Virus record (IMG/VR): IMGVR_UViG_3300043466_002015
Span: 1,462 to 65,461 of that record
Reading direction: 5' to 3' (one strand)
DNA length: 64,000 bases
Source: a virus
Taxonomy: Duplodnaviria > Caudoviricetes
The position numbers and the translations under genes were made by a program. Positions 1-64,000 of this stretch are shown here, piece after piece. Within the stretch, counting starts at the first letter, position 1. Every line of letters begins with the position of its first letter. The notes below the pieces were generated by a model. That model saw nothing but the letters and a program-made list of their open reading frames with translations, was not told the origin of the DNA and made no database searches.

Positions 1-1793
1 AGCTTAGGCAACAGTCCGTGAGCAGAAGAAGTTGCGTTCAAATCAGTGTTGTCATCGCAAGCCGCAAAGTCGTCCAGTTTGATCGACTTGGCGTCATAAA
101 CGTACCGCGTGCTCCACAAGCTTCCAACAGTGATCTTTTGCGGAGAACCTAAATTGATCGAGTATAGAACATCAGTATTAGCAGCTGATACTGGAGGACT
201 TAAAGCACTTACGTATGTGGCAAACGCTGTCCAAAACTCAGATTGCAAATTGGCAAGAGTGACGTTTTTGTTGACGCCACCGTCATTAACAATAAACAAA
301 TCGCCAGAGGACAATGTAGCAGACGACAAGCCTGCGATGTTTATAGAACCTGCCACTAAAGTGCTGACGTAGGTTGCAAGGGCTCCTACATCTAGCCTAT
401 AGCTGGTAGCACCTCTTCTCATGTACAGATTGTCGCCAGCCAGCACTGGGGTTACGGTTGATGCACCCCACAGCTTTTCTTCCACGTAAGACCAAATTGT
501 TGAACTTGCAGTCTTCTTTGCTGTGCCACTTTGTACGGTATAAAACGTATCAGCGTCCACAAGCGTGCCCACTGACGTGAGTCCAGTGACATGCGTTTTG
601 TAATCAATCCACAACTGCGTCTCAAGCTGCGTAAGCGAAGCCTTCCTCGCTGTTGCCCCCTCACCAACAAGAAATACATCCGTACCATCCAAAGTAGCGT
701 CAGACAGTCCGGTGAGATTAAGGACGTTAGCCTGAATACCAGTGAGCACGAACGTTTGCAGTTGATCGATGGTAATGCTTTTTGTCACGCCACCTCGACC
801 AACAGTGAGCTTGTCACCGGTTGTCGGCGTTACAGAAGCAGCTGACCAACCAGACGCAAGAGCGTAGGTGGACAACACATCAACATCCATCTTGTACTGC
901 GTACCAGACCGGAACACCAGCAAGCCATCACCAGCAGCGGCTGGCGTTAAAGCAGACGCACTGTTCTGCGTACTAACAACGTATGTTGCTATGTTCGCGC
1001 CAGTGGCTGTCTTCCCGACAGCAGATCTTTGAAGCAAGAACACGTCTGTACCAAGGGCTGCGCCACCAATCGCCGCGTATGGTGTTGCAGTTACTGAAGC
1101 CCCCCACGGAGCTGACGTGATTGCAGATCCAACTCCATTCTGAATATACGTTCCGATGTTAAGGGCAGTAGCCTTCTTCGCAGTAGCTCCTCCTTGAGCG
1201 ACATAGAACACATCTGCGTCAGCAAGAGTTCCGACAGAAACCAGTCCTGCGACGTAAGCAAGGTAGTCGGTGTATATCTTGTCCCGGATCCACTGTAACG
1301 TTGTCTTGGATGCTACTGAGCCACGGGCCAAAACAAATTGATCTGTGATGTTGAGCGGAGTCGAGGCAGTACTCAATCCGTCGATCTGCGAACCGAGAGC
1401 CACATCCGTAGAGTTGAGAAAAGTCTTGACGGTGGCGATATCAATCTGCTTTAGAACACCTCCGTCGTTGAAAACCAACTTGTCTCCATTGACGATTGTG
1501 GTCTCAGTAGGAAGAGCCTCGAGCTTGTCTACAACCCAGTTGAAGAAGTTCTGCGCCGTCAACTTCTTGGCAACACCTGACTGAAATGCGTTCAGCATGT
1601 CAGCGTCATTGAGCGTTGTGATCGTTGACACCGCAGCAGCCTGAAGCTGATCTACTGCGAATGCTGCAAGCAACGTAGCTGTCGCATGCTTTGATGTCGT
1701 TCCGTCTACATCAAGAAGCGGAATCTTTTCCGGACCTGACAGAGTGTCAGCCGCAAGTCCAGCGATCCAAGTCGAGAACGATACGTCTGGCAT
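1..1793 (-). CDS. Long repetitive tail fibre/structural protein, runs off the window edge
   Basis: ATG at 1793 (MPDVSFSTWIAGLAADTLSGPEKIPLLD...). Ala/Thr-rich with recurring D-x-F...K-x-T units. Absent from the ORF track, consistent with no stop inside the window. Confidence 0.65.
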   Translation of the reverse strand, partial: MPDVSFSTWIAGLAADTLSGPEKIPLLDVDGTTSKHATATLLAAFAVDQLQAAAVSTITTLNDADMLNAFQSGVAKKLTAQNFFNWVVDKLEALPTETTIVNGDKLVFNDGGVLKQIDIATVKTFLNSTDVALGSQIDGLSTASTPLNITDQFVLARGSVASKTTLQWIRDKIYTDYLAYVAGLVSVGTLADADVFYVAQGGATAKKATALNIGTYIQNGVGSAITSAPWGASVTATPYAAIGGAALGTDVFLLQRSAVGKTATGANIATYVVSTQNSASALTPAAAGDGLLVFRSGTQYKMDVDVLSTYALASGWSAASVTPTTGDKLTVGRGGVTKSITIDQLQTFVLTGIQANVLNLTGLSDATLDGTDVFLVGEGATARKASLTQLETQLWIDYKTHVTGLTSVGTLVDADTFYTVQSGTAKKTASSTIWSYVEEKLWGASTVTPVLAGDNLYMRRGATSYRLDVGALATYVSTLVAGSINIAGLSSATLSSGDLFIVNDGGVNKNVTLANLQSEFWTAFATYVSALSPPVSAANTDVLYSINLGSPQKITVGSLWSTRYVYDAKSIKLDDFAACDDNTDLNATSSAHGLLPK

Positions 1794-1796
1794 AAT

Positions 1797-3041
1797 TTAT
1801 CTCCACTGCCCTGAAGGCTCAATGACCGCGTTTGCACCTTCCCACGCCCAGCTGCCACTTGCAGCCGAAACAAGCAGGATCATGTATTTACCCCTAGCAC
1901 GGGGATAGCTTCTATGGTTTACGCCAGCAGCCCAGGTTCCACTGCTATGCACGCCCGCTGGAGTAGTTCCAGCGATTAAAGCCTCAATAGCAGCCTTTGC
2001 ATTGACGCTCACTTGTTCTGCGGTATCAGAAACCATAACCCTCCAGGTCACATTTACGCTTCCAGAGGCAATTATCCCGTGCAATTGGATTAGTCTACCA
2101 TAACTGTTTCCATCGCCCATCAAAATAGGACCGATTGCAACATACGAACCTGAATGACCATTCTTAAACGGCCAGAAGCCCTGGCGAGTCGTATCGTACA
2201 TCCACGAAACAGCAGCAGTCGGGATGTAAATGTAAACCCCATTCGTTCCGAGGTCATACTGCAACACCGTGTTCACGTCCGTAACCCCAGAAAGATGCTC
2301 TGGGATAACTTCGTTTGACAACGCTTGAAGTCCACTTCCGTCTGCCCCCACTGTGTACAATCCATCAGAAGATAGGAAGTAGTATCGGTCAAGCTCGTCA
2401 CGGCACCATGCTTTTGCACCTACCATCCCAACTTTGCGAGAGATGTTTCGCATTCCCCCATCAGCCACAGGATCTCCCTGGATAGCCCAAAGAGAATTGC
2501 TTGTTGCAGCCAAAAGGTATGCGTCCTTGTGCGGTATCAATGACACAATGTCAGAACCGATTTCACCAGCTTCAGACAATTGCATAACGAACGGACGCAT
2601 TGCATCACTAACATCTGAGCTTAGTGCCCAGTCGGTGTAATTGCCCTGCCTACTGGCGTAAATTAACTTTCCCGCAGGACGAATAAGCCTGTCTCTATAC
2701 ACGCATTGAGCAGGATGGCTTGCTGGAGCGTTTGGACCTGGGGTTACATAAACCGTGCCGCCACTATGGACAACTGAAGAATCCACACTGACAACGATTT
2801 GATTACCGCTACCGTCAGTAACTCGATTTCCGGCACTGTCCGTCAAATACTGAACCTGCGACGAAGGGACTGTCGACGCTGCTCCCTGCGACCACGAACC
2901 ACCACGAAGGCGACCTTGGAAATCCTCGGCTCTACAATTTACAGACCAAGGGCAAAAATACTGATCCTGCCTTCCGACCGATTGCCGAAAGGACATACGT
3001 CTATTAACGCCTGATGGAAACAGTATCTCTTTTTTTGCCAT
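1797..3041 (-). CDS. Putative tail tubular/nozzle (DNA stabilisation) protein
   Basis: Beta-rich protein of about 414 aa from MAKKEILF, located in the tail cluster. The function is inferred from position and composition. Confidence 0.5.
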   Translation of the reverse strand: MAKKEILFPSGVNRRMSFRQSVGRQDQYFCPWSVNCRAEDFQGRLRGGSWSQGAASTVPSSQVQYLTDSAGNRVTDGSGNQIVVSVDSSVVHSGGTVYVTPGPNAPASHPAQCVYRDRLIRPAGKLIYASRQGNYTDWALSSDVSDAMRPFVMQLSEAGEIGSDIVSLIPHKDAYLLAATSNSLWAIQGDPVADGGMRNISRKVGMVGAKAWCRDELDRYYFLSSDGLYTVGADGSGLQALSNEVIPEHLSGVTDVNTVLQYDLGTNGVYIYIPTAAVSWMYDTTRQGFWPFKNGHSGSYVAIGPILMGDGNSYGRLIQLHGIIASGSVNVTWRVMVSDTAEQVSVNAKAAIEALIAGTTPAGVHSSGTWAAGVNHRSYPRARGKYMILLVSAASGSWAWEGANAVIEPSGQWR

Positions 3042-3049
3042 GTCATTTC

Positions 3050-3448
3050 TTACGCCGAAGCTGGAAGACCTGCCACAGTTGTTCCGGTAATCGTTAAAGC
3101 CCGCCACGTAGTAGGAGAATCGCAAATCAAAGCCACAAACAAGTTGGCTGCAACTGCCGATCTAGCTGAAGCGCCGGGCGTTCCTCCATTGATAACAATA
3201 GTTGTGGGAGAACTTGTCCGAATGCCTCCGCCAGTAGCACCACCAGCAACGAAAACGATCCTTCCTGGCGTTGCAGGCGGAAGGATCAGGTTATTTCCTG
3301 AATTAACCCAGGTCGGAACGACAAGCTGAACCAGCCGATCGTCAGGAATTGCAACCCCTGCGGATGTAGCCGTCAGAGGAACAATCCCAGGACCACCAGA
3401 CGAAAAAGCTCGCAGCAAGTCACTTAAAATGTTATGAGGTGACGACAT
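3050..3448 (-). CDS. Small virion structural protein, paralog of the N-terminus of 3556..5412
   Basis: MSSPHNILSDLLRAFSSGGPG aligns with MSAPHNILSDALQAFSPGGPG over about 120 aa. Confidence 0.6.
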   Translation of the reverse strand: MSSPHNILSDLLRAFSSGGPGIVPLTATSAGVAIPDDRLVQLVVPTWVNSGNNLILPPATPGRIVFVAGGATGGGIRTSSPTTIVINGGTPGASARSAVAANLFVALICDSPTTWRALTITGTTVAGLPASA

Positions 3449-3555
3449 GGCAAAGATCCTTTCAAAAATAGTTCATGGGGCGACTAGCCCCTAAGGGAAA
3501 AAACTAACACGATGCTAGTGTGTATCTTTAACTTCCGCGGTCAAAATGCTTCTCC

Positions 3556-5412
3556 TTAAAGTCTTGTCGCCAAATGTTGCCCAAGTGCTATTTGACCATT
3601 GACGCTAAGGTGAGCATTATCTCCGCTGCGAATCTCAAAACCATCCAAGTCAACCATTTCGCAATTTGGAATAATCGCTGCTGCTGCTGCTTGAGCTGTC
3701 CTTACTGTTGACGTGTAAGTTTCTGAAAGCTCATCATGCAAACGACACAACAACACTGGACTGATGGCTTGTTCATAACCAATCTCTGCTCGCAACTCAC
3801 GAACAAAGTCAATTAAGTTTTGTTGATAATTATTTGCTGTTGTTAAATTCGTCGCGTCCTGTTCACCTTGATGCCACACAATCCCAAGTATGCTCGGGCG
3901 TCTACTTGCAGCCTGATGAACCCGCATTTGTCGCCACCAATTGCGACCCATTTGACCAAACAGCCTAGAAGTGTTGTTGTGGGTCATAGTGTTATCTAGT
4001 GGATCCCAGTGTCGAGTTGCGTTATACTCCAACCAAGAAGATCCAATAGCGTATTTATTTAACCACACTGAACCACCGGATGTATCAAGATATTCCTTGC
4101 ATAGCACAGACTCCGCACCGATGTAGGCAGTAGGCTGAGTCTCACTGTCACCTAGCATGTGATTTCCCGTGTAACCGTTTTTTGCTGCTTGGTTATTCAA
4201 TGCTTCAAAGCCTGTTCCAGCACCTTGGTTGGCGTTGAGTGCAGTCAAACCATGCCACACGTTTGCATTTCCAATTGCTCCGCGATACTCGACTGGAATG
4301 TTTGCATCCGATACACCACGATCCCCACGTCCAGCACTGTTGCTCTGGCCGTGCATTGAAATTGTTGGTGCAGGGGTGTAGCTAGAGAATAACGGAATAG
4401 ATGCACCGTATCGAGTGTTAAGATAAGCATGAACTTCATCAAGCTCAGCAACGCTCAGAGCACGATTCCATACTAGACATTCCTGCCAGTCCATATTTAG
4501 ACCGCGATACTGCGTACCAATCGAGGTAGCAACAGCACCACTACGGACAATTTGAGCATGTGCGTCATCAGCTTGAATGATACCGTTGACTAACGAAACT
4601 CTTGAACCCCAACCAATTCGAGCAATCCAGCAAGCATCAAGAGCTGCGTTGGTATTTAGGGTTGAGTCCGTGTTGTAAACCGCAAATCGGTTAGTTGATT
4701 CATAGCCTGCCCACAACCCATTATATCCGGCTGCACCAGTGTGCCCAAAATGACCCTGAGTAGAACCAAGCGTTCGCTGCCCGTAGGTGATGATTGTAAC
4801 AGGCCACGAATGCAATGCCGCTACACTGCTAAGCCACGTTGACGCATTGCCAGTCAATCGAGCCTTCCCGTTTGCTGCTGTCCCTGGCGTTAAAACTCCA
4901 GCCTGCTGCGTCATCGTCCGACTATTTCCGCTCAAATCATTGAGTGAAATTGTCGGGCTAGTGCCAGTGTACTCGTCGGCTCTCCACCATCCCCAAATGT
5001 CGTCGAACGCTGATGATGTCGCAGTTCCACTGCCAGATAACGCACTCGGCACTCCGCCTGAAGAAATGGTAATCCCAACCCAAGAGCTTGGTGACTCGCA
5101 GATAGCAACAACCATCATGTTGGCTGCAATAGTCGCTAGCCCAAACTCGCCACCAATCGAAATTGCGTCAGGATCACTTGATTGCAAGTTTCCTCCGGTA
5201 GCGGCACCAACAATAATGACGATTTTCCCTGGGTCTGGAGCAGGGAGAATCAAAATGTTATTAACCGCATTCCAAGTCGGGATAACAATTTGAAGAAGTC
5301 GCTCTTCTAAAATTTTAGCGCCTGCTGCGGTGGCAGTTAGACGCACAACCCCAGGACCACCGGGCGAAAAAGCCTGTAGTGCGTCACTTAAAATGTTATG
5401 AGGCGCCGACAT
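3556..5412 (-). CDS. Virion protein: anchor domain + LamG/ConA-like domain + SGNH acetylesterase (SASA/CE6-like)
   Basis: GQSN, WHQGEQD and DNAH (DxxH) motifs. LamG-like WWRAD...WNRALS segment. Confidence 0.75.
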   Translation of the reverse strand: MSAPHNILSDALQAFSPGGPGVVRLTATAAGAKILEERLLQIVIPTWNAVNNILILPAPDPGKIVIIVGAATGGNLQSSDPDAISIGGEFGLATIAANMMVVAICESPSSWVGITISSGGVPSALSGSGTATSSAFDDIWGWWRADEYTGTSPTISLNDLSGNSRTMTQQAGVLTPGTAANGKARLTGNASTWLSSVAALHSWPVTIITYGQRTLGSTQGHFGHTGAAGYNGLWAGYESTNRFAVYNTDSTLNTNAALDACWIARIGWGSRVSLVNGIIQADDAHAQIVRSGAVATSIGTQYRGLNMDWQECLVWNRALSVAELDEVHAYLNTRYGASIPLFSSYTPAPTISMHGQSNSAGRGDRGVSDANIPVEYRGAIGNANVWHGLTALNANQGAGTGFEALNNQAAKNGYTGNHMLGDSETQPTAYIGAESVLCKEYLDTSGGSVWLNKYAIGSSWLEYNATRHWDPLDNTMTHNNTSRLFGQMGRNWWRQMRVHQAASRRPSILGIVWHQGEQDATNLTTANNYQQNLIDFVRELRAEIGYEQAISPVLLCRLHDELSETYTSTVRTAQAAAAAIIPNCEMVDLDGFEIRSGDNAHLSVNGQIALGQHLATRL

Positions 5413-5434
5413 GAAATTTCTTTTTTTTGAAAAA

Positions 5435-5758
5435 TCAATCTTTCATTGTAATCCCGACCACGCCCGCTGCATTGCCGGTGATTTTCAAAAAACTTGCGCC
5501 AATCAAAGCCGCAGGGAACGCATAGTTGTACCCTGCCGCCACGGTCGACGTAACGTCAGCATTCGAGCCGTCCCTGACTTGGGTGTAAACCCCATTGTCA
5601 GTCAAGCTAGCATACCAGTTCAATGTCGTCAGAGACGAACCCGCAGGGATATGCACCCTCCCAGTTTCGGAGCTACTGAAATCAATCACTGAACTCGCGG
5701 CAATCGAGGTTCCAATCGTCACCGCTGGAATATGAGCACTGTATCGTTGTGTTGTCAC
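5435..5758 (-). CDS. Small structural protein
   Basis: 107-aa beta-rich ORF coupled to the upstream gene in the structural operon. Confidence 0.55.
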   Translation of the reverse strand: MTTQRYSAHIPAVTIGTSIAASSVIDFSSSETGRVHIPAGSSLTTLNWYASLTDNGVYTQVRDGSNADVTSTVAAGYNYAFPAALIGASFLKITGNAAGVVGITMKD

Positions 5759-7008
5759 TGAATCTGTCCTCCAATTGTCAACCGTCCAATTCGCTGTTCT
5801 CGGCTACGGTAATCATAATCGAAAACGCCAAATTTACCATTCATTCCCCGAGGGGAATCTGGACCTAAGCCTGTTGGACTAGATCTATCTTGGTCATTTC
5901 TTATCGCAAGTGCAATCAATTCCAGGAATCTCTTCTCATGGACATGCTCTCTTTCCTCGTAATTGTGCTCAGCAGAAGCTAAACAAGCTTCCAAAATGAC
6001 TTGGCTGAGCATTTCCCCCCCGACAGGGAAAAGGTTGGATTCACTAAGATCCACGGGACGAAGGATCATTGGGACTCGCAAAACATAGGCTGCGTCAGGA
6101 ATAGGGTAAAACGCAAGTGTTTTTCTGCTTCCAACCGCAGGGTCAAACCTGTTAGTCCTCACCGAGTAAAAACAAGGGCGACTAAACTCTGGATTGTCAG
6201 CCTCAAGTTTGCGAATTGTTGTGTCGTGCCGATTACTCACTGATGGATACCACTGGTCCGGTCCAGGGTAATACACCAAGTCGCTGTCGTTTGCCACTGA
6301 GTCGAAGGAAACGTCCATTGCCACCTCTGGCATCGCCAGTTTGTAGGCTGCGCTACTGGCTTGGGTGACGCTGGTATTGTCAAGGGTGATCTGAGTATTG
6401 CTCCCGCGACTTGCAACCGAGTAGTACTTGCTACCCACCATCAGCACTCCGCTTGCTGCCCAGCTCGGGAATACCCCGCCTACGAGCGTAACAACACCTG
6501 CGGCAATGGTAATTGTCCCTGTTGCGTAAGGTGCCGTGGTAGTCACGTCAACCAACGGTCTGAAAAAGGACCACTCATGCGCTGCGTAAACTCGACTCAA
6601 GCCATCTCGAATGCAGTAATTGATTCTGGTCAACTGATCGGTAGCGAAGACCGTCCCAACCTCCGCGCCGAACAAGTAATGACCTACCCGCTCCCTGAGA
6701 GTAAGGTAACTGACTGGACCGCCGCCTGAAACGCTAGCCGCTGCCGCAAAGTCCACTTCGAAGTGGTACGTTGACCCGCCGTAGACAAACTCAACGTAAG
6801 CCGTGTAAGCCACGTTTGGCAAGTCGGCAAACTCATACTGGTACGTTCCTGTCGAAACTAGAGTCATCGACGTGTTGTCAGCGACCACAACTGCATCAGT
6901 GTCGTTGCGCTTGACTCCAAAAGTCCCTGTTGGATCCGATAATTTTGCTGACGTAACGTTTGTTGGAACGCCGTCAACCTTAAATGTTTTTCTTACAATA
7001 CGCGACAT
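5755..7008 (-). CDS. Putative head-tail adaptor/tail tubular protein A-like with inserted beta domains
   Basis: HEWSF and LAFYPIPDAAY segments resemble podovirus adaptors. Position supports this. Confidence 0.55.
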   Translation of the reverse strand: MSRIVRKTFKVDGVPTNVTSAKLSDPTGTFGVKRNDTDAVVVADNTSMTLVSTGTYQYEFADLPNVAYTAYVEFVYGGSTYHFEVDFAAAASVSGGGPVSYLTLRERVGHYLFGAEVGTVFATDQLTRINYCIRDGLSRVYAAHEWSFFRPLVDVTTTAPYATGTITIAAGVVTLVGGVFPSWAASGVLMVGSKYYSVASRGSNTQITLDNTSVTQASSAAYKLAMPEVAMDVSFDSVANDSDLVYYPGPDQWYPSVSNRHDTTIRKLEADNPEFSRPCFYSVRTNRFDPAVGSRKTLAFYPIPDAAYVLRVPMILRPVDLSESNLFPVGGEMLSQVILEACLASAEHNYEEREHVHEKRFLELIALAIRNDQDRSSPTGLGPDSPRGMNGKFGVFDYDYRSREQRIGRLTIGGQIQ

Positions 7009-7010
7009 AA

Positions 7011-8249
7011 TTACTCCACAGTTATACTGCGATCCTCAACGACAATGTTCACAGTGCCGCCTCCACCACCTCCAGCCGCCATCGAAAGAGCAATCGTATC
7101 GAATCGGAATTGACCAGCACCGTTGGATTCGATCATGCTATCGAGCCTGCTAAGGGCCTGTGTCGCTGCCACCGCTGACGAAATTTCGTTTAAGGTAAAC
7201 GTCAAGTTTGGTATCATCATATATGACGAGGTCGTGTCCGGCACAACTGACCATTGACCTGTTGTAGATCGTGTCCGAATCGTCGCGACTTTGGTTGAGC
7301 CTACATAGTCCTCGACAAGTGCAACTTGATCCTGCCCCGTTCCGCTGCGGATAAACACTAACTGCCCATTGTACGCATCGTCGCTTGATGAAGCGTTTGC
7401 GTTAAGCGTGATTGTCGTTGCGGTTGCTGCTTGGGCTAAACCTTCATTGACTGAGTTTCTCCCAGCATCGGCAAGGATAACAAACTCGCTCGTATTGTCT
7501 GGATTGACCCTCCAGTCACGGTCAACGGTTGCAACTTTGGTTGAGCCGTTGTACTGCAAAATTAATCGAGCCTGCCCTGCACCAGTGCCGGTTTCGATAA
7601 ATATCAACCCTGGATCATAATCACCGTTAGTAGCACTTGCACCCGCATCGAGTTGAATCTGATTGTTGCCAGTTCCTGGTCCTTGTGCTGTTCCTGCTCT
7701 GACAATTACACTAGCCAACTGTCGTAATCTTCGCCCTGCCGAAGATGCTATGTTGTAAGTCGCGCCTGTTAGGATCGCATTCCAGACCGCATCGCGGTTC
7801 TGGTTGGCGGTTGGAATATCACTAACTGCTGCTGGGCTAGCTGGCAGGTTCGTGGTCTTGTCGCGGATCGCATCCAAGATACCGACTGTTGGATCGGTAG
7901 GCGTGGTGCCGCTGGTTGGTACGCCCAGTATCGACCTGATCGCGGTTCGCTCGTCTGCTGTCCAATCCGTGCCTGCGAACACGCTTGTAGGTATTTCGTA
8001 GCTTTGAAAGGTTGCAGTCGTTAGCGTTAAATCGACCCACCAAGTAGCAATCGGCGTAGTTCCTACCAATGCCAATAGGCGATACAGTCCGGCAGCAATG
8101 TCAGTGTATGCTGCACGATAAACACCCTTACGATTAGTCTGTTCAGTTGCCGTGACGCTTGCAACCTCTGTGTCGCTGCTAGGAGCGAAAAGCTTTGCCG
8201 TAATTGTTTGACTTGGAGCAGCAAAAAACTCAACCGTCTGGGTTGCCAT
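7011..8249 (-). CDS. Structural/fibre protein with an internal duplicated domain
   Basis: Two units of GxAQ...IxLxAxAS...Y...IFI.SGTG.xQ. Confidence 0.55.
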   Translation of the reverse strand: MATQTVEFFAAPSQTITAKLFAPSSDTEVASVTATEQTNRKGVYRAAYTDIAAGLYRLLALVGTTPIATWWVDLTLTTATFQSYEIPTSVFAGTDWTADERTAIRSILGVPTSGTTPTDPTVGILDAIRDKTTNLPASPAAVSDIPTANQNRDAVWNAILTGATYNIASSAGRRLRQLASVIVRAGTAQGPGTGNNQIQLDAGASATNGDYDPGLIFIETGTGAGQARLILQYNGSTKVATVDRDWRVNPDNTSEFVILADAGRNSVNEGLAQAATATTITLNANASSSDDAYNGQLVFIRSGTGQDQVALVEDYVGSTKVATIRTRSTTGQWSVVPDTTSSYMMIPNLTFTLNEISSAVAATQALSRLDSMIESNGAGQFRFDTIALSMAAGGGGGGTVNIVVEDRSITVE

Positions 8250-8394
8250 CGATCATATCCTTTGCTGTCGCAATCTTGTTTGCCAACGGGAGAAGAACAG
8301 TCGCTGCTTGCAATGCGTTCGGAGAAGATTTAATCGCCGACTCAATGCATGCGAGCAATTGCTGTTGTTCGTCTTGTGTTATTTCAACGATCAT
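8230..8394 (-). CDS. Small protein (54 aa), possible fibre chaperone
   Basis: Manually read ORF MIVEITQDEQQQLLACIESAIK... that fills the gap between neighbouring genes. Confidence 0.5.
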   Translation of the reverse strand: MIVEITQDEQQQLLACIESAIKSSPNALQAATVLLPLANKIATAKDMIDGNPDG

Positions 8395-8396
8395 AA

Positions 8397-8690
8397 TTAG
8401 GTCAATACGTCAGGGATTTGAAGTTGAGCGACGAGTGCCGCTTGCTGCTGTGGAGACAACGCATCGAAAAGTTGAAGTGCATTCTTCTTCTTGTAATCCA
8501 AGAGCGAAGCGTAGTACGAATCGCATGCCGCTCGAAACACGCTGTCGGCATACTGCTGTTCGGTTAGCGACGGTCTTTGGTCGCCGCTGGGCTCTCCAAG
8601 GTTCGATGCATTCGTCGCATCGTTGGCAAGTTTCGTTGCATAGGCAAGACCCCACCGTTGCTCTTGAGATAACTTCGTTAGATCAACCAT
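8397..8690 (-). CDS. Hypothetical protein
   Basis: 97-aa ORF tightly packed in the operon with AGGAG upstream. Confidence 0.6.
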   Translation of the reverse strand: MVDLTKLSQEQRWGLAYATKLANDATNASNLGEPSGDQRPSLTEQQYADSVFRAACDSYYASLLDYKKKNALQLFDALSPQQQAALVAQLQIPDVLT

Positions 8691-8692
8691 GA

Positions 8693-8854
8693 TTACAGGC
8701 TCCTTAGTTGTTCAAGAGTTGTGTCCGTTGCCTCAATTTCCTCTTGCAATCGCAACACGTCCTCGAGGTTCCCCAATGCCGTAGCTGTTGCCAAGGCATT
8801 GTTGAGCGAGGCTAGCTTGTTTGCGACTAGAATAATTAGGTCGTTGATTGTCAT
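8693..8854 (-). CDS. Small coiled-coil protein (53 aa)
   Basis: Manually read ORF MTINDLIILVANKLASLNNALAT... with an ATGA overlap with the upstream stop. Confidence 0.55.
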   Translation of the reverse strand: MTINDLIILVANKLASLNNALATATALGNLEDVLRLQEEIEATDTTLEQLRSL

Positions 8855-10470
8855 ACCAGCACCACAAGTTCCTGACTCACCGTCGAAATGTGCGACATAA
8901 GGTAGATCACGTCGTATTTATCGGTCCCGTCAATTGCCGCATACGCGGCCATACGCGAACCGAGTGCCGCTGTTCCTGCCTGAAGGAAGTCGGTCGGAGT
9001 GCATGGACTCAACACCCGATTCTTCGCATCGAAACGGAATATCTGGTTGACTGTTGAGGCCACATACTGATTGATATAAGAAAACCTTCCTTCTTGTCCA
9101 TATGGCGAGTAGCATCCAGTGGAACCAGTTCCCATGCCACCCACGTTTCCATCGTAGGTGATTGCTCCTGTCCATGTTCCGGTAATTGAACCAGCAATGT
9201 CGAGCAAGTCTAAGGTGACAGTTGCACCTCCTCGGAAGAAGTAGTTAAACGAGTGCCTTGCATTGCGACCAACATCCGGTTGGATTCCGAAAGAAGGACA
9301 CCACAAGCAACCAGCACCGTTCGCCGCCGGAGCAGCACCGAAGTAGGTTGTACTCCATGCGTCAGCCGCGATAGAGGTGGTCCCATTGTTTACGGTCGCA
9401 TCGCCATAGTTGTAGGTGTAGGTCGTAGTGGCAGCGGTTGTTCGCAAAACAAGCAAATTTGGTTGCTCGATGACGAACTTTGCGGAGGTCGAGGGCGTTA
9501 CGGTCCATGCCGTTCCGGTTGTATACACGGCTGACGGTCCCGCTGTATGCGATGCAATGATTCTCCGTTGTCCGACCGCTGTTGGGGTAGTCGTATCTTC
9601 GACAATTCGGATTTGAAAGTTCCGATACTCGTTAGCAACTACGGAAGCATCCCCACCCGTTGCCCTTCCTGTGATCGTTGAAGCACCCGAACCCGTTGCT
9701 AGAAGTGCAAAGCGGGTTCCACCTGCTGTGTCGGTGTCATGCCCACCTTTGATCATTCCCTCTCCAGGCTTGTTGTCGTATGGAACGTATTGCTCATCAA
9801 GAACAAGCATGGCAGAATCGGTCGATAGCGTTGCTGGCAAGTTGGTGATCGATTTGTTTGCTAGTGTATTCGTTGCCGGTTCAAAAGTTCGGAACGCACC
9901 TGCCGCAAGTGTTCCCGAATTCAGCATGAACAATTCACCACAAAGCAACTCGTATCGTGCGCCAGTTGCGGGAGTAAACGAAAACGCAACATCAACGTCG
10001 ATAGCTGGCGTTGTTCCTGCACTGTTGCCAACAATCCAGCGTTCTTCGGTCTTTCCTGCCGTCGTGTCGATGATTCTCAATCGGAACCCAAGTTCACCGG
10101 CACCACCACGACCGGCAAGCATGTTAACACCGACCGCTGTGGGCAACGCCGTGGTCAACGTCACTCTTGTAGTTGTTGCTCCTGCTGCAATTGTTCCGAC
10201 AACGCCAAGCGAGGGAGCAAAAGCAGACGTTGAACCCGCGCCGAACGTACCCGCTGTCAAAGGCGTAGGGACTGCCGACTGCCATGCTTTGGTAACCATG
10301 TTGAATCGATACAGAATTGCGTTGCTTATCAACTGATACACAAACGGATCGCGAGTTAAGTCGTTCCGCATGTCACAAGATGTTGACATTGCCGCAGTTC
10401 CAACGCTCGGGGCAGGTGGAACCTGAACCCACATTTGCCGGTCAATAACTTTCTTGAATGTATTTGCCAT
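8851..10470 (-). CDS. Tail-associated beta-propeller-like structural protein
   Basis: 539-aa Thr/Gly/Ala-rich protein with a duplicated IRIxxxTT...RxI unit, located in the fibre cluster. Confidence 0.55.
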   Translation of the reverse strand: MANTFKKVIDRQMWVQVPPAPSVGTAAMSTSCDMRNDLTRDPFVYQLISNAILYRFNMVTKAWQSAVPTPLTAGTFGAGSTSAFAPSLGVVGTIAAGATTTRVTLTTALPTAVGVNMLAGRGGAGELGFRLRIIDTTAGKTEERWIVGNSAGTTPAIDVDVAFSFTPATGARYELLCGELFMLNSGTLAAGAFRTFEPATNTLANKSITNLPATLSTDSAMLVLDEQYVPYDNKPGEGMIKGGHDTDTAGGTRFALLATGSGASTITGRATGGDASVVANEYRNFQIRIVEDTTTPTAVGQRRIIASHTAGPSAVYTTGTAWTVTPSTSAKFVIEQPNLLVLRTTAATTTYTYNYGDATVNNGTTSIAADAWSTTYFGAAPAANGAGCLWCPSFGIQPDVGRNARHSFNYFFRGGATVTLDLLDIAGSITGTWTGAITYDGNVGGMGTGSTGCYSPYGQEGRFSYINQYVASTVNQIFRFDAKNRVLSPCTPTDFLQAGTAALGSRMAAYAAIDGTDKYDVIYLMSHISTVSQELVVLV

Positions 10471-10478
10471 GTTATTTC

Positions 10479-11042
10479 CTAAGTGATTCGACTACGAACA
10501 CAATCCGCCCACGCAGAAATGTTCGCGCCGTAAACTTGAATCCTGCCCTGAAGCGTATCAATCGTTGATAGGTTCGTTACCGTTGCGCACGTTGTTACCG
10601 TTGTCACCGTAGTCACAGTTGTCACCGTACCAACAGTTGTCACCGTTCCGCTTTCTATGATGCCAGTGACACGTTGTCGCTGTAGCGACTTATCAAAACC
10701 GAGGGGGGCCATAAGCATCGATAGGATGCGGCTCAACGTGTTGCGAGACTCCCCGTCTGCAACTGCCATATCATCAACAACATCGACCAACACCTGCAAC
10801 ACATCGTTTGAAGAATGCGTACTCGTATCAGCATCGAGCGTTAGTACATTGTTCGTAAACGATACCGCACCATTCGCTGAATCAGCAAAGTTGTAAATGA
10901 TTGTGTTTCGTGTGACGTTTGTAACGAGAAGTACTTGATTGAGCGTATAGCTTCGACCAACAAACGTAATCGTACCTGCGCCCGCTGCACCTGGAGCAAA
11001 GACCGTCGAGCCTGCAATATCAACGCCGATTTGTTTTTTCAT
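10479..11042 (-). CDS. Tail fibre-associated protein with a TTV tandem repeat
   Basis: LLVTNVTRNTIIYNFAD domain and a TVTTVGTVTTVTTVTTVTT tract. Confidence 0.55.
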   Translation of the reverse strand: MKKQIGVDIAGSTVFAPGAAGAGTITFVGRSYTLNQVLLVTNVTRNTIIYNFADSANGAVSFTNNVLTLDADTSTHSSNDVLQVLVDVVDDMAVADGESRNTLSRILSMLMAPLGFDKSLQRQRVTGIIESGTVTTVGTVTTVTTVTTVTTCATVTNLSTIDTLQGRIQVYGANISAWADCVRSRIT

Positions 11043-12547
11043 AGTGCAACTGCCATCGCGATTACGAACGCCTCCGAAACACCACCACCACCACCACCAC
11101 CGCTAATCGTTTCGATTTTATCCCACAAAGCATTCTTAGTTGGGACTTGAAGCGAACCGTTCCAGCTTCCACCGTAAACCTCGTCCGACACTTCCAAGCT
11201 AGCAGCAGTAATTGGCGCGCCTGCTGAATCGTTTCCTAGCCGGAAGTTGATCGCAGTTCCATTCCGTTTTAACATTGGGAAGGATGCATTATCTAGCCCA
11301 AGAAACAAGCGATCAAACCCGTCCGAAGTTGCGTTTGTGATCCGCAACTGTCCTGCTGCTGGAGTGTACAACACAACTTGCGAGGTCGATGCAGTCGCAT
11401 TGCTGCTATTGCTCAGGTTGAGTTGCGCGCCAATGAACGCACCACCTGTTTGAGCTTTGATGACACCCTGCGTCCCTGCTGAACCGCCAACGATTGCAAC
11501 TGTTCGAGCAGTCCCAGTACCTAGCACCTCGGAACCGATTACGAACTGATTCGACTCCCACCCAAGTCTTGCGCGTTCGTAGTTGCTTGCGTCCGTGTAG
11601 GTGTTGTAAATACGGAATGTTTGCGATGTAGTTCCGCTGCGCTGTTCAATCGTACTGGTGTTACCGAAGACGGCTTGACCCGCGCTAAATTGAATCACAC
11701 TTAGCCCGTTCGACATTAGATTGAGGTGATACCCGCCACCGGTCGTTCCGCCCAATGTTAAAACGCCGAGACTCGGGTTCATCGTGAAGCCTGCCCGTTC
11801 GAAGCCGCTCGAATTACACAAGGCTAGCCCAAACACCAAGTCCCCGTCTGTTACCGAAGCAATCTTGAATCGGTTTGTGTCCGCTTGATTGGTAACCGAT
11901 ACCGGGTTTGGAAACGAAAGCGTATTTCCAGTCGCCCCAGTTCCGAGTCCCTCAACGCCGATTGTTGCGGCTCCCGCTGTTGTCATTGTTGAGTACAGAC
12001 GACGATAGTTGCTCGCGTCAGTGTATGTGCCGTATAGACTAAATCGTTGCGCGTTGGCTCCGTTTCGTTGCGCTAACGTGTTTGCAGCATCACGGTGGAG
12101 GAATGTATCTTGCGTGCCGTTGCCGTTCGAACCTCCCGCCCAACTTAGCCATCCATCGGACGGAAGCTGAAAACTCCCAGGCTTGAGCGTTGCCCTCGGA
12201 GTATGACCAACGCCAGCACTTGACAGTGCCCAAGTCGCTGTATCAACCTGAGCGAGATACGTCACCGCACCCGCTATCCCGTGGATGCGGGCGTTCTTAT
12301 CAATGCGAAGCTTCGTCGCGCCTGCGATCTTGAGGTTAAGCAAGTTCGAATTTGGATCGCTCGCCGTATCGGTGACATCAATCGCAATGCCATCGAAGAC
12401 GGTTAAAGCATTGTTCCAAGTTTTTGCAACGTCAAGTTCAAGGCCGAGGACTGTTCGAATAGAAGCAGCATTAGCAGCAGTCAATACAGAACGACCAGTT
12501 GCGCTGGAGTCTAGTATTTGAGTTGATAGCAATGCTGACAGTCCCAT
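11039..12547 (-). CDS. Tail fibre protein
   Basis: Gly/Thr-rich with a duplicated QR.G...Q.F..Y.TYTDASNY.R unit and a poly-Gly plus IAMAVAL C-terminus. Confidence 0.65.
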   Translation of the reverse strand: MGLSALLSTQILDSSATGRSVLTAANAASIRTVLGLELDVAKTWNNALTVFDGIAIDVTDTASDPNSNLLNLKIAGATKLRIDKNARIHGIAGAVTYLAQVDTATWALSSAGVGHTPRATLKPGSFQLPSDGWLSWAGGSNGNGTQDTFLHRDAANTLAQRNGANAQRFSLYGTYTDASNYRRLYSTMTTAGAATIGVEGLGTGATGNTLSFPNPVSVTNQADTNRFKIASVTDGDLVFGLALCNSSGFERAGFTMNPSLGVLTLGGTTGGGYHLNLMSNGLSVIQFSAGQAVFGNTSTIEQRSGTTSQTFRIYNTYTDASNYERARLGWESNQFVIGSEVLGTGTARTVAIVGGSAGTQGVIKAQTGGAFIGAQLNLSNSSNATASTSQVVLYTPAAGQLRITNATSDGFDRLFLGLDNASFPMLKRNGTAINFRLGNDSAGAPITAASLEVSDEVYGGSWNGSLQVPTKNALWDKIETISGGGGGGGVSEAFVIAMAVAL

Positions 12548-12599
12548 TAGTTAACCCTCGTCTTGTTGCTTATTTGCTGGAATGCTTCGGGTGTTATGT

Positions 12600-12800
12600 T
12601 CACGAATCCATTTCTCCGAGTCGCAGTTTGATGCTCGCCAATTCACGCCAGAGTTGCTCGCGATCTGACTCGCAGGCTTCGCAACGCTTTTTGAGGTCGT
12701 CGTAACCACGTTGGAAAATGGCAAACAAAAAGGCAACGCAACCGGCAAGCGAGGTGATGACAGCACCTCCGAAGATTACAAGTAATGACTCTTGGCTCAT
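12600..12800 (-). CDS. Small membrane protein (holin-like)
   Basis: One N-terminal hydrophobic helix followed by a coiled coil. Confidence 0.45.
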   Translation of the reverse strand: MSQESLLVIFGGAVITSLAGCVAFLFAIFQRGYDDLKKRCEACESDREQLWRELASIKLRLGEMDS

Positions 12801-12890
12801 TTTGCACCAAACCCAATAATTGTTTACACCGCCAATTTAAGAAACGGGGCAGGCTTACCCTGCCCCTTACAGAAAAGAAAACCGAAGGAA

Positions 12891-13748
12891 CTACTCGTAC
12901 TGAGCGCAAGCCAGCCAGTCGATATTGATTGTCAACGCAGCATTACCGGCAATGTCCTTAATGCCGATGATCGGAGCGAGGAACGCATCGTCAGGAAACG
13001 TAACTGCATCAAGCTCAGATGCCGTCAATCTTGCAGGTGCCGATGCGGATCCAGCAAGCCTTCCGTTGACATAGAACTCCAGCGACTTCGGAGCTGCGCG
13101 ATAGCGGAACCCAAGCTTGACGTAGGTGTTCGCTACTGCGGTGTGCAGTGCATTCAACTTCGTCTTGGTTGCACCGTCCTGGTAAGTAAACGTGTCAGCC
13201 TTGTAAGCTGCGTCAATGGCTGCTCCTTCAGCTGACAAATGATTAAACCCAACAAAATTCTTGTCCGCAAGAACACCATTGGAAGCTGCGTCCACAAAAA
13301 AACCATCGGTCGCAATCATATTGGCTTCTCCTAGACCAATACCGTACGACCACTTGGCAGCTGTGATTGCCGAAACGGACAAGCGGCATTCAAAAGCCAA
13401 ATCATTGTTTGCAAGGAAGAAAGGCGCACTTGCCAATCCACCCCACTTGATAACAGCTTCATCGTTTACAGGACCATCAGCAGTTACTGCTAACGCCAAA
13501 ACTCCCTTTTCGGTCGCCGTGTCAGCAGCCAAAGCGGCTGTACAACCAGCAGTGAGCAAATTCATGTACGGACCAACAAGCGACGTTGCATTGAACGTAA
13601 AGAAGTCGTCAAAAAAACCAAAAGCAGGATTGCCGGTTGGAGTCTGAAACGAACTTCCAGTGGGATTCATGTTCGCCGGGGAACCGAACCCTTTCCACAA
13701 ACGAGGCGACAACAAGCGGGTCGAAATTTCATCAAAAAATGCGTCCAT
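12891..13748 (-). CDS. Capsid decoration/minor structural protein
   Basis: Directly downstream of the capsid gene, with an FFDDF motif. The start is taken at MDAFF after AAGGA. Confidence 0.55.
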   Translation of the reverse strand: MDAFFDEISTRLLSPRLWKGFGSPANMNPTGSSFQTPTGNPAFGFFDDFFTFNATSLVGPYMNLLTAGCTAALAADTATEKGVLALAVTADGPVNDEAVIKWGGLASAPFFLANNDLAFECRLSVSAITAAKWSYGIGLGEANMIATDGFFVDAASNGVLADKNFVGFNHLSAEGAAIDAAYKADTFTYQDGATKTKLNALHTAVANTYVKLGFRYRAAPKSLEFYVNGRLAGSASAPARLTASELDAVTFPDDAFLAPIIGIKDIAGNAALTINIDWLACAQYE

Positions 13749-13887
13749 CTTACAGTTTCCTTTCAAGGAAGTTTTAGGAGTATCCCAGCCTTGGGTGGGC
13801 GTTTTCCCAGTTAAAAAATTGGCGGGCAAATTTTACGTCTGCCCGCCAGAGACGTTTTCGAAAACTACTGACACATTGTCAGCAAGC

Positions 13888-15006
13888 TTATGCAGTTTCG
13901 GTCACAGTCTGAGTGCAATAGCCACGGAAGTTTCCGCGACGGTTGAAGCAAACCATCTGAACCGAGTCATCCATGCAGCGAACGCGAACGTTACTCATTT
14001 CTGGGTGCTGGAATGCCTTTCGCTTTCGCATTTGACGACCAGCAGCGTAGTACGCCTTAAAGGTTGCCCAGTTGACTCCAAGAATGATACCATCAGTTCG
14101 TGCATTAACGCTGTTTTGGTTCGTCCACGCTGGAACCCAAGTCAACGGAACGCCGCGGACATAAACCGTTCCACTGCGAGCAGCCATGTCATCGCCAATG
14201 TTATCGTTGCCCAATTGCAGCAGACGACGACCAGCAGCCAAGACACTGTGAGTGGTTAACAGCTCCCAATCCGATCGCTTCTGATCAACAATGTCAGGTC
14301 GCTGAACAGGAGGCGTAAATTGGCAAAGATCCATCGACGCAATCGTCTTCTCGACAAAATCGCTTCGGCTCACGGTTGCGTATGGGAACGTCCGATTTCT
14401 CCACTGAGGATAAGTAGAGCAGGAAATGCCACCGACACCGTTTGCACCCCAACCAACTGGCTCAAATCCGTTAAATCCTTCAGGAGCGTTGTTTTCAGTC
14501 GTGCTGTCATTCGTCGCGGTGATCCACCACAACAAAGACGCAACCGAAAATGGCGACTGGGTCGGACCAACAGGACCAGGACCAAAGATCATATCCTCCA
14601 TCCCCGCGTAGAACGAGGTCATGAGGTCTTGCTCCATCCCCTCGATGTAGTCGTAAATTTGACGACCACCCGAGCGGAAGATTTCCTCATCAATGTCGTA
14701 GTGGTAGTTGTTGGTGGTCAACGCCCATTTCAAGCTACCTTCATCAAGCGTGTTCACGCGAGTCGACGAATCACGGTGGTACAAACCAACAGTTTGAAAG
14801 TTATCGTTGGTGTTAACCTTGATCTTCCACTTGCACTGCGAGGTGCTCATCGTGTCTTTCTTCAGATTGCCCGAGAAAAGACGAGATGCGTATTTGTACT
14901 CTTGAAGCGGCAGAGACAAGTCCTGCGCTGCAAGTGTTTCTTCACCAGCAAACTTTTGTTGAATGCTGTTCACGAAATCATCAATTTGCTCAATCGATAG
15001 TGCCAT
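13888..15006 (-). CDS. Major capsid protein
   Basis: 372 aa in portal-scaffold-capsid order, with a GGI.....P.WRN motif and AAGGA RBS. Confidence 0.75.
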   Translation of the reverse strand: MALSIEQIDDFVNSIQQKFAGEETLAAQDLSLPLQEYKYASRLFSGNLKKDTMSTSQCKWKIKVNTNDNFQTVGLYHRDSSTRVNTLDEGSLKWALTTNNYHYDIDEEIFRSGGRQIYDYIEGMEQDLMTSFYAGMEDMIFGPGPVGPTQSPFSVASLLWWITATNDSTTENNAPEGFNGFEPVGWGANGVGGISCSTYPQWRNRTFPYATVSRSDFVEKTIASMDLCQFTPPVQRPDIVDQKRSDWELLTTHSVLAAGRRLLQLGNDNIGDDMAARSGTVYVRGVPLTWVPAWTNQNSVNARTDGIILGVNWATFKAYYAAGRQMRKRKAFQHPEMSNVRVRCMDDSVQMVCFNRRGNFRGYCTQTVTETA

Positions 15007-15025
15007 TTGGCTGTTCCTTTATTTA

Positions 15026-15982
15026 TTAAGACCGTTCCAGTTCTCGGTAGAGCCGATCAAATTCGTCGCGAGGGTTTTCTCGAGGAGGCAGGGGTTTTGT
15101 TGGACTCCCGCCCTGACGAAGCTGGTTCTGCTTGAAAACCTTCTGGGTCTGTTGTTTCAATTGTTTTTTACTCAACTCTTCTGAAAACACCATGTTGGCT
15201 ACACGTTTAACCAACTGGTCACTAAGCTCAGTAGGACGACCTAGACGATCAAGACCAATCATGTGAGCCATTACAGCCACATGCACGTCTTTTCTCCGCT
15301 CGAGTTCCTGCGGCGACTCACTTCCAGTTTTACCGAACAATTCGGCGTGACCCAGAGAGTCAATGTAGCTATCGAAGCGTTCCTCCTCGGCTTTCGAGCT
15401 GGCTTGAGCAAAATGCGACTCCAATGCTTCTAGCCGAGATTCGTAATGATCACGCATACGCGAAAATTCATCAACAATCTCGTCGTCATAGAGTTCCTTG
15501 CTCAGCGAAATCTCAAACCTATTGCCGCTTTTGTTGGCAGCACTTGGAGCTTTGTCTTCCTCCTGCTGTTCTTGCTTTTTGACAAACTGACCCTTCTCGT
15601 TACGAGCAGAGCCTTCCTCGCTTTCAGACATTGCCTTTCGGCCAGTTTCAAGCGCCCTCTTGTCAAACAATCGCAAAAACTTCTCCATCTCCTCGCGATT
15701 AGAAAACTCAGCAAGTTCAGACTCACTGATTCCATACGCGGCAACCTCAGCCTTTACTTTGTCATCCACCCACTCAGGAATGGCTGACTCGTCGCTGGTA
15801 TCCTCGCTTTGGCTTTCCACCTCAGCGGACTTACTGCCGGAAATATTCTCGGCTTGTTCGTTATCTACTGACTCAACGTCAGGACTACCTTTTCGTTCAG
15901 ACTCAGCTTCTTTTGCAATCGTGTCTGCAAAAGCTGCAATGTCTTCGCTTGTCATGTTTTCGTTCAAATCGACGCTACTCAT
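15026..15982 (-). CDS. Capsid scaffolding protein
   Basis: Acidic and helical with an RNEKGQF motif, immediately upstream of the capsid gene. The start could extend to 16006. Confidence 0.6.
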   Translation of the reverse strand: MSSVDLNENMTSEDIAAFADTIAKEAESERKGSPDVESVDNEQAENISGSKSAEVESQSEDTSDESAIPEWVDDKVKAEVAAYGISESELAEFSNREEMEKFLRLFDKRALETGRKAMSESEEGSARNEKGQFVKKQEQQEEDKAPSAANKSGNRFEISLSKELYDDEIVDEFSRMRDHYESRLEALESHFAQASSKAEEERFDSYIDSLGHAELFGKTGSESPQELERRKDVHVAVMAHMIGLDRLGRPTELSDQLVKRVANMVFSEELSKKQLKQQTQKVFKQNQLRQGGSPTKPLPPRENPRDEFDRLYRELERS

Positions 15983-16298
15983 CTCCATATCCCCCGTCCA
16001 TATCATGAAATCCGCGCATCTTCAGAAACTCATTTCGTGCGCGGCGACTTGTAAATTGCACTCGCCCGCTATTCCGCACAGCGGCTCCCTGAATGTTGTG
16101 CCTTCTGATCAGATCGCGAGTTTCCTCAACCTGACTTTTCATTACGCCACAACCTTCAGACACCAAAGGGTCGTGTTCCGTGTATGTGTTTGCAGCCATT
16201 GAAGGGCTTTCAAGCCAATCGCCCTTTCGAGGCATCAACTGGTCAAGCTCTTCAGCCGACACGAACTTTCCCTTGTACTTAAACTTCACTTCACTCAT
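15975..16298 (-). CDS. Hypothetical head-region protein
   Basis: 107-aa ORF coupled to the portal stop. Confidence 0.6.
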   Translation of the reverse strand: MSEVKFKYKGKFVSAEELDQLMPRKGDWLESPSMAANTYTEHDPLVSEGCGVMKSQVEETRDLIRRHNIQGAAVRNSGRVQFTSRRARNEFLKMRGFHDMDGGYGDE

Positions 16299-18088
16299 TG
16301 TCCCATCCCCTGCAACATCGAGTTTCTTTGCTGCGAATTGACTTGCGGATTGCCGCCCATCAGCGTTTGTATCAAAGCGTTATTTCGAGCCTGTTCTGTT
16401 CCACCGCCGCTAACATTCCGCCTTATCGTTTCTCTGCTCGTCACTGGAGATTGCCTGATGGTGTTCTCATCACCACCTAGCATCTCGGCTGGGTTTGCAA
16501 ACGTAATAAATCGCTTGAACTCAGGTCTGTTTTTGAGTCTCGCTATTTCGTCAACAATGGCTTCGGCATCAATCGAAGCTCCTGACGCCTGGAACATAGG
16601 CCAGAGCGGGGCAATCTCGCGAAGCACCTGAAACAACTCCTGAAGCTTCTGCTCTGGAGTTTTGAACACCATCGAATACGGCTCGACTCGAAAGTCGTAA
16701 TCCTCAAATTCGCCTTCCCGATAATCTGGCGTCCAATCGGAATCAACAACAATATTTGTGTTGTCCACTTGCATTGAAGTTTTAAGTTCAAGCGTTGTGT
16801 CCTCCCACATTAACCTCCCAAGATCAAGAATGCACTCGGATGCGAACGATACAACAGCCATTCGCATGTCGGCAACATTCTTGGAAACGTTTCCATGGAT
16901 CAGCTCTTCCTGCCCAAGAGTCGATGCTTGAGAACCCAAGCCACCCATCGCTTGAAGGTTCCCAGCAAATCTGTCGTACTCTCCTTGGAGGAACGTAGCG
17001 AGAGCCATGTCTCTTTGGTCGATGCCACCACTCTGGAACTGCTTAATCTGGTCAGGGCTTCGTCCTCTGTACCATCCGTTCCTCTCAGCAGTTCTCAATC
17101 GTTCTGCATCATCTTCCATTCCCGGAGGATAGACGTTAACAACGCGATGAGCGTCCGAATCATCCTCCATTCGCCTATGAAGGCGGTTCTGAAGATCATG
17201 CATGCCTTTCAGATTGATAGCTGGCGACGTTGGGATAATGTTGTCTGGCGTATCACCAAGCGACAAGAACTTGTAAGGTCCAGCTTGAGAACCAGTCCAA
17301 TTTCGCTCAATAAGTGGTGGCAAGTTTTGTTGATCGCATGCCATTGTCACAATGGAGTTGTTTTCGGCAATCCATATGTCTTGAAGCCAAACCATATCCT
17401 TCAGATCGTCGTCTTGAGCACTTCCCCAGTCGGACGCGATGTCTCGAGCAGCACCTACTGAATCTTGATGCTGACGTTGTGTCGGAACGAGCTTGTCCTT
17501 AACCTTTTTATTGTACCCTGGCTCATCCATTATCTTTTCGTAGTCGGCACGGTAGCGATGCCCGCAATACCGCATCTTGCTCAGCTCTTTAGCTGGCATG
17601 TCAAGAATCAGGTCATCGAGAGACACACGGTTAAACCACGGCTCACCCGGATCAAGCCACACGTCTTCCTCTGACTCGAGCAAACCATGAAATCGCGTAT
17701 CTGTGTCTCGCATCATGACAACGCCACAACCAAGACAGAAAAATGCGTCCATGACAATGGATCTGAACGTCTTGTCTAAAGACATGTCGCCAATCAACTT
17801 GGTCAGGTTGACTTCGAACCGCCTAGCGAAGGGGATCTTGTCTGCTCTCGAAGTAGAAACCAACACCATAGGGTTGTTGGCAGCGAGAGCCACCGTGTAG
17901 ATACGGGCTGTCTGGTTAATAAGGTTAACCAGCGTTTTGTTCTCAGCACCAGACTCAGCGTACCAAGAACCAACGTAATCTTTGATCAGTTCTTTTCTGA
18001 CACGACGAAACGGCTCTAGAGCATCTCGCGAAGAGCGAATTGCCTTATAAAGCCTGTCTCGTTTTTTTGGATCTTCTAAGTCAAACAT
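16295..18088 (-). CDS. Portal protein
   Basis: 597 aa, between terminase and scaffold, with a Gln-rich C-terminal tail. Confidence 0.75.
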   Translation of the reverse strand: MFDLEDPKKRDRLYKAIRSSRDALEPFRRVRKELIKDYVGSWYAESGAENKTLVNLINQTARIYTVALAANNPMVLVSTSRADKIPFARRFEVNLTKLIGDMSLDKTFRSIVMDAFFCLGCGVVMMRDTDTRFHGLLESEEDVWLDPGEPWFNRVSLDDLILDMPAKELSKMRYCGHRYRADYEKIMDEPGYNKKVKDKLVPTQRQHQDSVGAARDIASDWGSAQDDDLKDMVWLQDIWIAENNSIVTMACDQQNLPPLIERNWTGSQAGPYKFLSLGDTPDNIIPTSPAINLKGMHDLQNRLHRRMEDDSDAHRVVNVYPPGMEDDAERLRTAERNGWYRGRSPDQIKQFQSGGIDQRDMALATFLQGEYDRFAGNLQAMGGLGSQASTLGQEELIHGNVSKNVADMRMAVVSFASECILDLGRLMWEDTTLELKTSMQVDNTNIVVDSDWTPDYREGEFEDYDFRVEPYSMVFKTPEQKLQELFQVLREIAPLWPMFQASGASIDAEAIVDEIARLKNRPEFKRFITFANPAEMLGGDENTIRQSPVTSRETIRRNVSGGGTEQARNNALIQTLMGGNPQVNSQQRNSMLQGMGQ

Positions 18089-18171
18089 CCACAGTCGAAA
18101 TGGTTACGTCCAGTAATCCTATCTCGACTGGGTTTTAGCTCCAGCCTTTCATCAAACCAACTGACAACGTA

Positions 18172-18351
18172 TCAGATGGATTTCTTGGCAGAAGAGGGCG
18201 GCTTAGTTCCTTCAAGAACCGCCCTCGTCTGCGCAAGATTTAACGCTGATTGCGAAAAATGCAACGCCTTTTGGGCGTCAGGCTGAGCCTTCACTTGATC
18301 TGCCAATTTTCCAATTGCTAAGTCAATTTTTTCGTACAGCTCTTGTTCCAC
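18172..18351 (-). CDS. Small protein (59 aa) between terminase and portal
   Basis: Manually read GTG-start ORF MEQELYEKIDLAIGKLADQVKAQPDAQKALHFSQSALNLAQ..., flanked by two similar hairpins. Confidence 0.55.
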   Translation of the reverse strand: MEQELYEKIDLAIGKLADQVKAQPDAQKALHFSQSALNLAQTRAVLEGTKPPSSAKKSI

Positions 18352-18403
18352 TTTTTACCAACCCTTCAGGTTTTATCCTTGAACATTATGGCTAAGATAT
18401 CTT

Positions 18404-20305
18404 CTAGTCTCGCAAAACATCCCGTATTCCGTATCTCGGACTACTGGGTTTAATTCCACGTCGCTCCTGTTTCTCTCGCCAAAGAAAACTCCCATACTCT
18501 GGATTCTGACCGTTTTCTGTGTCGCTGTCAACTTTTACATTTAAATTATCTGTTGCAAACACTAACCAGGAGCCAGCTGCTGATATTGCGCGGTCTCCGT
18601 GATTCTTATCTGTAGCACCTTTGTTTTTAGTGGGAGCATGTACAATTTTAGCTCCGTCCCACTCATATTCTCCGCACTCAGCGATCATTTCGGCAGACCT
18701 TGGAATGTATCGCTTTTGCTCCATAGCGAGAGCAAACTGCTCAAACATATCTGCCTTGTCTACATCTCGACACGGAAATCCAGCCTTGCGACTTTTCTTC
18801 TGAGAGCCTAGCTGCAACACATCGCGATAAAATACGTTCCCATAATTGCAAACCTCAACTACTTCTTTGGCAAAACCTCCAGACACGCCAGAATCTTCCC
18901 AACCTAGAAGTGCTTTTCGCATCCACAGCGACAAACCAACGGCTATTCTTGCAAATGGACGAGGTTCCAAACCTTTGATGGTGTATTCCAGCACTTGTTC
19001 GCCAGTTCGATTGTCGATTCCCGAGGCTACGGAGTTGGACGAATATGCACCAACACCTCCTGACGCAATGTCACAAGCGATCGTAAAGGGACCGAGAGGA
19101 GCGCTGTTATCAATCCCTGGCTTAAACCACAAAGCAAGCGGTCCATCGTCCTTTGGGATGAGTCCCTTTAGTTCCAGCGTCTCTTGGTCAAACACGGGAG
19201 TTCCTCGCCACACCGGCTTCTGAGAGTTCTCTCGCTTCATCCTATCCAGCAAGTCGGGAGCAAATACCTTACCCGCAGAACCTTTGGCGTCCATGTCGAG
19301 TTCTCGAGCAATGTACCTTGGGGTCGATCCAGGTACAAGGCAGTGCGAGTCGTACCAAGGCGATCTCACCTTGCCTTCGATTTTATGCCCCTTCCTTTCG
19401 ATTGCACGAAGTTCCTTTTCGTGCGACTTGACATACTTGTCAACTTCCTCCTGATCCTCTGGCTTTACAGCCGACACTACGCCATCCTGCTTGACGTAAG
19501 CCAGCTTGGAATGCTCAGGGTTATCTTTCCAATCGAGAGAGTACACTCGCGGATTGTCTGGATCTGTAGCCGACTCGTAAAACACACCCGTATCGGCGCC
19601 GAAAGTCGAGCAAAGAAAAACGCAGTTCGTCACATGCGCCACGCTGCTCATGATTTTGTAATCGATGCCACCCGATATAAACTCTTCTGAGCCAACTTCG
19701 TCAAACGCGAACAGCGTCGTTCTACCTCCACGGGCAACGTCGGCAGTGGCAGAAAAACCAATCCACACAGCATCTGTTTTTGGTATTCGAATCGTATGGT
19801 CTGTGATGTTTCGATCGTAACCGTCGAGCATCCACAGCGGCAGCTTGTCGAGCATCATCGACAGCTTGTTCATAACAGCCGATGGATCCTTGGAGTCCAT
19901 CATCTTTTCGTTTCGAGTTACAAGACCCGAGGAGAATCCTTTCTCGATTAACGCGCGACGAATCTGAACTCCCAGATACGTGTACGTCCCTCCTTGAGCC
20001 CGGCTTTTCTTCACTGTCACCGAGACAGGATGTTCTTTATCCATCGCCTCGGTGATTGCATCATCCATAGCCATGATCACCGTCTCTTGGTGCTCCCAAG
20101 GTACGAACGGCTTCATTTTGATCTTGGCTCGAGGTTCATGCACCCATAAAGCAAACGCGAAGAAAAACAGAGGATCGTCTTCACACGCCTGGAGCAGAGC
20201 ACTCCTAAATCGTTCGTCTATCAATGCTCGTTCTCGACAACGAATACGCCATTGCAAGTTTTCCGCAATGTTCTTTGGCGCTAAGTCGTAAAACTGTGAC
20301 GGCAT
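18404..20305 (-). CDS. terL: Terminase large subunit
   Basis: Walker A-like KSRAQGGT, Walker B FAFDE, STF coupling motif, nuclease ACDIASG and HGD motifs. Confidence 0.9.
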   Translation of the reverse strand: MPSQFYDLAPKNIAENLQWRIRCRERALIDERFRSALLQACEDDPLFFFAFALWVHEPRAKIKMKPFVPWEHQETVIMAMDDAITEAMDKEHPVSVTVKKSRAQGGTYTYLGVQIRRALIEKGFSSGLVTRNEKMMDSKDPSAVMNKLSMMLDKLPLWMLDGYDRNITDHTIRIPKTDAVWIGFSATADVARGGRTTLFAFDEVGSEEFISGGIDYKIMSSVAHVTNCVFLCSTFGADTGVFYESATDPDNPRVYSLDWKDNPEHSKLAYVKQDGVVSAVKPEDQEEVDKYVKSHEKELRAIERKGHKIEGKVRSPWYDSHCLVPGSTPRYIARELDMDAKGSAGKVFAPDLLDRMKRENSQKPVWRGTPVFDQETLELKGLIPKDDGPLALWFKPGIDNSAPLGPFTIACDIASGGVGAYSSNSVASGIDNRTGEQVLEYTIKGLEPRPFARIAVGLSLWMRKALLGWEDSGVSGGFAKEVVEVCNYGNVFYRDVLQLGSQKKSRKAGFPCRDVDKADMFEQFALAMEQKRYIPRSAEMIAECGEYEWDGAKIVHAPTKNKGATDKNHGDRAISAAGSWLVFATDNLNVKVDSDTENGQNPEYGSFLWREKQERRGIKPSSPRYGIRDVLRD

Positions 20306-20419
20306 ATTTGCTGTTAAAAGTAAAAAAGGTCACGCAACTTGATGCTGCGCGACCCCAGGAGATTTGCTCTGAGAGAGCAGCATTAATATATCTGCAAATG
20401 ACAACGTGTCAAATACAGA

Positions 20420-20716
20420 TCATTTCCTTTCAAGAGCTTCCCTCATACTCATCGTTTTCAGTCTAGCCCTCAAGGTCGATTCCTTGATTCCATGCGAGGT
20501 AGCCCACTCCTTCAGCGTCATTTTCTTTCCGGCGTGATAAATGCCGCACATTCCACAGGATGACGTGTGTCCGCTTTGCAAGTGATCCAGCCTTACTTCA
20601 GCTTGGTCGCCGCATGTGCAATCGCAACGAAACTTTCGCTTCCCTGACGACTCCACCTCGCAAATCACCTTCAAGTTCCCGTAAACCGTTCCAGGCTTCA
20701 CTTCTATCCTTCTCAT
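20420..20716 (-). CDS. Homing-endonuclease-derived protein lacking the HNH core
   Basis: YGNLKVI...CDCTCG...L.SG.T.SCG N-terminal domain joined directly to a TLKEWA...GI...TL..RL helix-turn-helix. Confidence 0.6.
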   Translation of the reverse strand: MRRIEVKPGTVYGNLKVICEVESSGKRKFRCDCTCGDQAEVRLDHLQSGHTSSCGMCGIYHAGKKMTLKEWATSHGIKESTLRARLKTMSMREALERK

Positions 20717-20815
20717 TAACCAAACCTATCCTCGCCAGAAAACCACATCAATGCACACATTGTAGCAACATAGACCCAATTACACAACAAAGTGCCATTT
20801 AGGCGACTACCCTAC

Positions 20816-20844
20816 TTGACACAGTTACGGCCGTAACCTAGCAT
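20816..20844 (+). promoter_or_regulatory. Sigma70-type promoter of the resolvase with a palindromic operator
   Basis: TTGACA-17 nt-TAGCAT. The spacer contains the perfect palindrome GTTACGGCCGTAAC (20824-20837). Confidence 0.7.
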
Positions 20845-20889
20845 TGCCAACGTTGTTTCGTTTGTTTTTACTCGCAAGGGAGATTTGCA

Positions 20890-21489
20890 ATGACCGTAGC
20901 GGCTTATGTTCGAGTTAGCACAGCTTCACAGAATGAGGCTAGTCAGAAGCGTGAGATTACCAAGTGGTTGTCTGGAAACGGCATCAACGCCAACCAAGTG
21001 CTGTGGTACGTTGACAAGGAGAGCGGAGAGACGCTTAAGAGAGCCGAGTTCGAACAGCTTCAGCGAGATATTTTCAACGGCGTCATCAAAACTGTCGTCG
21101 TGTACAAGATTGATCGCCTCTCGAGATCACTAAAGGATGGGATCGATACGCTGTGTACGTGGTGTCAGAACGGGATCCGCGTTGTCTCAACCTCGCAACA
21201 AATCGATTTCACAGGCGCAATGGGACAACTGGTTGCGGCAGTGTTGTTTGCCGTTGCGCAGTTTGAAACTGAGACCAGAAGAGACAGGCAAGCAGCTGGA
21301 ATCGCGGCAGCAAAGGAGAAAGGAACTTATCGAGGAAGAGCACCAGGAGCTACCAAAGCTGGAGTTAACCCCTCTCGCGCTGCGGAACTTCGAGAGAAGG
21401 GACTCACGCATCAGGAAGTTGCGAAAACGCTAGGAGTGAGTCTGAGAACAGCATTCAGGTACTCCCAACTGCCATCGAGTCAGACATAG
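20890..21489 (+). CDS. Small serine recombinase (resolvase/invertase family)
   Basis: YVRVST catalytic motif, DRLSRS and a C-terminal HTH. Confidence 0.95.
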   Translation: MTVAAYVRVSTASQNEASQKREITKWLSGNGINANQVLWYVDKESGETLKRAEFEQLQRDIFNGVIKTVVVYKIDRLSRSLKDGIDTLCTWCQNGIRVVSTSQQIDFTGAMGQLVAAVLFAVAQFETETRRDRQAAGIAAAKEKGTYRGRAPGATKAGVNPSRAAELREKGLTHQEVAKTLGVSLRTAFRYSQLPSSQT

Positions 21490-21522
21490 GCGCACCCCAG
21501 GCCCATATAAGGTATGCAATCT

Positions 21523-21573
21523 CGCTCGTTGCCGGAAATTACGGGTTTTTCCCGTAATACTGACCAGCGAGCG
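21523..21573. terminator. Long hairpin between convergent transcription units
   Basis: CGCTCGTTG..ATTACGGG-TTTTT-CCCGTAAT..CAGCGAGCG. Confidence 0.35.
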
Positions 21574-21950
21574 TATTCGGGAGAGTTAAGAGGCGAGCAG
21601 CCTGCACTGCTTTCTCGCCGTTCCCTCTCCCAGCGTCCACTCACCGTCAGCCTGTTGCTCCTGTACGACCCTTGAGGTTAAGAGCCTCTCCACGCCGCAG
21701 GGCGCTTTGCCGACTCAATCCCATGCACTTTGGCGGTCTTCCACAGATCGGACAACTTGCTCAAACGATTGCACGCACAAGCACTGGCTACCCAGCATTA
21801 AACTCATGCAATATACGTGCTCCCCCTCTGATGTGGATTGAGGGAGAGCGGGTCGACAAAGCATCGGACCCTTGAGCAGAAGCGTTAAAAACGCGATTAA
21901 CCTAAGCCTTGTCTTGCTGAATCCACTCAGCTTTCCAAATACTAATCCCG

Positions 21951-22250
21951 CTAATTGCTGTCGTCAACAACGCTTGCGAGCATTTTGCGGAAATCCTTAG
22001 ATTCAACTAGCACAGCCTTGGCTAGACTTTCGAGTGATTCGATAGCCCTTACCTTGACTTCTCGCTCGGTTTCAGCGAGACGAGCCTGTTGGTGCTTCTC
22101 GGAAAACGACTCAATAAGTCTAGCAGCATCCAAATGGAATCTTGCCTTTAATGACTCCTCGCCCTTTTCGCCTGCTCGCCAACTGACATTGTGTCGAACC
22201 TTTTTCGCCTGCTCTCTGTGCCATTCGGCAAGCATCTCAGCATTCATCAT
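21951..22250 (-). CDS. Hypothetical protein
   Basis: 99-aa ORF with a CAGGAG RBS. Confidence 0.6.
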   Translation of the reverse strand: MMNAEMLAEWHREQAKKVRHNVSWRAGEKGEESLKARFHLDAARLIESFSEKHQQARLAETEREVKVRAIESLESLAKAVLVESKDFRKMLASVVDDSN

Positions 22251-22270
22251 TTACTTCTCCTGACAGACTG

Positions 22271-22516
22271 TCAGTCTTTGTTTGCTTCCGCGTAAAGAGC
22301 CAAAAAATCCTCTGGAAGCACTTCTGACTTGACACCATTTTTAGTCCAATGATCAAACAAAATCAACGATAACCGATTGACCAAAGCGATAATTGCTTTG
22401 TCGTATCCGAGTTCTCGGACATCCGAACGCACAAGCGTTGAAAACAGCTCGCGATCGCTCCTGCTCTCCATAAACGCTTGGTAAGCCATTTGCTTGATAG
22501 TCATTGCGGCTGGCAT
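22271..22516 (-). CDS. Hypothetical protein
   Basis: 81-aa ORF with a GGAG RBS. Confidence 0.6.
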   Translation of the reverse strand: MPAAMTIKQMAYQAFMESRSDRELFSTLVRSDVRELGYDKAIIALVNRLSLILFDHWTKNGVKSEVLPEDFLALYAEANKD

Positions 22517-22531
22517 TGTAACTCTCCATAG

Positions 22532-22888
22532 CTAAATTACGGTCATCCCATCAATGCCGGCATTATAGTCTTTCCAGCACGCATGCCCTTCTTTAACGAG
22601 CGTCTCGCAAACCCATTGACTACTTTGAGGAGACTGGATATCGGCAAGATATCTACCGTATTTTTCTCTTTTGTCTTTGAGTGTTCTTACGTTGCAGATT
22701 GTTGCAACCGGGAGAAGCTCCATAAGCCTAAGTTTAGCAGCCTTTCCCTCTTCTGTGTTCATTTCAGGAGCGTTAATCCAGGCGAGACGAAACCTCAATT
22801 TGATTGAAATATCAAAACCGAGGTCAACTTGAGCATCCACCGTATCGCCGTCAACAACCTTTATTATGGAACAGGAATACTCGTACAT
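22532..22888 (-). CDS. Thermonuclease (SNase-like)
   Basis: VVDGDT, RLAWINAPE and KYGRYLA motifs. Confidence 0.9.
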   Translation of the reverse strand: MYEYSCSIIKVVDGDTVDAQVDLGFDISIKLRFRLAWINAPEMNTEEGKAAKLRLMELLPVATICNVRTLKDKREKYGRYLADIQSPQSSQWVCETLVKEGHACWKDYNAGIDGMTVI

Positions 22889-22943
22889 TACCCAATCCTT
22901 TCTGCACCGATGATGTCTCCACCCTCTCCATCAAACACGCTCA

Positions 22944-23522
22944 TTATGCGTAATCGCCTCCATGCCAAAACGTTACTTTTTGAACATTGCCCTTGTCGTC
23001 TCTATCAACAATCCAATGGTTGTTGAACTTTTCCCACCAAAACGTCAAATCATACTTGCTGTCGTCGTAGTAACGACACACAAAATCTGACTTAAACTTT
23101 GAATGCACGTTTTCGAAAAGAGTTGAGGTGATCAACTTATACACTGGGAAGTTTTCGCTCAACAGCTTGCACAACCGGGTGTAATTCGACCCTCGAATAA
23201 CGCCAGCTTCGACGAGGACAATGTTTTGTTTTAGAGCGGCATCATCAAATGCTCGCAATATGCTCTCAGTGGTGGTTTCCGTCCATGGTTCGTCGGGATA
23301 TGGCACATCAACGCAAAAACCGCTACATATCTCGCCATCTCTGGACAGGTGATGCCGCAGCACTTGCCAAGCAATTGACGAGTAATCTGACGAAACGCCA
23401 ACCAGTGTTGTGTTTAGAGCATCAAGACCCGCATTGGCTAAAAGCAATGCCATATGATTTATAATTTGATGTTCGATAGTTGGATCGATTATCAGCTCTT
23501 TTCGCGTCTGCTTCTTACTCAC
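22944..23522 (-). CDS. Divergent phosphoribosyltransferase-fold protein
   Basis: IVLVEAGVIRG resembles a PRPP loop, and the C-terminal LTFWWE resembles xFPWE. Confidence 0.5.
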   Translation of the reverse strand: MSKKQTRKELIIDPTIEHQIINHMALLLANAGLDALNTTLVGVSSDYSSIAWQVLRHHLSRDGEICSGFCVDVPYPDEPWTETTTESILRAFDDAALKQNIVLVEAGVIRGSNYTRLCKLLSENFPVYKLITSTLFENVHSKFKSDFVCRYYDDSKYDLTFWWEKFNNHWIVDRDDKGNVQKVTFWHGGDYA

Positions 23523-24073
23523 TCCGTCACCTCCACGCCAAAATGCGAACCGTCATCAAATACCTTTTCGTTGAAACTATCACTCCAACCGTGTGCTCCG
23601 TGAAATTTGTCTGAATAACAACAAGGTGGATTAAAATCGTTTGGATCTTCTTTCCATCGCCACCATCGATCCCGATGCGGCTTGAACTCCTCAGCATTGG
23701 CAAATTGTCGATATTGCTTCGGCTTCTCGATCTTGCGTAACACAACAGCCCATCCGGTACTTGGATGAGGGCCTTCCCATGCTTCAACGGATCGATCAAT
23801 CAGCAACCTGTATTCACCAGCTACTACGACACCAATCCGCACCAACTCCCATCCTTCTGGTACGCCTGGGATGCCTCGAAAACCTTGCTCGTTGCTCATT
23901 TCTTCCTCCACATCGCATAAGAAATCAAACCACCACCAGCCACCGCGAACGGAACCCACCAGGGTATGGCGGATTCCACTAGGTAGCGAAATTCGAATAA
24001 GCTCATTGGTTTTCCTTTGCAATTCGGAATATCGTGAATTCAACATATCACCGTGATATGCGGAGTTCCGCAT
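23519..24073 (-). CDS. Hypothetical protein (true start may be the internal MSNEQ)
   Basis: ORF track. GGAAGAA precedes the internal ATG near 23899. Confidence 0.5.
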   Translation of the reverse strand: MRNSAYHGDMLNSRYSELQRKTNELIRISLPSGIRHTLVGSVRGGWWWFDFLCDVEEEMSNEQGFRGIPGVPEGWELVRIGVVVAGEYRLLIDRSVEAWEGPHPSTGWAVVLRKIEKPKQYRQFANAEEFKPHRDRWWRWKEDPNDFNPPCCYSDKFHGAHGWSDSFNEKVFDDGSHFGVEVTE

Positions 24074-24088
24074 ACTATTTGTTATGTT
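24041..24088 (+). mobile_element. Degenerate short attC-like site at the left end of array 1
   Basis: TATGCGG-AGTT-CCGCATA hairpin, 6-nt spacer, then GTTATGT. The R'' box is imperfect. Confidence 0.4.
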
Positions 24089-24516
24089 GACCTATGTAGA
24101 TACTTTTCTCTTAGGCCATAGCTACTCTTGCTGGTCTTGTCTTTGTAGTTGCCTTCGTGGTCGCGATACATTTGCACATCCGGCACGAACGTGTAAACAA
24201 ATCCTCCATCGCTGTAGTCAACATCTACTACAGTGCCCTCAACACCTACAGCCAGATTTTTCTCTGATCCCGACCAGCCACCTTCGCATTTGATTTTCTT
24301 GACAATGATAGCACGCTCCCCTTTTTTGATTGGAGAAAATCGCATTAGCAGTGCCTCGCTCTGTTCGACCAGTTTGACTAGGTAATAGTCCAATGGACCC
24401 CTAGCGAAAATCTCCTGAGCTTGCTGAATATGCTTCACTCCAGCCTTCATTCTCTCGACGAAATCCGGCAACATAACAACGGATTCCACCGAAGCCTCAT
24501 TAACGTCTGTTTTCAT
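24082..24516 (-). CDS. Cassette-borne hypothetical protein
   Basis: The stop lies in R' (G|TTA). The start and GAAAGG RBS lie inside the attC loop. Confidence 0.7.
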   Translation of the reverse strand: MKTDVNEASVESVVMLPDFVERMKAGVKHIQQAQEIFARGPLDYYLVKLVEQSEALLMRFSPIKKGERAIIVKKIKCEGGWSGSEKNLAVGVEGTVVDVDYSDGGFVYTFVPDVQMYRDHEGNYKDKTSKSSYGLREKYLHRST

Positions 24517-24559
24517 GGTTTACCTTTCTTATTCGGCTCGGTGAATCCGAGCGTTATCG
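24471..24559 (+). mobile_element. attC site
   Basis: ACATAAC-AACGGATTCCACCGAAGCC...GGCTCGGTGAATCCGAGC-GTTATCG, with extrahelical bases on the left arm. Confidence 0.85.
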
Positions 24560-24793
24560 TGACAAAACCTCTACCGCATCTTTCGCCTCGTCGTGGAGTC
24601 GCTCTCGCCACGCATCCGCTACTTCATTCTTAAACTGCTGTGGAGACCAACCAGACTCAATCGCGAGCGTTACCGCTTCCCAAACTGCATCTTCTACCTT
24701 AGATGGCGTCCGAACTCCCATTCGCAATCCAGAACCGTCAAACCCTAAACTCAAGCCTAGTGGTTTCATAAATACACCTTTGCACGATAACAA
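24554..24793 (-). CDS. Cassette-borne hypothetical protein
   Basis: Stop lies in R' at 24554. Confidence 0.65.
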   Translation of the reverse strand: MLSCKGVFMKPLGLSLGFDGSGLRMGVRTPSKVEDAVWEAVTLAIESGWSPQQFKNEVADAWRERLHDEAKDAVEVLSR

Positions 24794-24874
24794 ATCGGTA
24801 AACCGAAGTCGCCGGTCACCTAGTTCTCAAGCCCAAGTCTCTTGGCGGCGACTCGGTTACCGCTGGCGTTCATT
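24785..24874 (+). mobile_element. attC site
   Basis: CGATAAC-AAATCGGTAAACCGAAGTCGCCG...CGGCGACTCGGTTACCGCTGGC-GTTCATT. Confidence 0.9.
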
Positions 24875-25205
24875 TGAGCTTTATGCAGTCGTTGCACACA
24901 AAACTTGACTGTTTTCTGGTCTTACCGTTATCACACAACAAAACGTGCTGCTCTCTTACTTTTGTGCGTTCCTGCGGAAACTTCCAACGTTTGCATCTTG
25001 GGCATTGTCGCTGGCAAAGATGATGAATGCTCGTCATGTCATGAGCCCATTGATGCCACTGCAAATAACCATCTGGCGGCATCGAATCAATTGCGTAGCA
25101 CGGTCCTGGCTTCATCCCCATTTTCCACCAAATGAACAATTGATTGGACCGAAGCCGCGTTCGATCCGTTTTCTGATGGTTAATCGACCGACGCGGCTCG
25201 GTCAA
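24870..25205 (-). CDS. Cassette-borne Cys-rich hypothetical protein
   Basis: TGA stop lies in R'. CxxC pairs. The start lies within the attC and is uncertain. Confidence 0.65.
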   Translation of the reverse strand: MTEPRRSINHQKTDRTRLRSNQLFIWWKMGMKPGPCYAIDSMPPDGYLQWHQWAHDMTSIHHLCQRQCPRCKRWKFPQERTKVREQHVLLCDNGKTRKQSSFVCNDCIKLK

Positions 25206-25219
25206 TCAAAGCGTTACTC
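25131..25219 (+). mobile_element. attC site
   Basis: AATGAAC-AATTGATTGGACCGAAGCCGCG...CGCGGCTCGGTCAATCAAAGC-GTTACTC. Confidence 0.9.
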
Positions 25220-25681
25220 CGCCACATCGCACGAAAACAGATTCGGTGCCTGTCCACCCCAGAACTCTTTCGTGTCCAAACGCTCCATGTCGTCGCGAGT
25301 CGATCGCACGCGACAGTAGGGAGCTGTCACGACGACAATTCCTCTCGAGTTGTAGTGTCGCATAATCACTCCAGCGTGATTTCTCCACGGCCACTCTGAC
25401 CCATTGCCCAACAGCTTCCAACCGCAATTGTGCATCCTTCCATCAGACTCATCCCGCTTCCACAATATCGCCTGAGTCAAAACCAAGTCTCCCTTGTTGT
25501 CAAATACGCGATTGATCTCAATACAATCAACTTCATACTCGTGCGTTTCTGGCATCAAAGGAGACCCTAAAAAAGAAAGTAGCGCGGCAAGCATCATGCT
25601 TTTCCTGTAACAAAAAGGACCGTGTTTTTGTTTCAATCCCGATCGGTAAACCCGACTACCAAATTCGCCCGCAAACGTCAT
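25214..25681 (-). CDS. Hypothetical protein, possibly exported (start probably MMLAALL)
   Basis: ORF track. The stop coincides with the terminal R'. Confidence 0.55.
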   Translation of the reverse strand: MTFAGEFGSRVYRSGLKQKHGPFCYRKSMMLAALLSFLGSPLMPETHEYEVDCIEINRVFDNKGDLVLTQAILWKRDESDGRMHNCGWKLLGNGSEWPWRNHAGVIMRHYNSRGIVVVTAPYCRVRSTRDDMERLDTKEFWGGQAPNLFSCDVAE

Positions 25682-25744
25682 TTCGTTACCGAGCGGGTTG
25701 CATATTTAGGAAGTGTCGGGTGTTTGTGAAAAGTCCCTACAAAA

Positions 25745-25916
25745 TGGATCAGGCAGGATTTGCACCTGCTAACCGTAGCGTAAAAGGCTATCGGGATTCG
25801 TCACTGGCTTTACCGCGAATCGAGTCAGTCCTTATTTACCACTTGTGCCGTTGGTGTTCCGCTAAGACCCGTTATCGAACACAGTAGTAGCATGTCACTG
25901 TCCATGCCGCTGATCC
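25745..25916 (-). ncRNA. tRNA-like RNA 1 (172 nt) with a greatly expanded central region
   Basis: Acceptor GGATCAG/CTGATCC+A, D-stem GCAT/ATGC, T-arm GCAGG-TGCAAAT-CCTGC. Confidence 0.65.
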
Positions 25917-26074
25917 GTAAATGCGGCACTCTGTCCGCCCGTCACGCACACCCTGGTCGGGCCGACGCTGCTAGTACGTTTCGCTCGTTCTTCTATCCTC
26001 GAACAGGATGCCAGTACGTCAGCTGTATCGTCATACAACCTTCTAGCAACGGGCACCAATTTTTCAGATGCCAA

Positions 26075-26177
26075 TGGATCAGGCAGGATTTGCACCTGCT
26101 CGCCGGAGTCAGCAGTAGCCGTCGCCACAAGGGCATGAAGCCAATACTCCTGCGTGTACCCACCACGCCGCTGATCC
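26075..26177 (-). ncRNA. tRNA-like RNA 2 (103 nt) with an extended anticodon arm
   Basis: Same acceptor and T-arm as RNA 1. D-stem GCGT/ACGC. Stem GGAGT/ACTCC encloses 36 nt. 5-nt variable loop. Confidence 0.7.
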
Positions 26178-26266
26178 ATAAAATCCCCATCGGTAAAATC
26201 GAAAATTTCCGCCCATTCTCAGGACGACGAATATTTTACCCGCATTGCCCCGGTGACGCAAGAGCA

Positions 26267-26515
26267 TTACCAATTATCTCCATCTGTTCCAAGTTCAGAG
26301 GTGCCACCGAGGAGATTTGCGTTGCGAGATTTTAAGCCGCGATGGGTAGTTTTTCTCGATGGGGAAGAAGTGTCGGTGAGGTAACCCGATTGCCGCATTT
26401 CCATCAGCACCGAAAGCTTGCAGCTATGGCAATACTTGTAGCCCACCACCGCAGAAAGCCTACCGCACTTATCGCACGGCCGCATTTGTCGTTCCGGCCT
26501 CTTGCCCATTGTCAT
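26267..26515 (-). CDS. Small zinc-finger protein
   Basis: CDKC...CHSC motifs and a GGAG RBS. Confidence 0.6.
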   Translation of the reverse strand: MTMGKRPERQMRPCDKCGRLSAVVGYKYCHSCKLSVLMEMRQSGYLTDTSSPSRKTTHRGLKSRNANLLGGTSELGTDGDNW

Positions 26516-26622
26516 ATCTCCACTGACAACCTGTCAGCTAAAGTGGCAACGTTGCCACAAGCTGTACAAATCACCTCCAAAGATTACTACCTGGAGGTAA
26601 TTTGCACCACCAATTTGAAATT

Positions 26623-26856
26623 CTACCTCTCCCTAGGCCACTCAAAGCACTGCGACAAACTACGTACAATTAACTCAACAGTTCCCCCAGCTTCAAGGTA
26701 CGCAATAGCCGCAGCTTGCAATTCCCCCTCAGCCCTCTCAAGCTCTTCGCCAGCCTTTATGCCGTCCTTGTCGTACCTCTCGGTCTGACACTTTCGACGA
26801 TACGTGCTCAGCTTGCTTTCAGGCACCCGATCAGCACCAATGTAGTAGATCTTCAT
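26623..26856 (-). CDS. Hypothetical protein
   Basis: 77-aa ORF with an AGGAG RBS. Confidence 0.6.
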   Translation of the reverse strand: MKIYYIGADRVPESKLSTYRRKCQTERYDKDGIKAGEELERAEGELQAAAIAYLEAGGTVELIVRSLSQCFEWPRER

Positions 26857-27175
26857 ACGCTAACTCCTAACCAACATCCTATCAGCATGGACCCGATGCA
26901 GCAAGTCAAATATTGTATTGGGTGGAAGGGGATATCGTTGACGTCGCAGCGGTGGGGTGGGGGTCCGGATCGGTTTCCGGTGGGCTTCGGCTCGGTCTTC
27001 GGTTCGGTGATCCTCGAGGTCAGCGGTGAGCGTCATCGAGTCGGCAGCACTGCAATGCGTGCCAAATAGAGTGACTACCTCAGCACCTCGAGAAACACAG
27101 GGAAAACACCGAGGAAACACACACAAATCACCGTGCACAGTAGCGTATACCCTTCGTGACCTGCCAGTGTGACAC

Positions 27176-27826
27176 TCAGCCCTCGAGCATCTCGGCGAGG
27201 AGTGATCGCACCTCGTCGATCGCCAGCCGCTCGCGGCGGATCATCTCGCGTTCATCTTCGAGCGTTGCCGAAGCTTTGGCGGCGACATCCACATACTTCG
27301 CATAAGCTCTAATGCTCGTTTCCAGCCAGCCTAAGGCAGCCCATGACGGTGCTGGAGATAGCGACTTGCTGAGGTCGACCACAGAGGTCTCACCGACTGT
27401 GCGAACCACCGAGAGCCTATTTGCTTGTACCCACTGCACCTCAGCGGCTAGTGGCGCGTTGGCTGGTAAGTGATTCCAGTCTGCCGGGATGTCGCTCAGC
27501 CCGGTGACGGCCGACTCGTCGCGTGCGCTCGCTGCCGTCTGAGCCGACTGTCGTTCAGCGGTAGCGGTGGGATTGGCTTCGCCCCCCACCACTTCCCCCA
27601 CCTCTCTCGTCGTCTCCTGTGGTGGTGTTGCTGGTCCTGGCGAGGTTTCTGTCGGCGGAAACAGTTCATCGAGGATTTGATATGCCTCGAGGTGCGCATC
27701 TTCTCGCTGTAGACCTCTTTCCCTCGCTTCGCGAATTAAGCGATCCTTGACTATCGAGGCTTCTTCCCACTGTCCTTGCGCGATCAGTCGTTTGCTGAGT
27801 GCCATCTTCAGTGCTTTTAGATCCAC
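27176..27826 (-). CDS. Hypothetical helical protein (possible small terminase-like)
   Basis: 216-aa first gene of the leftward unit, with an AAGGGG RBS. The function is only a positional guess. Confidence 0.5.
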   Translation of the reverse strand: MDLKALKMALSKRLIAQGQWEEASIVKDRLIREARERGLQREDAHLEAYQILDELFPPTETSPGPATPPQETTREVGEVVGGEANPTATAERQSAQTAASARDESAVTGLSDIPADWNHLPANAPLAAEVQWVQANRLSVVRTVGETSVVDLSKSLSPAPSWAALGWLETSIRAYAKYVDVAAKASATLEDEREMIRRERLAIDEVRSLLAEMLEG

Positions 27827-28160
27827 GGTTACCCCTTCGCGCTATCTCTGAGCGCAACAATTCCTAGTAATCCGCAGGTTATTTATCGACGCTGCAACCG
27901 GGATTAATCCCCCGACTAGCCTGCTGGCTACCCCTCACGTCTATCAGCAGTGTAGGCTTTCGCCTGCTCACTGAAAATTGATCTCACTCCGGTGAGATCG
28001 CTCGGCATCGTCTCGGTCTGTGCTCTCGCCTTAGACTCTCGGTGACGCTGCACACCGAATAATTTTTACCAAAAATATCCGATGCGATCTGCACTGTCAA
28101 ATCATTGGTCAAACACACTTTATAAGACGCATGCCAAATAGAATATCGGAAATACCCTAC

Positions 28161-28189
28161 TTGACACCACAAGGGCTTGCCGATACAGT
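28161..28189 (+). promoter_or_regulatory. Sigma70-type early promoter
   Basis: TTGACA-17 nt-TACAGT upstream of the plus-strand operon. Confidence 0.75.
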
Positions 28190-28256
28190 GCAACACCCCA
28201 CGGGGGACGGCGGAAACGCCGATTCAAAAACAGTTCAAAACACAGGAGAAAGAAAC

Positions 28257-28769
28257 ATGGCAGCACGCAAACCATTCAAGGTTCAGAGTCGAGAGCAAGG
28301 ACGGGGTCGCATCAGCACCAACTCGTTCGCAACATTGAAAGAGGCACAGGACTTCGTCGCCAGCCACTGGCAAGGCGCTGACTACATCGACGGGGAAGCA
28401 AGCTTCCATACCGATTACTGCGACTTCAACTGCGTTGGATTCGTGCTGGCGGACATCGGCGAGCGTTACTGGGTTGATCGCGAAGGGTTTTATGAGTGGG
28501 AATGGAAAGACCTCGATGGCTCGAAGCGGTTCACCGTGGTTGCCTGGAGCGATGAGGAAGACCGATCGCCGCAGAAGACCGTCATTGCAAGTTTCGGCAC
28601 ACGGGAGCAGGCGATTGCCGAAGCGATCAGGTTGTGCAACGACGCAACGACGATCCATGTTGAAGACAACGGCAAGAACATTGGCTGGGCGCACGACAAG
28701 GACTTTTACGACGATGTTCCATTCGAGCAGGTTGCGTACCCTGCCGATGATTCACCGGTTCCTTTCTAG
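28257..28769 (+). CDS. Early hypothetical protein
   Basis: ACAGGAGA RBS before ATG 28257. Confidence 0.7.
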   Translation: MAARKPFKVQSREQGRGRISTNSFATLKEAQDFVASHWQGADYIDGEASFHTDYCDFNCVGFVLADIGERYWVDREGFYEWEWKDLDGSKRFTVVAWSDEEDRSPQKTVIASFGTREQAIAEAIRLCNDATTIHVEDNGKNIGWAHDKDFYDDVPFEQVAYPADDSPVPF

Positions 28770-28820
28770 GTCGAAACCCCTTCGGGGGTCCAATGGTACA
28801 GTGCCACTGCTGATGAGACC
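28769..28820 (+). ncRNA. Hammerhead ribozyme, type II
   Basis: GGTC-GAAA-CCCC-TTCG-GGGG-TC^CAATGG-TACAGTG-CCACTG-CTGATGA-GACC. The complete catalytic core is present, with a GUC cleavage triplet ending at 28790. Confidence 0.92.
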
Positions 28821-28841
28821 AATACAAACAGGAGAAAGACA

Positions 28842-29129
28842 ATGAGTACAGCAACAGGCAGGCAGGGTTTTGGATTCTGGGACACAACGTGCTACCCGAT
28901 TGGGGGCTGTTTCCGCCGCTTTGGGCAGAACGAAGCCGTTACCGACATCGCGAAATTGGATCGGGCATATCAAGGGGCAACCCACACGGGAAAGATCATC
29001 AGGGATGGGAAGACTCTCGCGATTGCTTTTGGCATCACCTCAGTAGAGTCGAGGGCTCGTAAGGCGTTCGAACCGAGCGAGCAAAGCGACTGGGCGTACA
29101 GCCGCGCTGAGGCTGGGTACGGAGATTAA
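28842..29129 (+). CDS. Early hypothetical protein
   Basis: ACAGGAGA RBS. Confidence 0.7.
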   Translation: MSTATGRQGFGFWDTTCYPIGGCFRRFGQNEAVTDIAKLDRAYQGATHTGKIIRDGKTLAIAFGITSVESRARKAFEPSEQSDWAYSRAEAGYGD

Positions 29130-29177
29130 CTAGCAGGGGTTAGGGCTAGTGCGGCAGGTCACCCGACCTGCGTCCCC
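29129..29177 (+). ncRNA. Unassigned pseudoknot motif, copy 1
   Basis: ACTAGC-AGGGGTTAGG-GCTAGT-GCG-GCAGGTC-ACCC-GACCTGC-GT-CCCC. Confidence 0.75.
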
Positions 29178-29207
29178 AGTTCATTCACATTCACAGGAGA
29201 TTTCCAC

Positions 29208-29591
29208 ATGCTTACGAACTTTCAAAGTGCGATCGACTTGGCCTCCAATGGTCGCAAACGGCTCCAGAAGACGAGCGAGACACGTTACGTGTATTTGAAC
29301 CGAGCTCGCCGCGCGTGCCACGATGCGATGGCTAGGCTTGCTGAATCGGGCGAATACACACACTGCCACAGAAGCTTCCTCATTCGCGACACGTTGCTAG
29401 TGGTCGAACAATGGTTTCCTGATCTCGGCACCTTCGGAGTTGAGAGCATTTATCAAGGCAGCAACCAGCGATCGCCAGCGATCGACTATTTGAACACAGG
29501 TGATGGCTACGAGCCGACCATCATGTACGTTCGGGGTCGGTTCCGCATCGGATGCTGGGCGGACATTGTCGAGCGCGGCAGCTACAACTAA
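29208..29591 (+). CDS. Early hypothetical protein
   Basis: ACAGGAGA RBS. Contains a YLNTGDGYEPTI segment. Confidence 0.7.
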   Translation: MLTNFQSAIDLASNGRKRLQKTSETRYVYLNRARRACHDAMARLAESGEYTHCHRSFLIRDTLLVVEQWFPDLGTFGVESIYQGSNQRSPAIDYLNTGDGYEPTIMYVRGRFRIGCWADIVERGSYN

Positions 29592-29617
29592 CACACAACA
29601 CACAGGAGATTTGGAAA

Positions 29618-30283
29618 ATGAGTCACGAAACGACACTTCATCCGTTTGAAGCCGCAGGACTGGGGCAAGCCCCCTTTCGGCTGCTCGCGATCCGCAAGAA
29701 TGTCTACTCCGCAGCACCCGGGCACAGCCAACCAGGAGGCTGCTGCTCGTATTGCTCTCAAGGCATCCTGTGGGAGTGCGTGATCAGATCTAGAGACGAT
29801 AAGACGTTTGTCGTTGGTCAAGATTGCGTGAGAAAGCTCGACAGAGGCGACAACAAGCTGGCAACCGCTGTTACGCGAGAACTCGCTCGCATCGCCAGGG
29901 AAGAGCGAGAAGCCGCGAGAGAGGCACGATGGCAAGCTCGGCGGGTCGCTCGCGAGGCGGAGCTAGATCGCCAACGTGAAGTCAACGGTGGATTGACGGA
30001 CAATGAGGTTGCGCAGCAGGCTCGCGAGAAGGCTGAGGATGAGGCTCGAAGAGTCTGGCGTGAGCGGAACTGGTGGCTGATATCGGTCCTTCAAGGGCAG
30101 TCCGGCGAGTTCTGCCGAGGTATGTGCGATACGTTGGAGCGCGGACCTGTCAGCGGGCTCTCGGAGAGGTGCCAATCGATCATGGCTGACGTCTACGCCA
30201 AGTCGTTCGGTCGCAGGGGGTCGAAGAAATACGATGCGGCAATCGACAAATTTACGGAAAGAGTCGAGTCGAGAGACCGTTGA
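29618..30283 (+). CDS. Early hypothetical protein, Cys-containing N-terminus plus coiled coil
   Basis: ACAGGAGA RBS. CSYC...VGQDC motifs. Confidence 0.7.
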   Translation: MSHETTLHPFEAAGLGQAPFRLLAIRKNVYSAAPGHSQPGGCCSYCSQGILWECVIRSRDDKTFVVGQDCVRKLDRGDNKLATAVTRELARIAREEREAAREARWQARRVAREAELDRQREVNGGLTDNEVAQQAREKAEDEARRVWRERNWWLISVLQGQSGEFCRGMCDTLERGPVSGLSERCQSIMADVYAKSFGRRGSKKYDAAIDKFTERVESRDR

Positions 30284-30351
30284 GGCTCGAGGGGGTTAGG
30301 TCGAGTGCGGCGAGCCTTTAGGCTCGCGTCCCCGCTGACACTGTGTCAGCA
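30281..30351 (+). repeat. 71-bp exact direct repeat, copy 1 (copy 2 at 33025-33095)
   Basis: The sequence is identical at both positions, and similarity continues through GGAGAGAGACGATGA. Confidence 0.9.
30285..30333 (+). ncRNA. Unassigned pseudoknot motif, copy 2
   Basis: GCTCGA-GGGGGTTAGG-TCGAGT-GCG-GCGAGCC-TTTA-GGCTCGC-GT-CCCC. Confidence 0.75.
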
Positions 30352-30383
30352 CAACCGTGAGACGTTGATTTTGGAGAGAGACG

Positions 30384-31211
30384 ATGAAAACGAAGACGAA
30401 GACGAAGACAAGAAAACAAATCAAGACTAAGGCGGAAATTGAACTGGCTAGGCGAATTAATTTCAGAGGACAGTACGTAGATTCGTTGCGATTGGCTGGC
30501 GAAAAGTATCTTAAGATTGCGGGCGGAGGCAGTTTGCTTGACGTGCAATCGATTCTGCAAGAAATAAATCGTCGTCACGCCGCTGCCGTGAAGTCTGACT
30601 GGGGAATGTCTCCGGCAAGTTACAAAAAGCTTCGAGACAAAGCGGCACAAATCCTTCGAGGCTTTACTACTGGTTATTCCATGGGAGAAGTGAAAAAACT
30701 TGTCATCGGCGAAAAACCGTTTCTGACGGTTGATAATACTCGAGAGTACGCCCGTAGTTCCAAGTACACAGCAACACACGGTGAACTGATTGTCACGATT
30801 TCGCTTGCCGAATTGCGTAAGATCGAGTGCGTAGAAGGTGTGTGGACTGTTCGCCTCGCAGGAGGGCAAGCCCAATGGTTGCGCGCCAAAGGGCTGAAAG
30901 GCAATTGTCGAATCGGTTGGGTGAAAGGATACCTTGTCGGATCCTCGCACGGCGCAACCCTCGATGAATGCCAACTGCTCGAGGCAGGAAAAGCAACTCG
31001 AGGCGACGATGGAAAGATCAAGCGATTTGACAGATTCATCGGCTTGCGAGACCGAGTTGCAGCAGGCGCATGCGAAGCTGGCGTTTTGGCATTCTGCGAG
31101 CGTCATGGGCTCAACCCCGACTTCGGCTATCGCATCGATTATCTACTCAGCCTCAAGGATGACCTCGCTGCATCGTACTTGAATCGAGTGGCTCGACTGC
31201 TCAAGCGATAG
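30384..31211 (+). CDS. Early hypothetical protein
   Basis: 275 aa with a GGAG RBS and a C-terminal GAC..G...FC motif. Confidence 0.7.
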   Translation: MKTKTKTKTRKQIKTKAEIELARRINFRGQYVDSLRLAGEKYLKIAGGGSLLDVQSILQEINRRHAAAVKSDWGMSPASYKKLRDKAAQILRGFTTGYSMGEVKKLVIGEKPFLTVDNTREYARSSKYTATHGELIVTISLAELRKIECVEGVWTVRLAGGQAQWLRAKGLKGNCRIGWVKGYLVGSSHGATLDECQLLEAGKATRGDDGKIKRFDRFIGLRDRVAAGACEAGVLAFCERHGLNPDFGYRIDYLLSLKDDLAASYLNRVARLLKR

Positions 31212-31335
31212 TACTTGGTTCTCCCGATAGTTTCCGCACTACTATCGGAAAGTCTCACAAAGTGCGGCGCGGTGCTCCCGATGCGTATTCGGGGGACTTT
31301 TCAACCGTGCCAATTACAATTCTCAGAAACCCTAA

Positions 31336-31364
31336 TTGACACGGTGTCGCGTTGACGATACATT
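31336..31364 (+). promoter_or_regulatory. Second sigma70-type early promoter
   Basis: TTGACA-17 nt-TACATT. Confidence 0.75.
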
Positions 31365-31409
31365 GGTAACTGCACTTCGCAGCACCAACAAAAACACACA
31401 GGAGAATTG

Positions 31410-31880
31410 ATGATGACTGACAATTTGTTTGAGACCGACCCCCGCAGTTTCGCGCTCAATTTGGCAGAAAACCAAGTGGTTTCCGCTGATCACCTGCTGC
31501 TCTGCGCGATCAAGTACATGAGTCATGACGATGTTCGCGACATGCTCGACGCAAATGGTCTCTCCCCAAGATTCGACGAAGAAGAGGTGTGCATCGATTG
31601 CGGTGGCGAAAACATCGAAGAGGGCACCTGCACCGACTGCGAGCGAGAAGATTGGTTGTCGAAACACGACGATGGTAATCACGACATCGATGCGATGAGG
31701 ATCGATATCTCCAATAACAACCTTGCAGTCGGCGACGACGACAGGGCTGGCGAATACGAGCACGCTGAAATTGTGAGAGCATCGGTCGAAAACGGACAGA
31801 TAACGCAAGCGCGAGAACAGGCTGAGCGGTACGGTTATTCGCAGGAATGGGTCCAAAGCCTCGTAGATTGCGAGGGCTGA
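31410..31880 (+). CDS. Early acidic hypothetical protein with a zinc ribbon
   Basis: ACAGGAGA RBS. CIDC...CTDC motifs. Asp/Glu-rich. Confidence 0.7.
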   Translation: MMTDNLFETDPRSFALNLAENQVVSADHLLLCAIKYMSHDDVRDMLDANGLSPRFDEEEVCIDCGGENIEEGTCTDCEREDWLSKHDDGNHDIDAMRIDISNNNLAVGDDDRAGEYEHAEIVRASVENGQITQAREQAERYGYSQEWVQSLVDCEG

Positions 31881-31882
31881 TA

Positions 31883-31929
31883 GCTTGGAGGGGTTAGGCC
31901 AAGCGCGGGAGTCCTCGGGCTCCGTCCCC
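31883..31929 (+). ncRNA. Unassigned pseudoknot motif, copy 3
   Basis: GCTTGG-AGGGGTTAGG-CCAAGC-GCG-GGAGTC-CTCG-GGCTCC-GT-CCCC. Confidence 0.75.
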
Positions 31930-31996
31930 AGATTGTGAATCATGGCACATCCTCCATGGTGGCAAGCCGAGCCGAAACGGCACAGGATTTAATACA

Positions 31997-32800
31997 ATGA
32001 AGACTGAACGACAATGGCAAGCAAGATTCCGAAACAGCATTGGTGGAATCCTCTTTTGTGGTGCGCGGAGACGAGGTCGAGGCAAGTGGCTAAGTGGTGA
32101 TGATGTGCCTCAAGAAGTCCGAGACTACCTACACCTAAAACTTGCTCAAGGTGCTGGTCGGCGATACTACCAACGCGACTGGAAGTCTTTAGAACTGATG
32201 AACGACGAATGTAGACCGGAATCGCATTTCTATCGGCAGTGGTTGGTGGTCGGTTTCAGAGTCAACGAGGAAGCCATCCGGCAGCCCGCAAAGATCGAAG
32301 TTGACCTCGGCAAACTTCGTGATGTGCTGCGGGGCATCAACGAAGGTCGCAACCTCGATAGTTGTTTTGACGTAGTGTCATTCGGCTGGAAAGATGCCGA
32401 TCTAGACCCATCTGGTTGCACTGGCATCAAGTCGCTGGACCGGATCGAAGGAAAACGGGTTGTCGTTACTGTTGGTGGACACAAGACGTTTTGTGACCCT
32501 TGCCAAGATGAAGACAGTGGTACTGAGATGTCCGACAGTGACTGGTGCGCACACAGCATCGTTTGCGAATGCGGAACATATTGCGAATGGACCGGAGATG
32601 ATTGGTGCGCTAGTTTCAGCGAGATAATCAAGGTGCCTGTCGTCCATAGCAAAGGCGTTGTGGACTACGACAAGACCTCTCGACGCATCATCAAAGCGGC
32701 AGAAAAGTGTATCGCTCCAATTGCCGACAACTGGGCCGACACCGACAAAAGCCTCGACGAACTGTACAACGAACTACACAAGGAAAGAGAAGTATCATGA
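31997..32800 (+). CDS. Early hypothetical protein
   Basis: ACAGGA RBS, 267 aa. Confidence 0.65.
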   Translation: MKTERQWQARFRNSIGGILFCGARRRGRGKWLSGDDVPQEVRDYLHLKLAQGAGRRYYQRDWKSLELMNDECRPESHFYRQWLVVGFRVNEEAIRQPAKIEVDLGKLRDVLRGINEGRNLDSCFDVVSFGWKDADLDPSGCTGIKSLDRIEGKRVVVTVGGHKTFCDPCQDEDSGTEMSDSDWCAHSIVCECGTYCEWTGDDWCASFSEIIKVPVVHSKGVVDYDKTSRRIIKAAEKCIAPIADNWADTDKSLDELYNELHKEREVS

Positions 32801-33009
32801 GCGCGAGTGAAAGATTAGGCGAGATCGCACGACGAGCCAAGGAGACGCAGGAAGCCATAGCGAATGCTGATGTTATGCAAGATATGCAAAGCGTTTCAGA
32901 AGTACTCCGACTGATCGCAATCATTCAAACACTGTCTGCCGATGTTCTGAATGAATTTGCAAGCTCAATCATTCCGTTGCCTATTTACGATTCGAGGATA
33001 GACCCATGA
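32797..33009 (+). CDS. Early hypothetical protein
   Basis: ATGA overlap with the upstream stop. Confidence 0.6.
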   Translation: MSASERLGEIARRAKETQEAIANADVMQDMQSVSEVLRLIAIIQTLSADVLNEFASSIIPLPIYDSRIDP

Positions 33010-33028
33010 AGGGTCGAAGACGAGTGAG

Positions 33029-33077
33029 GCTCGAGGGGGTTAGGTCGAGTGCGGCGAGCCTTTAGGCTCGCGTCCCC
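33029..33077 (+). ncRNA. Unassigned pseudoknot motif, copy 4
   Basis: Identical to copy 2. Confidence 0.75.
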
Positions 33078-33126
33078 GCTGACACTGTGTCAGCAAGCAG
33101 TGAGACGTTTGATCAGGAGAGAGACG

Positions 33127-33642
33127 ATGAGTACAGTGATCGAAGTAGTAACGCCAACCGACACAACCCACCACATTGAGTCCGCTACGGACAGAGCGAA
33201 GTTTCTGCGGCGCGTCTTGCGGGAGGATGGATGGACAATTTCTGCAAGATCTTCGGAGGATTGGCAGTTTGTCTTCAGGAGAACGATTAGGGGAAAACCA
33301 GGGGATCCAAATGTGGATGTTATCGTCCGCATCAAGGACAAATTTTCTTTGGTCGGCAAATGGGGAAATCAGAAGTCATTTCACGATTCCGATGAAGTGA
33401 TTGTACCGAAACCAACTCGCCTCTGGCTTGCTTACGGATCCCAACAAGCCGCAGTCAAGTTCCTGCTTGAAGGATGCCACTTCATCATCAGCGGGTCATC
33501 CGGCTCAACCAGCAGTAGTAAGCACGGGCTAGCATTCGTTTCATTGCAGGTGTTGAAAAAAGATGGATACGGTACTGTAGAAATCGGTGGAGGTTCCGTG
33601 TACGTCAATGGTCGCATGGTTTGTTGTGGATCGGTTGAGTAG
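33127..33642 (+). CDS. Early hypothetical protein
   Basis: CAGGAG RBS before ATG 33127. Confidence 0.7.
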   Translation: MSTVIEVVTPTDTTHHIESATDRAKFLRRVLREDGWTISARSSEDWQFVFRRTIRGKPGDPNVDVIVRIKDKFSLVGKWGNQKSFHDSDEVIVPKPTRLWLAYGSQQAAVKFLLEGCHFIISGSSGSTSSSKHGLAFVSLQVLKKDGYGTVEIGGGSVYVNGRMVCCGSVE

Positions 33643-33729
33643 TGACGTTTCGCGGGCATCGCTCACTGTCGCAAGGTCAGTGGGCGAGCCCCTGCAACGT
33701 CGCAGGATTGCTTCACACAGGAGATTAAT

Positions 33730-34068
33730 ATGAGCACGACGAGACTAGACGATTTTCGCACAGAGCATCTAAGTGGCGAGTCACTTGAGATCGCCAAGAT
33801 TGTAAGGCAAGTGATTGGAGAAGACGCTTTTGGTGGTGGATGCCGCGCGTTCTGGACACCTGAAGAATGGCGGGCTCGCAAAGAGGAGTATGGCACCGAT
33901 TCTCTGTTAATACTGGTGCATGACGGTGGCGACTTGGCGCCCTACTGCAACTGGGATTACGAGCAGTACTCGCTGAGCGACCAGCTTGACGAAGCGCTGA
34001 CAAAGGCTGGCTACTATTACGAGCAATGCACTTGCTGGTATTCAGCAGTTTATCGCTTGCCATCCTGA
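33730..34068 (+). CDS. Early hypothetical protein
   Basis: ACAGGAGA RBS. Confidence 0.7.
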   Translation: MSTTRLDDFRTEHLSGESLEIAKIVRQVIGEDAFGGGCRAFWTPEEWRARKEEYGTDSLLILVHDGGDLAPYCNWDYEQYSLSDQLDEALTKAGYYYEQCTCWYSAVYRLPS

Positions 34069-34154
34069 TCAGATTGCGCGCTCGAGGGGGTTTGCCCGGA
34101 CCCCTGAGAGTCTGCAATTTCGCAGTGTTGATTTAACCTTTGGAGATTTTAGCA

Positions 34155-34577
34155 ATGATCAATTCGATTTGTGTCAGTTTCATTCCAGATATTTTGCTCG
34201 ATTCTTTTCTTGACGAGGGCGACTTCCCTTTTTTTGCATTTCGGTGGGCTGCAAAATTCGAGGACTCTACGGCGATTTCTCGAGAGCGAATACGCATCGA
34301 GCAGACTTATGACTCTAAGTCTATTGACATCGGATTCGGCGATCACTCGTTTAAGTGCAACAAGACAATCTGGATCGATCTGCCAGCAAGTCTCAGTTAC
34401 GACGAAGCAAAAGAAATTGGTGAACGCGCATCTTCCTTTGTGAGGGGCTGGGTGCTTGGGAAACTGTCGACCATTCCAAACTGCGAATATTGCGGGAATC
34501 AATGCACCGACGACAACGGATGCGACGCGCACATCAGCGGTGGGGATTCTGCTGCCGCTTCCGTCGAATGTAAATAA
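34155..34577 (+). CDS. Early hypothetical protein
   Basis: GGAG RBS and a C-terminal Cys cluster. Confidence 0.6.
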   Translation: MINSICVSFIPDILLDSFLDEGDFPFFAFRWAAKFEDSTAISRERIRIEQTYDSKSIDIGFGDHSFKCNKTIWIDLPASLSYDEAKEIGERASSFVRGWVLGKLSTIPNCEYCGNQCTDDNGCDAHISGGDSAAASVECK

Positions 34578-34589
34578 AGGAGATTGATA

Positions 34590-35030
34590 ATGACCTTTGA
34601 AATTCTAAAAACGGTCACAGGGAAACGATTTGAAAGTCTAGGTACTTATCTGCTTCCGAGGCTGCACCTAGTGGTGAGCTATACGCGAGGCGGCGTTAGC
34701 GACATCACAGGCGAGCCATGTGAACGAGGTTACTGCATATCGGTGCAACACGATTGCTGGGCTGATGAGGGCTTTCGCTCGTTCATCGTCGACGGGAAAG
34801 GTGATCCTGTCGAAAGCCTGTTGCTATCTGACAGTTTTTCGAAAAAAACATTGGACAACCTAGTTTTGCAAGTCCGAAATGGAATCCATGATGCCATCGT
34901 GGCATCGCTGTACGCAGAGGCAATTGCATCGAGACCGCAATACGGTTGGGCAAGGAAGATCTTGCCATTGGAGGAGCCTGTCGCTGCGTCAGTGCGATTT
35001 GATGGCAACGTAACGGACGATTTTTTTTAA
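34590..35030 (+). CDS. Early hypothetical protein
   Basis: AAGGAG RBS. Confidence 0.65.
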   Translation: MTFEILKTVTGKRFESLGTYLLPRLHLVVSYTRGGVSDITGEPCERGYCISVQHDCWADEGFRSFIVDGKGDPVESLLLSDSFSKKTLDNLVLQVRNGIHDAIVASLYAEAIASRPQYGWARKILPLEEPVAASVRFDGNVTDDFF

Positions 35031-35047
35031 CCACAGGAGGTGTTGAC

Positions 35048-35185
35048 ATGGCAAGATGGATTTTGATATCAGTGGTGTGCTGCTGCGGTTGCGCAACACA
35101 CAAGGCGAAGATCGTAATTACCAGGGTCCATGGAGAACCCGCGATCAGTATTGAGATTGAAGAAAAGGAAAGTTGCCGTAAGTAA
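35048..35185 (+). CDS. Small putative lipoprotein (45 aa)
   Basis: Manually read MARWILISVVCCCGCATHK..., with an AGGAGG RBS and a lipobox-like GC. Confidence 0.5.
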   Translation: MARWILISVVCCCGCATHKAKIVITRVHGEPAISIEIEEKESCRK

Positions 35186-35199
35186 TCAGGAGACATGGA

Positions 35200-35379
35200 A
35201 TGTTGGTGTTAAGGCGAACAATTGGAGAATCGGTTATAATCGCGGGCAACGTGAAGATAACCGTAATTGAAGTCAAAGCTGGCAAGGTTAAACTCGCGAT
35301 TGATGCTCCTAGGGACATAACAATCGACCGCGAGGAAATCCAGTTGGCGAAGCTTAGGGAGGGATTGAAAGATGCGTAG
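35200..35379 (+). CDS. csrA: Carbon storage regulator CsrA/RsmA homolog (59 aa)
   Basis: Manually read MLVLRRTIGESVIIAGNVKITVIEVKAGKVKLAIDAPRDITIDREEI, which matches the CsrA signature. Too short for the ORF track. Confidence 0.92.
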   Translation: MLVLRRTIGESVIIAGNVKITVIEVKAGKVKLAIDAPRDITIDREEIQLAKLREGLKDA

Positions 35380-35839
35380 CGACATTCACATTCGGTGGTT
35401 GATTCGCAGGGATCTAGCTACTGTGCTCGATATTGAACACCAAAGCTTCGAGTTTCCTTGGCAAGAGAAAACATTCATCGATACGTTGCGTCAACGCAAT
35501 TGCATCGGTATGGTCGCTGAGTACGAAGGTGACGTGGCTGGCTTTATGGTCTACGAACTCCGTAGAACGAGTATCAGCCTGCTTTCCATTGCCGTGCATC
35601 CTGACTATCGGCGAATCGGAATCGGAACGGCTTTAATTGCAAAACTTTTAACGAAGCTTAATCACGTCCGCAGGAATCAAATTGATGTGCAGGTTCGCGA
35701 AACGAATCTTGGCGCGCAGTTATTCTTGCGTGATTCAGGATTCCGCGCCGTAGCAGTAGTGAGCAATTACTACGATGATTCGGATGAAGATGCATACCTG
35801 TTCAACTATGAAAAGGCATCGCAACAAGTCGTCTCGTAA
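35372..35839 (+). CDS. rimI: RimI-like GNAT N-acetyltransferase
   Basis: IE..SF.FPW, IAVHPDYRRIGIG, VRETN..AQ.F and YY.D..EDAY motifs. Confidence 0.85.
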   Translation: MRSDIHIRWLIRRDLATVLDIEHQSFEFPWQEKTFIDTLRQRNCIGMVAEYEGDVAGFMVYELRRTSISLLSIAVHPDYRRIGIGTALIAKLLTKLNHVRRNQIDVQVRETNLGAQLFLRDSGFRAVAVVSNYYDDSDEDAYLFNYEKASQQVVS

Positions 35840-35911
35840 CGAAAAGCATTTAATGACCAGACGCTGACATGTATCGTGCATGCCAGCGTCTTTATTTTGA
35901 CATGGCTACAG

Positions 35912-36214
35912 CTAGCGATTCCGGCAAGCTGGACCAACGCATCGAGGAGGTGCGACAGGCAATCTCGTCGAGTACCTCGTATATGTCACTCCTCGCGATC
36001 GATAGCTCACGGACTGCAATCCGTTGCTGCCGACTCCATACTGGTAGCTACCAATCTGCCGATAAACCGCTTGACTTCGGTCGCTGCATTGAACGAAGGT
36101 GTAGCCTCCAATTGTGCGAGTCACGCATTCTCCCGATGGAAGATCATCCTGCGAAAAAGCAGGACTTGCCAACAAGATCACCATCGCCACCAAAAAAACA
36201 AAACGTGCAGTCAT
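35912..36214 (-). CDS. Small exported hypothetical protein
   Basis: Signal-peptide-like N-terminus, AGGAG RBS, C-terminal CVGPAC. Confidence 0.6.
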   Translation of the reverse strand: MTARFVFLVAMVILLASPAFSQDDLPSGECVTRTIGGYTFVQCSDRSQAVYRQIGSYQYGVGSNGLQSVSYRSRGVTYTRYSTRLPVAPPRCVGPACRNR

Positions 36215-36254
36215 AATTGACTCCTAAAAGAAAACATACTTGGACACGCTTCCT

Positions 36255-36812
36255 TTATGCGTGCCTCTCCGATTTGCGATCCTGAGCAAACTGCATCAGA
36301 TCGCTCGGCTGAACGCGCCACATAGCACGCTTAGCCCCCTCAGGTCGCACATCGATAGCAGGCAACTCTCCGCTATCAATCCACGTCTGAACAGTCCTGC
36401 GGTTGACTCGCATCCGCAGTGCTATTTCTTCCACTTTGAGCAGTGTCGTTGGCATATATTTTACTACCTCGTCAATTTCGATTCGCTTCATCGCCCTCGG
36501 TGAAGTAAGCATTAAATACGCCTCAAGATCCCAGTCGTAAAGTCTACGCTCAGCTAGCAACGCCAGTTGCCTAGCCTCCGGCCACTCCTTGGCGGAACCA
36601 AGTTTTTCGTGACACCAACGGCACACAACCAGCAAAGCAAAAAGCTTGTCGAGGCTTTTCTGACGATGCACTCCTCTCGATATCTCATGCACATCCAGAG
36701 GAGCCGATGCGCGATCACAAATCTCGCATCTTCCCACCGACTCGCGGAGAGCATCTCGAATAGGCTTGCATTCAATAAACCTAGCCTTTGCCTTGCTGCT
36801 CATTCTCCGCAT
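36255..36812 (-). CDS. HNH-like domain fused to an excisionase-type HTH
   Basis: CEIC...HE...CRWCH motif, then LKVEEIA..MRVNRRTV..WI.SG.LPA. Confidence 0.7.
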   Translation of the reverse strand: MRRMSSKAKARFIECKPIRDALRESVGRCEICDRASAPLDVHEISRGVHRQKSLDKLFALLVVCRWCHEKLGSAKEWPEARQLALLAERRLYDWDLEAYLMLTSPRAMKRIEIDEVVKYMPTTLLKVEEIALRMRVNRRTVQTWIDSGELPAIDVRPEGAKRAMWRVQPSDLMQFAQDRKSERHA

Positions 36813-37048
36813 TAGAATGGCGTCCCGTCGTCAGGCTTCGACCTGTTGCTGTTTCCGCCTTCGCTTGCTTGCTTCGGCTTGAAGGACAGGCTCATGAATT
36901 TGCCGTTTTTGCCTTCCTTGATCCATGCAGATAGCCACATGCCTTCTCCGTTGATCATCGCGTCACCCTTGTAGTCAGGATGCTTCGCGTCCTCCTTTTT
37001 GTCATTCTTAAATAGACTTCCGCTGTTATCTCGTTGTTCGTACGCCAT
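36812..37048 (-). CDS. Small putative ssDNA-binding protein
   Basis: GSLFKN...HPDYKG...LSAW motif and an acidic PF C-terminus. Confidence 0.6.
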
Positions 37049-37050
37049 GA

Positions 37051-37434
37051 TTATTCCTCTTGCGAACTATGGGTTTTAGCATGGTGGCACTGCTCGCAAA
37101 GCACCACCAGACTCTCTTCCTCGCAAAGCAATCGCTCTACGAAACCCGCCAAGTCGCTAAACGAACGCAGCGATCCTGCGGGAATTGTGTGATCCACTTC
37201 CACGTTTTTCTGTGGGAACCATTTACGGCATTCCTTGCATTGGAACTCCCACTTCAGTCGTTTGTTTTCGCTTTGACTTTCTCTCCGTGCAGCCCGCAAC
37301 ACATTTCTGCGTGGAGCCCACTTGCGAGACATCAACCGAAGGTTAGATCGAATAAATCCCCAGAACTGAGCCTCGGTCATGGTGTTGCCCGCTCGAGTCC
37401 TCGGAACCCTTTGCTTTTTCGGTTGCTTCCGCAT
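37051..37434 (-). CDS. HNH endonuclease
   Basis: CKEC...VEVDH...LCEQCH..KT. Confidence 0.85.
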
Positions 37435-37475
37435 CGTGAAGTCTCTCTATTACACGTTTGTATCTTGGAGCACCT

Positions 37476-38774
37476 CTAGCCGTCTTTCGTAATGATCAAT
37501 TCCACTTTTGAGTTGTTGTTTCCAGTAGCGTTCACTATTTCAGTTATCGTATGACCTGAGTAAAGATCCCGGATCAGATCGCAATCGTCATACGTCACTA
37601 CCCATTCCTGGCTTCCACACGTAATCCATTCTTTAAGTCGCATGTGATCATGTGTCAAAAACGAGTGCCGATATAAGCTCTCGCCAGCTATCGCATACGG
37701 AGGGTCAGCAAAAACAAAATCACTGCAACGAAGTTCAATTTGCTCGAAATCACAATGAACAATTTCTACTCCATTCAGCAATTTAGAAAACGCCTGGATA
37801 GTTCGGACTATTCTGTCAGCGTTCCAGCGGCATCCAATTTTGTATTCACTGTCTTGGCGTTTACCTCCCTGCGGTCCACCTGCCAGATAACCGATACCAG
37901 CATGTGAACAGTATTGCAGAATAAGCTTATTCATGGCGACAGTCACGGCATCGCCCTCTATGCCATCAAGATCCTTGGCTTTATACCAATCCTCGACGTT
38001 CGGTCTCCACTTGCTTACCTGCGAAACAAGAAGCAAAGGAGTGTCTCGAACGCACTTCCAAAGCGCAATTAGCGAAAAATCCTTATCCGCAAGTAAAACC
38101 GACTTAAATTGTGTCCTCATCAAATTGCTGATTGCTACGGATCCTCCACCGAGAAAAGGTTCGACGTATCTCTCTGGCGAAAACAATCCTCCACCGGGAG
38201 GCATTACCCTTTCTAACTGTCTCAGCAATTTTGACTTCCCCCCTGGATACCTAAGTAGATTAGCCCCAGGCTTGCTGCGTCTCATTTCAGCCATAGGAAA
38301 TAAGTCTTGCTGTTCAATTTGATGGTTCATGTGCTTTCCTTTCAAAGCTTTAACTAGCGGCTTGGATTGCACATCCTCCCAGCTTATCCACCCGAGTAGC
38401 GACACCACCCCAGAGCGAACAACAGCCATGACAAATCTATGGCATTTCTTTTTTTCCAGTTGTTTTATAAGAGGAATCTTTTGAGATGCCGTAGATTTAA
38501 CATCAACCTTTAGACCTCCGCACACAAAATCAAACCCGTTGTCATAGTTTCTCCCGAAATCAACGTGTTTGCCCATGTATTTCGCAAATGCGCATTCTCC
38601 AATTAGCCCAACCATGTGAGCTTCCTTAGACAGCCCCTTACCCCACTCATCAGCTCTTGCATTGTCACGTTCTTGTCGTCGTTTTGCTTCCTCTTGGCAA
38701 AACACCTCCCATCCACTCTCGATTTGAATATCGATTTCAGTCGGGCTAACACGACCCTTTGTTTCAACAAGCAT
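37476..38774 (-). CDS. N6-adenine DNA methyltransferase (Dam/D12 class) with an N-terminal PD-(D/E)xK-like domain
   Basis: RYPGGKS, EPFLGGGSV and DPPY motifs. N-terminal GE.AFA...GFDF....VDVKS. Confidence 0.85.
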   Translation of the reverse strand: MLVETKGRVSPTEIDIQIESGWEVFCQEEAKRRQERDNARADEWGKGLSKEAHMVGLIGECAFAKYMGKHVDFGRNYDNGFDFVCGGLKVDVKSTASQKIPLIKQLEKKKCHRFVMAVVRSGVVSLLGWISWEDVQSKPLVKALKGKHMNHQIEQQDLFPMAEMRRSKPGANLLRYPGGKSKLLRQLERVMPPGGGLFSPERYVEPFLGGGSVAISNLMRTQFKSVLLADKDFSLIALWKCVRDTPLLLVSQVSKWRPNVEDWYKAKDLDGIEGDAVTVAMNKLILQYCSHAGIGYLAGGPQGGKRQDSEYKIGCRWNADRIVRTIQAFSKLLNGVEIVHCDFEQIELRCSDFVFADPPYAIAGESLYRHSFLTHDHMRLKEWITCGSQEWVVTYDDCDLIRDLYSGHTITEIVNATGNNNSKVELIITKDG

Positions 38775-38786
38775 AACGTCTTTCCC

Positions 38787-39665
38787 CTAAAACAATTCCA
38801 TCAGATCTAACCACAGACCGCCTGCGGCTAGCAACTCTCTCATATCCTTATTGGGACTGGGAATCATAACCCATGCTGAGCTTAGCTCCGCAGCCACCTT
38901 CTTCGCACCAAACAATCCCGGCCAGCAGAAGTTGCATCCCCGACAATTGAGCGTACAGCTTGAAACTACTCCTCGTCTATTGGGTACTTCGTCGCGTTCA
39001 CCGACTACGATCACTCGCTTATCCGGGCAGCATTGCTTGACCATCCTGCGAATGTACTCGCCACCATGTGTGTTGCTGGCGCGTCCTATCGCACACAGAC
39101 CAGCAGACTCACACGCCGCAACATCTGAGCCTCCTTCGACCACCCAAAGAGGACCACGTCGAGTAAACCATTCGGTGGAATAAAACACGCCTGTCGATCC
39201 ACCTTGATTTGTCCTCTTGGAACCGTCAGCATATCGCCTCACGTAGCCAATGACTCGACCGTCATTGTCTCTGCTCGGCCAGCTAGAGTATTCTGCACCT
39301 GACCATTCGTCCCATCCAATTCCTACTCGCAATGACTCGAGAGATTCAACGCTAACTGACAATGCGTCAGCTAATTCGCATCGCTTGTCATGTGCTTTCT
39401 CATGATCAAACATTGCTTTTGCTTCCTTCGTCCAGTCTGCCTTTTTCTCGATCGGTTTAGGTGGAGGAGCAGGCGGAAGCGGGTATTTCAAGACATGATA
39501 CCAGCCCAACCCGCCATTTTTGTCCTTCACCTCGTTCTCCGACTCAACCCGCATGCATCGAACCGCCAGCCCGTCTACTGTCCTTCCGCAGTAGTCAGGC
39601 TTCCCGCAAACTGGGCAAGGCTCTGCCCTCGATACTCGCTTCCACTTGCTTTGGCTCAAGCTCAC
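38787..39665 (-). CDS. Primase-like protein (zinc finger + TOPRIM)
   Basis: CPVCGKPDYC, VVEGGSD, GERD and KDMR motifs. Confidence 0.75.
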   Translation of the reverse strand: MSLSQSKWKRVSRAEPCPVCGKPDYCGRTVDGLAVRCMRVESENEVKDKNGGLGWYHVLKYPLPPAPPPKPIEKKADWTKEAKAMFDHEKAHDKRCELADALSVSVESLESLRVGIGWDEWSGAEYSSWPSRDNDGRVIGYVRRYADGSKRTNQGGSTGVFYSTEWFTRRGPLWVVEGGSDVAACESAGLCAIGRASNTHGGEYIRRMVKQCCPDKRVIVVGERDEVPNRRGVVSSCTLNCRGCNFCWPGLFGAKKVAAELSSAWVMIPSPNKDMRELLAAGGLWLDLMELF

Positions 39666-39680
39666 CGCTCGACTCCTTTC

Positions 39681-41261
39681 CTACTCAACTCGGTACGGGT
39701 TGCTACGTCCTTCATGATTTCCAATTGTGAATCCGTACATATCCCGGACTCTACGCTTTGCGTCATCATTCCCATAAGGAATCATTTTGTACCTCGCTCC
39801 ATTTACTTCTACGGACGCTGGTACGCGAAATCTCGTACCTTGTCGTTCCGCTTCTTTTTTCGCAAAGTACCATGCCTGTTTCCAAGAACCACCAGATTTC
39901 CCAGCTTTGTACAGAGCGCTAATCATTATCTCTTCGCAAGTCTGTTTCTTGGTTGGCTTTTCTTTCTTTTCGATTTCCTGTAGCTCTCCACCAACAAAAT
40001 CTAGCCCTTGAGCCTTTCTCTCTCGTTGACTTGGCTCGTAGCCACACGCAATGCATTTTCCCCCACGGTAGATTGCACCACAGGATGGACATTCAACAGT
40101 CGCTCGAGACTCATGCGTCTTTGCGGGACGCTCGCCCCATTCTAGCGTCCAGTTGATGTCGTCCTCAAAAAAACCATGTCGCCTAATATTATCTGCGTGA
40201 TCGAGAACGATACAGTTTGCCACCTCTGGATGCACTCGGGATCCACGCCCAACCATCTGGCGATAACGAACGACTGACCCGATAGCAGTACAAAGCTGCA
40301 CGCAACCAACGCGAGGAATATCAGTGCCTCGCTCAATCACACCTACGTTGCACAGGTATTGAATCTCGCCACTGTTCAGCCTCTTAAATAGCGATTGACG
40401 ATCTTCATCGCTTGTTTCTCCATCGACGTAATGCGCATTGACTCCATGAGCCCGCAGCAACTCCATTGCTTCATAGGCGTGCGATCGCCTCGGGAAGAAG
40501 CCCACTGTGGCTCGACCGTCAGCCAGCTTCTTCCAGTCACGCACTAAATCACCAGCAAGCCCCTCCATAGCCTTCGCAACGCTTTTCTCGGTATATTCAT
40601 CACCGCTCTTCTTGAGCAATCCCAGCTTGCCCTGGGTGGCTTGAAAGTACCTAAACGGAGACAGGAATCCATTCTCGATCAGCCAGGACGGCGAAGGTCC
40701 ATTGACGATCTTCTTGAACACCTTATTCAACTCTTCGTGCTGCGGAGTTGCCGAGAGACCAAGGATGAACGGAGGTCGCAAGCCCAACGCTTCTCGCTTG
40801 GCGTTATGTGCTTGAAGAAACGTGCGAAATTTGCTGATGTGCGAGTGAATCTCATCCCACACCATGAAATCGTAAGTAAAGTCGGTAGCGTATACATCAC
40901 CATCAACATACCAACTGTTTTTTGTATCGATTGAAGCAACCTGAATTGATTCTATTGGAGATGTGTCGCATCCAGCCATGATTAAACCGTGCGGCAGTAC
41001 AGGATGCTCGTTAAACGAGTTACTGGCGTTTTCGACTAGCCCTCGCCTATGCACCATGAATGCTGCCCTGCCCGACTCGTCGTCTCGCTTCGGTCGATTG
41101 AGGTAGCAGCCCAAAATGTGTTTCGCCACTCTGGTTTTGCCTCCACCTGGGGGCATGCAGGCAATGACGGCGCCGTGTTTCGCAATTGCAACACGAAGAT
41201 CCTGCACAAGATCAACTTGGTAATCTCGCAGATCAGGAACTAGTATTTTCTCTGCTGACAC
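39681..41261 (-). CDS. Superfamily 2 helicase with a C-terminal zinc finger
   Basis: PGGGKT, DEIH, SATP and QMVGRGSR motifs. Confidence 0.92.
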   Translation of the reverse strand: MSAEKILVPDLRDYQVDLVQDLRVAIAKHGAVIACMPPGGGKTRVAKHILGCYLNRPKRDDESGRAAFMVHRRGLVENASNSFNEHPVLPHGLIMAGCDTSPIESIQVASIDTKNSWYVDGDVYATDFTYDFMVWDEIHSHISKFRTFLQAHNAKREALGLRPPFILGLSATPQHEELNKVFKKIVNGPSPSWLIENGFLSPFRYFQATQGKLGLLKKSGDEYTEKSVAKAMEGLAGDLVRDWKKLADGRATVGFFPRRSHAYEAMELLRAHGVNAHYVDGETSDEDRQSLFKRLNSGEIQYLCNVGVIERGTDIPRVGCVQLCTAIGSVVRYRQMVGRGSRVHPEVANCIVLDHADNIRRHGFFEDDINWTLEWGERPAKTHESRATVECPSCGAIYRGGKCIACGYEPSQRERKAQGLDFVGGELQEIEKKEKPTKKQTCEEIMISALYKAGKSGGSWKQAWYFAKKEAERQGTRFRVPASVEVNGARYKMIPYGNDDAKRRVRDMYGFTIGNHEGRSNPYRVE

Positions 41262-41310
41262 AATAGCACCGCCTTATTAAAAAACACGCCATGCCACGCC
41301 CATTTGCCTG

Positions 41311-41907
41311 TTATGCGGACCTAGGCATCTCCAAATCGCCAGCAACAAGTTCCCGCCGTTCAAACACGGTTTCGGCTTTGTAGCCACGATACTTACAACA
41401 CATATCCACGACTAACGGCAATAACTCCTTCAGTCGCGTATTCCAATCTGATGTTCCCGTCGACGACAACACTTGCGCGACCTCTACCAAAAATTCCTTT
41501 TCGTGCTCCGCCTTCGACGAAATTGCGAACTTGCGAGCCTCATAGTTTTCAAACAGTTCAACTAAAGCACCCGAAGACGTAGATTTCTTGTTCATTAGTT
41601 TTCCCTCGTCCATTACCTTGTAACATAGCCTTGTCGCGTTGCGACGATTACTTTTCATCCGACCAAATAATGCAAAATCTTTCGATGTCGATACCCGTAC
41701 TCGCCAATTGTCGAAACTATGCTTTGACGCATAGCTCGCTGCCGCATCTTCGCTGTTCCAAACGCACAATTGATGATCCGCAGTACGGCATAGCGTACTG
41801 GGGTCGATTGTATCCCTCCCGTTTTTGCAAAGAACAAACATCGTAGGTCCGCATAACAATTGATTGCATCGAAGTCCCCGTCGAAGCGTTTTCTGATCTT
41901 TAATCAC
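41311..41907 (-). CDS. Cassette-borne hypothetical protein
   Basis: Stop lies in G|TTATGC at 41310. The start lies within the attC. Confidence 0.6.
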   Translation of the reverse strand: MIKDQKTLRRGLRCNQLLCGPTMFVLCKNGRDTIDPSTLCRTADHQLCVWNSEDAAASYASKHSFDNWRVRVSTSKDFALFGRMKSNRRNATRLCYKVMDEGKLMNKKSTSSGALVELFENYEARKFAISSKAEHEKEFLVEVAQVLSSTGTSDWNTRLKELLPLVVDMCCKYRGYKAETVFERRELVAGDLEMPRSA

Positions 41908-41940
41908 CGAGCGGGGACTCGATGAACCAAAGCGTTATGT
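41851..41940 (+). mobile_element. attC site
   Basis: GCATAAC-AATTGATTGCATCGAAGTCCCCG...CGGGGACTCGATGAACCAAAGC-GTTATGT. Confidence 0.88.
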
Positions 41941-42300
41941 CGACGAATCAGCCCACCCTGGAGGCGTCCAATCCGTCACTGTCTTGCCTTGCTCGATGTA
42001 GCTCAACTCCGATGCCTTCATGCCCCACCTGTCCGCCGCTTCTCGCAATCCATACCCAAGAATTCTTAAGCGGTAATGCCGGAACTTCTCGCCACGTTCC
42101 ATTCGCAAAACGTGCTCGCTGGACACTTCGCCGCGTCCGTCGCAAACGTGACACGGTAATTCACGAACTGGCGGCCCGCTGTGCCCTGGCGCGTATTTCA
42201 CGAAAACCGCCGTCATGGTCTTGTCCCCGTCGCACTCTGGACAGGCGACATAACAACCGCATGCACGGGAGCACTCATCAGCGTCGTTTAGTTTGGTCAT
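41935..42300 (-). CDS. Cassette-borne DnaJ-type zinc finger + XRE HTH protein
   Basis: CPECDG...CHVCDGRG and GLREAA...ASELSYIEQG motifs. The RBS lies in the attC loop. Confidence 0.7.
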   Translation of the reverse strand: MTKLNDADECSRACGCYVACPECDGDKTMTAVFVKYAPGHSGPPVRELPCHVCDGRGEVSSEHVLRMERGEKFRHYRLRILGYGLREAADRWGMKASELSYIEQGKTVTDWTPPGWADSST

Positions 42301-42338
42301 ATCTTTCCTTTCGTGCCCCGTGATGCGGAGCGTTAGGT
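42248..42338 (+). mobile_element. attC site
   Basis: ACATAAC-AACCGCATGCACGGGAGCAC...GTGCCCCGTGATGCGGAGC-GTTAGGT. Confidence 0.9.
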
Positions 42339-42653
42339 GGACGATTTGAGAGCGTCGAGAATAGCATCGAACGTAACTGAATTGTCTCCACGCTTACTGT
42401 CGTACCACGCACGCAATTGGCTTTCTTGCATTTCCGCCAGTTCGTCACGCCAATCTCCGCGAACAATAAACGGCGAGCCTTGGACATGCTTTCGCGTTGT
42501 TGGATCTATAAAACAAACTGCCGTTTCCCACTCCATATATCCAAAGCCCGTCATGCGATGCAAAACGCTGATCCAACAAGTTTCGTTAACCGTCCTAACG
42601 TGTCGCTCCCCGCCTTCGCTGCGGTTGTAGTCTTCTGTTTTGTCTTCAAACAT
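42333..42653 (-). CDS. Cassette-borne hypothetical protein
   Basis: Stop lies in R' at 42333. Confidence 0.65.
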   Translation of the reverse strand: MFEDKTEDYNRSEGGERHVRTVNETCWISVLHRMTGFGYMEWETAVCFIDPTTRKHVQGSPFIVRGDWRDELAEMQESQLRAWYDSKRGDNSVTFDAILDALKSST

Positions 42654-42700
42654 TCTCGTTTACCTCTTTCCTTTCGGCCCGGTGAATCCGAGTGTTATGC
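42593..42700 (+). mobile_element. Half-degenerate attC site (right arm intact)
   Basis: CGGCCCGGTGAATCCGAGT-GTTATGC resembles the right arm at 24534-24559. Only CCTAAC remains of the left arm. Confidence 0.6.
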
Positions 42701-42997
42701 GGACTTAGTTGGTGTTGATCTGAAATAATCCGCTAATCCCAACCCAATTCGTTGCATCTCCCCTGACTCAAAAGCCAACCGCAACCTGTGCATCGCGTTC
42801 GCTGTAGCGTTGTATCGTTGCTCAAGTTCCTCCCAACCTCCCTTTTGATGATCAACCATCATGTGCAACAGACAGTCGATCAAATACAAATCGCTCATTG
42901 GCGTGCCATCATCGTGTGTAAGCATCGAAACCTCCAGCCGCATAACAATCCCATGCACCCAAGCGGCGATCGGGTGCGTTGACTTGGAAACCATCAC
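42695..42997 (-). CDS. Cassette-borne hypothetical protein
   Basis: Stop lies in R'. The N-terminus (PIAAWVHGIVMR) is encoded by the attC arm. Confidence 0.65.
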   Translation of the reverse strand: MMVSKSTHPIAAWVHGIVMRLEVSMLTHDDGTPMSDLYLIDCLLHMMVDHQKGGWEELEQRYNATANAMHRLRLAFESGEMQRIGLGLADYFRSTPTKSA

Positions 42998-43027
42998 CCC
43001 GCCGCTGGGTGATGGGTAGCGTTATGC
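42940..43027 (+). mobile_element. attC site
   Basis: GCATAAC-AATCCCATGCACCCAAGCGGCG...CGCCGCTGGGTGATGGGTAGC-GTTATGC. Confidence 0.92.
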
Positions 43028-43089
43028 AGACCTACTTGAAATCCAGATCCTTCCGCCTGACAAAACGATAAACCAAAGCCGCCGGTCAT

Positions 43090-43494
43090 CTACGCACAGT
43101 CAATAAACTTAAGCACCGTTTCAACCCCAACATCAAGTGGAAAATCGACATACCACAGGATGTGCGAGCCCATCTTTTTTTGCACCGTCCAATACGGTCT
43201 GTCGTGCGACTCGGTGAGAACGCGAAACGGACCCTTAAAGTAAGTGAGCCTCGGAGGACTCTTGCGTTTAGATTCGCTAGTGTCTCTTTCGCATTCTCGG
43301 TCGAAACGCTTGCGGTCATCCGACCAGTAACCAAGCTCTGCTAACCTAGCTTCCATTTCGTGCTTTGGTGCTAGTGGTCTCTTCACTGCAATTGGCATTT
43401 CCAAACTCCATTTACCACAGGGAAATCTTCTGAACAATCTTAACGAGGCGATCTTGTTCGGATGGGTTTTTCTTGATGCGAGCATAATCGTCAA
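43090..43494 (-). CDS. Hypothetical protein (true start probably internal)
   Basis: ORF track. It overlaps the end of the ParB-like gene. Confidence 0.5.
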   Translation of the reverse strand: MTIMLASRKTHPNKIASLRLFRRFPCGKWSLEMPIAVKRPLAPKHEMEARLAELGYWSDDRKRFDRECERDTSESKRKSPPRLTYFKGPFRVLTESHDRPYWTVQKKMGSHILWYVDFPLDVGVETVLKFIDCA

Positions 43495-44173
43495 TCGCTA
43501 AAACAAGCTTGTCGCGGTGCTTGTTCGCGAGAGCCTTAAACTTCTTGGCTTCTGCTTCCAAGTCTTGTGATCCTGCATTCTTGATCTCAGCCAGCAGTTT
43601 CTTGCCGTCGCCACCAGAACGCCTTGCTGCTGCCTTTTGTTTGCCCTTTGGCAGGTCAGCCAGCTTCTTGAGTGCTGGACCTGACAGACTGTCAGCAGCT
43701 TCCTTTGCCTCGTCAGCAATGGTCTCTACCAATTCCGCGCGTTCTACGTCGCGATAAACCTGACGCTCCGAGACGCCAGACTCATTAGCCACCAGTTCCA
43801 CTGCCTCCTGCTTCCCCTTGCCGCCACTGACGTGATACATCACCATTTCCGCCCGAAAGCGAGACATCACGACAGGAGTTAGATTTCGTCTGCCAATAGC
43901 ATCACGCTTCATTCTGTACTCGACATCGTCGATAGTCTGAGCCGATTCGTACACCTGCTGAACTGTGTAAGGAATACCTAATCGCTTACACAGTTCGTAT
44001 CGGTGATGCCCATCCACAAGAACGTCGCCCCACAGCCAGAGCGCGTTGTACGCCTTCCCTTCCTCGATTAGCGACTGTTCGAGAATTCGAATCTCGTCCG
44101 TGTTGAGCGGAGGGATTAGCACCTTGAGACGGTCTAAAACGCGAATCTTGCCAGTAAACGATTTCTTGCTCAT
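43412..44173 (-). CDS. ParB/Srx-like N-terminal domain protein
   Basis: LIPPL..DE...LEQSL..EG, LVDGHHRY and RRNLT motifs. Confidence 0.8.
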   Translation of the reverse strand: MSKKSFTGKIRVLDRLKVLIPPLNTDEIRILEQSLIEEGKAYNALWLWGDVLVDGHHRYELCKRLGIPYTVQQVYESAQTIDDVEYRMKRDAIGRRNLTPVVMSRFRAEMVMYHVSGGKGKQEAVELVANESGVSERQVYRDVERAELVETIADEAKEAADSLSGPALKKLADLPKGKQKAAARRSGGDGKKLLAEIKNAGSQDLEAEAKKFKALANKHRDKLVLAIDDYARIKKNPSEQDRLVKIVQKISLW

Positions 44174-44186
44174 TGCTTTGCCTTTG

Positions 44187-44456
44187 CTAAGCTGACACAG
44201 TTTCAGACATTGCTTGCTCGAGAAGCGAGATGTAACGCGCATCGCACTCCTTCTTTGTCCGCTTCCGCAACGGATAGATTATCTCACTCAACGCTAGCCT
44301 TGCTTGGTGCTCGCTCACCGCAACAACCCATAGCTGCGTAGCGGCAGCAAACTGTGGCATCTCATGCATTGCAAACAATGGAAGCTCACGCTGCCGACTG
44401 TCCTTAATCGCTGCCATCTCATCGTCATGCACCATCGCCGATCGATCTTCCAACAT
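44187..44456 (-). CDS. Hypothetical protein
   Basis: 89-aa ORF in the operon. Confidence 0.55.
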   Translation of the reverse strand: MLEDRSAMVHDDEMAAIKDSRQRELPLFAMHEMPQFAAATQLWVVAVSEHQARLALSEIIYPLRKRTKKECDARYISLLEQAMSETVSA

Positions 44457-44493
44457 AAAAACATTCCCTTCAAAACATTGTTACAAACAAACA

Positions 44494-45285
44494 CTACAAC
44501 TGGACTTTTTTATTCAATGCGGCGTACTTCGCTGCATACACCTTCCTCAGAGGATTCTGCAATCGCTCTGGCTTGTTCTTAAGTTTTTCACCAACCGATA
44601 CAAGCTCCTTGACCCCCTGACATCTGTTCATGTCCAGGCTCCAGCAGTGGACCTCGGCATCAAAAAAGTAACCATCGACCGCACTTTGCAACTCGGCAGA
44701 TTCCTTGCGGTAGAACTTCTCGAGGCTCTCCAGCGAATCAACGCAATCGCACTGGCTGATTGCATCAATCCAACTCTGCTGCTCTTCAGTAACCACAACG
44801 ATTTCCGCTGGTGGGACATGCTGCGATTTGGAACGCGCAATATTATCCTCCTCGCTATCGGGCTGACCGCGAAGGTGAAACGCAGACAGGTACGCAGACT
44901 TGGCAGCATAGCTGATCGCTTTACCAGTGGCTTTATCGCCGTAGTCAAGACCTTGCCCCCATCCAACGATGCATTGTCGATCTTTAGGATCATCGGCATT
45001 GACGAGTTCGATCTGAATGAGGCACTCGGCATACCAAGTGGTTCGTGGTTTCCCGTACTTGTCCATCTCCTCGAAATGCTCCAGCTTTCGGTCACGTATC
45101 TCAATGATCGTGGCGACAACGCCATGCTCAACCAGTGCGTGGCGAAGCTTCTCGTCAATGTCGTCAATTCGATGGTATTCGAACCGATCCCCGTAGTTGG
45201 TCTTTCCACCTTTGCCAACAGCGCCCATGCTCCGCATGACACTTACCAACCTCTGATGCAAATTACTCACTATCTGTCCCTCCAA
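44494..45285 (-). CDS. ERF-family ssDNA annealing protein
   Basis: G.G.D..DKATGKAISYA.K..Y...F motif, adjacent to an exonuclease. Confidence 0.8.
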   Translation of the reverse strand: MEGQIVSNLHQRLVSVMRSMGAVGKGGKTNYGDRFEYHRIDDIDEKLRHALVEHGVVATIIEIRDRKLEHFEEMDKYGKPRTTWYAECLIQIELVNADDPKDRQCIVGWGQGLDYGDKATGKAISYAAKSAYLSAFHLRGQPDSEEDNIARSKSQHVPPAEIVVVTEEQQSWIDAISQCDCVDSLESLEKFYRKESAELQSAVDGYFFDAEVHCWSLDMNRCQGVKELVSVGEKLKNKPERLQNPLRKVYAAKYAALNKKVQL

Positions 45286-46093
45286 GCGTCAAAGAAGCGT
45301 AAACCTTGCGAGCGATCTCAACTCGAGAACGAAGCGTATCGATGTACTTTTCGTCGCGATGAAACTCGAAACACTTGATGCGGTGGTACTCTGGAACAAG
45401 ACGAGCAGCATTGTGCATGTTGTTGACTTTCTCAATCGCAGACTGATAGTGCGTATTGCCCTCGTCGCAATTGAAGCGAAAGTAAAACCGTTTCTTCTCT
45501 TCCTCCACAATCTCATGCGGAGTGTTGACCAAGACGTGCGCCAGCCTAAATCGTTTTCGTCCCGTCAACGCCAAGTACACTTGACCCTGCGCGTAATAGA
45601 TGGGGTCTGGTCTTGTGGTCTCGATAAAAGTCCTGAGAGACCAGGAGCACTTTACATCTTCGACCCATTCTTCTGACACGACGTCAGGTGTGCCGCTAAA
45701 GTGCTCGTCAGACCATGACTCTTCGTTCTTAACTCTGAAATCGCCAGGAACCTGCCTCGTCAACACACCTAGGGCTTCGTCCTCGCACAGCAACCCTTTG
45801 AGGATTTCGTTCGTGACAATAGGCTCCTCGTAACCGTAGACGTTCTTGAGCCACACGTCTCGAATGTACGCCATCGCGGTGGCACCAAATTTGAACTCAC
45901 CGTCTCGCTTTGCAAGCAGCTCATCAAGCTCCACTTGCATGTTCGCAGTCAACGGCTTTGCCCCGTCCCGGCGACGTGCTTCTAGTTCATCGAGCCTAGC
46001 CAGTTGCTTCTCGGTAATCGCGTTTCCGCCAACCATGAGCTGCCCAACCGAAGAGGCGCGAAACTTAACTGACAGGAAGTCAGTGGATTCCAT
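45263..46093 (-). CDS. YqaJ/lambda-type exonuclease
   Basis: FRASS, KG...ED.A, GTPD...EDVKCSW and Y..Q.Q.Y motifs. Confidence 0.85.
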   Translation of the reverse strand: MESTDFLSVKFRASSVGQLMVGGNAITEKQLARLDELEARRRDGAKPLTANMQVELDELLAKRDGEFKFGATAMAYIRDVWLKNVYGYEEPIVTNEILKGLLCEDEALGVLTRQVPGDFRVKNEESWSDEHFSGTPDVVSEEWVEDVKCSWSLRTFIETTRPDPIYYAQGQVYLALTGRKRFRLAHVLVNTPHEIVEEEKKRFYFRFNCDEGNTHYQSAIEKVNNMHNAARLVPEYHRIKCFEFHRDEKYIDTLRSRVEIARKVYASLTLGGTDSE

Positions 46094-46212
46094 AGCAAAT
46101 CTCCCAATATGCTAGTAAAAGTATCAATCTGAACGATTTCAGAACGTCGCAATTCTAACGCTTGCACCCCAGAGTGCAATAGCATGGCGGGAAATAAATG
46201 GAAGAAAATTCC

Positions 46213-46467
46213 CTAGCTCGTTTTGCGATACCCTAGCCTGAAAAGCACCCTTGCCAAGTCCTCGCTGGTCTCGGTGATGGCTTCCTCTCCCAAGTCCCAA
46301 TGGCAGGCGTGTAGCATTTCATGAATGAGCACCTCCAGCTCTCGCTCGCCAGTCAGTGATGGACGAACTGTGATCGTCCTGGTGTCCGCATCACACAGTC
46401 CGTCTAGCTTTGCATGCAGCTTGCCTCGCACGATACGCCAATAGCGACCTCGGAGTCGGCAACGCAT
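46213..46467 (-). CDS. Small HExxH metallopeptidase-like protein
   Basis: GLCD...I.V......LEVLIHEMLHA. Confidence 0.7.
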   Translation of the reverse strand: MRCRLRGRYWRIVRGKLHAKLDGLCDADTRTITVRPSLTGERELEVLIHEMLHACHWDLGEEAITETSEDLARVLFRLGYRKTS

Positions 46468-47483
46468 TATGCACCTCGCACTTCGCCACGCTTATTGATC
46501 CTCATATTTCGAACGCTGAAGCTGCCATCTGACGCAATGTCAGCCCATGCGAATCCGTGGTTCCAACGATTTACGCGAGCATATTCAGGAGTGAGATCAC
46601 AGAGGCAACCTACGCTCCACACGAATGTTTCAGCGTGAAATAAATCAGTGTCGGCATGACCTGATGTTTGGTGCGAGTGACCAACGAGAACCGTGTGATG
46701 CGTTCGCAAAAACGCTCCCCTTGCAGGGTTCACAGGGGAAAAAATAGATCGCCCTAGCTCATGTCCGTGTAGTACTGGTAACTTGCCCAACATGATCGGT
46801 CTCTGATCTCCGATCACCTCGATGCCATACTGCTTTGCCTTGACAAGCTCATCGATGCGAACATTTGTTAAGTCATAAATTTCTGGGGATCGATTCCACA
46901 CGAAATGGTCCCAGCGTTCTTCGTGATTCCCGAGTTTGTAGACTATTCTAGCCTTCGGGAACTCATGTCGCAGCCACTCCAGTCCAGCTATGACAAGCTT
47001 AAGCTCTTCACTAAAACGTCGATGATGTGGGTCTCGTTGATGGCGGCTTACTTGATAGAAGTCAGCAAAATCACCGTTGATCAGTAGACAATCGGGTGAC
47101 TGCTTCTTCAACTCTTTCACAGCAGCAGCAAAGGCTTTTTCGTCGTGATATGGAATATGCACGTCGCTGATTATTCCTACCCGCTTCGCCTTAATTTCAA
47201 ACGGCTCCCACGGTGTCGATAAGCTCGGCGGCATCTCTGGAACCTGACCAGCAGTTCCCTTCGCGCGTGGTTGAGTGGCGAACTTCTTCTTCGCTGTGCC
47301 GTGGGCACCTCGGATCGCTCTGATGGTGCTACGCGCGGTTTCGACGGTTGCGAAGCTGCTTGGTCGTTCCTTTTTAGCACGCTTAGCAAGACCGAGATTG
47401 GAGGCATCAGGGAACTTTCGGCAAAGCTCCTCCAAATAAGCACGGGCTGCTGTAATCCGCGGTCCAGGTCTTTTCTTAACCAT
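46467..47483 (-). CDS. Calcineurin-like metallophosphoesterase
   Basis: DVH, GDFAD, GNHE, HGH and GHSH motifs. Confidence 0.9.
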   Translation of the reverse strand: MVKKRPGPRITAARAYLEELCRKFPDASNLGLAKRAKKERPSSFATVETARSTIRAIRGAHGTAKKKFATQPRAKGTAGQVPEMPPSLSTPWEPFEIKAKRVGIISDVHIPYHDEKAFAAAVKELKKQSPDCLLINGDFADFYQVSRHQRDPHHRRFSEELKLVIAGLEWLRHEFPKARIVYKLGNHEERWDHFVWNRSPEIYDLTNVRIDELVKAKQYGIEVIGDQRPIMLGKLPVLHGHELGRSIFSPVNPARGAFLRTHHTVLVGHSHQTSGHADTDLFHAETFVWSVGCLCDLTPEYARVNRWNHGFAWADIASDGSFSVRNMRINKRGEVRGA

Positions 47484-47518
47484 CTCTACCCTTCCATGTT
47501 TGACTATGGTCGCGGCGA

Positions 47519-48667
47519 TCAGGATTGGTATGCAATATCCATTTTCATACTAGCAATCTCTCGCAAAATAGCATCGGCATCCCAGTAGCCGACCTTGTCT
47601 ACCGACTTCGTTCCGACCTCGAGTCTAAATCTTGGAACACCACTTCCTGGAACATCACCAGCAACAATGCTGACGTTTGCCTTCTCAAGCACTGGACGAT
47701 CCTTCTCATTCCATCGCTTGCACCAGGAGCAGAACTCGCTAGACACGACAATCAATCGCACAGAAGCCACAGGCTCTGGCTTGTTCTCCTCTTCACCGTT
47801 GCCGTCACCAAACGGAGACAGCCCAAACGGATCCTGGATCGCATTTGGAACAGCGTAGAACGTGTGAGACGGGTGGACGGTGGATAGATGCTGCTCCCAC
47901 GTCACCCAGAAGAACCCGCCTTCGCCCTGGCTTTTGCCGTGGCTTGAGTGCTCGCGGAACTCAAATCGTCCTTTGGTGCGATTGTACCTAACATGGTCAA
48001 GATGCTCAGAATGATTCCCTGGACCGCGATCACCAGCCAAAACGCCGTCTTTGTCGAACTGCCGCCAGTTGCGACCAACGTGAATAGCAATCACGACAGG
48101 ACATCCGACAATAAGCGCCGTAACCACTTCTTGCTCGCTCGGAGTTGCAAACCCCTCATGGGCTCTAAAACGAAGTGCCTCTTTGTCAGCTTTAGACGTA
48201 TCGTACATTTTACGATAAATCTGACCTTCCTTAACCGTCTTTCGAGTAGCAATACCTCGTTCGGTGATTGCACGGAGGTTGTCACCAAGCGTTCCACCTG
48301 CGTCTCGTCCTTCATTGCAGAGCGAATACAGATAGTCGTCGCTGAGTTCTACTCGGGGCTGTCCTCCTCGGTAACGAGCCTTCTCCACTGCGTATGTAGC
48401 CGCACTCGAAGCACACTTGCCCCATCCATTTTGGTTTTTCGTCCACGATGAGTCGAAGTGGGACATGCCGCCTACATTCTTCTGATACTCCTGCGACTCA
48501 GAAAAATCAATTAGTTCGGCGCGACTGGGTAGAGCACCAAGCAGTCTCCCAAGTGTAGTAAGCCGAGGCGGATCCAGGTCTGGAACAAGTCCTAGCGAAT
48601 ACTTGAATCCATCCGGTGTAATAACGGCTTCCTTGCCATCCTCGATGATGATTTCACAATCACTCAC
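47519..48667 (-). CDS. Papain-like (C1) cysteine peptidase with a C-terminal thioredoxin-like domain
   Basis: QNGWGKC, GNH and a divergent SSHG...G.GGF segment. C-terminal CSWC. Confidence 0.75.
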   Translation of the reverse strand: MSDCEIIIEDGKEAVITPDGFKYSLGLVPDLDPPRLTTLGRLLGALPSRAELIDFSESQEYQKNVGGMSHFDSSWTKNQNGWGKCASSAATYAVEKARYRGGQPRVELSDDYLYSLCNEGRDAGGTLGDNLRAITERGIATRKTVKEGQIYRKMYDTSKADKEALRFRAHEGFATPSEQEVVTALIVGCPVVIAIHVGRNWRQFDKDGVLAGDRGPGNHSEHLDHVRYNRTKGRFEFREHSSHGKSQGEGGFFWVTWEQHLSTVHPSHTFYAVPNAIQDPFGLSPFGDGNGEEENKPEPVASVRLIVVSSEFCSWCKRWNEKDRPVLEKANVSIVAGDVPGSGVPRFRLEVGTKSVDKVGYWDADAILREIASMKMDIAYQS

Positions 48668-49340
48668 CTGTCGCCTCCTTTACGATAGCTTTTAATTCGT
48701 CTAACGATGACGGTGCCTTGTAAACAGAATACTTAAGCGAATCCTGAATCAAGAACAGCGAAGGCAACTTGCCAGCTGCGTCAATGAACGGTTTTGCCTT
48801 AGCTGAATCCTGGTCGTCATCGTAAGCCGACATCTTGATACCTCGAGATTCGAGATAGCGACGTGTCTCGCTTGACAACCGTGTATTCGTCTGGGGCACT
48901 TGATTGATTGAATCAGCCTGCTCATAAACCCAAACTGCCCAATGCACCTTCAGCTTAGGCTTAAGGTTTGAATCAGGCTCTGGCTTTGGCTGTGGCTTAG
49001 GTGGCTCAGGAGCAGGACTTCCCCCATCCACAATCTTGATGATCGTTGACTCGCCTGTAGTGAGGAAGTAGTCACCAGGAGGGGCAACAAAGATCGTGAA
49101 CAAACCAGACCGCTCAAAGTGATCTTCTGGAAGATAGGACCAAGCGACTGCACCTTGATCGACCTTCGCGAAAATGGCTTGAATCTTCACCCCTTCTGGA
49201 TGGTTGATTCGTATTGGGCGATCTCTCTTGACCACCGAAGGAGACTGGACGAATGTCTTCTCGGTAAGCGTCTCTTGCGGAATGACCACCGCCAGAGATG
49301 CGAGTACCATGCATATCGAAATGATAGAAGGTTTAATCAC
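48660..49340 (-). CDS. Exported protein with a Pro-rich linker
   Basis: N-terminal hydrophobic signal and a PEPPKPQPKPEP linker. Confidence 0.6.
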   Translation of the reverse strand: MIKPSIISICMVLASLAVVIPQETLTEKTFVQSPSVVKRDRPIRINHPEGVKIQAIFAKVDQGAVAWSYLPEDHFERSGLFTIFVAPPGDYFLTTGESTIIKIVDGGSPAPEPPKPQPKPEPDSNLKPKLKVHWAVWVYEQADSINQVPQTNTRLSSETRRYLESRGIKMSAYDDDQDSAKAKPFIDAAGKLPSLFLIQDSLKYSVYKAPSSLDELKAIVKEATGE

Positions 49341-49375
49341 CGCACGTCTCCTATTCTTTTGCCAATTACCAATGA

Positions 49376-49813
49376 CTACGAGACAGCTTCACCGAGCGTG
49401 ATTTCGTTTTTGCTGCTGCCGTCACAAATCTGACTGTCGCGAATGATGTCGATGATCTCTTTAACAATCGCGATTACCTCTTGCAGATCAAGGCATTTGA
49501 GAATGTCAGAAAAGCTGCACTCTCCATCTGGGCATTTATCGCAATTATTGAACAAGGCAGCAATTCGTTTTCCAACGGCAAACACGCGATCCATTGGGAA
49601 GCATCGCAGGAAGCGGAACAGATCGAAGATGCCAATCGACACAGATGGCGACTTCAATTGCGAAGACAGCTCTTCAGCAGCATCGAGGGGCTCTCGGCAT
49701 GCTCCGTCTGGGCAATCCTCATGGGCAGCAACCGTACGGAGAAGCAGGGTTAGCAACTGGACAATCAACATAATCGCTTGCGACATAAAACACTCCTTGG
49801 GAAAGACAAACAT
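49376..49813 (-). CDS. Hypothetical protein with duplicated CPDGxC motifs
   Basis: CPDGAC and CPDGEC. Confidence 0.6.
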   Translation of the reverse strand: MFVFPKECFMSQAIMLIVQLLTLLLRTVAAHEDCPDGACREPLDAAEELSSQLKSPSVSIGIFDLFRFLRCFPMDRVFAVGKRIAALFNNCDKCPDGECSFSDILKCLDLQEVIAIVKEIIDIIRDSQICDGSSKNEITLGEAVS

Positions 49814-49857
49814 CTCAACAACACAAACATTTCGAAACTATTGTACTGGGTCAATCG

Positions 49858-52800
49858 TTAATTGCCACTCAAAGTTTTTCTAAGTTGTCGAAGTCTGTTG
49901 GTAATTCCTTCCTTTAGTGTCGACACCCCATTCTTCGTTTCATACGGCGAACCGTAGTTTCGTTTCCAATAATCAATCAAAAGCTTGCGTGACTCCTCAT
50001 AACTTAGCCCCGACTTCTTAAACTCCACCAGGAATTTGTCTCGTTTTTCCACCGCTTCTTTGTAGCTATCGTCGCTCTTGTAGTTCTTTCGCACTGGATT
50101 CACAAAAGCTTCATATACAACTGTTTGCTTTTTGTGATCGCGTTGGCTTTTTACTTTTTCCATTTGATCCGTTGTAAGAAGATCTTTGTACGGTGGATCT
50201 GGGGAGTCCCATTCCATACGCTTCAAATCGGTTTCAAACTGCTTCAGCCGATCGGTTTCATTTGCCTTTTTGTACTTCGTTTCATCACCGTGCGTCGAGA
50301 CAGACACCCCGAAGAACGCTTCAAGTGCTGCTAGCGTACCCCTCTTGAGTCCCAACTCGCTTTCGGCTGCATATATTTCTCGCCATGTCAACGGCGTGAG
50401 TCGAGATTTGACGATATCAGTTTTGGTCATGACGTTACCCACCGCATCTCTGCCCGATATCCACTCTAGGATGGCAGATGGTGCCGTCCCAAGCTTGTAC
50501 CTGCCGTAGTTGATGACGAAGTCAGCTGCTGTCTTCCCGCCGTAATCAACATCCGCACCGTAAATTGACTTGATCTCGCCCTTTCCGGTTTTTATCTCTC
50601 CAGTGAGCAGCCTTGCTGCCAGGACAACGGCTGGCATCAAGCCCCCCTCATCCTTAAACCGAGTCTCACCAATCTTCAACGCCAAGGCATCGCTTGATCG
50701 CAAATCAAACTCCATCGTGGGCTTCTCTTCCTCATCGTCACCAGCGAGAACAGAGTAAGCAAAGTATGCGGCCGCCATTTTTGCCGCATGACCAACCATG
50801 GCTTGTATGTAAAGCTTAGCCAAAGCGACACGCATCCCGCGATCAGCATTCCACTGACCTATCCATTGAGGCGTAGCCAGCTGGAAAGGAACGATAAAGT
50901 CGGCTTGAATCCTAGACCATGTCCATCTTCGAGCTAGGAACAACCAGTCCAACCATGGGTTCCCACCTTTCAACCCAGTACCTCGACCACTGAAGATATT
51001 CACAGTGCGACCAACTTGCTTGATATCGTTGTCGGTCCAGTCGGTGTTTGTTCCAAAAAACTCTCTCGCTGCCAGCGTGTCACGCTTTTGGATGTCGTAC
51101 ATGTCAGCCTTCATGATGTTCGAGAACGTGCGATTGCCTCGCTCGAACATTGCGTAAGCCTTTGCCCATGTTCTGAGTGGAAGCAACAGCTTTGTTTCCG
51201 TCCGCTCAAGCCACTGCATAATGGACGACTGATACATTTCCTCCAGTTTTGCCTTTGGACCTGTTGCACTAGTGAAATCAACACCAGCCAAGTGATACTC
51301 TTGTGCGTTTGCCCTGCTCTCTATGTTCTCCATTGATGCCAAAGCCAGCCGCTGGCTAAACACAGCTGGCATGGATTCAACCAAGGCACTGAAAGCCTTC
51401 ATGGGCTGCGAATACGTGTAGAAAAATCCTTGTCGCAGCACAAACGACATTTCCATCCCCAGCATTAGCGTCTTTGGTATCAACGACGTAGCCTCAAGTA
51501 CTCCTTGACCTATCCACTGACCTGCGTTCCAGGTAGCACGATTGGCTTTTTCTATCGCAATCATCGCTTCATACTGAGCCTCCTCGATCTCCATGTTCTT
51601 TTGGATGATCGATTTCTCGGTGATCGTTCGTTTCTGCAACGGAACAGGAAGACGACCAGCTTGCGCTTCATCACGACGCTTCATCCAGAACGCAAGTCGC
51701 TTTTCCTGAGACTTGCGATATCGCTCCCAGTACTTAGCTTCTTCTCTGGCTTGATACGCTGGGCTAGCCTGTCTGGCTTGCTTTTGAGAAGCTCTCAACG
51801 AAGCCAATTCAGACTTGAGTTCTTCCTTGCGTTCAGACGTTAATTCGGCACTCTTGCCAGCAGCCACCCACGTTCCATCAATGAGCGATTGCACGTCAGC
51901 CTTCACAGCATCTATTTGACGACGGAGCAACTTGACAGATGCCTCGATCTTCTGCTCATCGGTAAGTTGCTTTCGACCCTTCTTTGGAGATGTGTCTGGA
52001 AAGATTTTTTCGTATTGGGCCTTAAGTTCGTCTCGCTGCCTACGCTTCTCCTCCAGTTGGCTTCGGAGACTGGCAAGCTCGGCATCGGGCTCGAGCCGTG
52101 ACTTCTCTGCAACGGGCTTAGCCAATTCCTTTCGGTTATCTACCGCCTCTTGTAACGAAGCAATGTCCTTATCCAGCATCTCAAGCCTATTGCTTGCTGC
52201 TGTCTTTGCTGTTGTCAGTGCAGACTTCAGTTGTCCTTCTCGAGATTCAGCGGGAACTGGCAACGTCTTCTTGAGCTTGTTGAACTCAGCAATCAGATCA
52301 CGCTCGATGCTGTCGGGAGTTGCTCGCTCTTGCCCAGTTGCTTTCGGAAGCAAGCCTTGATCTCGAAGACGTGTAGCCACCTCTTCTGGACTGACGCCAC
52401 TTTTAAGCCATGCATTACTCTGCGAGATAGCCTTCAGTGCATCCTCAATCTTGAGCGACTGGCGAGCTTTTCCGCGAACCGCTCTGATGATCACCTCGAC
52501 CTGCTCAGGTGGCAGTTCTCGCCATACACCGTAGTCAGAGATAGCCTGCATGGTGTCGTATTTATCAATCCCTGGCACCTCGAGTGACAACTGGTCATGA
52601 ACCACGTCGACAACATCCATCCAGTTTTCTTTTTCAGCTCCATAACCCAGTTCGATAGCCGACCTCATAAGCTCTTTAGCTCTTGCCGCAATATCTGCCC
52701 TTTGTGGATTTGCTCCAATCGGAGAAGTTACCTTATCCTTCTTGTTGCTGTCTTCCCATGCGTCTCTGATCACCTGCATTTGCTCAGGCGTGACATCTGG

Positions 52801-55800
52801 CATGTTTGCGTTAACTTGAGACTCGAGTTCTAGCATCGAGCTAACTCCCGCCTCTCGCAAGGTCGCGACTAGGCTAGCAGCTGCTGACTTGATGTCAGGC
52901 TCTTGGCGCCCGGGGGAGTAGCGAATGTCTGGATTGCTTGGGTCGAACGTGCCGCGATTGCCGGTGGCGGACTTGATTTGTGTGGGCTCAAACACTGCGT
53001 AAGTCGTAATGTCATTAAGTGCATCTTTCCAGATAATACCATCGTATCCGTCAGCGGCAGACTGACCGATTAACTCGTTCTCTTGATCAACTTCACCCAA
53101 GACGCTTTTTTTATCTTGAGCATTCAGTATCAACGGGTTCTTCAATGAAAGATACACTGGGTAAACAGCGTTCTGTTTACCTCTAGAATGCTTTGCTTCA
53201 TCAGGGTCACTAGAGAAAAACGCAGCATTCGACTCCCCCCATCCCCACGTTTTGAAATTATTGATATTTGCATTTGGACTGCCGTGGTAAACCACTAGCG
53301 GATCCCCGTCATCTCCAACTACCTTGCTGTCGCCAAACCACTTCTTGAAAGCAGATGTTTCGGTCTGCCGACCAACAGCAGCGCGATCGAAAGTACTTGC
53401 TTGCTGTGAGTCCTCCCACACATTGATGGCGTACTCAAGCGGATCCAACAATGCCTTGGATGTCTCCAGCAGGTTTTTGACATCGGACCCCATGTCTGGA
53501 TTGTTGGCGACATACTTAGGCAGATATTTTGCAAACGCTTTAGCGAGCGACTTGTAGTCTGCTGGATCGCTAAAGGCGTCTCGATTGAAACCAACCCCAG
53601 ATTCTTTGGAGATTTGCTCGAGCATCATGCTGGTGGACTTAGTTCGGTCTTCGAAAAGAACACGCACTCCGTCACCCCAGTTTATTTCTTGCAAGCCACT
53701 CTGAGTTGCCCACGTATCGAGCATCTTCATTAGCTTGCTACCTGGGCTGAACGGATTTTCGTCTCCAAAAGCAGACCCAAGAACTTCCATATCTTTGTCG
53801 CTGATGTTTGAGTCTGGAAGCCCTTTCATCATCAGCGGCATGTACGCTCGCAACCACTCGTTTCTAGACACAGACGAAGGATTTGGAAGATCTTCCGATC
53901 CGAAACCAAAGCCGTATATGCCTTCCATCGGGTCTTGTCGACCAACAGCTGCGCGATCGGAACCCTTACCGCCCCATGCATTCTGAAATGCCGCGAACCC
54001 ATCAGCCACCTTCTTCAACAACGTAGCTCGCTTCGTCCCGATCTTTTCTTGAGGTGGATTTTGCTTTGGAGGCAAATCCGCTTCAGCTTTCTTCCTGGCA
54101 ATGGTTTCCTTAGCAAGCTTCTTGGCAAGATCCACCTTGTCCTTTTCTAGCTTCTCGATGCGATTGGCAAGCTCGGAGTACTCCTGCATCTGCGCATCAG
54201 TAGGATCGCTACCTACAACGCTAAAATGCTCATTGACGAGTCCAGCCAACGAGTAGTCGCTAAATCGTTCCGCCTTACGACTAACCAAAGCACGACCAGC
54301 TTCAGTGCCGCCAATGTTCGCTGCCTTTATCGTTCTCCGCAGCTCATCAAAAACATCCTTGCCAGCTCTTCGTTGGTTATCGAGATACGCAATGTGTTGC
54401 CCGATAGCCGCACTTTCTATCTTGCCAAGTTGTTCTGGATCTTTCTCAACCTCTGCTACGAGTTGCAAGCGGTCCTTCGCGGTTGGATATCGGCGACGAG
54501 CCTCCTCTTCCCACATCTCAAAAGATTCTCTAGCTGGACGCACTCTTGGCGGCAATCCAGACTCTGCTCGCAACTCGTCCGTCTTGCGATTCTTAATGCT
54601 AGTTGTTCTGTCGCCTGCTACTTGCGGCTTGATGACACCCTTCTCTTCCAGCTGCTTGTACAAAGCGGCGAGGATGTCGTCCTTTGGTTTTCGCCTTGGT
54701 GAGTAGCGAACGTCAGGCAGCGTCTCGTCAAATCGCTTGCTTAACGGGACGACATTTCCAGAGTCATCGTAAGTTACAGCATCAGATGATTTGATTTGTG
54801 ATGGGGTAAATGCAACGTAAGCGTCGAAGTCAGACGTTCCGTCAGTATCTTTGATAATTACCCCGTCGTAGCCCATCTTTTGAATTGCCTTGACGAGAGT
54901 TCCATCGGGATCCTCTTCCTTGTCAAACAACTCCCACGAAGCGCCCTTGCGATCAAGCCATCTCGAGTTGACACCTTTAGAAACCAACGTGTTAAACTGA
55001 GCGTCAGTTATGCCGTTTCTCCAATCCAGCAGCTCACCAAATACACGGAACTTACGTACGCTTCCGCCTTTTCTTCCTCCCTGCTCTCGATATCGAGACG
55101 CCGCCTCTTCGTCGGTCGTAAAAAACGCGGCGTTCCTGCTTACCTCGTACGAACCGAATACAGTGCTGTTGAATCCCTTGCTAGGAATTTGAAACTCGTA
55201 GAAGTTGGAGTGCGGGCTACCGTGGTACAAAACTGGTGACACTCCACCAGCAAATTCGCCAGCACCTGCAGCCGCTGCATCAACCATACGCTGTGCCTTC
55301 GCCATGTCGCCCTGGTCTACTGCGGCAAGATACTTGGCGTCATTATTGCGACCTGAGGAGTAACGATAGTCATCTCGTCGTCCCAGCACAGGATTCTTAG
55401 CCAATACCATACCGCCAACTTGCACCACTTCTTCTGCTGATACCACTGGAGTCTGCGTATCTTTATCATAGAAGTAAGTGTGGCGTACTGGATTCATCCC
55501 AATTTCAACCCACCGATCCTTGTTAGTCTCTGCAAGCTTGTAGGCTTGCTGCGAAGTCATCGGCACATACTCGCCTCGCATGGTAGCGATTGTGGACTTG
55601 GGCTTGCCAGCGGCGATATTTAGAGCGGCGTTTTCAGTGACCCCGAAAGTAACATTTCTCAATACAGATGTCGGAGTATAGGCGACAACTCGACCGGCGC
55701 TTCCCTTGTTCAGGTCTGGGCGAGGTTCATGCAAAGAAACCACCCAGACGTTTTCTTCATCGTAGGCAGGAATATCCAGTCGGGTTTCAAGCAATCTTCC

Positions 55801-58800
55801 TTTGGCGATGTCTTCAGAATTTTGAATTAGATCTCTCTTTAGTCGCTCGCCAGCTTTGCGATCGCCCAATCCGCGAAGCATATCTTTCTTGCTTGCTGGA
55901 ATCGGCACCTCGTCAAACTTGCGGAGAGGCATTCGCATATCCACGATCCTCTGATACTGATCACGATCGATCAAACCAGCTTTCAGATCCTGTGCGGCTT
56001 TCGTGACCTCGGGATCACGCTTTCTCTTTCCTTGACGACCTGGGGAGTAGCGAACACCTTCATCGCCCATCTCCTCCATGTCTGCGGCACGACCCTCAGT
56101 CCAGGTCCACTCGGGCATTAGTCCCGTTTTTTGATCAGCGAAGACCGTGTCCAAGACTTTAGCAGTGCGGTTTTTCTCGGCGTAAGGACCGTAGTTAAGC
56201 CAAGAGTTTTGTCCGCGAGTTTCGCTGGTGATTGCTCCCACAGCCGGGCCCGTAAATAAACGTACGTGCGCTTGCCACGCATTTTCTTCTCCACGAGCAC
56301 GGAAGCTAGCGCCCTCTAAGCCGTGCCCGAAAGAATCGTGAACAGCTCGGAATAGATCATTAGCAGTGACTGGACGTTCTACTCCGTTTTGATCATTCCA
56401 CTTGAGCCCTGTGTCGGCAAGCATCGGATTGTCATCAACAGCGCCCTTCGTGATGCCTTCGGTGCCATAACCGTCATAGGTTCCGTACACCGCCATCGTC
56501 TTGTTCTGGCGTAGGTCACGCATGGCAGCCACTGGGTTGCCATCGTACGGATCGGCCGCACCATCATAGAACGTGAAGGTGTATCCAGCCTCAACCAGTG
56601 CATCATACTGAGCCTTGGTTTGACGAATTAGATCAGCATACGCTTCTTTGACTGCGGGATCGTCAGGCGCGTGAGGCATGTCCTCATACGCCTGAGCAAT
56701 GCGCTTAGCTCTCGCCTCATCAACCTGGACGTATTCGGCTTGACGCTTGAGGTCGATCCCATTATCGCGAGCGTACTGCTCCGCAACATCAACTAGCCTT
56801 GGGTCTGGCCCCGTCGCCCCTTGCTTAATTGGAGCACCTTCAAGCGGCGAATAGCGCCCGCCCGAAGATCGTCCTCTTCCGTCACGATCTCCCGTTGATT
56901 CGGATCGTCGTCCAACTGCTGCTCGCTCTGATCCTGCGGCAGACCCGACAGGATCTCGTCCATTTCTCTTGCCTCTTTTTCGGACACCTTCCTCCCGAAC
57001 GCCCTCTCCAGGCTCGCTGTAAACAGGTCTTGCCCAGGTTGGGTCGTTGATGCCGCCAGCTGCTTCGAAGACTCGTCTTCTTGTTTCGTCAATTGTGAAT
57101 TCGCCATTTTGATACCCCTTCCAAATGCCGTCGATCTTCGCGACGTTCTTTTTGTCGCTCTTGAAAACATCTGTAAATAGCCCACGAACCGGATCCCAGG
57201 TCGCACTCTGAACTTGCCTAGGCAGCAAACTATTTTCTTTTGCAGATAAATTATAAGCTTCAGCGAATGCATAGTATAGACCCTTAATTCCAAAGGGCCC
57301 AGAATTAGCAACTCCACCTGATCCAAAATTCTGGCTTACCTGGGGAGATGCCCCCGACAGAGGCATCAGAAGAGCTGCCGCGATCGCATGAGTGTCCATC
57401 GTCACGTCGCCATCAACGCTCATTGGATCGATGATATTGTTATAGAAGTTCCTGATTTTGTGCATCACTCCAAGGCTTCTTGTGATGTTTTCTGGACTTC
57501 CATCATTTCGAATCGAAACAGCTTTTCCTATCTCGCTAAAGGAACCCCAAGCCACTCTGGATTTTGACCCGTCCGCATTCCTGGCCACATCGATAACGCT
57601 TCCATCAGGAGCAATGACGTTATAGTCCTTGGTAGTGTTGATTTCATGGTAAAGCCTTACCATGTATGGCTGTACGTCCTGTGGCACGTCACTAAGTTTA
57701 CTTCCGATATAACCTTCAAGCATTGATATTACTTTATCAGCCTTGATAATTGCTTTCGAAAGATCACTCTTGGAGGTGTCAAGTGCTGTTTTGTTTTTCT
57801 TTGTTCTTGACTTCTTATACGCTTTCTCCTCCTTCCTTACTTTGGCTTCAACTATATTGATGCCAGCTACACGCACTACTTCTTTCTGATAGTTGACCAT
57901 GTCTTGAGTCATAGAAGGATTGACTTCAAAAGCATCCAGCAACAGCTCAGAGATTCGTACATTTTGATACCAATCTTTTTGCGGAGACATGGCAGCTATA
58001 ATTCCAGCTGCTTGCTCTGGCGAAACCTTAAACCGACCGGCTAGCTCATTGGCTATTGCGTTTGCTCCGTCATACCAAAGAGTCGATAGGTTTTTTAACT
58101 CGGGCTTATACTCGGAAAGAATGTAATTTAAGTTGTCAGCAGACTCTCTAACAAACACATCGTATACTTCTTGAGCCTGCTCTACGCTGATTACTTTTTT
58201 AAACGCCTTCTTTCCAGCAACTATTGGATATGCAGCAATGATATTGGAGTTTTTAATGAATACCTGAGGAGCTTTTTTCTTAACGTACTCCAACGACAGA
58301 TCTTCTGTTTCTTCAAAAACATCCTTGCCTTTTACCTTCTTTGCAGAAAGCCCCTTCGAGACACGCTTTCCAGGCCTATCTTTCGCTCTAACCTCCTCAA
58401 TCTTGATGTTATCAGGAGAAAACTCGCTCCTGCCCACCGATGCACGCTGCCCTTGATCACTTCTTGGTGCGATATTGTTTTCCTTCATCGCAGACTCAAT
58501 AGCCAATCGCACTTGACCAGCCAGCGTATCGGGCTCAGCAAATCGCAATGCCTTACGTACCCAGCGTCCGATCTTCGCCAACAAGGTAGGCTTGTCGCGT
58601 CCGAGTTCGTCCCAGAAATTAAAGTCTCCAGCCTTTTCTTCTAAATACCTTGAGAGACCTTCTTCGTTTCTCAAATCCTCGTCGCTAAGCACCTTAATAG
58701 TGTAATCAGCAGCGAACCTTGTGCCGTCGCTGATTGTAACACCAGCAGCTTGTGCTGCCTCTATAGCGGACCTCACATGATCTGCCGCAAAAAGCCTGCC

Positions 58801-61800
58801 CTTGATATCGGCTTTCTTTCCTGACTTCTTAGCATCTTCCAAAAGCCTGTTTTTTAGCGAGCTAAGCAAATCCGAAACGTAATCTTTCTCTGCTTTTTCC
58901 AGCAATTCCTTTTCATTTGGATTCTTACTAATCCAGTCATGAAGACCATTCCATGCTTTTGGGTCAATTCTCTTTATCGCATGAAACATTTCATGCAAGA
59001 ACAGACCCCACGTCATCGACTCTGATGGTCGGCTTTGCTCTTCCCACAAGGAATCCCAGTATTCCGTGTAAGACCGATCGAGCCAAATAGTCATAGACCT
59101 CGGATTGAACGTCCCTGGGGTTTTGAAGTTACCCCCTTCAATCAACCGCAAAGTAACTCCCATTTTCTCAAGAATGCTTTTCTGCTTCTCCTCAGCCGCT
59201 GTTAGCTCGCTCGGCAACAACTCTCTGGTTGTACCATCTGAAGATCTCATCTTCACTGGTATAGGCTCTTTGCCTTTTGCAGTGTCTTTAGCCGGAACAG
59301 GCTTTTCTTTGCGAGGCTTTGAAGGCTTTTCTTTTTGCAGAATGCTATTTAGCGAATCAACTACACTGGGATTTTCCAAAATCGCATCAATAGCATCCTT
59401 GCGATTAGCCGCTTTTACTCCCAGGCTTTTCGCAAGCGATTTGAGTTGTCTATCACTGCGACCTTCCAAGTAACCCCTCGGAGTCACTTGTTTTGCTGGC
59501 GACTTAGGTGTCTTGGCACTTGCTTTACCCGCTTCTACCTTCGATGGTTCCGACTTGGGCTTTGCCGTCGATGGCTCTTCAACAGCTGAAGACACTTCTT
59601 GCGAAATTGGCGCCTCTACAGGAGGTTCCTGGCGAACAACGTCGACTGTATTTTTTACTTGTACTTCCGCTTGTGCTGAAGGCTCTTGGCTCTCTCGCTT
59701 CGATCGTACTTGCTCTTGCCCAGACCCACGTAGATCTGCGCCGCCTTCTTCTTGTCGTACTTCCTCTTGAGGGCTTCGTATTGTGCTGGCATTTAATTCC
59801 TTTCTTATGGGTGGTTGTTGTGTGGTTTCAGGATTAAAAGAGTCTTGCAATACTTCTTGCGGAGCAGCTATTGCAGGTTGAGCCGCAGGAGCTGGCAATG
59901 AAGTCCACTTAATGCTATTAGCCTTAAGGGCAGCGTTGTTGGACGTAGATTGAACCGTCCCCATTCGCCTACCGGTGGTGATATCCAAAATGTCGCCATT
60001 AGACTGGACCTTAAACTTAGCCGTCGGATAGGACGACCACGTAAATTCCGCCCCTGCCTTGGCATTCTTGGCAAACTCTTGACGAACGCCAATAAGTTTC
60101 CTATCTATAGGATTTCCAAACTGATCTTGTGTAGCAACGACAACTTCCGCTGGATCAACTGGCTGTCGAGTCTTTGCCTTTTCGTACTTTGTCTTCGCTT
60201 TTGGATCAACGCGATACAGCTTCCCGTCGCTGCCTTGCTGAACAGTCCAGCTTGCAAACTTACTTGGAGGCGTGACATCCGTCTGCGGAGCAGCAACACC
60301 CTTTTCTGCAACTGGCGACGGAACTGGCTGTTGATCAGGCGACTTCATGCCTGCTGACGTTGTGTCAGAAGGAGTTGCGACTGTCGCTTTTTTCGTTACG
60401 GAAAACTCAATGTTGTCAACGCCATCGCTTCTGGACTTTTTGACTGGGCCAGCTTCATAGCCTCGCTGATTCAGTTCATCTGCTATTGCTGCGAGTTGCA
60501 ATTCTGAGGAACCATCCTTCTTATCGAAGGCAATTACTCGCCCTTGCTGAATACCGTAGTCTGCCGCGCTGCCAACGAATTGCTTCTGGCTAGCCTTGTA
60601 GTTTTCGGAAACTGGACCTTCTTTTCCAGTAGCCTTCCATGCTGCATCGGTGTATGCATCAAAGTTTGCAGACTGTAGCTCTGGCTGATCCACCTGCTGT
60701 TGCGGCAATGGCGCAGGAGACGGAGTTGCTGTCTTTTCGTACCGACCAAACTCCTTTTGAGCCTTATCAATACTTGGATATCTCGTCATCGAAACGACTT
60801 GACCAGAATCCATATCCGTTGATCGAATAATGCCGCCGCCTGCGTCCTCGGCCTCAAACAGCTCATACCGGACATTATCTTCGTCCGTGACCGACTTCGC
60901 ACGAACAACCGGAGTATCCATGATCTTTGTGCGTTCACCGATAGCGTCCACTGACCCTGTGTCAGCAACACCTGCGACCGGAGGCTCACCTACAGGAGCA
61001 GGAGCTTCTTCAGCAACAGGAATTGCCGGAACGGATCCTTGCTGCTGCGGCGGCAATGGTGAAGGTACTTTTCCCTGTTGCTGTGACGGCATCGGAGGCG
61101 GAACGACATCACCCTGCTGTTGTGGAGGAACAGGTGGAGAAACTTCACCCTGTTGCTGCGTCGGAAGCGGTGGAGGAATACCGGCAACTTCTTGCTGTCC
61201 TTTAGCAACAACTTCAGCAGGCAACCCTGTCTGCTCGGCTCCTATCTGCGCAGACTCTGCGGCTGCGTTACTCTCATTAGAGGTAGCGACTAATTCACGC
61301 GACTTAAGGTCTTCAATTTCTGCATCAAAACTAGCCGCCATTTCCTTGCGAGTCCCGACCTCGATACCAGCCTTCTTCGCGTCCTCCTTAGAGACAAAAC
61401 CCTTGGATCGCAATTGCTCCAGCTGTTCTCGCCTCGCTCTGATAGCCGCAGATGTAGCACCTGCAATACCAGGAGCACCAAGCATAAACACCAGCGGCAG
61501 CACGGAGTCACTTGCCTGCTGCCACCCCTTGCTGAAAGCCTCTCCTATCGACTTCTTCTTGGCATCTTTATCGAGGTATTGAGCCACATGCTCGCCAACA
61601 CCACTCGCGACCCCCTGAAGACCTTCTTCGGTTATCTCCCCTGGCAGGTTTTTTGCAGCCTGCCATAGATACTGGCGAGCGGCTTTGATAGCACCCTGCT
61701 TAAATGAAACATTGCCAACCTTCCACGGATTCGGGACTATACTCTCGATCAATCCCACAGCGGCAGCGGTTGTACCAGCAAGAGCACGCAGCACTACCCC

Positions 61801-62685
61801 ATCTTTCATACCAAGCTCTTTTAGCGAGTCAACCTCCTGAACATACTGAGGAGCCCATGAAGCAGCCGTAACACCAGCAGCACTCCCAATTCCCTCAAAC
61901 ACCCCCTTAGTAGTCACGCCCTTGAGACCAACAGCAGTCGGAACTTTCCCAACTGCGCCTGCGGCCTGGAAGGCTGTCTTAGCTCCAGGGACGCCAGCAG
62001 CAGCCGCTCTTCCAATCGCTGTACCAGCAACCTTGCCAACCGCTCCTCCAAGAACACCGCCCTGCCCCATCATTACCATACCAGGAGTCATCTCAGCAGC
62101 TTGCAATGCTCCCTGCTGATACCAAGGATCGTCTGGACGTGCAGGAGCGAACTCTTGAGATGCTGAATTTAACTTGCGAAGGTAATCGATTTCTTCCTGT
62201 GTTCCACCCAGCCCAGTAAGTTCCATGATAGGCTGCGCAACGCCAGATACACCACGATTAACGGCATCAATGGTTCGCGAAGCCATTCCACCTCGATCAT
62301 CACCAAACTGCTGTGCTATCCCAGGGGCTAGCCTCAATGCTTCTTCTCGCTGCTTAGGAGTCAGCTTGCGATAGGCTTCAAGTTGGTCGCTTCTGTTACC
62401 AGTACCTAGCAACATTCTAGTTGTCGCAACGTAAGTATCTGGATCGGTAAGCGAGGCTTTTTCGGCATAGGCTCGTTGGTTACGTCGCGCAACTACCGCA
62501 TCATTTGCTTCCGATTCCGCAAACATTTTTGCAAAGTCAGAATTGAAGCCAAATTCTTTCTTGCGACCGTCAACAAGTGCTTGCTCTCTGCCATCTAACG
62601 TAGTCGCTGTTTCCTTGGCAGGTTCCGCTGGCTCGCCACTAGCACTGGCTTCAGCACTCTTCATCATTTCTAAAAAATCACTCAT
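49858..62685 (-). CDS. Giant polyvalent virion/ejection protein (4275 aa)
   Basis: HEMFH metallopeptidase motif. Two ART-PolyVal-like domains (YHGS...FF...GYDG.I...F.P.QIKS). Repeated RYS/RAAVGR junctions. Confidence 0.8.
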   Translation of the reverse strand: MSDFLEMMKSAEASASGEPAEPAKETATTLDGREQALVDGRKKEFGFNSDFAKMFAESEANDAVVARRNQRAYAEKASLTDPDTYVATTRMLLGTGNRSDQLEAYRKLTPKQREEALRLAPGIAQQFGDDRGGMASRTIDAVNRGVSGVAQPIMELTGLGGTQEEIDYLRKLNSASQEFAPARPDDPWYQQGALQAAEMTPGMVMMGQGGVLGGAVGKVAGTAIGRAAAAGVPGAKTAFQAAGAVGKVPTAVGLKGVTTKGVFEGIGSAAGVTAASWAPQYVQEVDSLKELGMKDGVVLRALAGTTAAAVGLIESIVPNPWKVGNVSFKQGAIKAARQYLWQAAKNLPGEITEEGLQGVASGVGEHVAQYLDKDAKKKSIGEAFSKGWQQASDSVLPLVFMLGAPGIAGATSAAIRARREQLEQLRSKGFVSKEDAKKAGIEVGTRKEMAASFDAEIEDLKSRELVATSNESNAAAESAQIGAEQTGLPAEVVAKGQQEVAGIPPPLPTQQQGEVSPPVPPQQQGDVVPPPMPSQQQGKVPSPLPPQQQGSVPAIPVAEEAPAPVGEPPVAGVADTGSVDAIGERTKIMDTPVVRAKSVTDEDNVRYELFEAEDAGGGIIRSTDMDSGQVVSMTRYPSIDKAQKEFGRYEKTATPSPAPLPQQQVDQPELQSANFDAYTDAAWKATGKEGPVSENYKASQKQFVGSAADYGIQQGRVIAFDKKDGSSELQLAAIADELNQRGYEAGPVKKSRSDGVDNIEFSVTKKATVATPSDTTSAGMKSPDQQPVPSPVAEKGVAAPQTDVTPPSKFASWTVQQGSDGKLYRVDPKAKTKYEKAKTRQPVDPAEVVVATQDQFGNPIDRKLIGVRQEFAKNAKAGAEFTWSSYPTAKFKVQSNGDILDITTGRRMGTVQSTSNNAALKANSIKWTSLPAPAAQPAIAAPQEVLQDSFNPETTQQPPIRKELNASTIRSPQEEVRQEEGGADLRGSGQEQVRSKRESQEPSAQAEVQVKNTVDVVRQEPPVEAPISQEVSSAVEEPSTAKPKSEPSKVEAGKASAKTPKSPAKQVTPRGYLEGRSDRQLKSLAKSLGVKAANRKDAIDAILENPSVVDSLNSILQKEKPSKPRKEKPVPAKDTAKGKEPIPVKMRSSDGTTRELLPSELTAAEEKQKSILEKMGVTLRLIEGGNFKTPGTFNPRSMTIWLDRSYTEYWDSLWEEQSRPSESMTWGLFLHEMFHAIKRIDPKAWNGLHDWISKNPNEKELLEKAEKDYVSDLLSSLKNRLLEDAKKSGKKADIKGRLFAADHVRSAIEAAQAAGVTISDGTRFAADYTIKVLSDEDLRNEEGLSRYLEEKAGDFNFWDELGRDKPTLLAKIGRWVRKALRFAEPDTLAGQVRLAIESAMKENNIAPRSDQGQRASVGRSEFSPDNIKIEEVRAKDRPGKRVSKGLSAKKVKGKDVFEETEDLSLEYVKKKAPQVFIKNSNIIAAYPIVAGKKAFKKVISVEQAQEVYDVFVRESADNLNYILSEYKPELKNLSTLWYDGANAIANELAGRFKVSPEQAAGIIAAMSPQKDWYQNVRISELLLDAFEVNPSMTQDMVNYQKEVVRVAGINIVEAKVRKEEKAYKKSRTKKNKTALDTSKSDLSKAIIKADKVISMLEGYIGSKLSDVPQDVQPYMVRLYHEINTTKDYNVIAPDGSVIDVARNADGSKSRVAWGSFSEIGKAVSIRNDGSPENITRSLGVMHKIRNFYNNIIDPMSVDGDVTMDTHAIAAALLMPLSGASPQVSQNFGSGGVANSGPFGIKGLYYAFAEAYNLSAKENSLLPRQVQSATWDPVRGLFTDVFKSDKKNVAKIDGIWKGYQNGEFTIDETRRRVFEAAGGINDPTWARPVYSEPGEGVREEGVRKRGKRNGRDPVGSAAGSERAAVGRRSESTGDRDGRGRSSGGRYSPLEGAPIKQGATGPDPRLVDVAEQYARDNGIDLKRQAEYVQVDEARAKRIAQAYEDMPHAPDDPAVKEAYADLIRQTKAQYDALVEAGYTFTFYDGAADPYDGNPVAAMRDLRQNKTMAVYGTYDGYGTEGITKGAVDDNPMLADTGLKWNDQNGVERPVTANDLFRAVHDSFGHGLEGASFRARGEENAWQAHVRLFTGPAVGAITSETRGQNSWLNYGPYAEKNRTAKVLDTVFADQKTGLMPEWTWTEGRAADMEEMGDEGVRYSPGRQGKRKRDPEVTKAAQDLKAGLIDRDQYQRIVDMRMPLRKFDEVPIPASKKDMLRGLGDRKAGERLKRDLIQNSEDIAKGRLLETRLDIPAYDEENVWVVSLHEPRPDLNKGSAGRVVAYTPTSVLRNVTFGVTENAALNIAAGKPKSTIATMRGEYVPMTSQQAYKLAETNKDRWVEIGMNPVRHTYFYDKDTQTPVVSAEEVVQVGGMVLAKNPVLGRRDDYRYSSGRNNDAKYLAAVDQGDMAKAQRMVDAAAAGAGEFAGGVSPVLYHGSPHSNFYEFQIPSKGFNSTVFGSYEVSRNAAFFTTDEEAASRYREQGGRKGGSVRKFRVFGELLDWRNGITDAQFNTLVSKGVNSRWLDRKGASWELFDKEEDPDGTLVKAIQKMGYDGVIIKDTDGTSDFDAYVAFTPSQIKSSDAVTYDDSGNVVPLSKRFDETLPDVRYSPRRKPKDDILAALYKQLEEKGVIKPQVAGDRTTSIKNRKTDELRAESGLPPRVRPARESFEMWEEEARRRYPTAKDRLQLVAEVEKDPEQLGKIESAAIGQHIAYLDNQRRAGKDVFDELRRTIKAANIGGTEAGRALVSRKAERFSDYSLAGLVNEHFSVVGSDPTDAQMQEYSELANRIEKLEKDKVDLAKKLAKETIARKKAEADLPPKQNPPQEKIGTKRATLLKKVADGFAAFQNAWGGKGSDRAAVGRQDPMEGIYGFGFGSEDLPNPSSVSRNEWLRAYMPLMMKGLPDSNISDKDMEVLGSAFGDENPFSPGSKLMKMLDTWATQSGLQEINWGDGVRVLFEDRTKSTSMMLEQISKESGVGFNRDAFSDPADYKSLAKAFAKYLPKYVANNPDMGSDVKNLLETSKALLDPLEYAINVWEDSQQASTFDRAAVGRQTETSAFKKWFGDSKVVGDDGDPLVVYHGSPNANINNFKTWGWGESNAAFFSSDPDEAKHSRGKQNAVYPVYLSLKNPLILNAQDKKSVLGEVDQENELIGQSAADGYDGIIWKDALNDITTYAVFEPTQIKSATGNRGTFDPSNPDIRYSPGRQEPDIKSAAASLVATLREAGVSSMLELESQVNANMPDVTPEQMQVIRDAWEDSNKKDKVTSPIGANPQRADIAARAKELMRSAIELGYGAEKENWMDVVDVVHDQLSLEVPGIDKYDTMQAISDYGVWRELPPEQVEVIIRAVRGKARQSLKIEDALKAISQSNAWLKSGVSPEEVATRLRDQGLLPKATGQERATPDSIERDLIAEFNKLKKTLPVPAESREGQLKSALTTAKTAASNRLEMLDKDIASLQEAVDNRKELAKPVAEKSRLEPDAELASLRSQLEEKRRQRDELKAQYEKIFPDTSPKKGRKQLTDEQKIEASVKLLRRQIDAVKADVQSLIDGTWVAAGKSAELTSERKEELKSELASLRASQKQARQASPAYQAREEAKYWERYRKSQEKRLAFWMKRRDEAQAGRLPVPLQKRTITEKSIIQKNMEIEEAQYEAMIAIEKANRATWNAGQWIGQGVLEATSLIPKTLMLGMEMSFVLRQGFFYTYSQPMKAFSALVESMPAVFSQRLALASMENIESRANAQEYHLAGVDFTSATGPKAKLEEMYQSSIMQWLERTETKLLLPLRTWAKAYAMFERGNRTFSNIMKADMYDIQKRDTLAAREFFGTNTDWTDNDIKQVGRTVNIFSGRGTGLKGGNPWLDWLFLARRWTWSRIQADFIVPFQLATPQWIGQWNADRGMRVALAKLYIQAMVGHAAKMAAAYFAYSVLAGDDEEEKPTMEFDLRSSDALALKIGETRFKDEGGLMPAVVLAARLLTGEIKTGKGEIKSIYGADVDYGGKTAADFVINYGRYKLGTAPSAILEWISGRDAVGNVMTKTDIVKSRLTPLTWREIYAAESELGLKRGTLAALEAFFGVSVSTHGDETKYKKANETDRLKQFETDLKRMEWDSPDPPYKDLLTTDQMEKVKSQRDHKKQTVVYEAFVNPVRKNYKSDDSYKEAVEKRDKFLVEFKKSGLSYEESRKLLIDYWKRNYGSPYETKNGVSTLKEGITNRLRQLRKTLSGN

Positions 62686-62696
62686 ACTAAAAACCT

Positions 62697-63980
62697 TTAA
62701 TATCTTGGACCGCTAGCGTATTCACCAGTAGGATCTTTTGGTCGAGCAACATTGATAGCAGGTCTGGATTTTCGAACTATGTCGAGATAAGACACACCTC
62801 GCGACCGCAACAATGCAACCGCAGCTTGTTTTTCCTCAGTCGTAGAATCTGGGTTTAATCCAGTCATAATTGCATTCGCAACGTCAGTTGGTTGCCCTTT
62901 ATTCAAGAAATTCATTATGCCAGAAAACTCATTTTTCTGATCTGGAGTTTTAGCATTGCCAATCATCGTGTCAAAGAACTTTTTAATATTCTCAGGAGAG
63001 TACGTTGGAGCCTGAGAATTGACTGCCCCTGGGCTTCCTACAGCAGGAGCAGGCTCATTTACCATCGCTCCAGGCTGTGGAGCCTGCCCAGCAATAGCAG
63101 GCTCTTTTAAAAACCTAGGATCTATGTCTCCCCATGTTGGCTTGTAAATGCCTTGCCCGCCTACAGGCTGACCCTGACCACCGGTCGCAACTCCTGGCTT
63201 AGGTTTTGGCTCATATCCAGGCAAATATCCACCAGGGGGCTGAGCTACACCGCCAGACGGCGAAGGTGACGGAGCAGGAGCGGCAGCAGGAGGCTGCTGT
63301 TGTTGAGATGGAGGCATAGCCACTCCTTCAACAGGAGCGGTCGCTGAAGGTTCTTGCGGCAAGTAAGGAGGTAAGACCACGCCCCCAGACGGCGAGGCAG
63401 GCTGACCGCCTTGAGCATTGCTAGGCGATGCAGGACTAGGTGGACCCATCGGACCATCATTCCGTGGTATCGACCCTCGAGTTCTCTGGTACTCATCAGT
63501 ATCCCAAAGTTCCCTTGCCTTTGCCCAAACCTGATCCCGACTAGGCTTTTTAGTGGGGTCTTCAGGATCCACTAGCATCTTTTCAGCTTGATCCAAATAC
63601 CTATCTCTGTTTTTAGTATCCTGCAAACCAACGCTAGAATCTATCGGACCTTGCTGCTGCTCTGCCGCTGGCTTAATTTGTTCCCATTTGTCCTTTCCAG
63701 ACTGGATCCACTCTCTGCCACTGTCATCTACGTATGTCACTGGTTGCGGCGCGGGCTTAGGTGGCGGATCTCTTCTAAGCGCAGTGAGTTTAGCTCTGTC
63801 AGCCATAACTTTTTCGAGTGCTGCTTTTCTTTGTGTTGCGTCTAAGTTTGGATTAGTCATCGCCCTTGACTCGTCCAAGATGTTTTGCTGCAAAGCTCTG
63901 GCTGTGACTTGGTCGTACTCGCCATTCTCAATTGCCTGCATAATGAATCCGTGCTCTTGCTGCTGCGCCCTATCCATCAT
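62697..63980 (-). CDS. Pro/Gln-rich putative internal virion protein, probably extends past the window edge
   Basis: Immediately upstream of the giant protein. The frame is still open at 64000. Confidence 0.55.
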   Translation of the reverse strand: MMDRAQQQEHGFIMQAIENGEYDQVTARALQQNILDESRAMTNPNLDATQRKAALEKVMADRAKLTALRRDPPPKPAPQPVTYVDDSGREWIQSGKDKWEQIKPAAEQQQGPIDSSVGLQDTKNRDRYLDQAEKMLVDPEDPTKKPSRDQVWAKARELWDTDEYQRTRGSIPRNDGPMGPPSPASPSNAQGGQPASPSGGVVLPPYLPQEPSATAPVEGVAMPPSQQQQPPAAAPAPSPSPSGGVAQPPGGYLPGYEPKPKPGVATGGQGQPVGGQGIYKPTWGDIDPRFLKEPAIAGQAPQPGAMVNEPAPAVGSPGAVNSQAPTYSPENIKKFFDTMIGNAKTPDQKNEFSGIMNFLNKGQPTDVANAIMTGLNPDSTTEEKQAAVALLRSRGVSYLDIVRKSRPAINVARPKDPTGEYASGPRY

Positions 63981-64000
63981 GGCTTGATTGCGTCTTGCCT

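Follow-up and report, generated by a model that had tools for sequence, protein, structure and literature searches.

In T4-type phages, small variable early genes are flanked by repeated intergenic stem-loops (PeSLs), which carry promoters and are thought to drive modular shuffling by homologous recombination. Integrons are treated as bacterial devices, and attC clusters in phages as rare curiosities. Qi, Rajabal, Ghaly, Tetu and Gillings (2023; PMC9892861) described 17 CALINs in cultured or GenBank phages, reported in section 3.4 that IntI1 recombines phage-borne attC sites, and called the co-oriented layout typical of bacterial arrays. We analyzed an integrase-less array in a lake-water phage with a complete genome (65,461-bp record). 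Positions refer to a 64,000-nucleotide stretch of that record (1,462 to 65,461), hereafter the window.

The array examined here, array 2 (41310-43027), comprises four single-gene cassettes, all with genes on the minus strand, and lies in the early/replication gene block of this complete 65-kb phage. At its attI end, the adjoining backbone gene encodes an SF2 helicase (39681-41261, minus strand; Pfam Helicase_C, ResIII and DEAD). On the distal side lies a gene for a ParB-like protein (43412-44242, minus strand), followed by genes for an Erf-like annealing protein (SSAP; 44494-45285) and an exonuclease (45263-46093), all three recognized by PHROG matches. Three intact attC sites and one degenerate site fall within 1.7 kb with no intI nearby, so that array 2 qualifies as a CALIN (at least two attC sites, no intI nearby), a numerical definition that reportedly goes back to Cury et al. 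in 2016. The phage genome holds no complete integron, i.e., an intI adjoining attI and an array, and the canonical layout, in which the gene occupies the attC top strand and reads from R′ towards its own attC, is not seen, as all four genes of array 2 are on the bottom strand. GC skew tracks gene direction throughout the genome, leaving replication and transcription inseparable by skew. Searches with Rfam gave no matches in 20000-46000, and ARAGORN found no tRNA in the window.

The same phage carries a second array (array 1; 24081-25222, plus strand) with three minus-strand genes and three attC sites (24468-24562, 24782-24877 and 25128-25222), oriented as in array 2. A covariance model built from the six hairpins of arrays 1 and 2, termed R1, scores the array 1 sites at 68.8-91 bits. 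By eye and without statistics, the left flank of array 1 resembles a Pirellulaceae attI, with an inverted repeat and then ATT before GTTAT; the 8-mer TATCACCG, also spotted by eye, is common to this flank and a Novipirellula locus (L155).

The attC sites of array 2 all lie on the plus strand. Folding was assessed on single-stranded DNA, with each region compared against 200 shuffled sequences. The region of attC a (41851-41940; R″ GCATAAC to R′ GTTATGT) gave z = −3.1 over 41846-41945, with one shuffle in 200 as good, and that of attC b (42248-42338; R″ ACATAAC to R′ GTTAGGT) gave z = −2.05 over 42244-42345, with 10 of 200 as good. The strongest fold belonged to attC d (42940-43027; R″ GCATAAC to R′ GTTATGC), which forms the distal end of the array (−26.4 kcal/mol; z = −4.5 over 42936-43033; 0 of 200). 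R1 scored attC a at 86.8 bits on the plus strand versus 12.4 on the minus strand, attC b at 82.6 bits on the plus strand, and attC d at 75.8 versus 16 bits. The remaining site, attC c (42594-42700), is degenerate and was missed by R1. What survives of it is the right arm and R′ GTTATGC (42694-42700); on the left, the arm has decayed within the coding sequence of cassette 3 and R″ has shrunk to CCTAAC. No fold was detected across 42588-42705 (z = −0.1; 88 of 200 shuffles as good). The initial annotation of this DNA had described four units bounded by attC folds, which holds for attC a, b and d and fails for attC c.

Aligned, the six sites of both arrays yield a consensus that reads AAC, 2 nt, 6 bp, one unpaired base, 6 bp, an unpaired A, stem, loop, stem, 3 nt and GTT, with AAC (R″) and GTT (R′) invariant in all six. 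Eleven of the 19 pairs in the stem show compensatory double changes. Both unpaired columns fall on the 5′ arm of the plus strand, with a spacing that we take to match that of the aadA7 attC. R1 scores on the six sites were 69-91 bits on the plus strand versus 8-16 bits on the minus strand, and nothing else exceeded 13 bits in the window or in L001, the closest viral backbone relative. Searched alone with three mismatches allowed, the 14-mer gave five matches versus 3.0 expected, which is within chance; the structured attC pattern gave three, versus none in 100 shuffles. A scan for hairpins with matching R″ and R′ boxes of their own recovered attC d alone, because the R boxes are chimeric between neighboring cassettes, which is a signature of integrons.

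At the left boundary of array 2, the attI position (41310-41323, plus strand), the G at 41310 is part of the backbone of the phage, and TTATGCGGACCTA is the R′ remainder that moves with cassette 1; the DNA on its left side (41230-41325) lacks a hairpin (fold z = +1.1). For cassette 1, 41309-41323 pairs with 41844-41858 (15 nt, 100%), and for cassette 2, 41934-41942 pairs with 42246-42254 (9 nt, 100%). The junction GTTATGCGG at 42694 pairs with CCGCATAAC at 42938-42946 over 9 nt, within a 22-nt arm that is 82% complementary. The pairing of left junctions with their own R″ was thus recognized correctly in the initial annotation, as was the antisense orientation of every ORF.

The cassette genes are short, and the hairpin loops contain ribosome-binding sites and start codons. 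The cassette 1 gene (41311-41841, minus strand; 176 aa) takes its TAA stop from the TTA of the R′ box, and attC a lies entirely upstream of it on the mRNA. It has 69 unnamed homologues of similar length and no Pfam family, and its AlphaFold model (mean pLDDT 82.8) returned no PDB fold matches at E ≤ 0.001. The cassette 2 gene (41935-42300, minus strand; 121 aa) starts inside the loop of attC b, which holds its ribosome-binding site and ATG, and stops in an R′ box. Both strands of this cassette are open, and 17 of the 22 substitutions that separate it from a 94% identical copy (L171) affect third codon positions when read in the minus-strand frame, in agreement with the antisense assignment. 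Its product has two CxxC motifs, spotted by eye, and a weak helix-turn-helix match (HTH_31, 21.7 bits, under the 27-bit Pfam cut-off). Neither the cassette 3 gene (42333-42653, minus strand; 106 aa; 57 unnamed homologues) nor the cassette 4 gene (42695-42925, minus strand; 76 aa from an ATG after a GGAGG motif) belongs to a Pfam family. The cassettes of array 2 are probably accessory early genes.

To place the sites in a wider context, bacterial and viral sequences were searched for the same family. A strict attC pattern occurred in 114 stretches of bacterial genomes, with a Planctomycetota label in 73 of 80 among the matches listed, and also in 29 viral stretches. The integron integrase model TIGR02249 scored above cut-off in three of five Pirellulaceae genomes tested; the other two carry such arrays without an intact intI, so not every host can supply the enzyme. 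R1 gave 33 matches beside all four intI loci fetched, from three Pirellulaceae genomes. Each locus has 5-15 co-oriented sites that begin 0.7-1.4 kb from the intI start and point away from it, and the cassette ORFs lie on the attC strand in 5 of 5 (L155), 4 of 4 (L156) and 4 of 5 (L153) cases. Because a model derived from the phage sites matches arrays directly beside intI, the phage sites are genuine attC, the plus strand of the window being their top strand, and they are those of chromosomal integrons of Pirellulaceae (Planctomycetota). Going by the attC family alone, the host would be a Pirellulaceae bacterium.

Comparison with other phages and metagenomes shows that cassettes change neighbors. 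The cassette 2 unit (41934-42339) recurs at L171:3367-2962 with 94.3% identity. The match runs precisely from one R′ to the other, the DNA flanking it on either side is dissimilar, and in L171 the unit occupies the array 1 locus. A contig of public run X3 carries cassette 2 (41931-42335) at 99% identity, again between unlike DNA, and in these copies similarity breaks at the GTT of both R′ boxes. Similarity to the L169 copy of cassette 1 sets in precisely at GTTATG, the DNA further left being unrelated; this copy has no attC. Together with the decayed attC c, this copy suggests that some cassette units may no longer be mobile. L007 and L018 both contain an array 1 cassette (24081-24555) at 100% identity, next to a common flank that is 93% identical; relative to array 1 of this phage, L007 carries an additional cassette, inserted at GTTATG. 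Identical or 94-99% identical cassettes in backbones with more diverged flanks point to recent movement. Further breakpoints were read from alignments with contigs of public runs X1, X2 and X4, in which only 42658-42701 is common with the attC c region: the X1 and X4 contigs diverge just after the GTT at 42694-42696, and the X2 contig 5 nt further on, after 42701. At attC d, similarity to one X4 contig ends after 43023, and that to X2 and X4 contigs is lost before 42942 and 42937. Run X1, which contains 93% of the sequence words, may be the source sample. The four runs are available as contigs, in which no joint or circle junction was seen, so that they do not bear on circles or excision. In L001, whose helicase is 76% identical, unrelated genes sit in place of array 2 (one odd tRNA-like gene and two unrelated ORFs, with no attC in the interval), so it offers no clean empty-site comparison. 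A helicase search in metagenome contigs returned three loci, none with a usable upstream region.

These junctions bear on how the cassettes move. The hairpins could serve as short homologies at which the Erf-like protein and exonuclease shuffle modules by homologous recombination, as in PeSL shuffling, with no integron integrase involved. Both genes lie just beside array 2, and attC sites from one cassette to another share 73-95% identity across 75-100 nt. We nevertheless regard this mechanism as very unlikely. Nearly all of the junctions examined break at the GTT of R′, the X2 contig (after 42701) being the exception. Each cassette also keeps its own R′ remainder: of 73 viral cassettes, 61 had a left-junction GTT sequence that matched their own R″ at 7 nt or more. 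When the two boxes within a single physical hairpin were compared instead, 14 of 103 pairs did so, and of random pairs 605 of 5000; the bacterial arrays behave alike (147 of 201 versus 27 of 352). Crossovers scattered along the repeat would preserve neither this remainder nor the complementarity of the stem arms, which is maintained through double changes. Around the junction, the sole invariant stretch in the six sites is GCGTT, to our knowledge too short for annealing proteins, and the site family adjoins intI in bacteria. The same own-box matches and intI-linked arrays (4 of 4 loci) support the proposal of the initial annotation that cassettes were inserted by IntI between G and TT. The computational checks it had suggested, an attC covariance model, a survey of related phages and a search of the remaining genome for intI, all favored it: the site family lies directly beside Pirellulaceae intI genes, cassette content differs with breaks at the GTT of R′, and no intI occurs elsewhere in the phage genome.

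Other enzymes and other histories fare no better. The whole 65,461-bp record, and not just the window to which the initial annotation referred, lacks an integron integrase and any other kind of tyrosine recombinase, with no match to TIGR02249, PF00589 or PF01797. The only site-specific recombinase found in the genome is a small serine recombinase (20890-21489, plus strand; PF00239, 115.6 bits), 2.6 kb from array 1. That it moves the cassettes is extremely improbable, given that serine recombinases act on double-stranded sites, with none known to us that uses folded hairpins, and that the sites are those of IntI-linked arrays. The gene is also rare among attC-bearing viral records (4 of 30; 1 of 7 at ≥90% completeness), and its best NCBIfam matches are all far below cut-offs, with XisF and Ccr cassette-chromosome recombinases on top and an Mpi-type invertase fourth. 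Alternatively, the array could be a relic, part of a bacterial integron that was taken up once by illegitimate recombination and has been frozen in place since, with hairpins that now act only as RNA or DNA structures. The decayed attC c, the lack of an integrase in cis, and the ribosome-binding sites and start codons in the loops, which make the hairpins matter for expression too, are in line with this history, to which we assign a very small probability. Among the sites surveyed, viral arrays were antisense to sense in a ratio of 40:5 and bacterial arrays 21:115, so wholesale capture of a bacterial array fails to explain the content; in phages, arrays with this type of attC are antisense as a rule. 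Homologues were sought within a limited sample of cassette ORFs, 44 viral and 136 bacterial, and none of the antisense ORFs of phages was homologous to a bacterial sense ORF. The near-identical cassettes in different backbones with more diverged flanks likewise count against immobility.

We are therefore confident, if short of certain, that array 2 is a genuine integron-type CALIN with Pirellulaceae-type attC sites, whose bottom-strand cassettes are inserted and exchanged between phages and arrays by an IntI-type recombinase acting in trans. Such a tyrosine recombinase would act on the bottom strand in its folded form, cleave R′ between G and TT, insert cassettes, and swap them among phages as well as between arrays 1 and 2. 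With no tyrosine recombinase gene in the phage, this enzyme has to be supplied in trans. Its most likely source would be the integron of the infected cell and, less often, a co-infecting phage; one of 29 related viral records has an IntI-like gene of its own. That IntI is supplied in this way, including the host integrase proposed in the initial annotation, we infer from the lack of a phage enzyme, as we do which enzyme acts and when. Each of the four cassettes forms a module in itself: the stop codon is within the R′ box at one end or immediately past it, and the start is in the hairpin loop, or just past the hairpin, at the other end. Expression is presumably driven by read-through from the phage operon.

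For the mirrored orientation, we offer proposals only. Tentatively, and with more doubt than conviction, we suggest that Pirellulaceae phages maintain their own pool of cassettes, a mirror image of the bacterial pool, with shared attC and IntI chemistry and genes on the recombinogenic bottom strand, parasitizing the host integrase for gene shuffling and, in some phages, using their own IntI. If so, the attC bottom strand would be non-template in the phage operon and probably also the template for lagging-strand synthesis, and the sites would therefore fold and recombine readily during infection. A cassette that passed from one pool to the other would fall silent there, which would shield the phage from host defense or toxin cassettes and the host from phage genes. 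Two cassette pools would then share one enzyme without sharing expression, which bears on the circulation of defense and counter-defense genes. Should the mirrored orientation be upheld, it would provide a direct handle on how cassette mobility is set by attC folding, transcription and the direction of replication. At least 28 viral contigs appear to use the attC of their presumed host lineage to swap single early genes, with a polarity consistently opposite to that of bacterial cassettes, and integron recombination could thus be a regular route of phage genome mosaicism in Planctomycetota.

Set against the systems described so far, array 2 differs from the PeSL modules of T4-type phages in having sites with attC anatomy, breakpoints between G and TT, and relatives beside intI; membership in the PeSL family was set aside on the basis of that anatomy and those breakpoints. 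The sedentary Pirellulaceae integrons (G003, G004 and G005) have the attC family in common with the phage, as judged by the covariance model, and in both an R box of about 9 nt is carried per cassette with the crossover between G and TT. The Pirellulaceae arrays adjoin a divergent intI and have genes mostly on the attC top strand, whereas the phage arrays lack intI, lie inside operons and carry bottom-strand genes. According to a preprint (10.1101/2022.09.11.507474), IntI also inserts cassettes outside att sites (attG), which would be a possible entry route for the first cassette into a phage genome without attI, although the flank on the left of array 1, as compared by eye, is more reminiscent of a Pirellulaceae attI. 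The initial annotation had considered an integrase-less phage array unusual; the array is real, and integrase-less attC clusters in phages are already published, with 17 in PMC9892861. Our literature search returned no paper describing mirrored gene orientation or cassette exchange between phages, and the main text of PMC9892861 contains none of the terms antisense, opposite or Planctomyc, although its supplementary tables, outside this term search, may list gene orientations. The CALINs reported there, which include those of virulent phages, resemble the present arrays as integrase-less rows of attC sites with small cassettes in phage genomes. Compared with that account, what distinguishes this phage is the systematic placement of genes on the attC bottom strand, the presumed Planctomycetota host lineage, and cassette exchange between phages that can be followed at the level of individual junctions.

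The four single-gene cassettes at 41310–43027 of the window (array 2) form a genuine integron-type array whose attC sites belong to the Pirellulaceae family; the phage that carries them is integrase-less. Three attC hairpins on the plus strand (41851–41940, 42248–42338, and 42940–43027), each running from an ..ATAAC box to a GTTA.. box, occupy the gaps separating the four small ORFs or overlap them; folded as single-stranded DNA and compared with shuffled sequence, they gave z values of −3.1, −2.05, and −4.5. The initial annotation had described four units bounded by attC folds. These three hairpins fold, but the remaining plus-strand element (42594–42700, third in array 2) keeps only its right arm and GTTATGC box and folds no better than shuffles (z −0.1). 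In the DNA left of 41310, no fold better than shuffled sequence was found. Three further hairpins of like type lie at 24468–25222, in array 1. Alignment of six sites yielded a common plan: outward, AAC and two bases are followed by 6 bp, a single unpaired base, another 6 bp, an unpaired A, and a stem and loop; on the return, 6 bp, 6 bp, three bases, and GTT. The extra bases ascribed to the left arm were recovered as unpaired positions on the 5′ arm of the plus strand in this consensus, in which 11 of 19 pairs are kept through two-sided changes. R1, a covariance model of the six phage hairpins, scored these sites at 69–91 bits on the plus strand and 8–16 bits on the minus strand, with nothing above 13 bits in the rest of the window.

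A strict search pattern derived from three of the six sites matched the window three times, versus none in 100 shuffles, and elsewhere retrieved 29 stretches of IMG/VR contigs and 114 stretches of bacterial genomes. Among the 80 of 114 bacterial matches listed, 73 carry the label Planctomycetota, and most of these are Pirellulaceae. Long co-oriented rows were detected with R1 in bacterial genomes (11 sites within 8 kb of the stretch L043 and 10 in L036), and the integron-integrase model TIGR02249 scored above its curated cut-off in three of the five Pirellulaceae genomes tested. At each of the four intI loci examined, R1 found 5 to 15 sites (33 matches in total); the rows begin 0.7–1.4 kb from the intI 5′ end, with the sites on the strand opposite to intI and directed outward from it. 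This arrangement is the classical integron layout. Because the R1 matches adjoin intI and point away from it, the phage hairpins are members of the Pirellulaceae integron attC family, and the plus strand of the window is the attC top strand.

At crossover in an integron, R′ is split between its G and the TT, so the sequence that follows the G is part of the next cassette and is complementary to that cassette's own R″. We measured contiguous complementarity outward from GTT, excluding the near-duplicate viral stretch L018. In viral arrays, the match between a cassette and its own R″ reached 7 nt or more in 61 of 73 cases and 9 nt or more in 41 of 73. When the paired boxes of a single physical hairpin were compared, the corresponding counts were 14 and 0 out of 103; random pairs gave 605 and 157 out of 5000. 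Bacterial arrays behaved alike (147/201 versus 27/352). The three complementarities claimed for left junctions of array 2 held exactly: 41309–41323 pairs with 41844–41858 (15 nt, 100%), 41934–41942 with 42246–42254 (9 nt, 100%), and GTTATGCGG at 42694 with CCGCATAAC at 42938–42946. Beyond the 9-nt R box, a GAC(C/T)TA motif at positions 9–14 is common to several cassettes (41310–41323, 42694–42707, 43021–43034, and 24081–24094). On the minus strand it gives a TAG next to the R-box TAA but in another frame, and a stop falls at this offset in 17 of 50 surveyed viral antisense cassettes.

The cassette ORFs had been read as antisense to attC, and the substitutions in cassette 2 bear this out by supporting minus-strand coding. 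Both strands of this cassette are open; comparison with the copy in the viral contig L171 places 17 of 22 substitutions at third codon positions in the minus-strand frame, giving 7 amino-acid changes where the plus frame would give 18. Homologues of like length number 69 for gene 1 and 57 for gene 3. Between bacterial sites, same-strand ORFs account for 5/5 at L155, 4/4 at L156, and 4/5 at L153 (three of the Pirellulaceae intI loci), 8/9 in L036, and 8/10 in L043; the fourth intI locus, L154, is mixed, with 4 of 14 ORFs on the attC strand. Orientation was surveyed with an HMM built from these six sites, which gave 493 matches at 151 loci, and with a longest-ORF rule, a heuristic. Viral intervals were called antisense in 40 cases, sense in 5, and ambiguous in 32, in a set picked by a pattern from this phage, whose members are thus not independent lineages and include both near-duplicates, L007 and L018. 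The bacterial intervals comprised 21 antisense, 115 sense, and 79 ambiguous. Their antisense calls come from 17 loci, mostly one each, with two or three only in L065 (a MAG contig whose site scores resemble those of phages), L118, and L047; no antisense call was made at the other 61 of the 78 bacterial loci. The polarity of phage cassette genes is opposite to that of bacterial cassettes. Within 47 of 50 viral antisense cassettes, a stop codon lies 1–14 nt from the G of R′, being the TTA of the R′ box itself in 16 of those 47, and in 24 of the 50 the longest ORF begins within the loop of the hairpin. Since stops adjoin the G of R′ and starts often fall in the loop, the cassettes are compact mirror modules that do not span the swap point.

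Sequence comparison at the junctions provides evidence of cassette movement between phages. Cassette 2 (41934–42339) is 94.3% identical to L171:3367–2962, extending exactly from R′ box to R′ box, and in L171 it is flanked by homologues of the array-1 flanks (83% and 68% identical). A contig of metagenome run X3 has the same unit (41931–42335, 4 differences) with unlike DNA on either side. Matches of the window to contigs of runs X1, X2, and X4 are confined to the right arm of the degenerate site; these contigs diverge just past the GTT at 42694–42696 in X1 and X4 and 5 nt further, after 42701, in X2. Divergence after the GTT at 43021–43023 was also seen in an X4 contig. Similarity of cassette 1 to the stretch L169 (83%) sets in precisely at GTTATG, the DNA to the left being unrelated, and the L169 copy has no attC at its other side. 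The array-1 cassette at 24081–24555 recurs with 100% identity in both L007 and L018, with a common left flank at 93%; L007 has an insertion of one additional cassette, ~535 bp long, at the GTTATG common to them, and L029 keeps both array-1 flanks with four other cassettes between them. Array 1 (24081–25222; three attC sites and three minus-strand genes) is a cassette hot spot also present in at least four further viral contigs (L007/L018, L029/L023, L171, and L014/L015), each with its own cassette set within conserved flanks. The expectation that related phages differ at G/TT agrees with the cassettes of both arrays, one X2 break lying 5 nt off. These cassette-versus-flank comparisons show that cassette turnover outpaces backbone divergence and that cassettes pass between array 1 and array 2. 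The array-1 left flank (24020–24086) occupies the attI position, with an inverted repeat and an ATT ending before GTTAT. By eye, in comparison with L155 and L154–L156, it resembles the candidate attI of a Novipirellula integron, and the two have the 8-mer TATCACCG in common.

The source record (65,461 bp, CheckV 100% complete) exceeds the window by just its first 1,461 bases. Near array 2, the minus strand holds every substantial ORF, in the order exonuclease, Erf-like annealing protein, ParB-like protein, a 134-aa ORF, the four small cassette genes, a superfamily-2 helicase, a 292-aa ORF, and a D12-class adenine methyltransferase; terminase and portal matches farther left are weak. A single 4,275-aa ORF (49858–62685, minus strand) corresponds to a region 72% identical to L001, the closest viral backbone relative. 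The L001 interval matching array 2 contains a tRNA-like gene (L001:7987–8059, anticodon not assigned) together with unrelated ORFs of 244 and 350 aa. A ~330-bp unit occurs in two copies marked by conserved boxes of 36 nt (25743–25778, 26073–26108) and 20 nt (25902–25921, 26163–26182). These boxes contain mutually complementary GGATCAG/CTGATCC motifs and look like ends of structured RNAs; ARAGORN and Rfam gave no match for the units.

Which recombinase acts on the array must be weighed against the gene content of the phage. The absence of intI noted for the window extends to the remaining genome, as no TIGR02249, PF00589, or PF01797 match occurs in the 65,461-bp record, and none of 29 viral records scored above the intI cut-off. 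The sole small serine recombinase (20890–21489, plus strand; 199 aa, Resolvase domain and HTH), whose gene lies opposite to the strand of almost all others, may function as an invertase, or as a dimer resolvase partnered with the ParB-like gene. Such a gene was found in just 4 of 30 attC-bearing viral records, and this class of enzyme is not known to act on hairpin sites. Movement of the cassettes by an IntI-type mechanism is very probable, with IntI delivered in trans by the infected Pirellulaceae cell as the most economical reading. One complete genome with terminal repeats (G011, 42,780 bp) encodes a protein best matching integron integrase (L166:149–1180, plus strand; 259 bits against a cut-off of 265). 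About 0.9 kb upstream of this IntI-like gene, across the terminal repeat/genome ends, two attC sites of the array-2 family (L168:1251–1347 and 1901–1997, minus strand) lie divergent from it, and the cassette gene between them is antisense to attC and runs in the direction of the IntI-like gene.

The mirrored layout may be considered in terms of replication. According to a review of integron host factors (PMC8946536), folding and recombination of the bottom strand increase when it forms the lagging-strand template, and in chromosomal arrays this strand is kept on the leading-strand template. The phage attC bottom strand is the coding, non-template strand and also the G-rich strand by GC skew; it would lie on the lagging-strand template if replication is co-directional with transcription, two processes that skew cannot separate. 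Comparison of phage antisense with bacterial sense ORFs gave 0 homologous pairs in a small sample (44 viral, 136 bacterial ORFs), which fits, and does not prove, two separate cassette pools.

Our literature search found no paper on mirrored cassettes, and the main text of Qi et al. 2023 (PMC9892861), taken apart from its supplements, makes no mention of antisense or opposite gene orientation or of Planctomycetes. An integrase-less array in a phage is already known, because that main text reports integrons or CALINs in 21 phages, and IntI1 recombined five of the six phage attC sites tested there.
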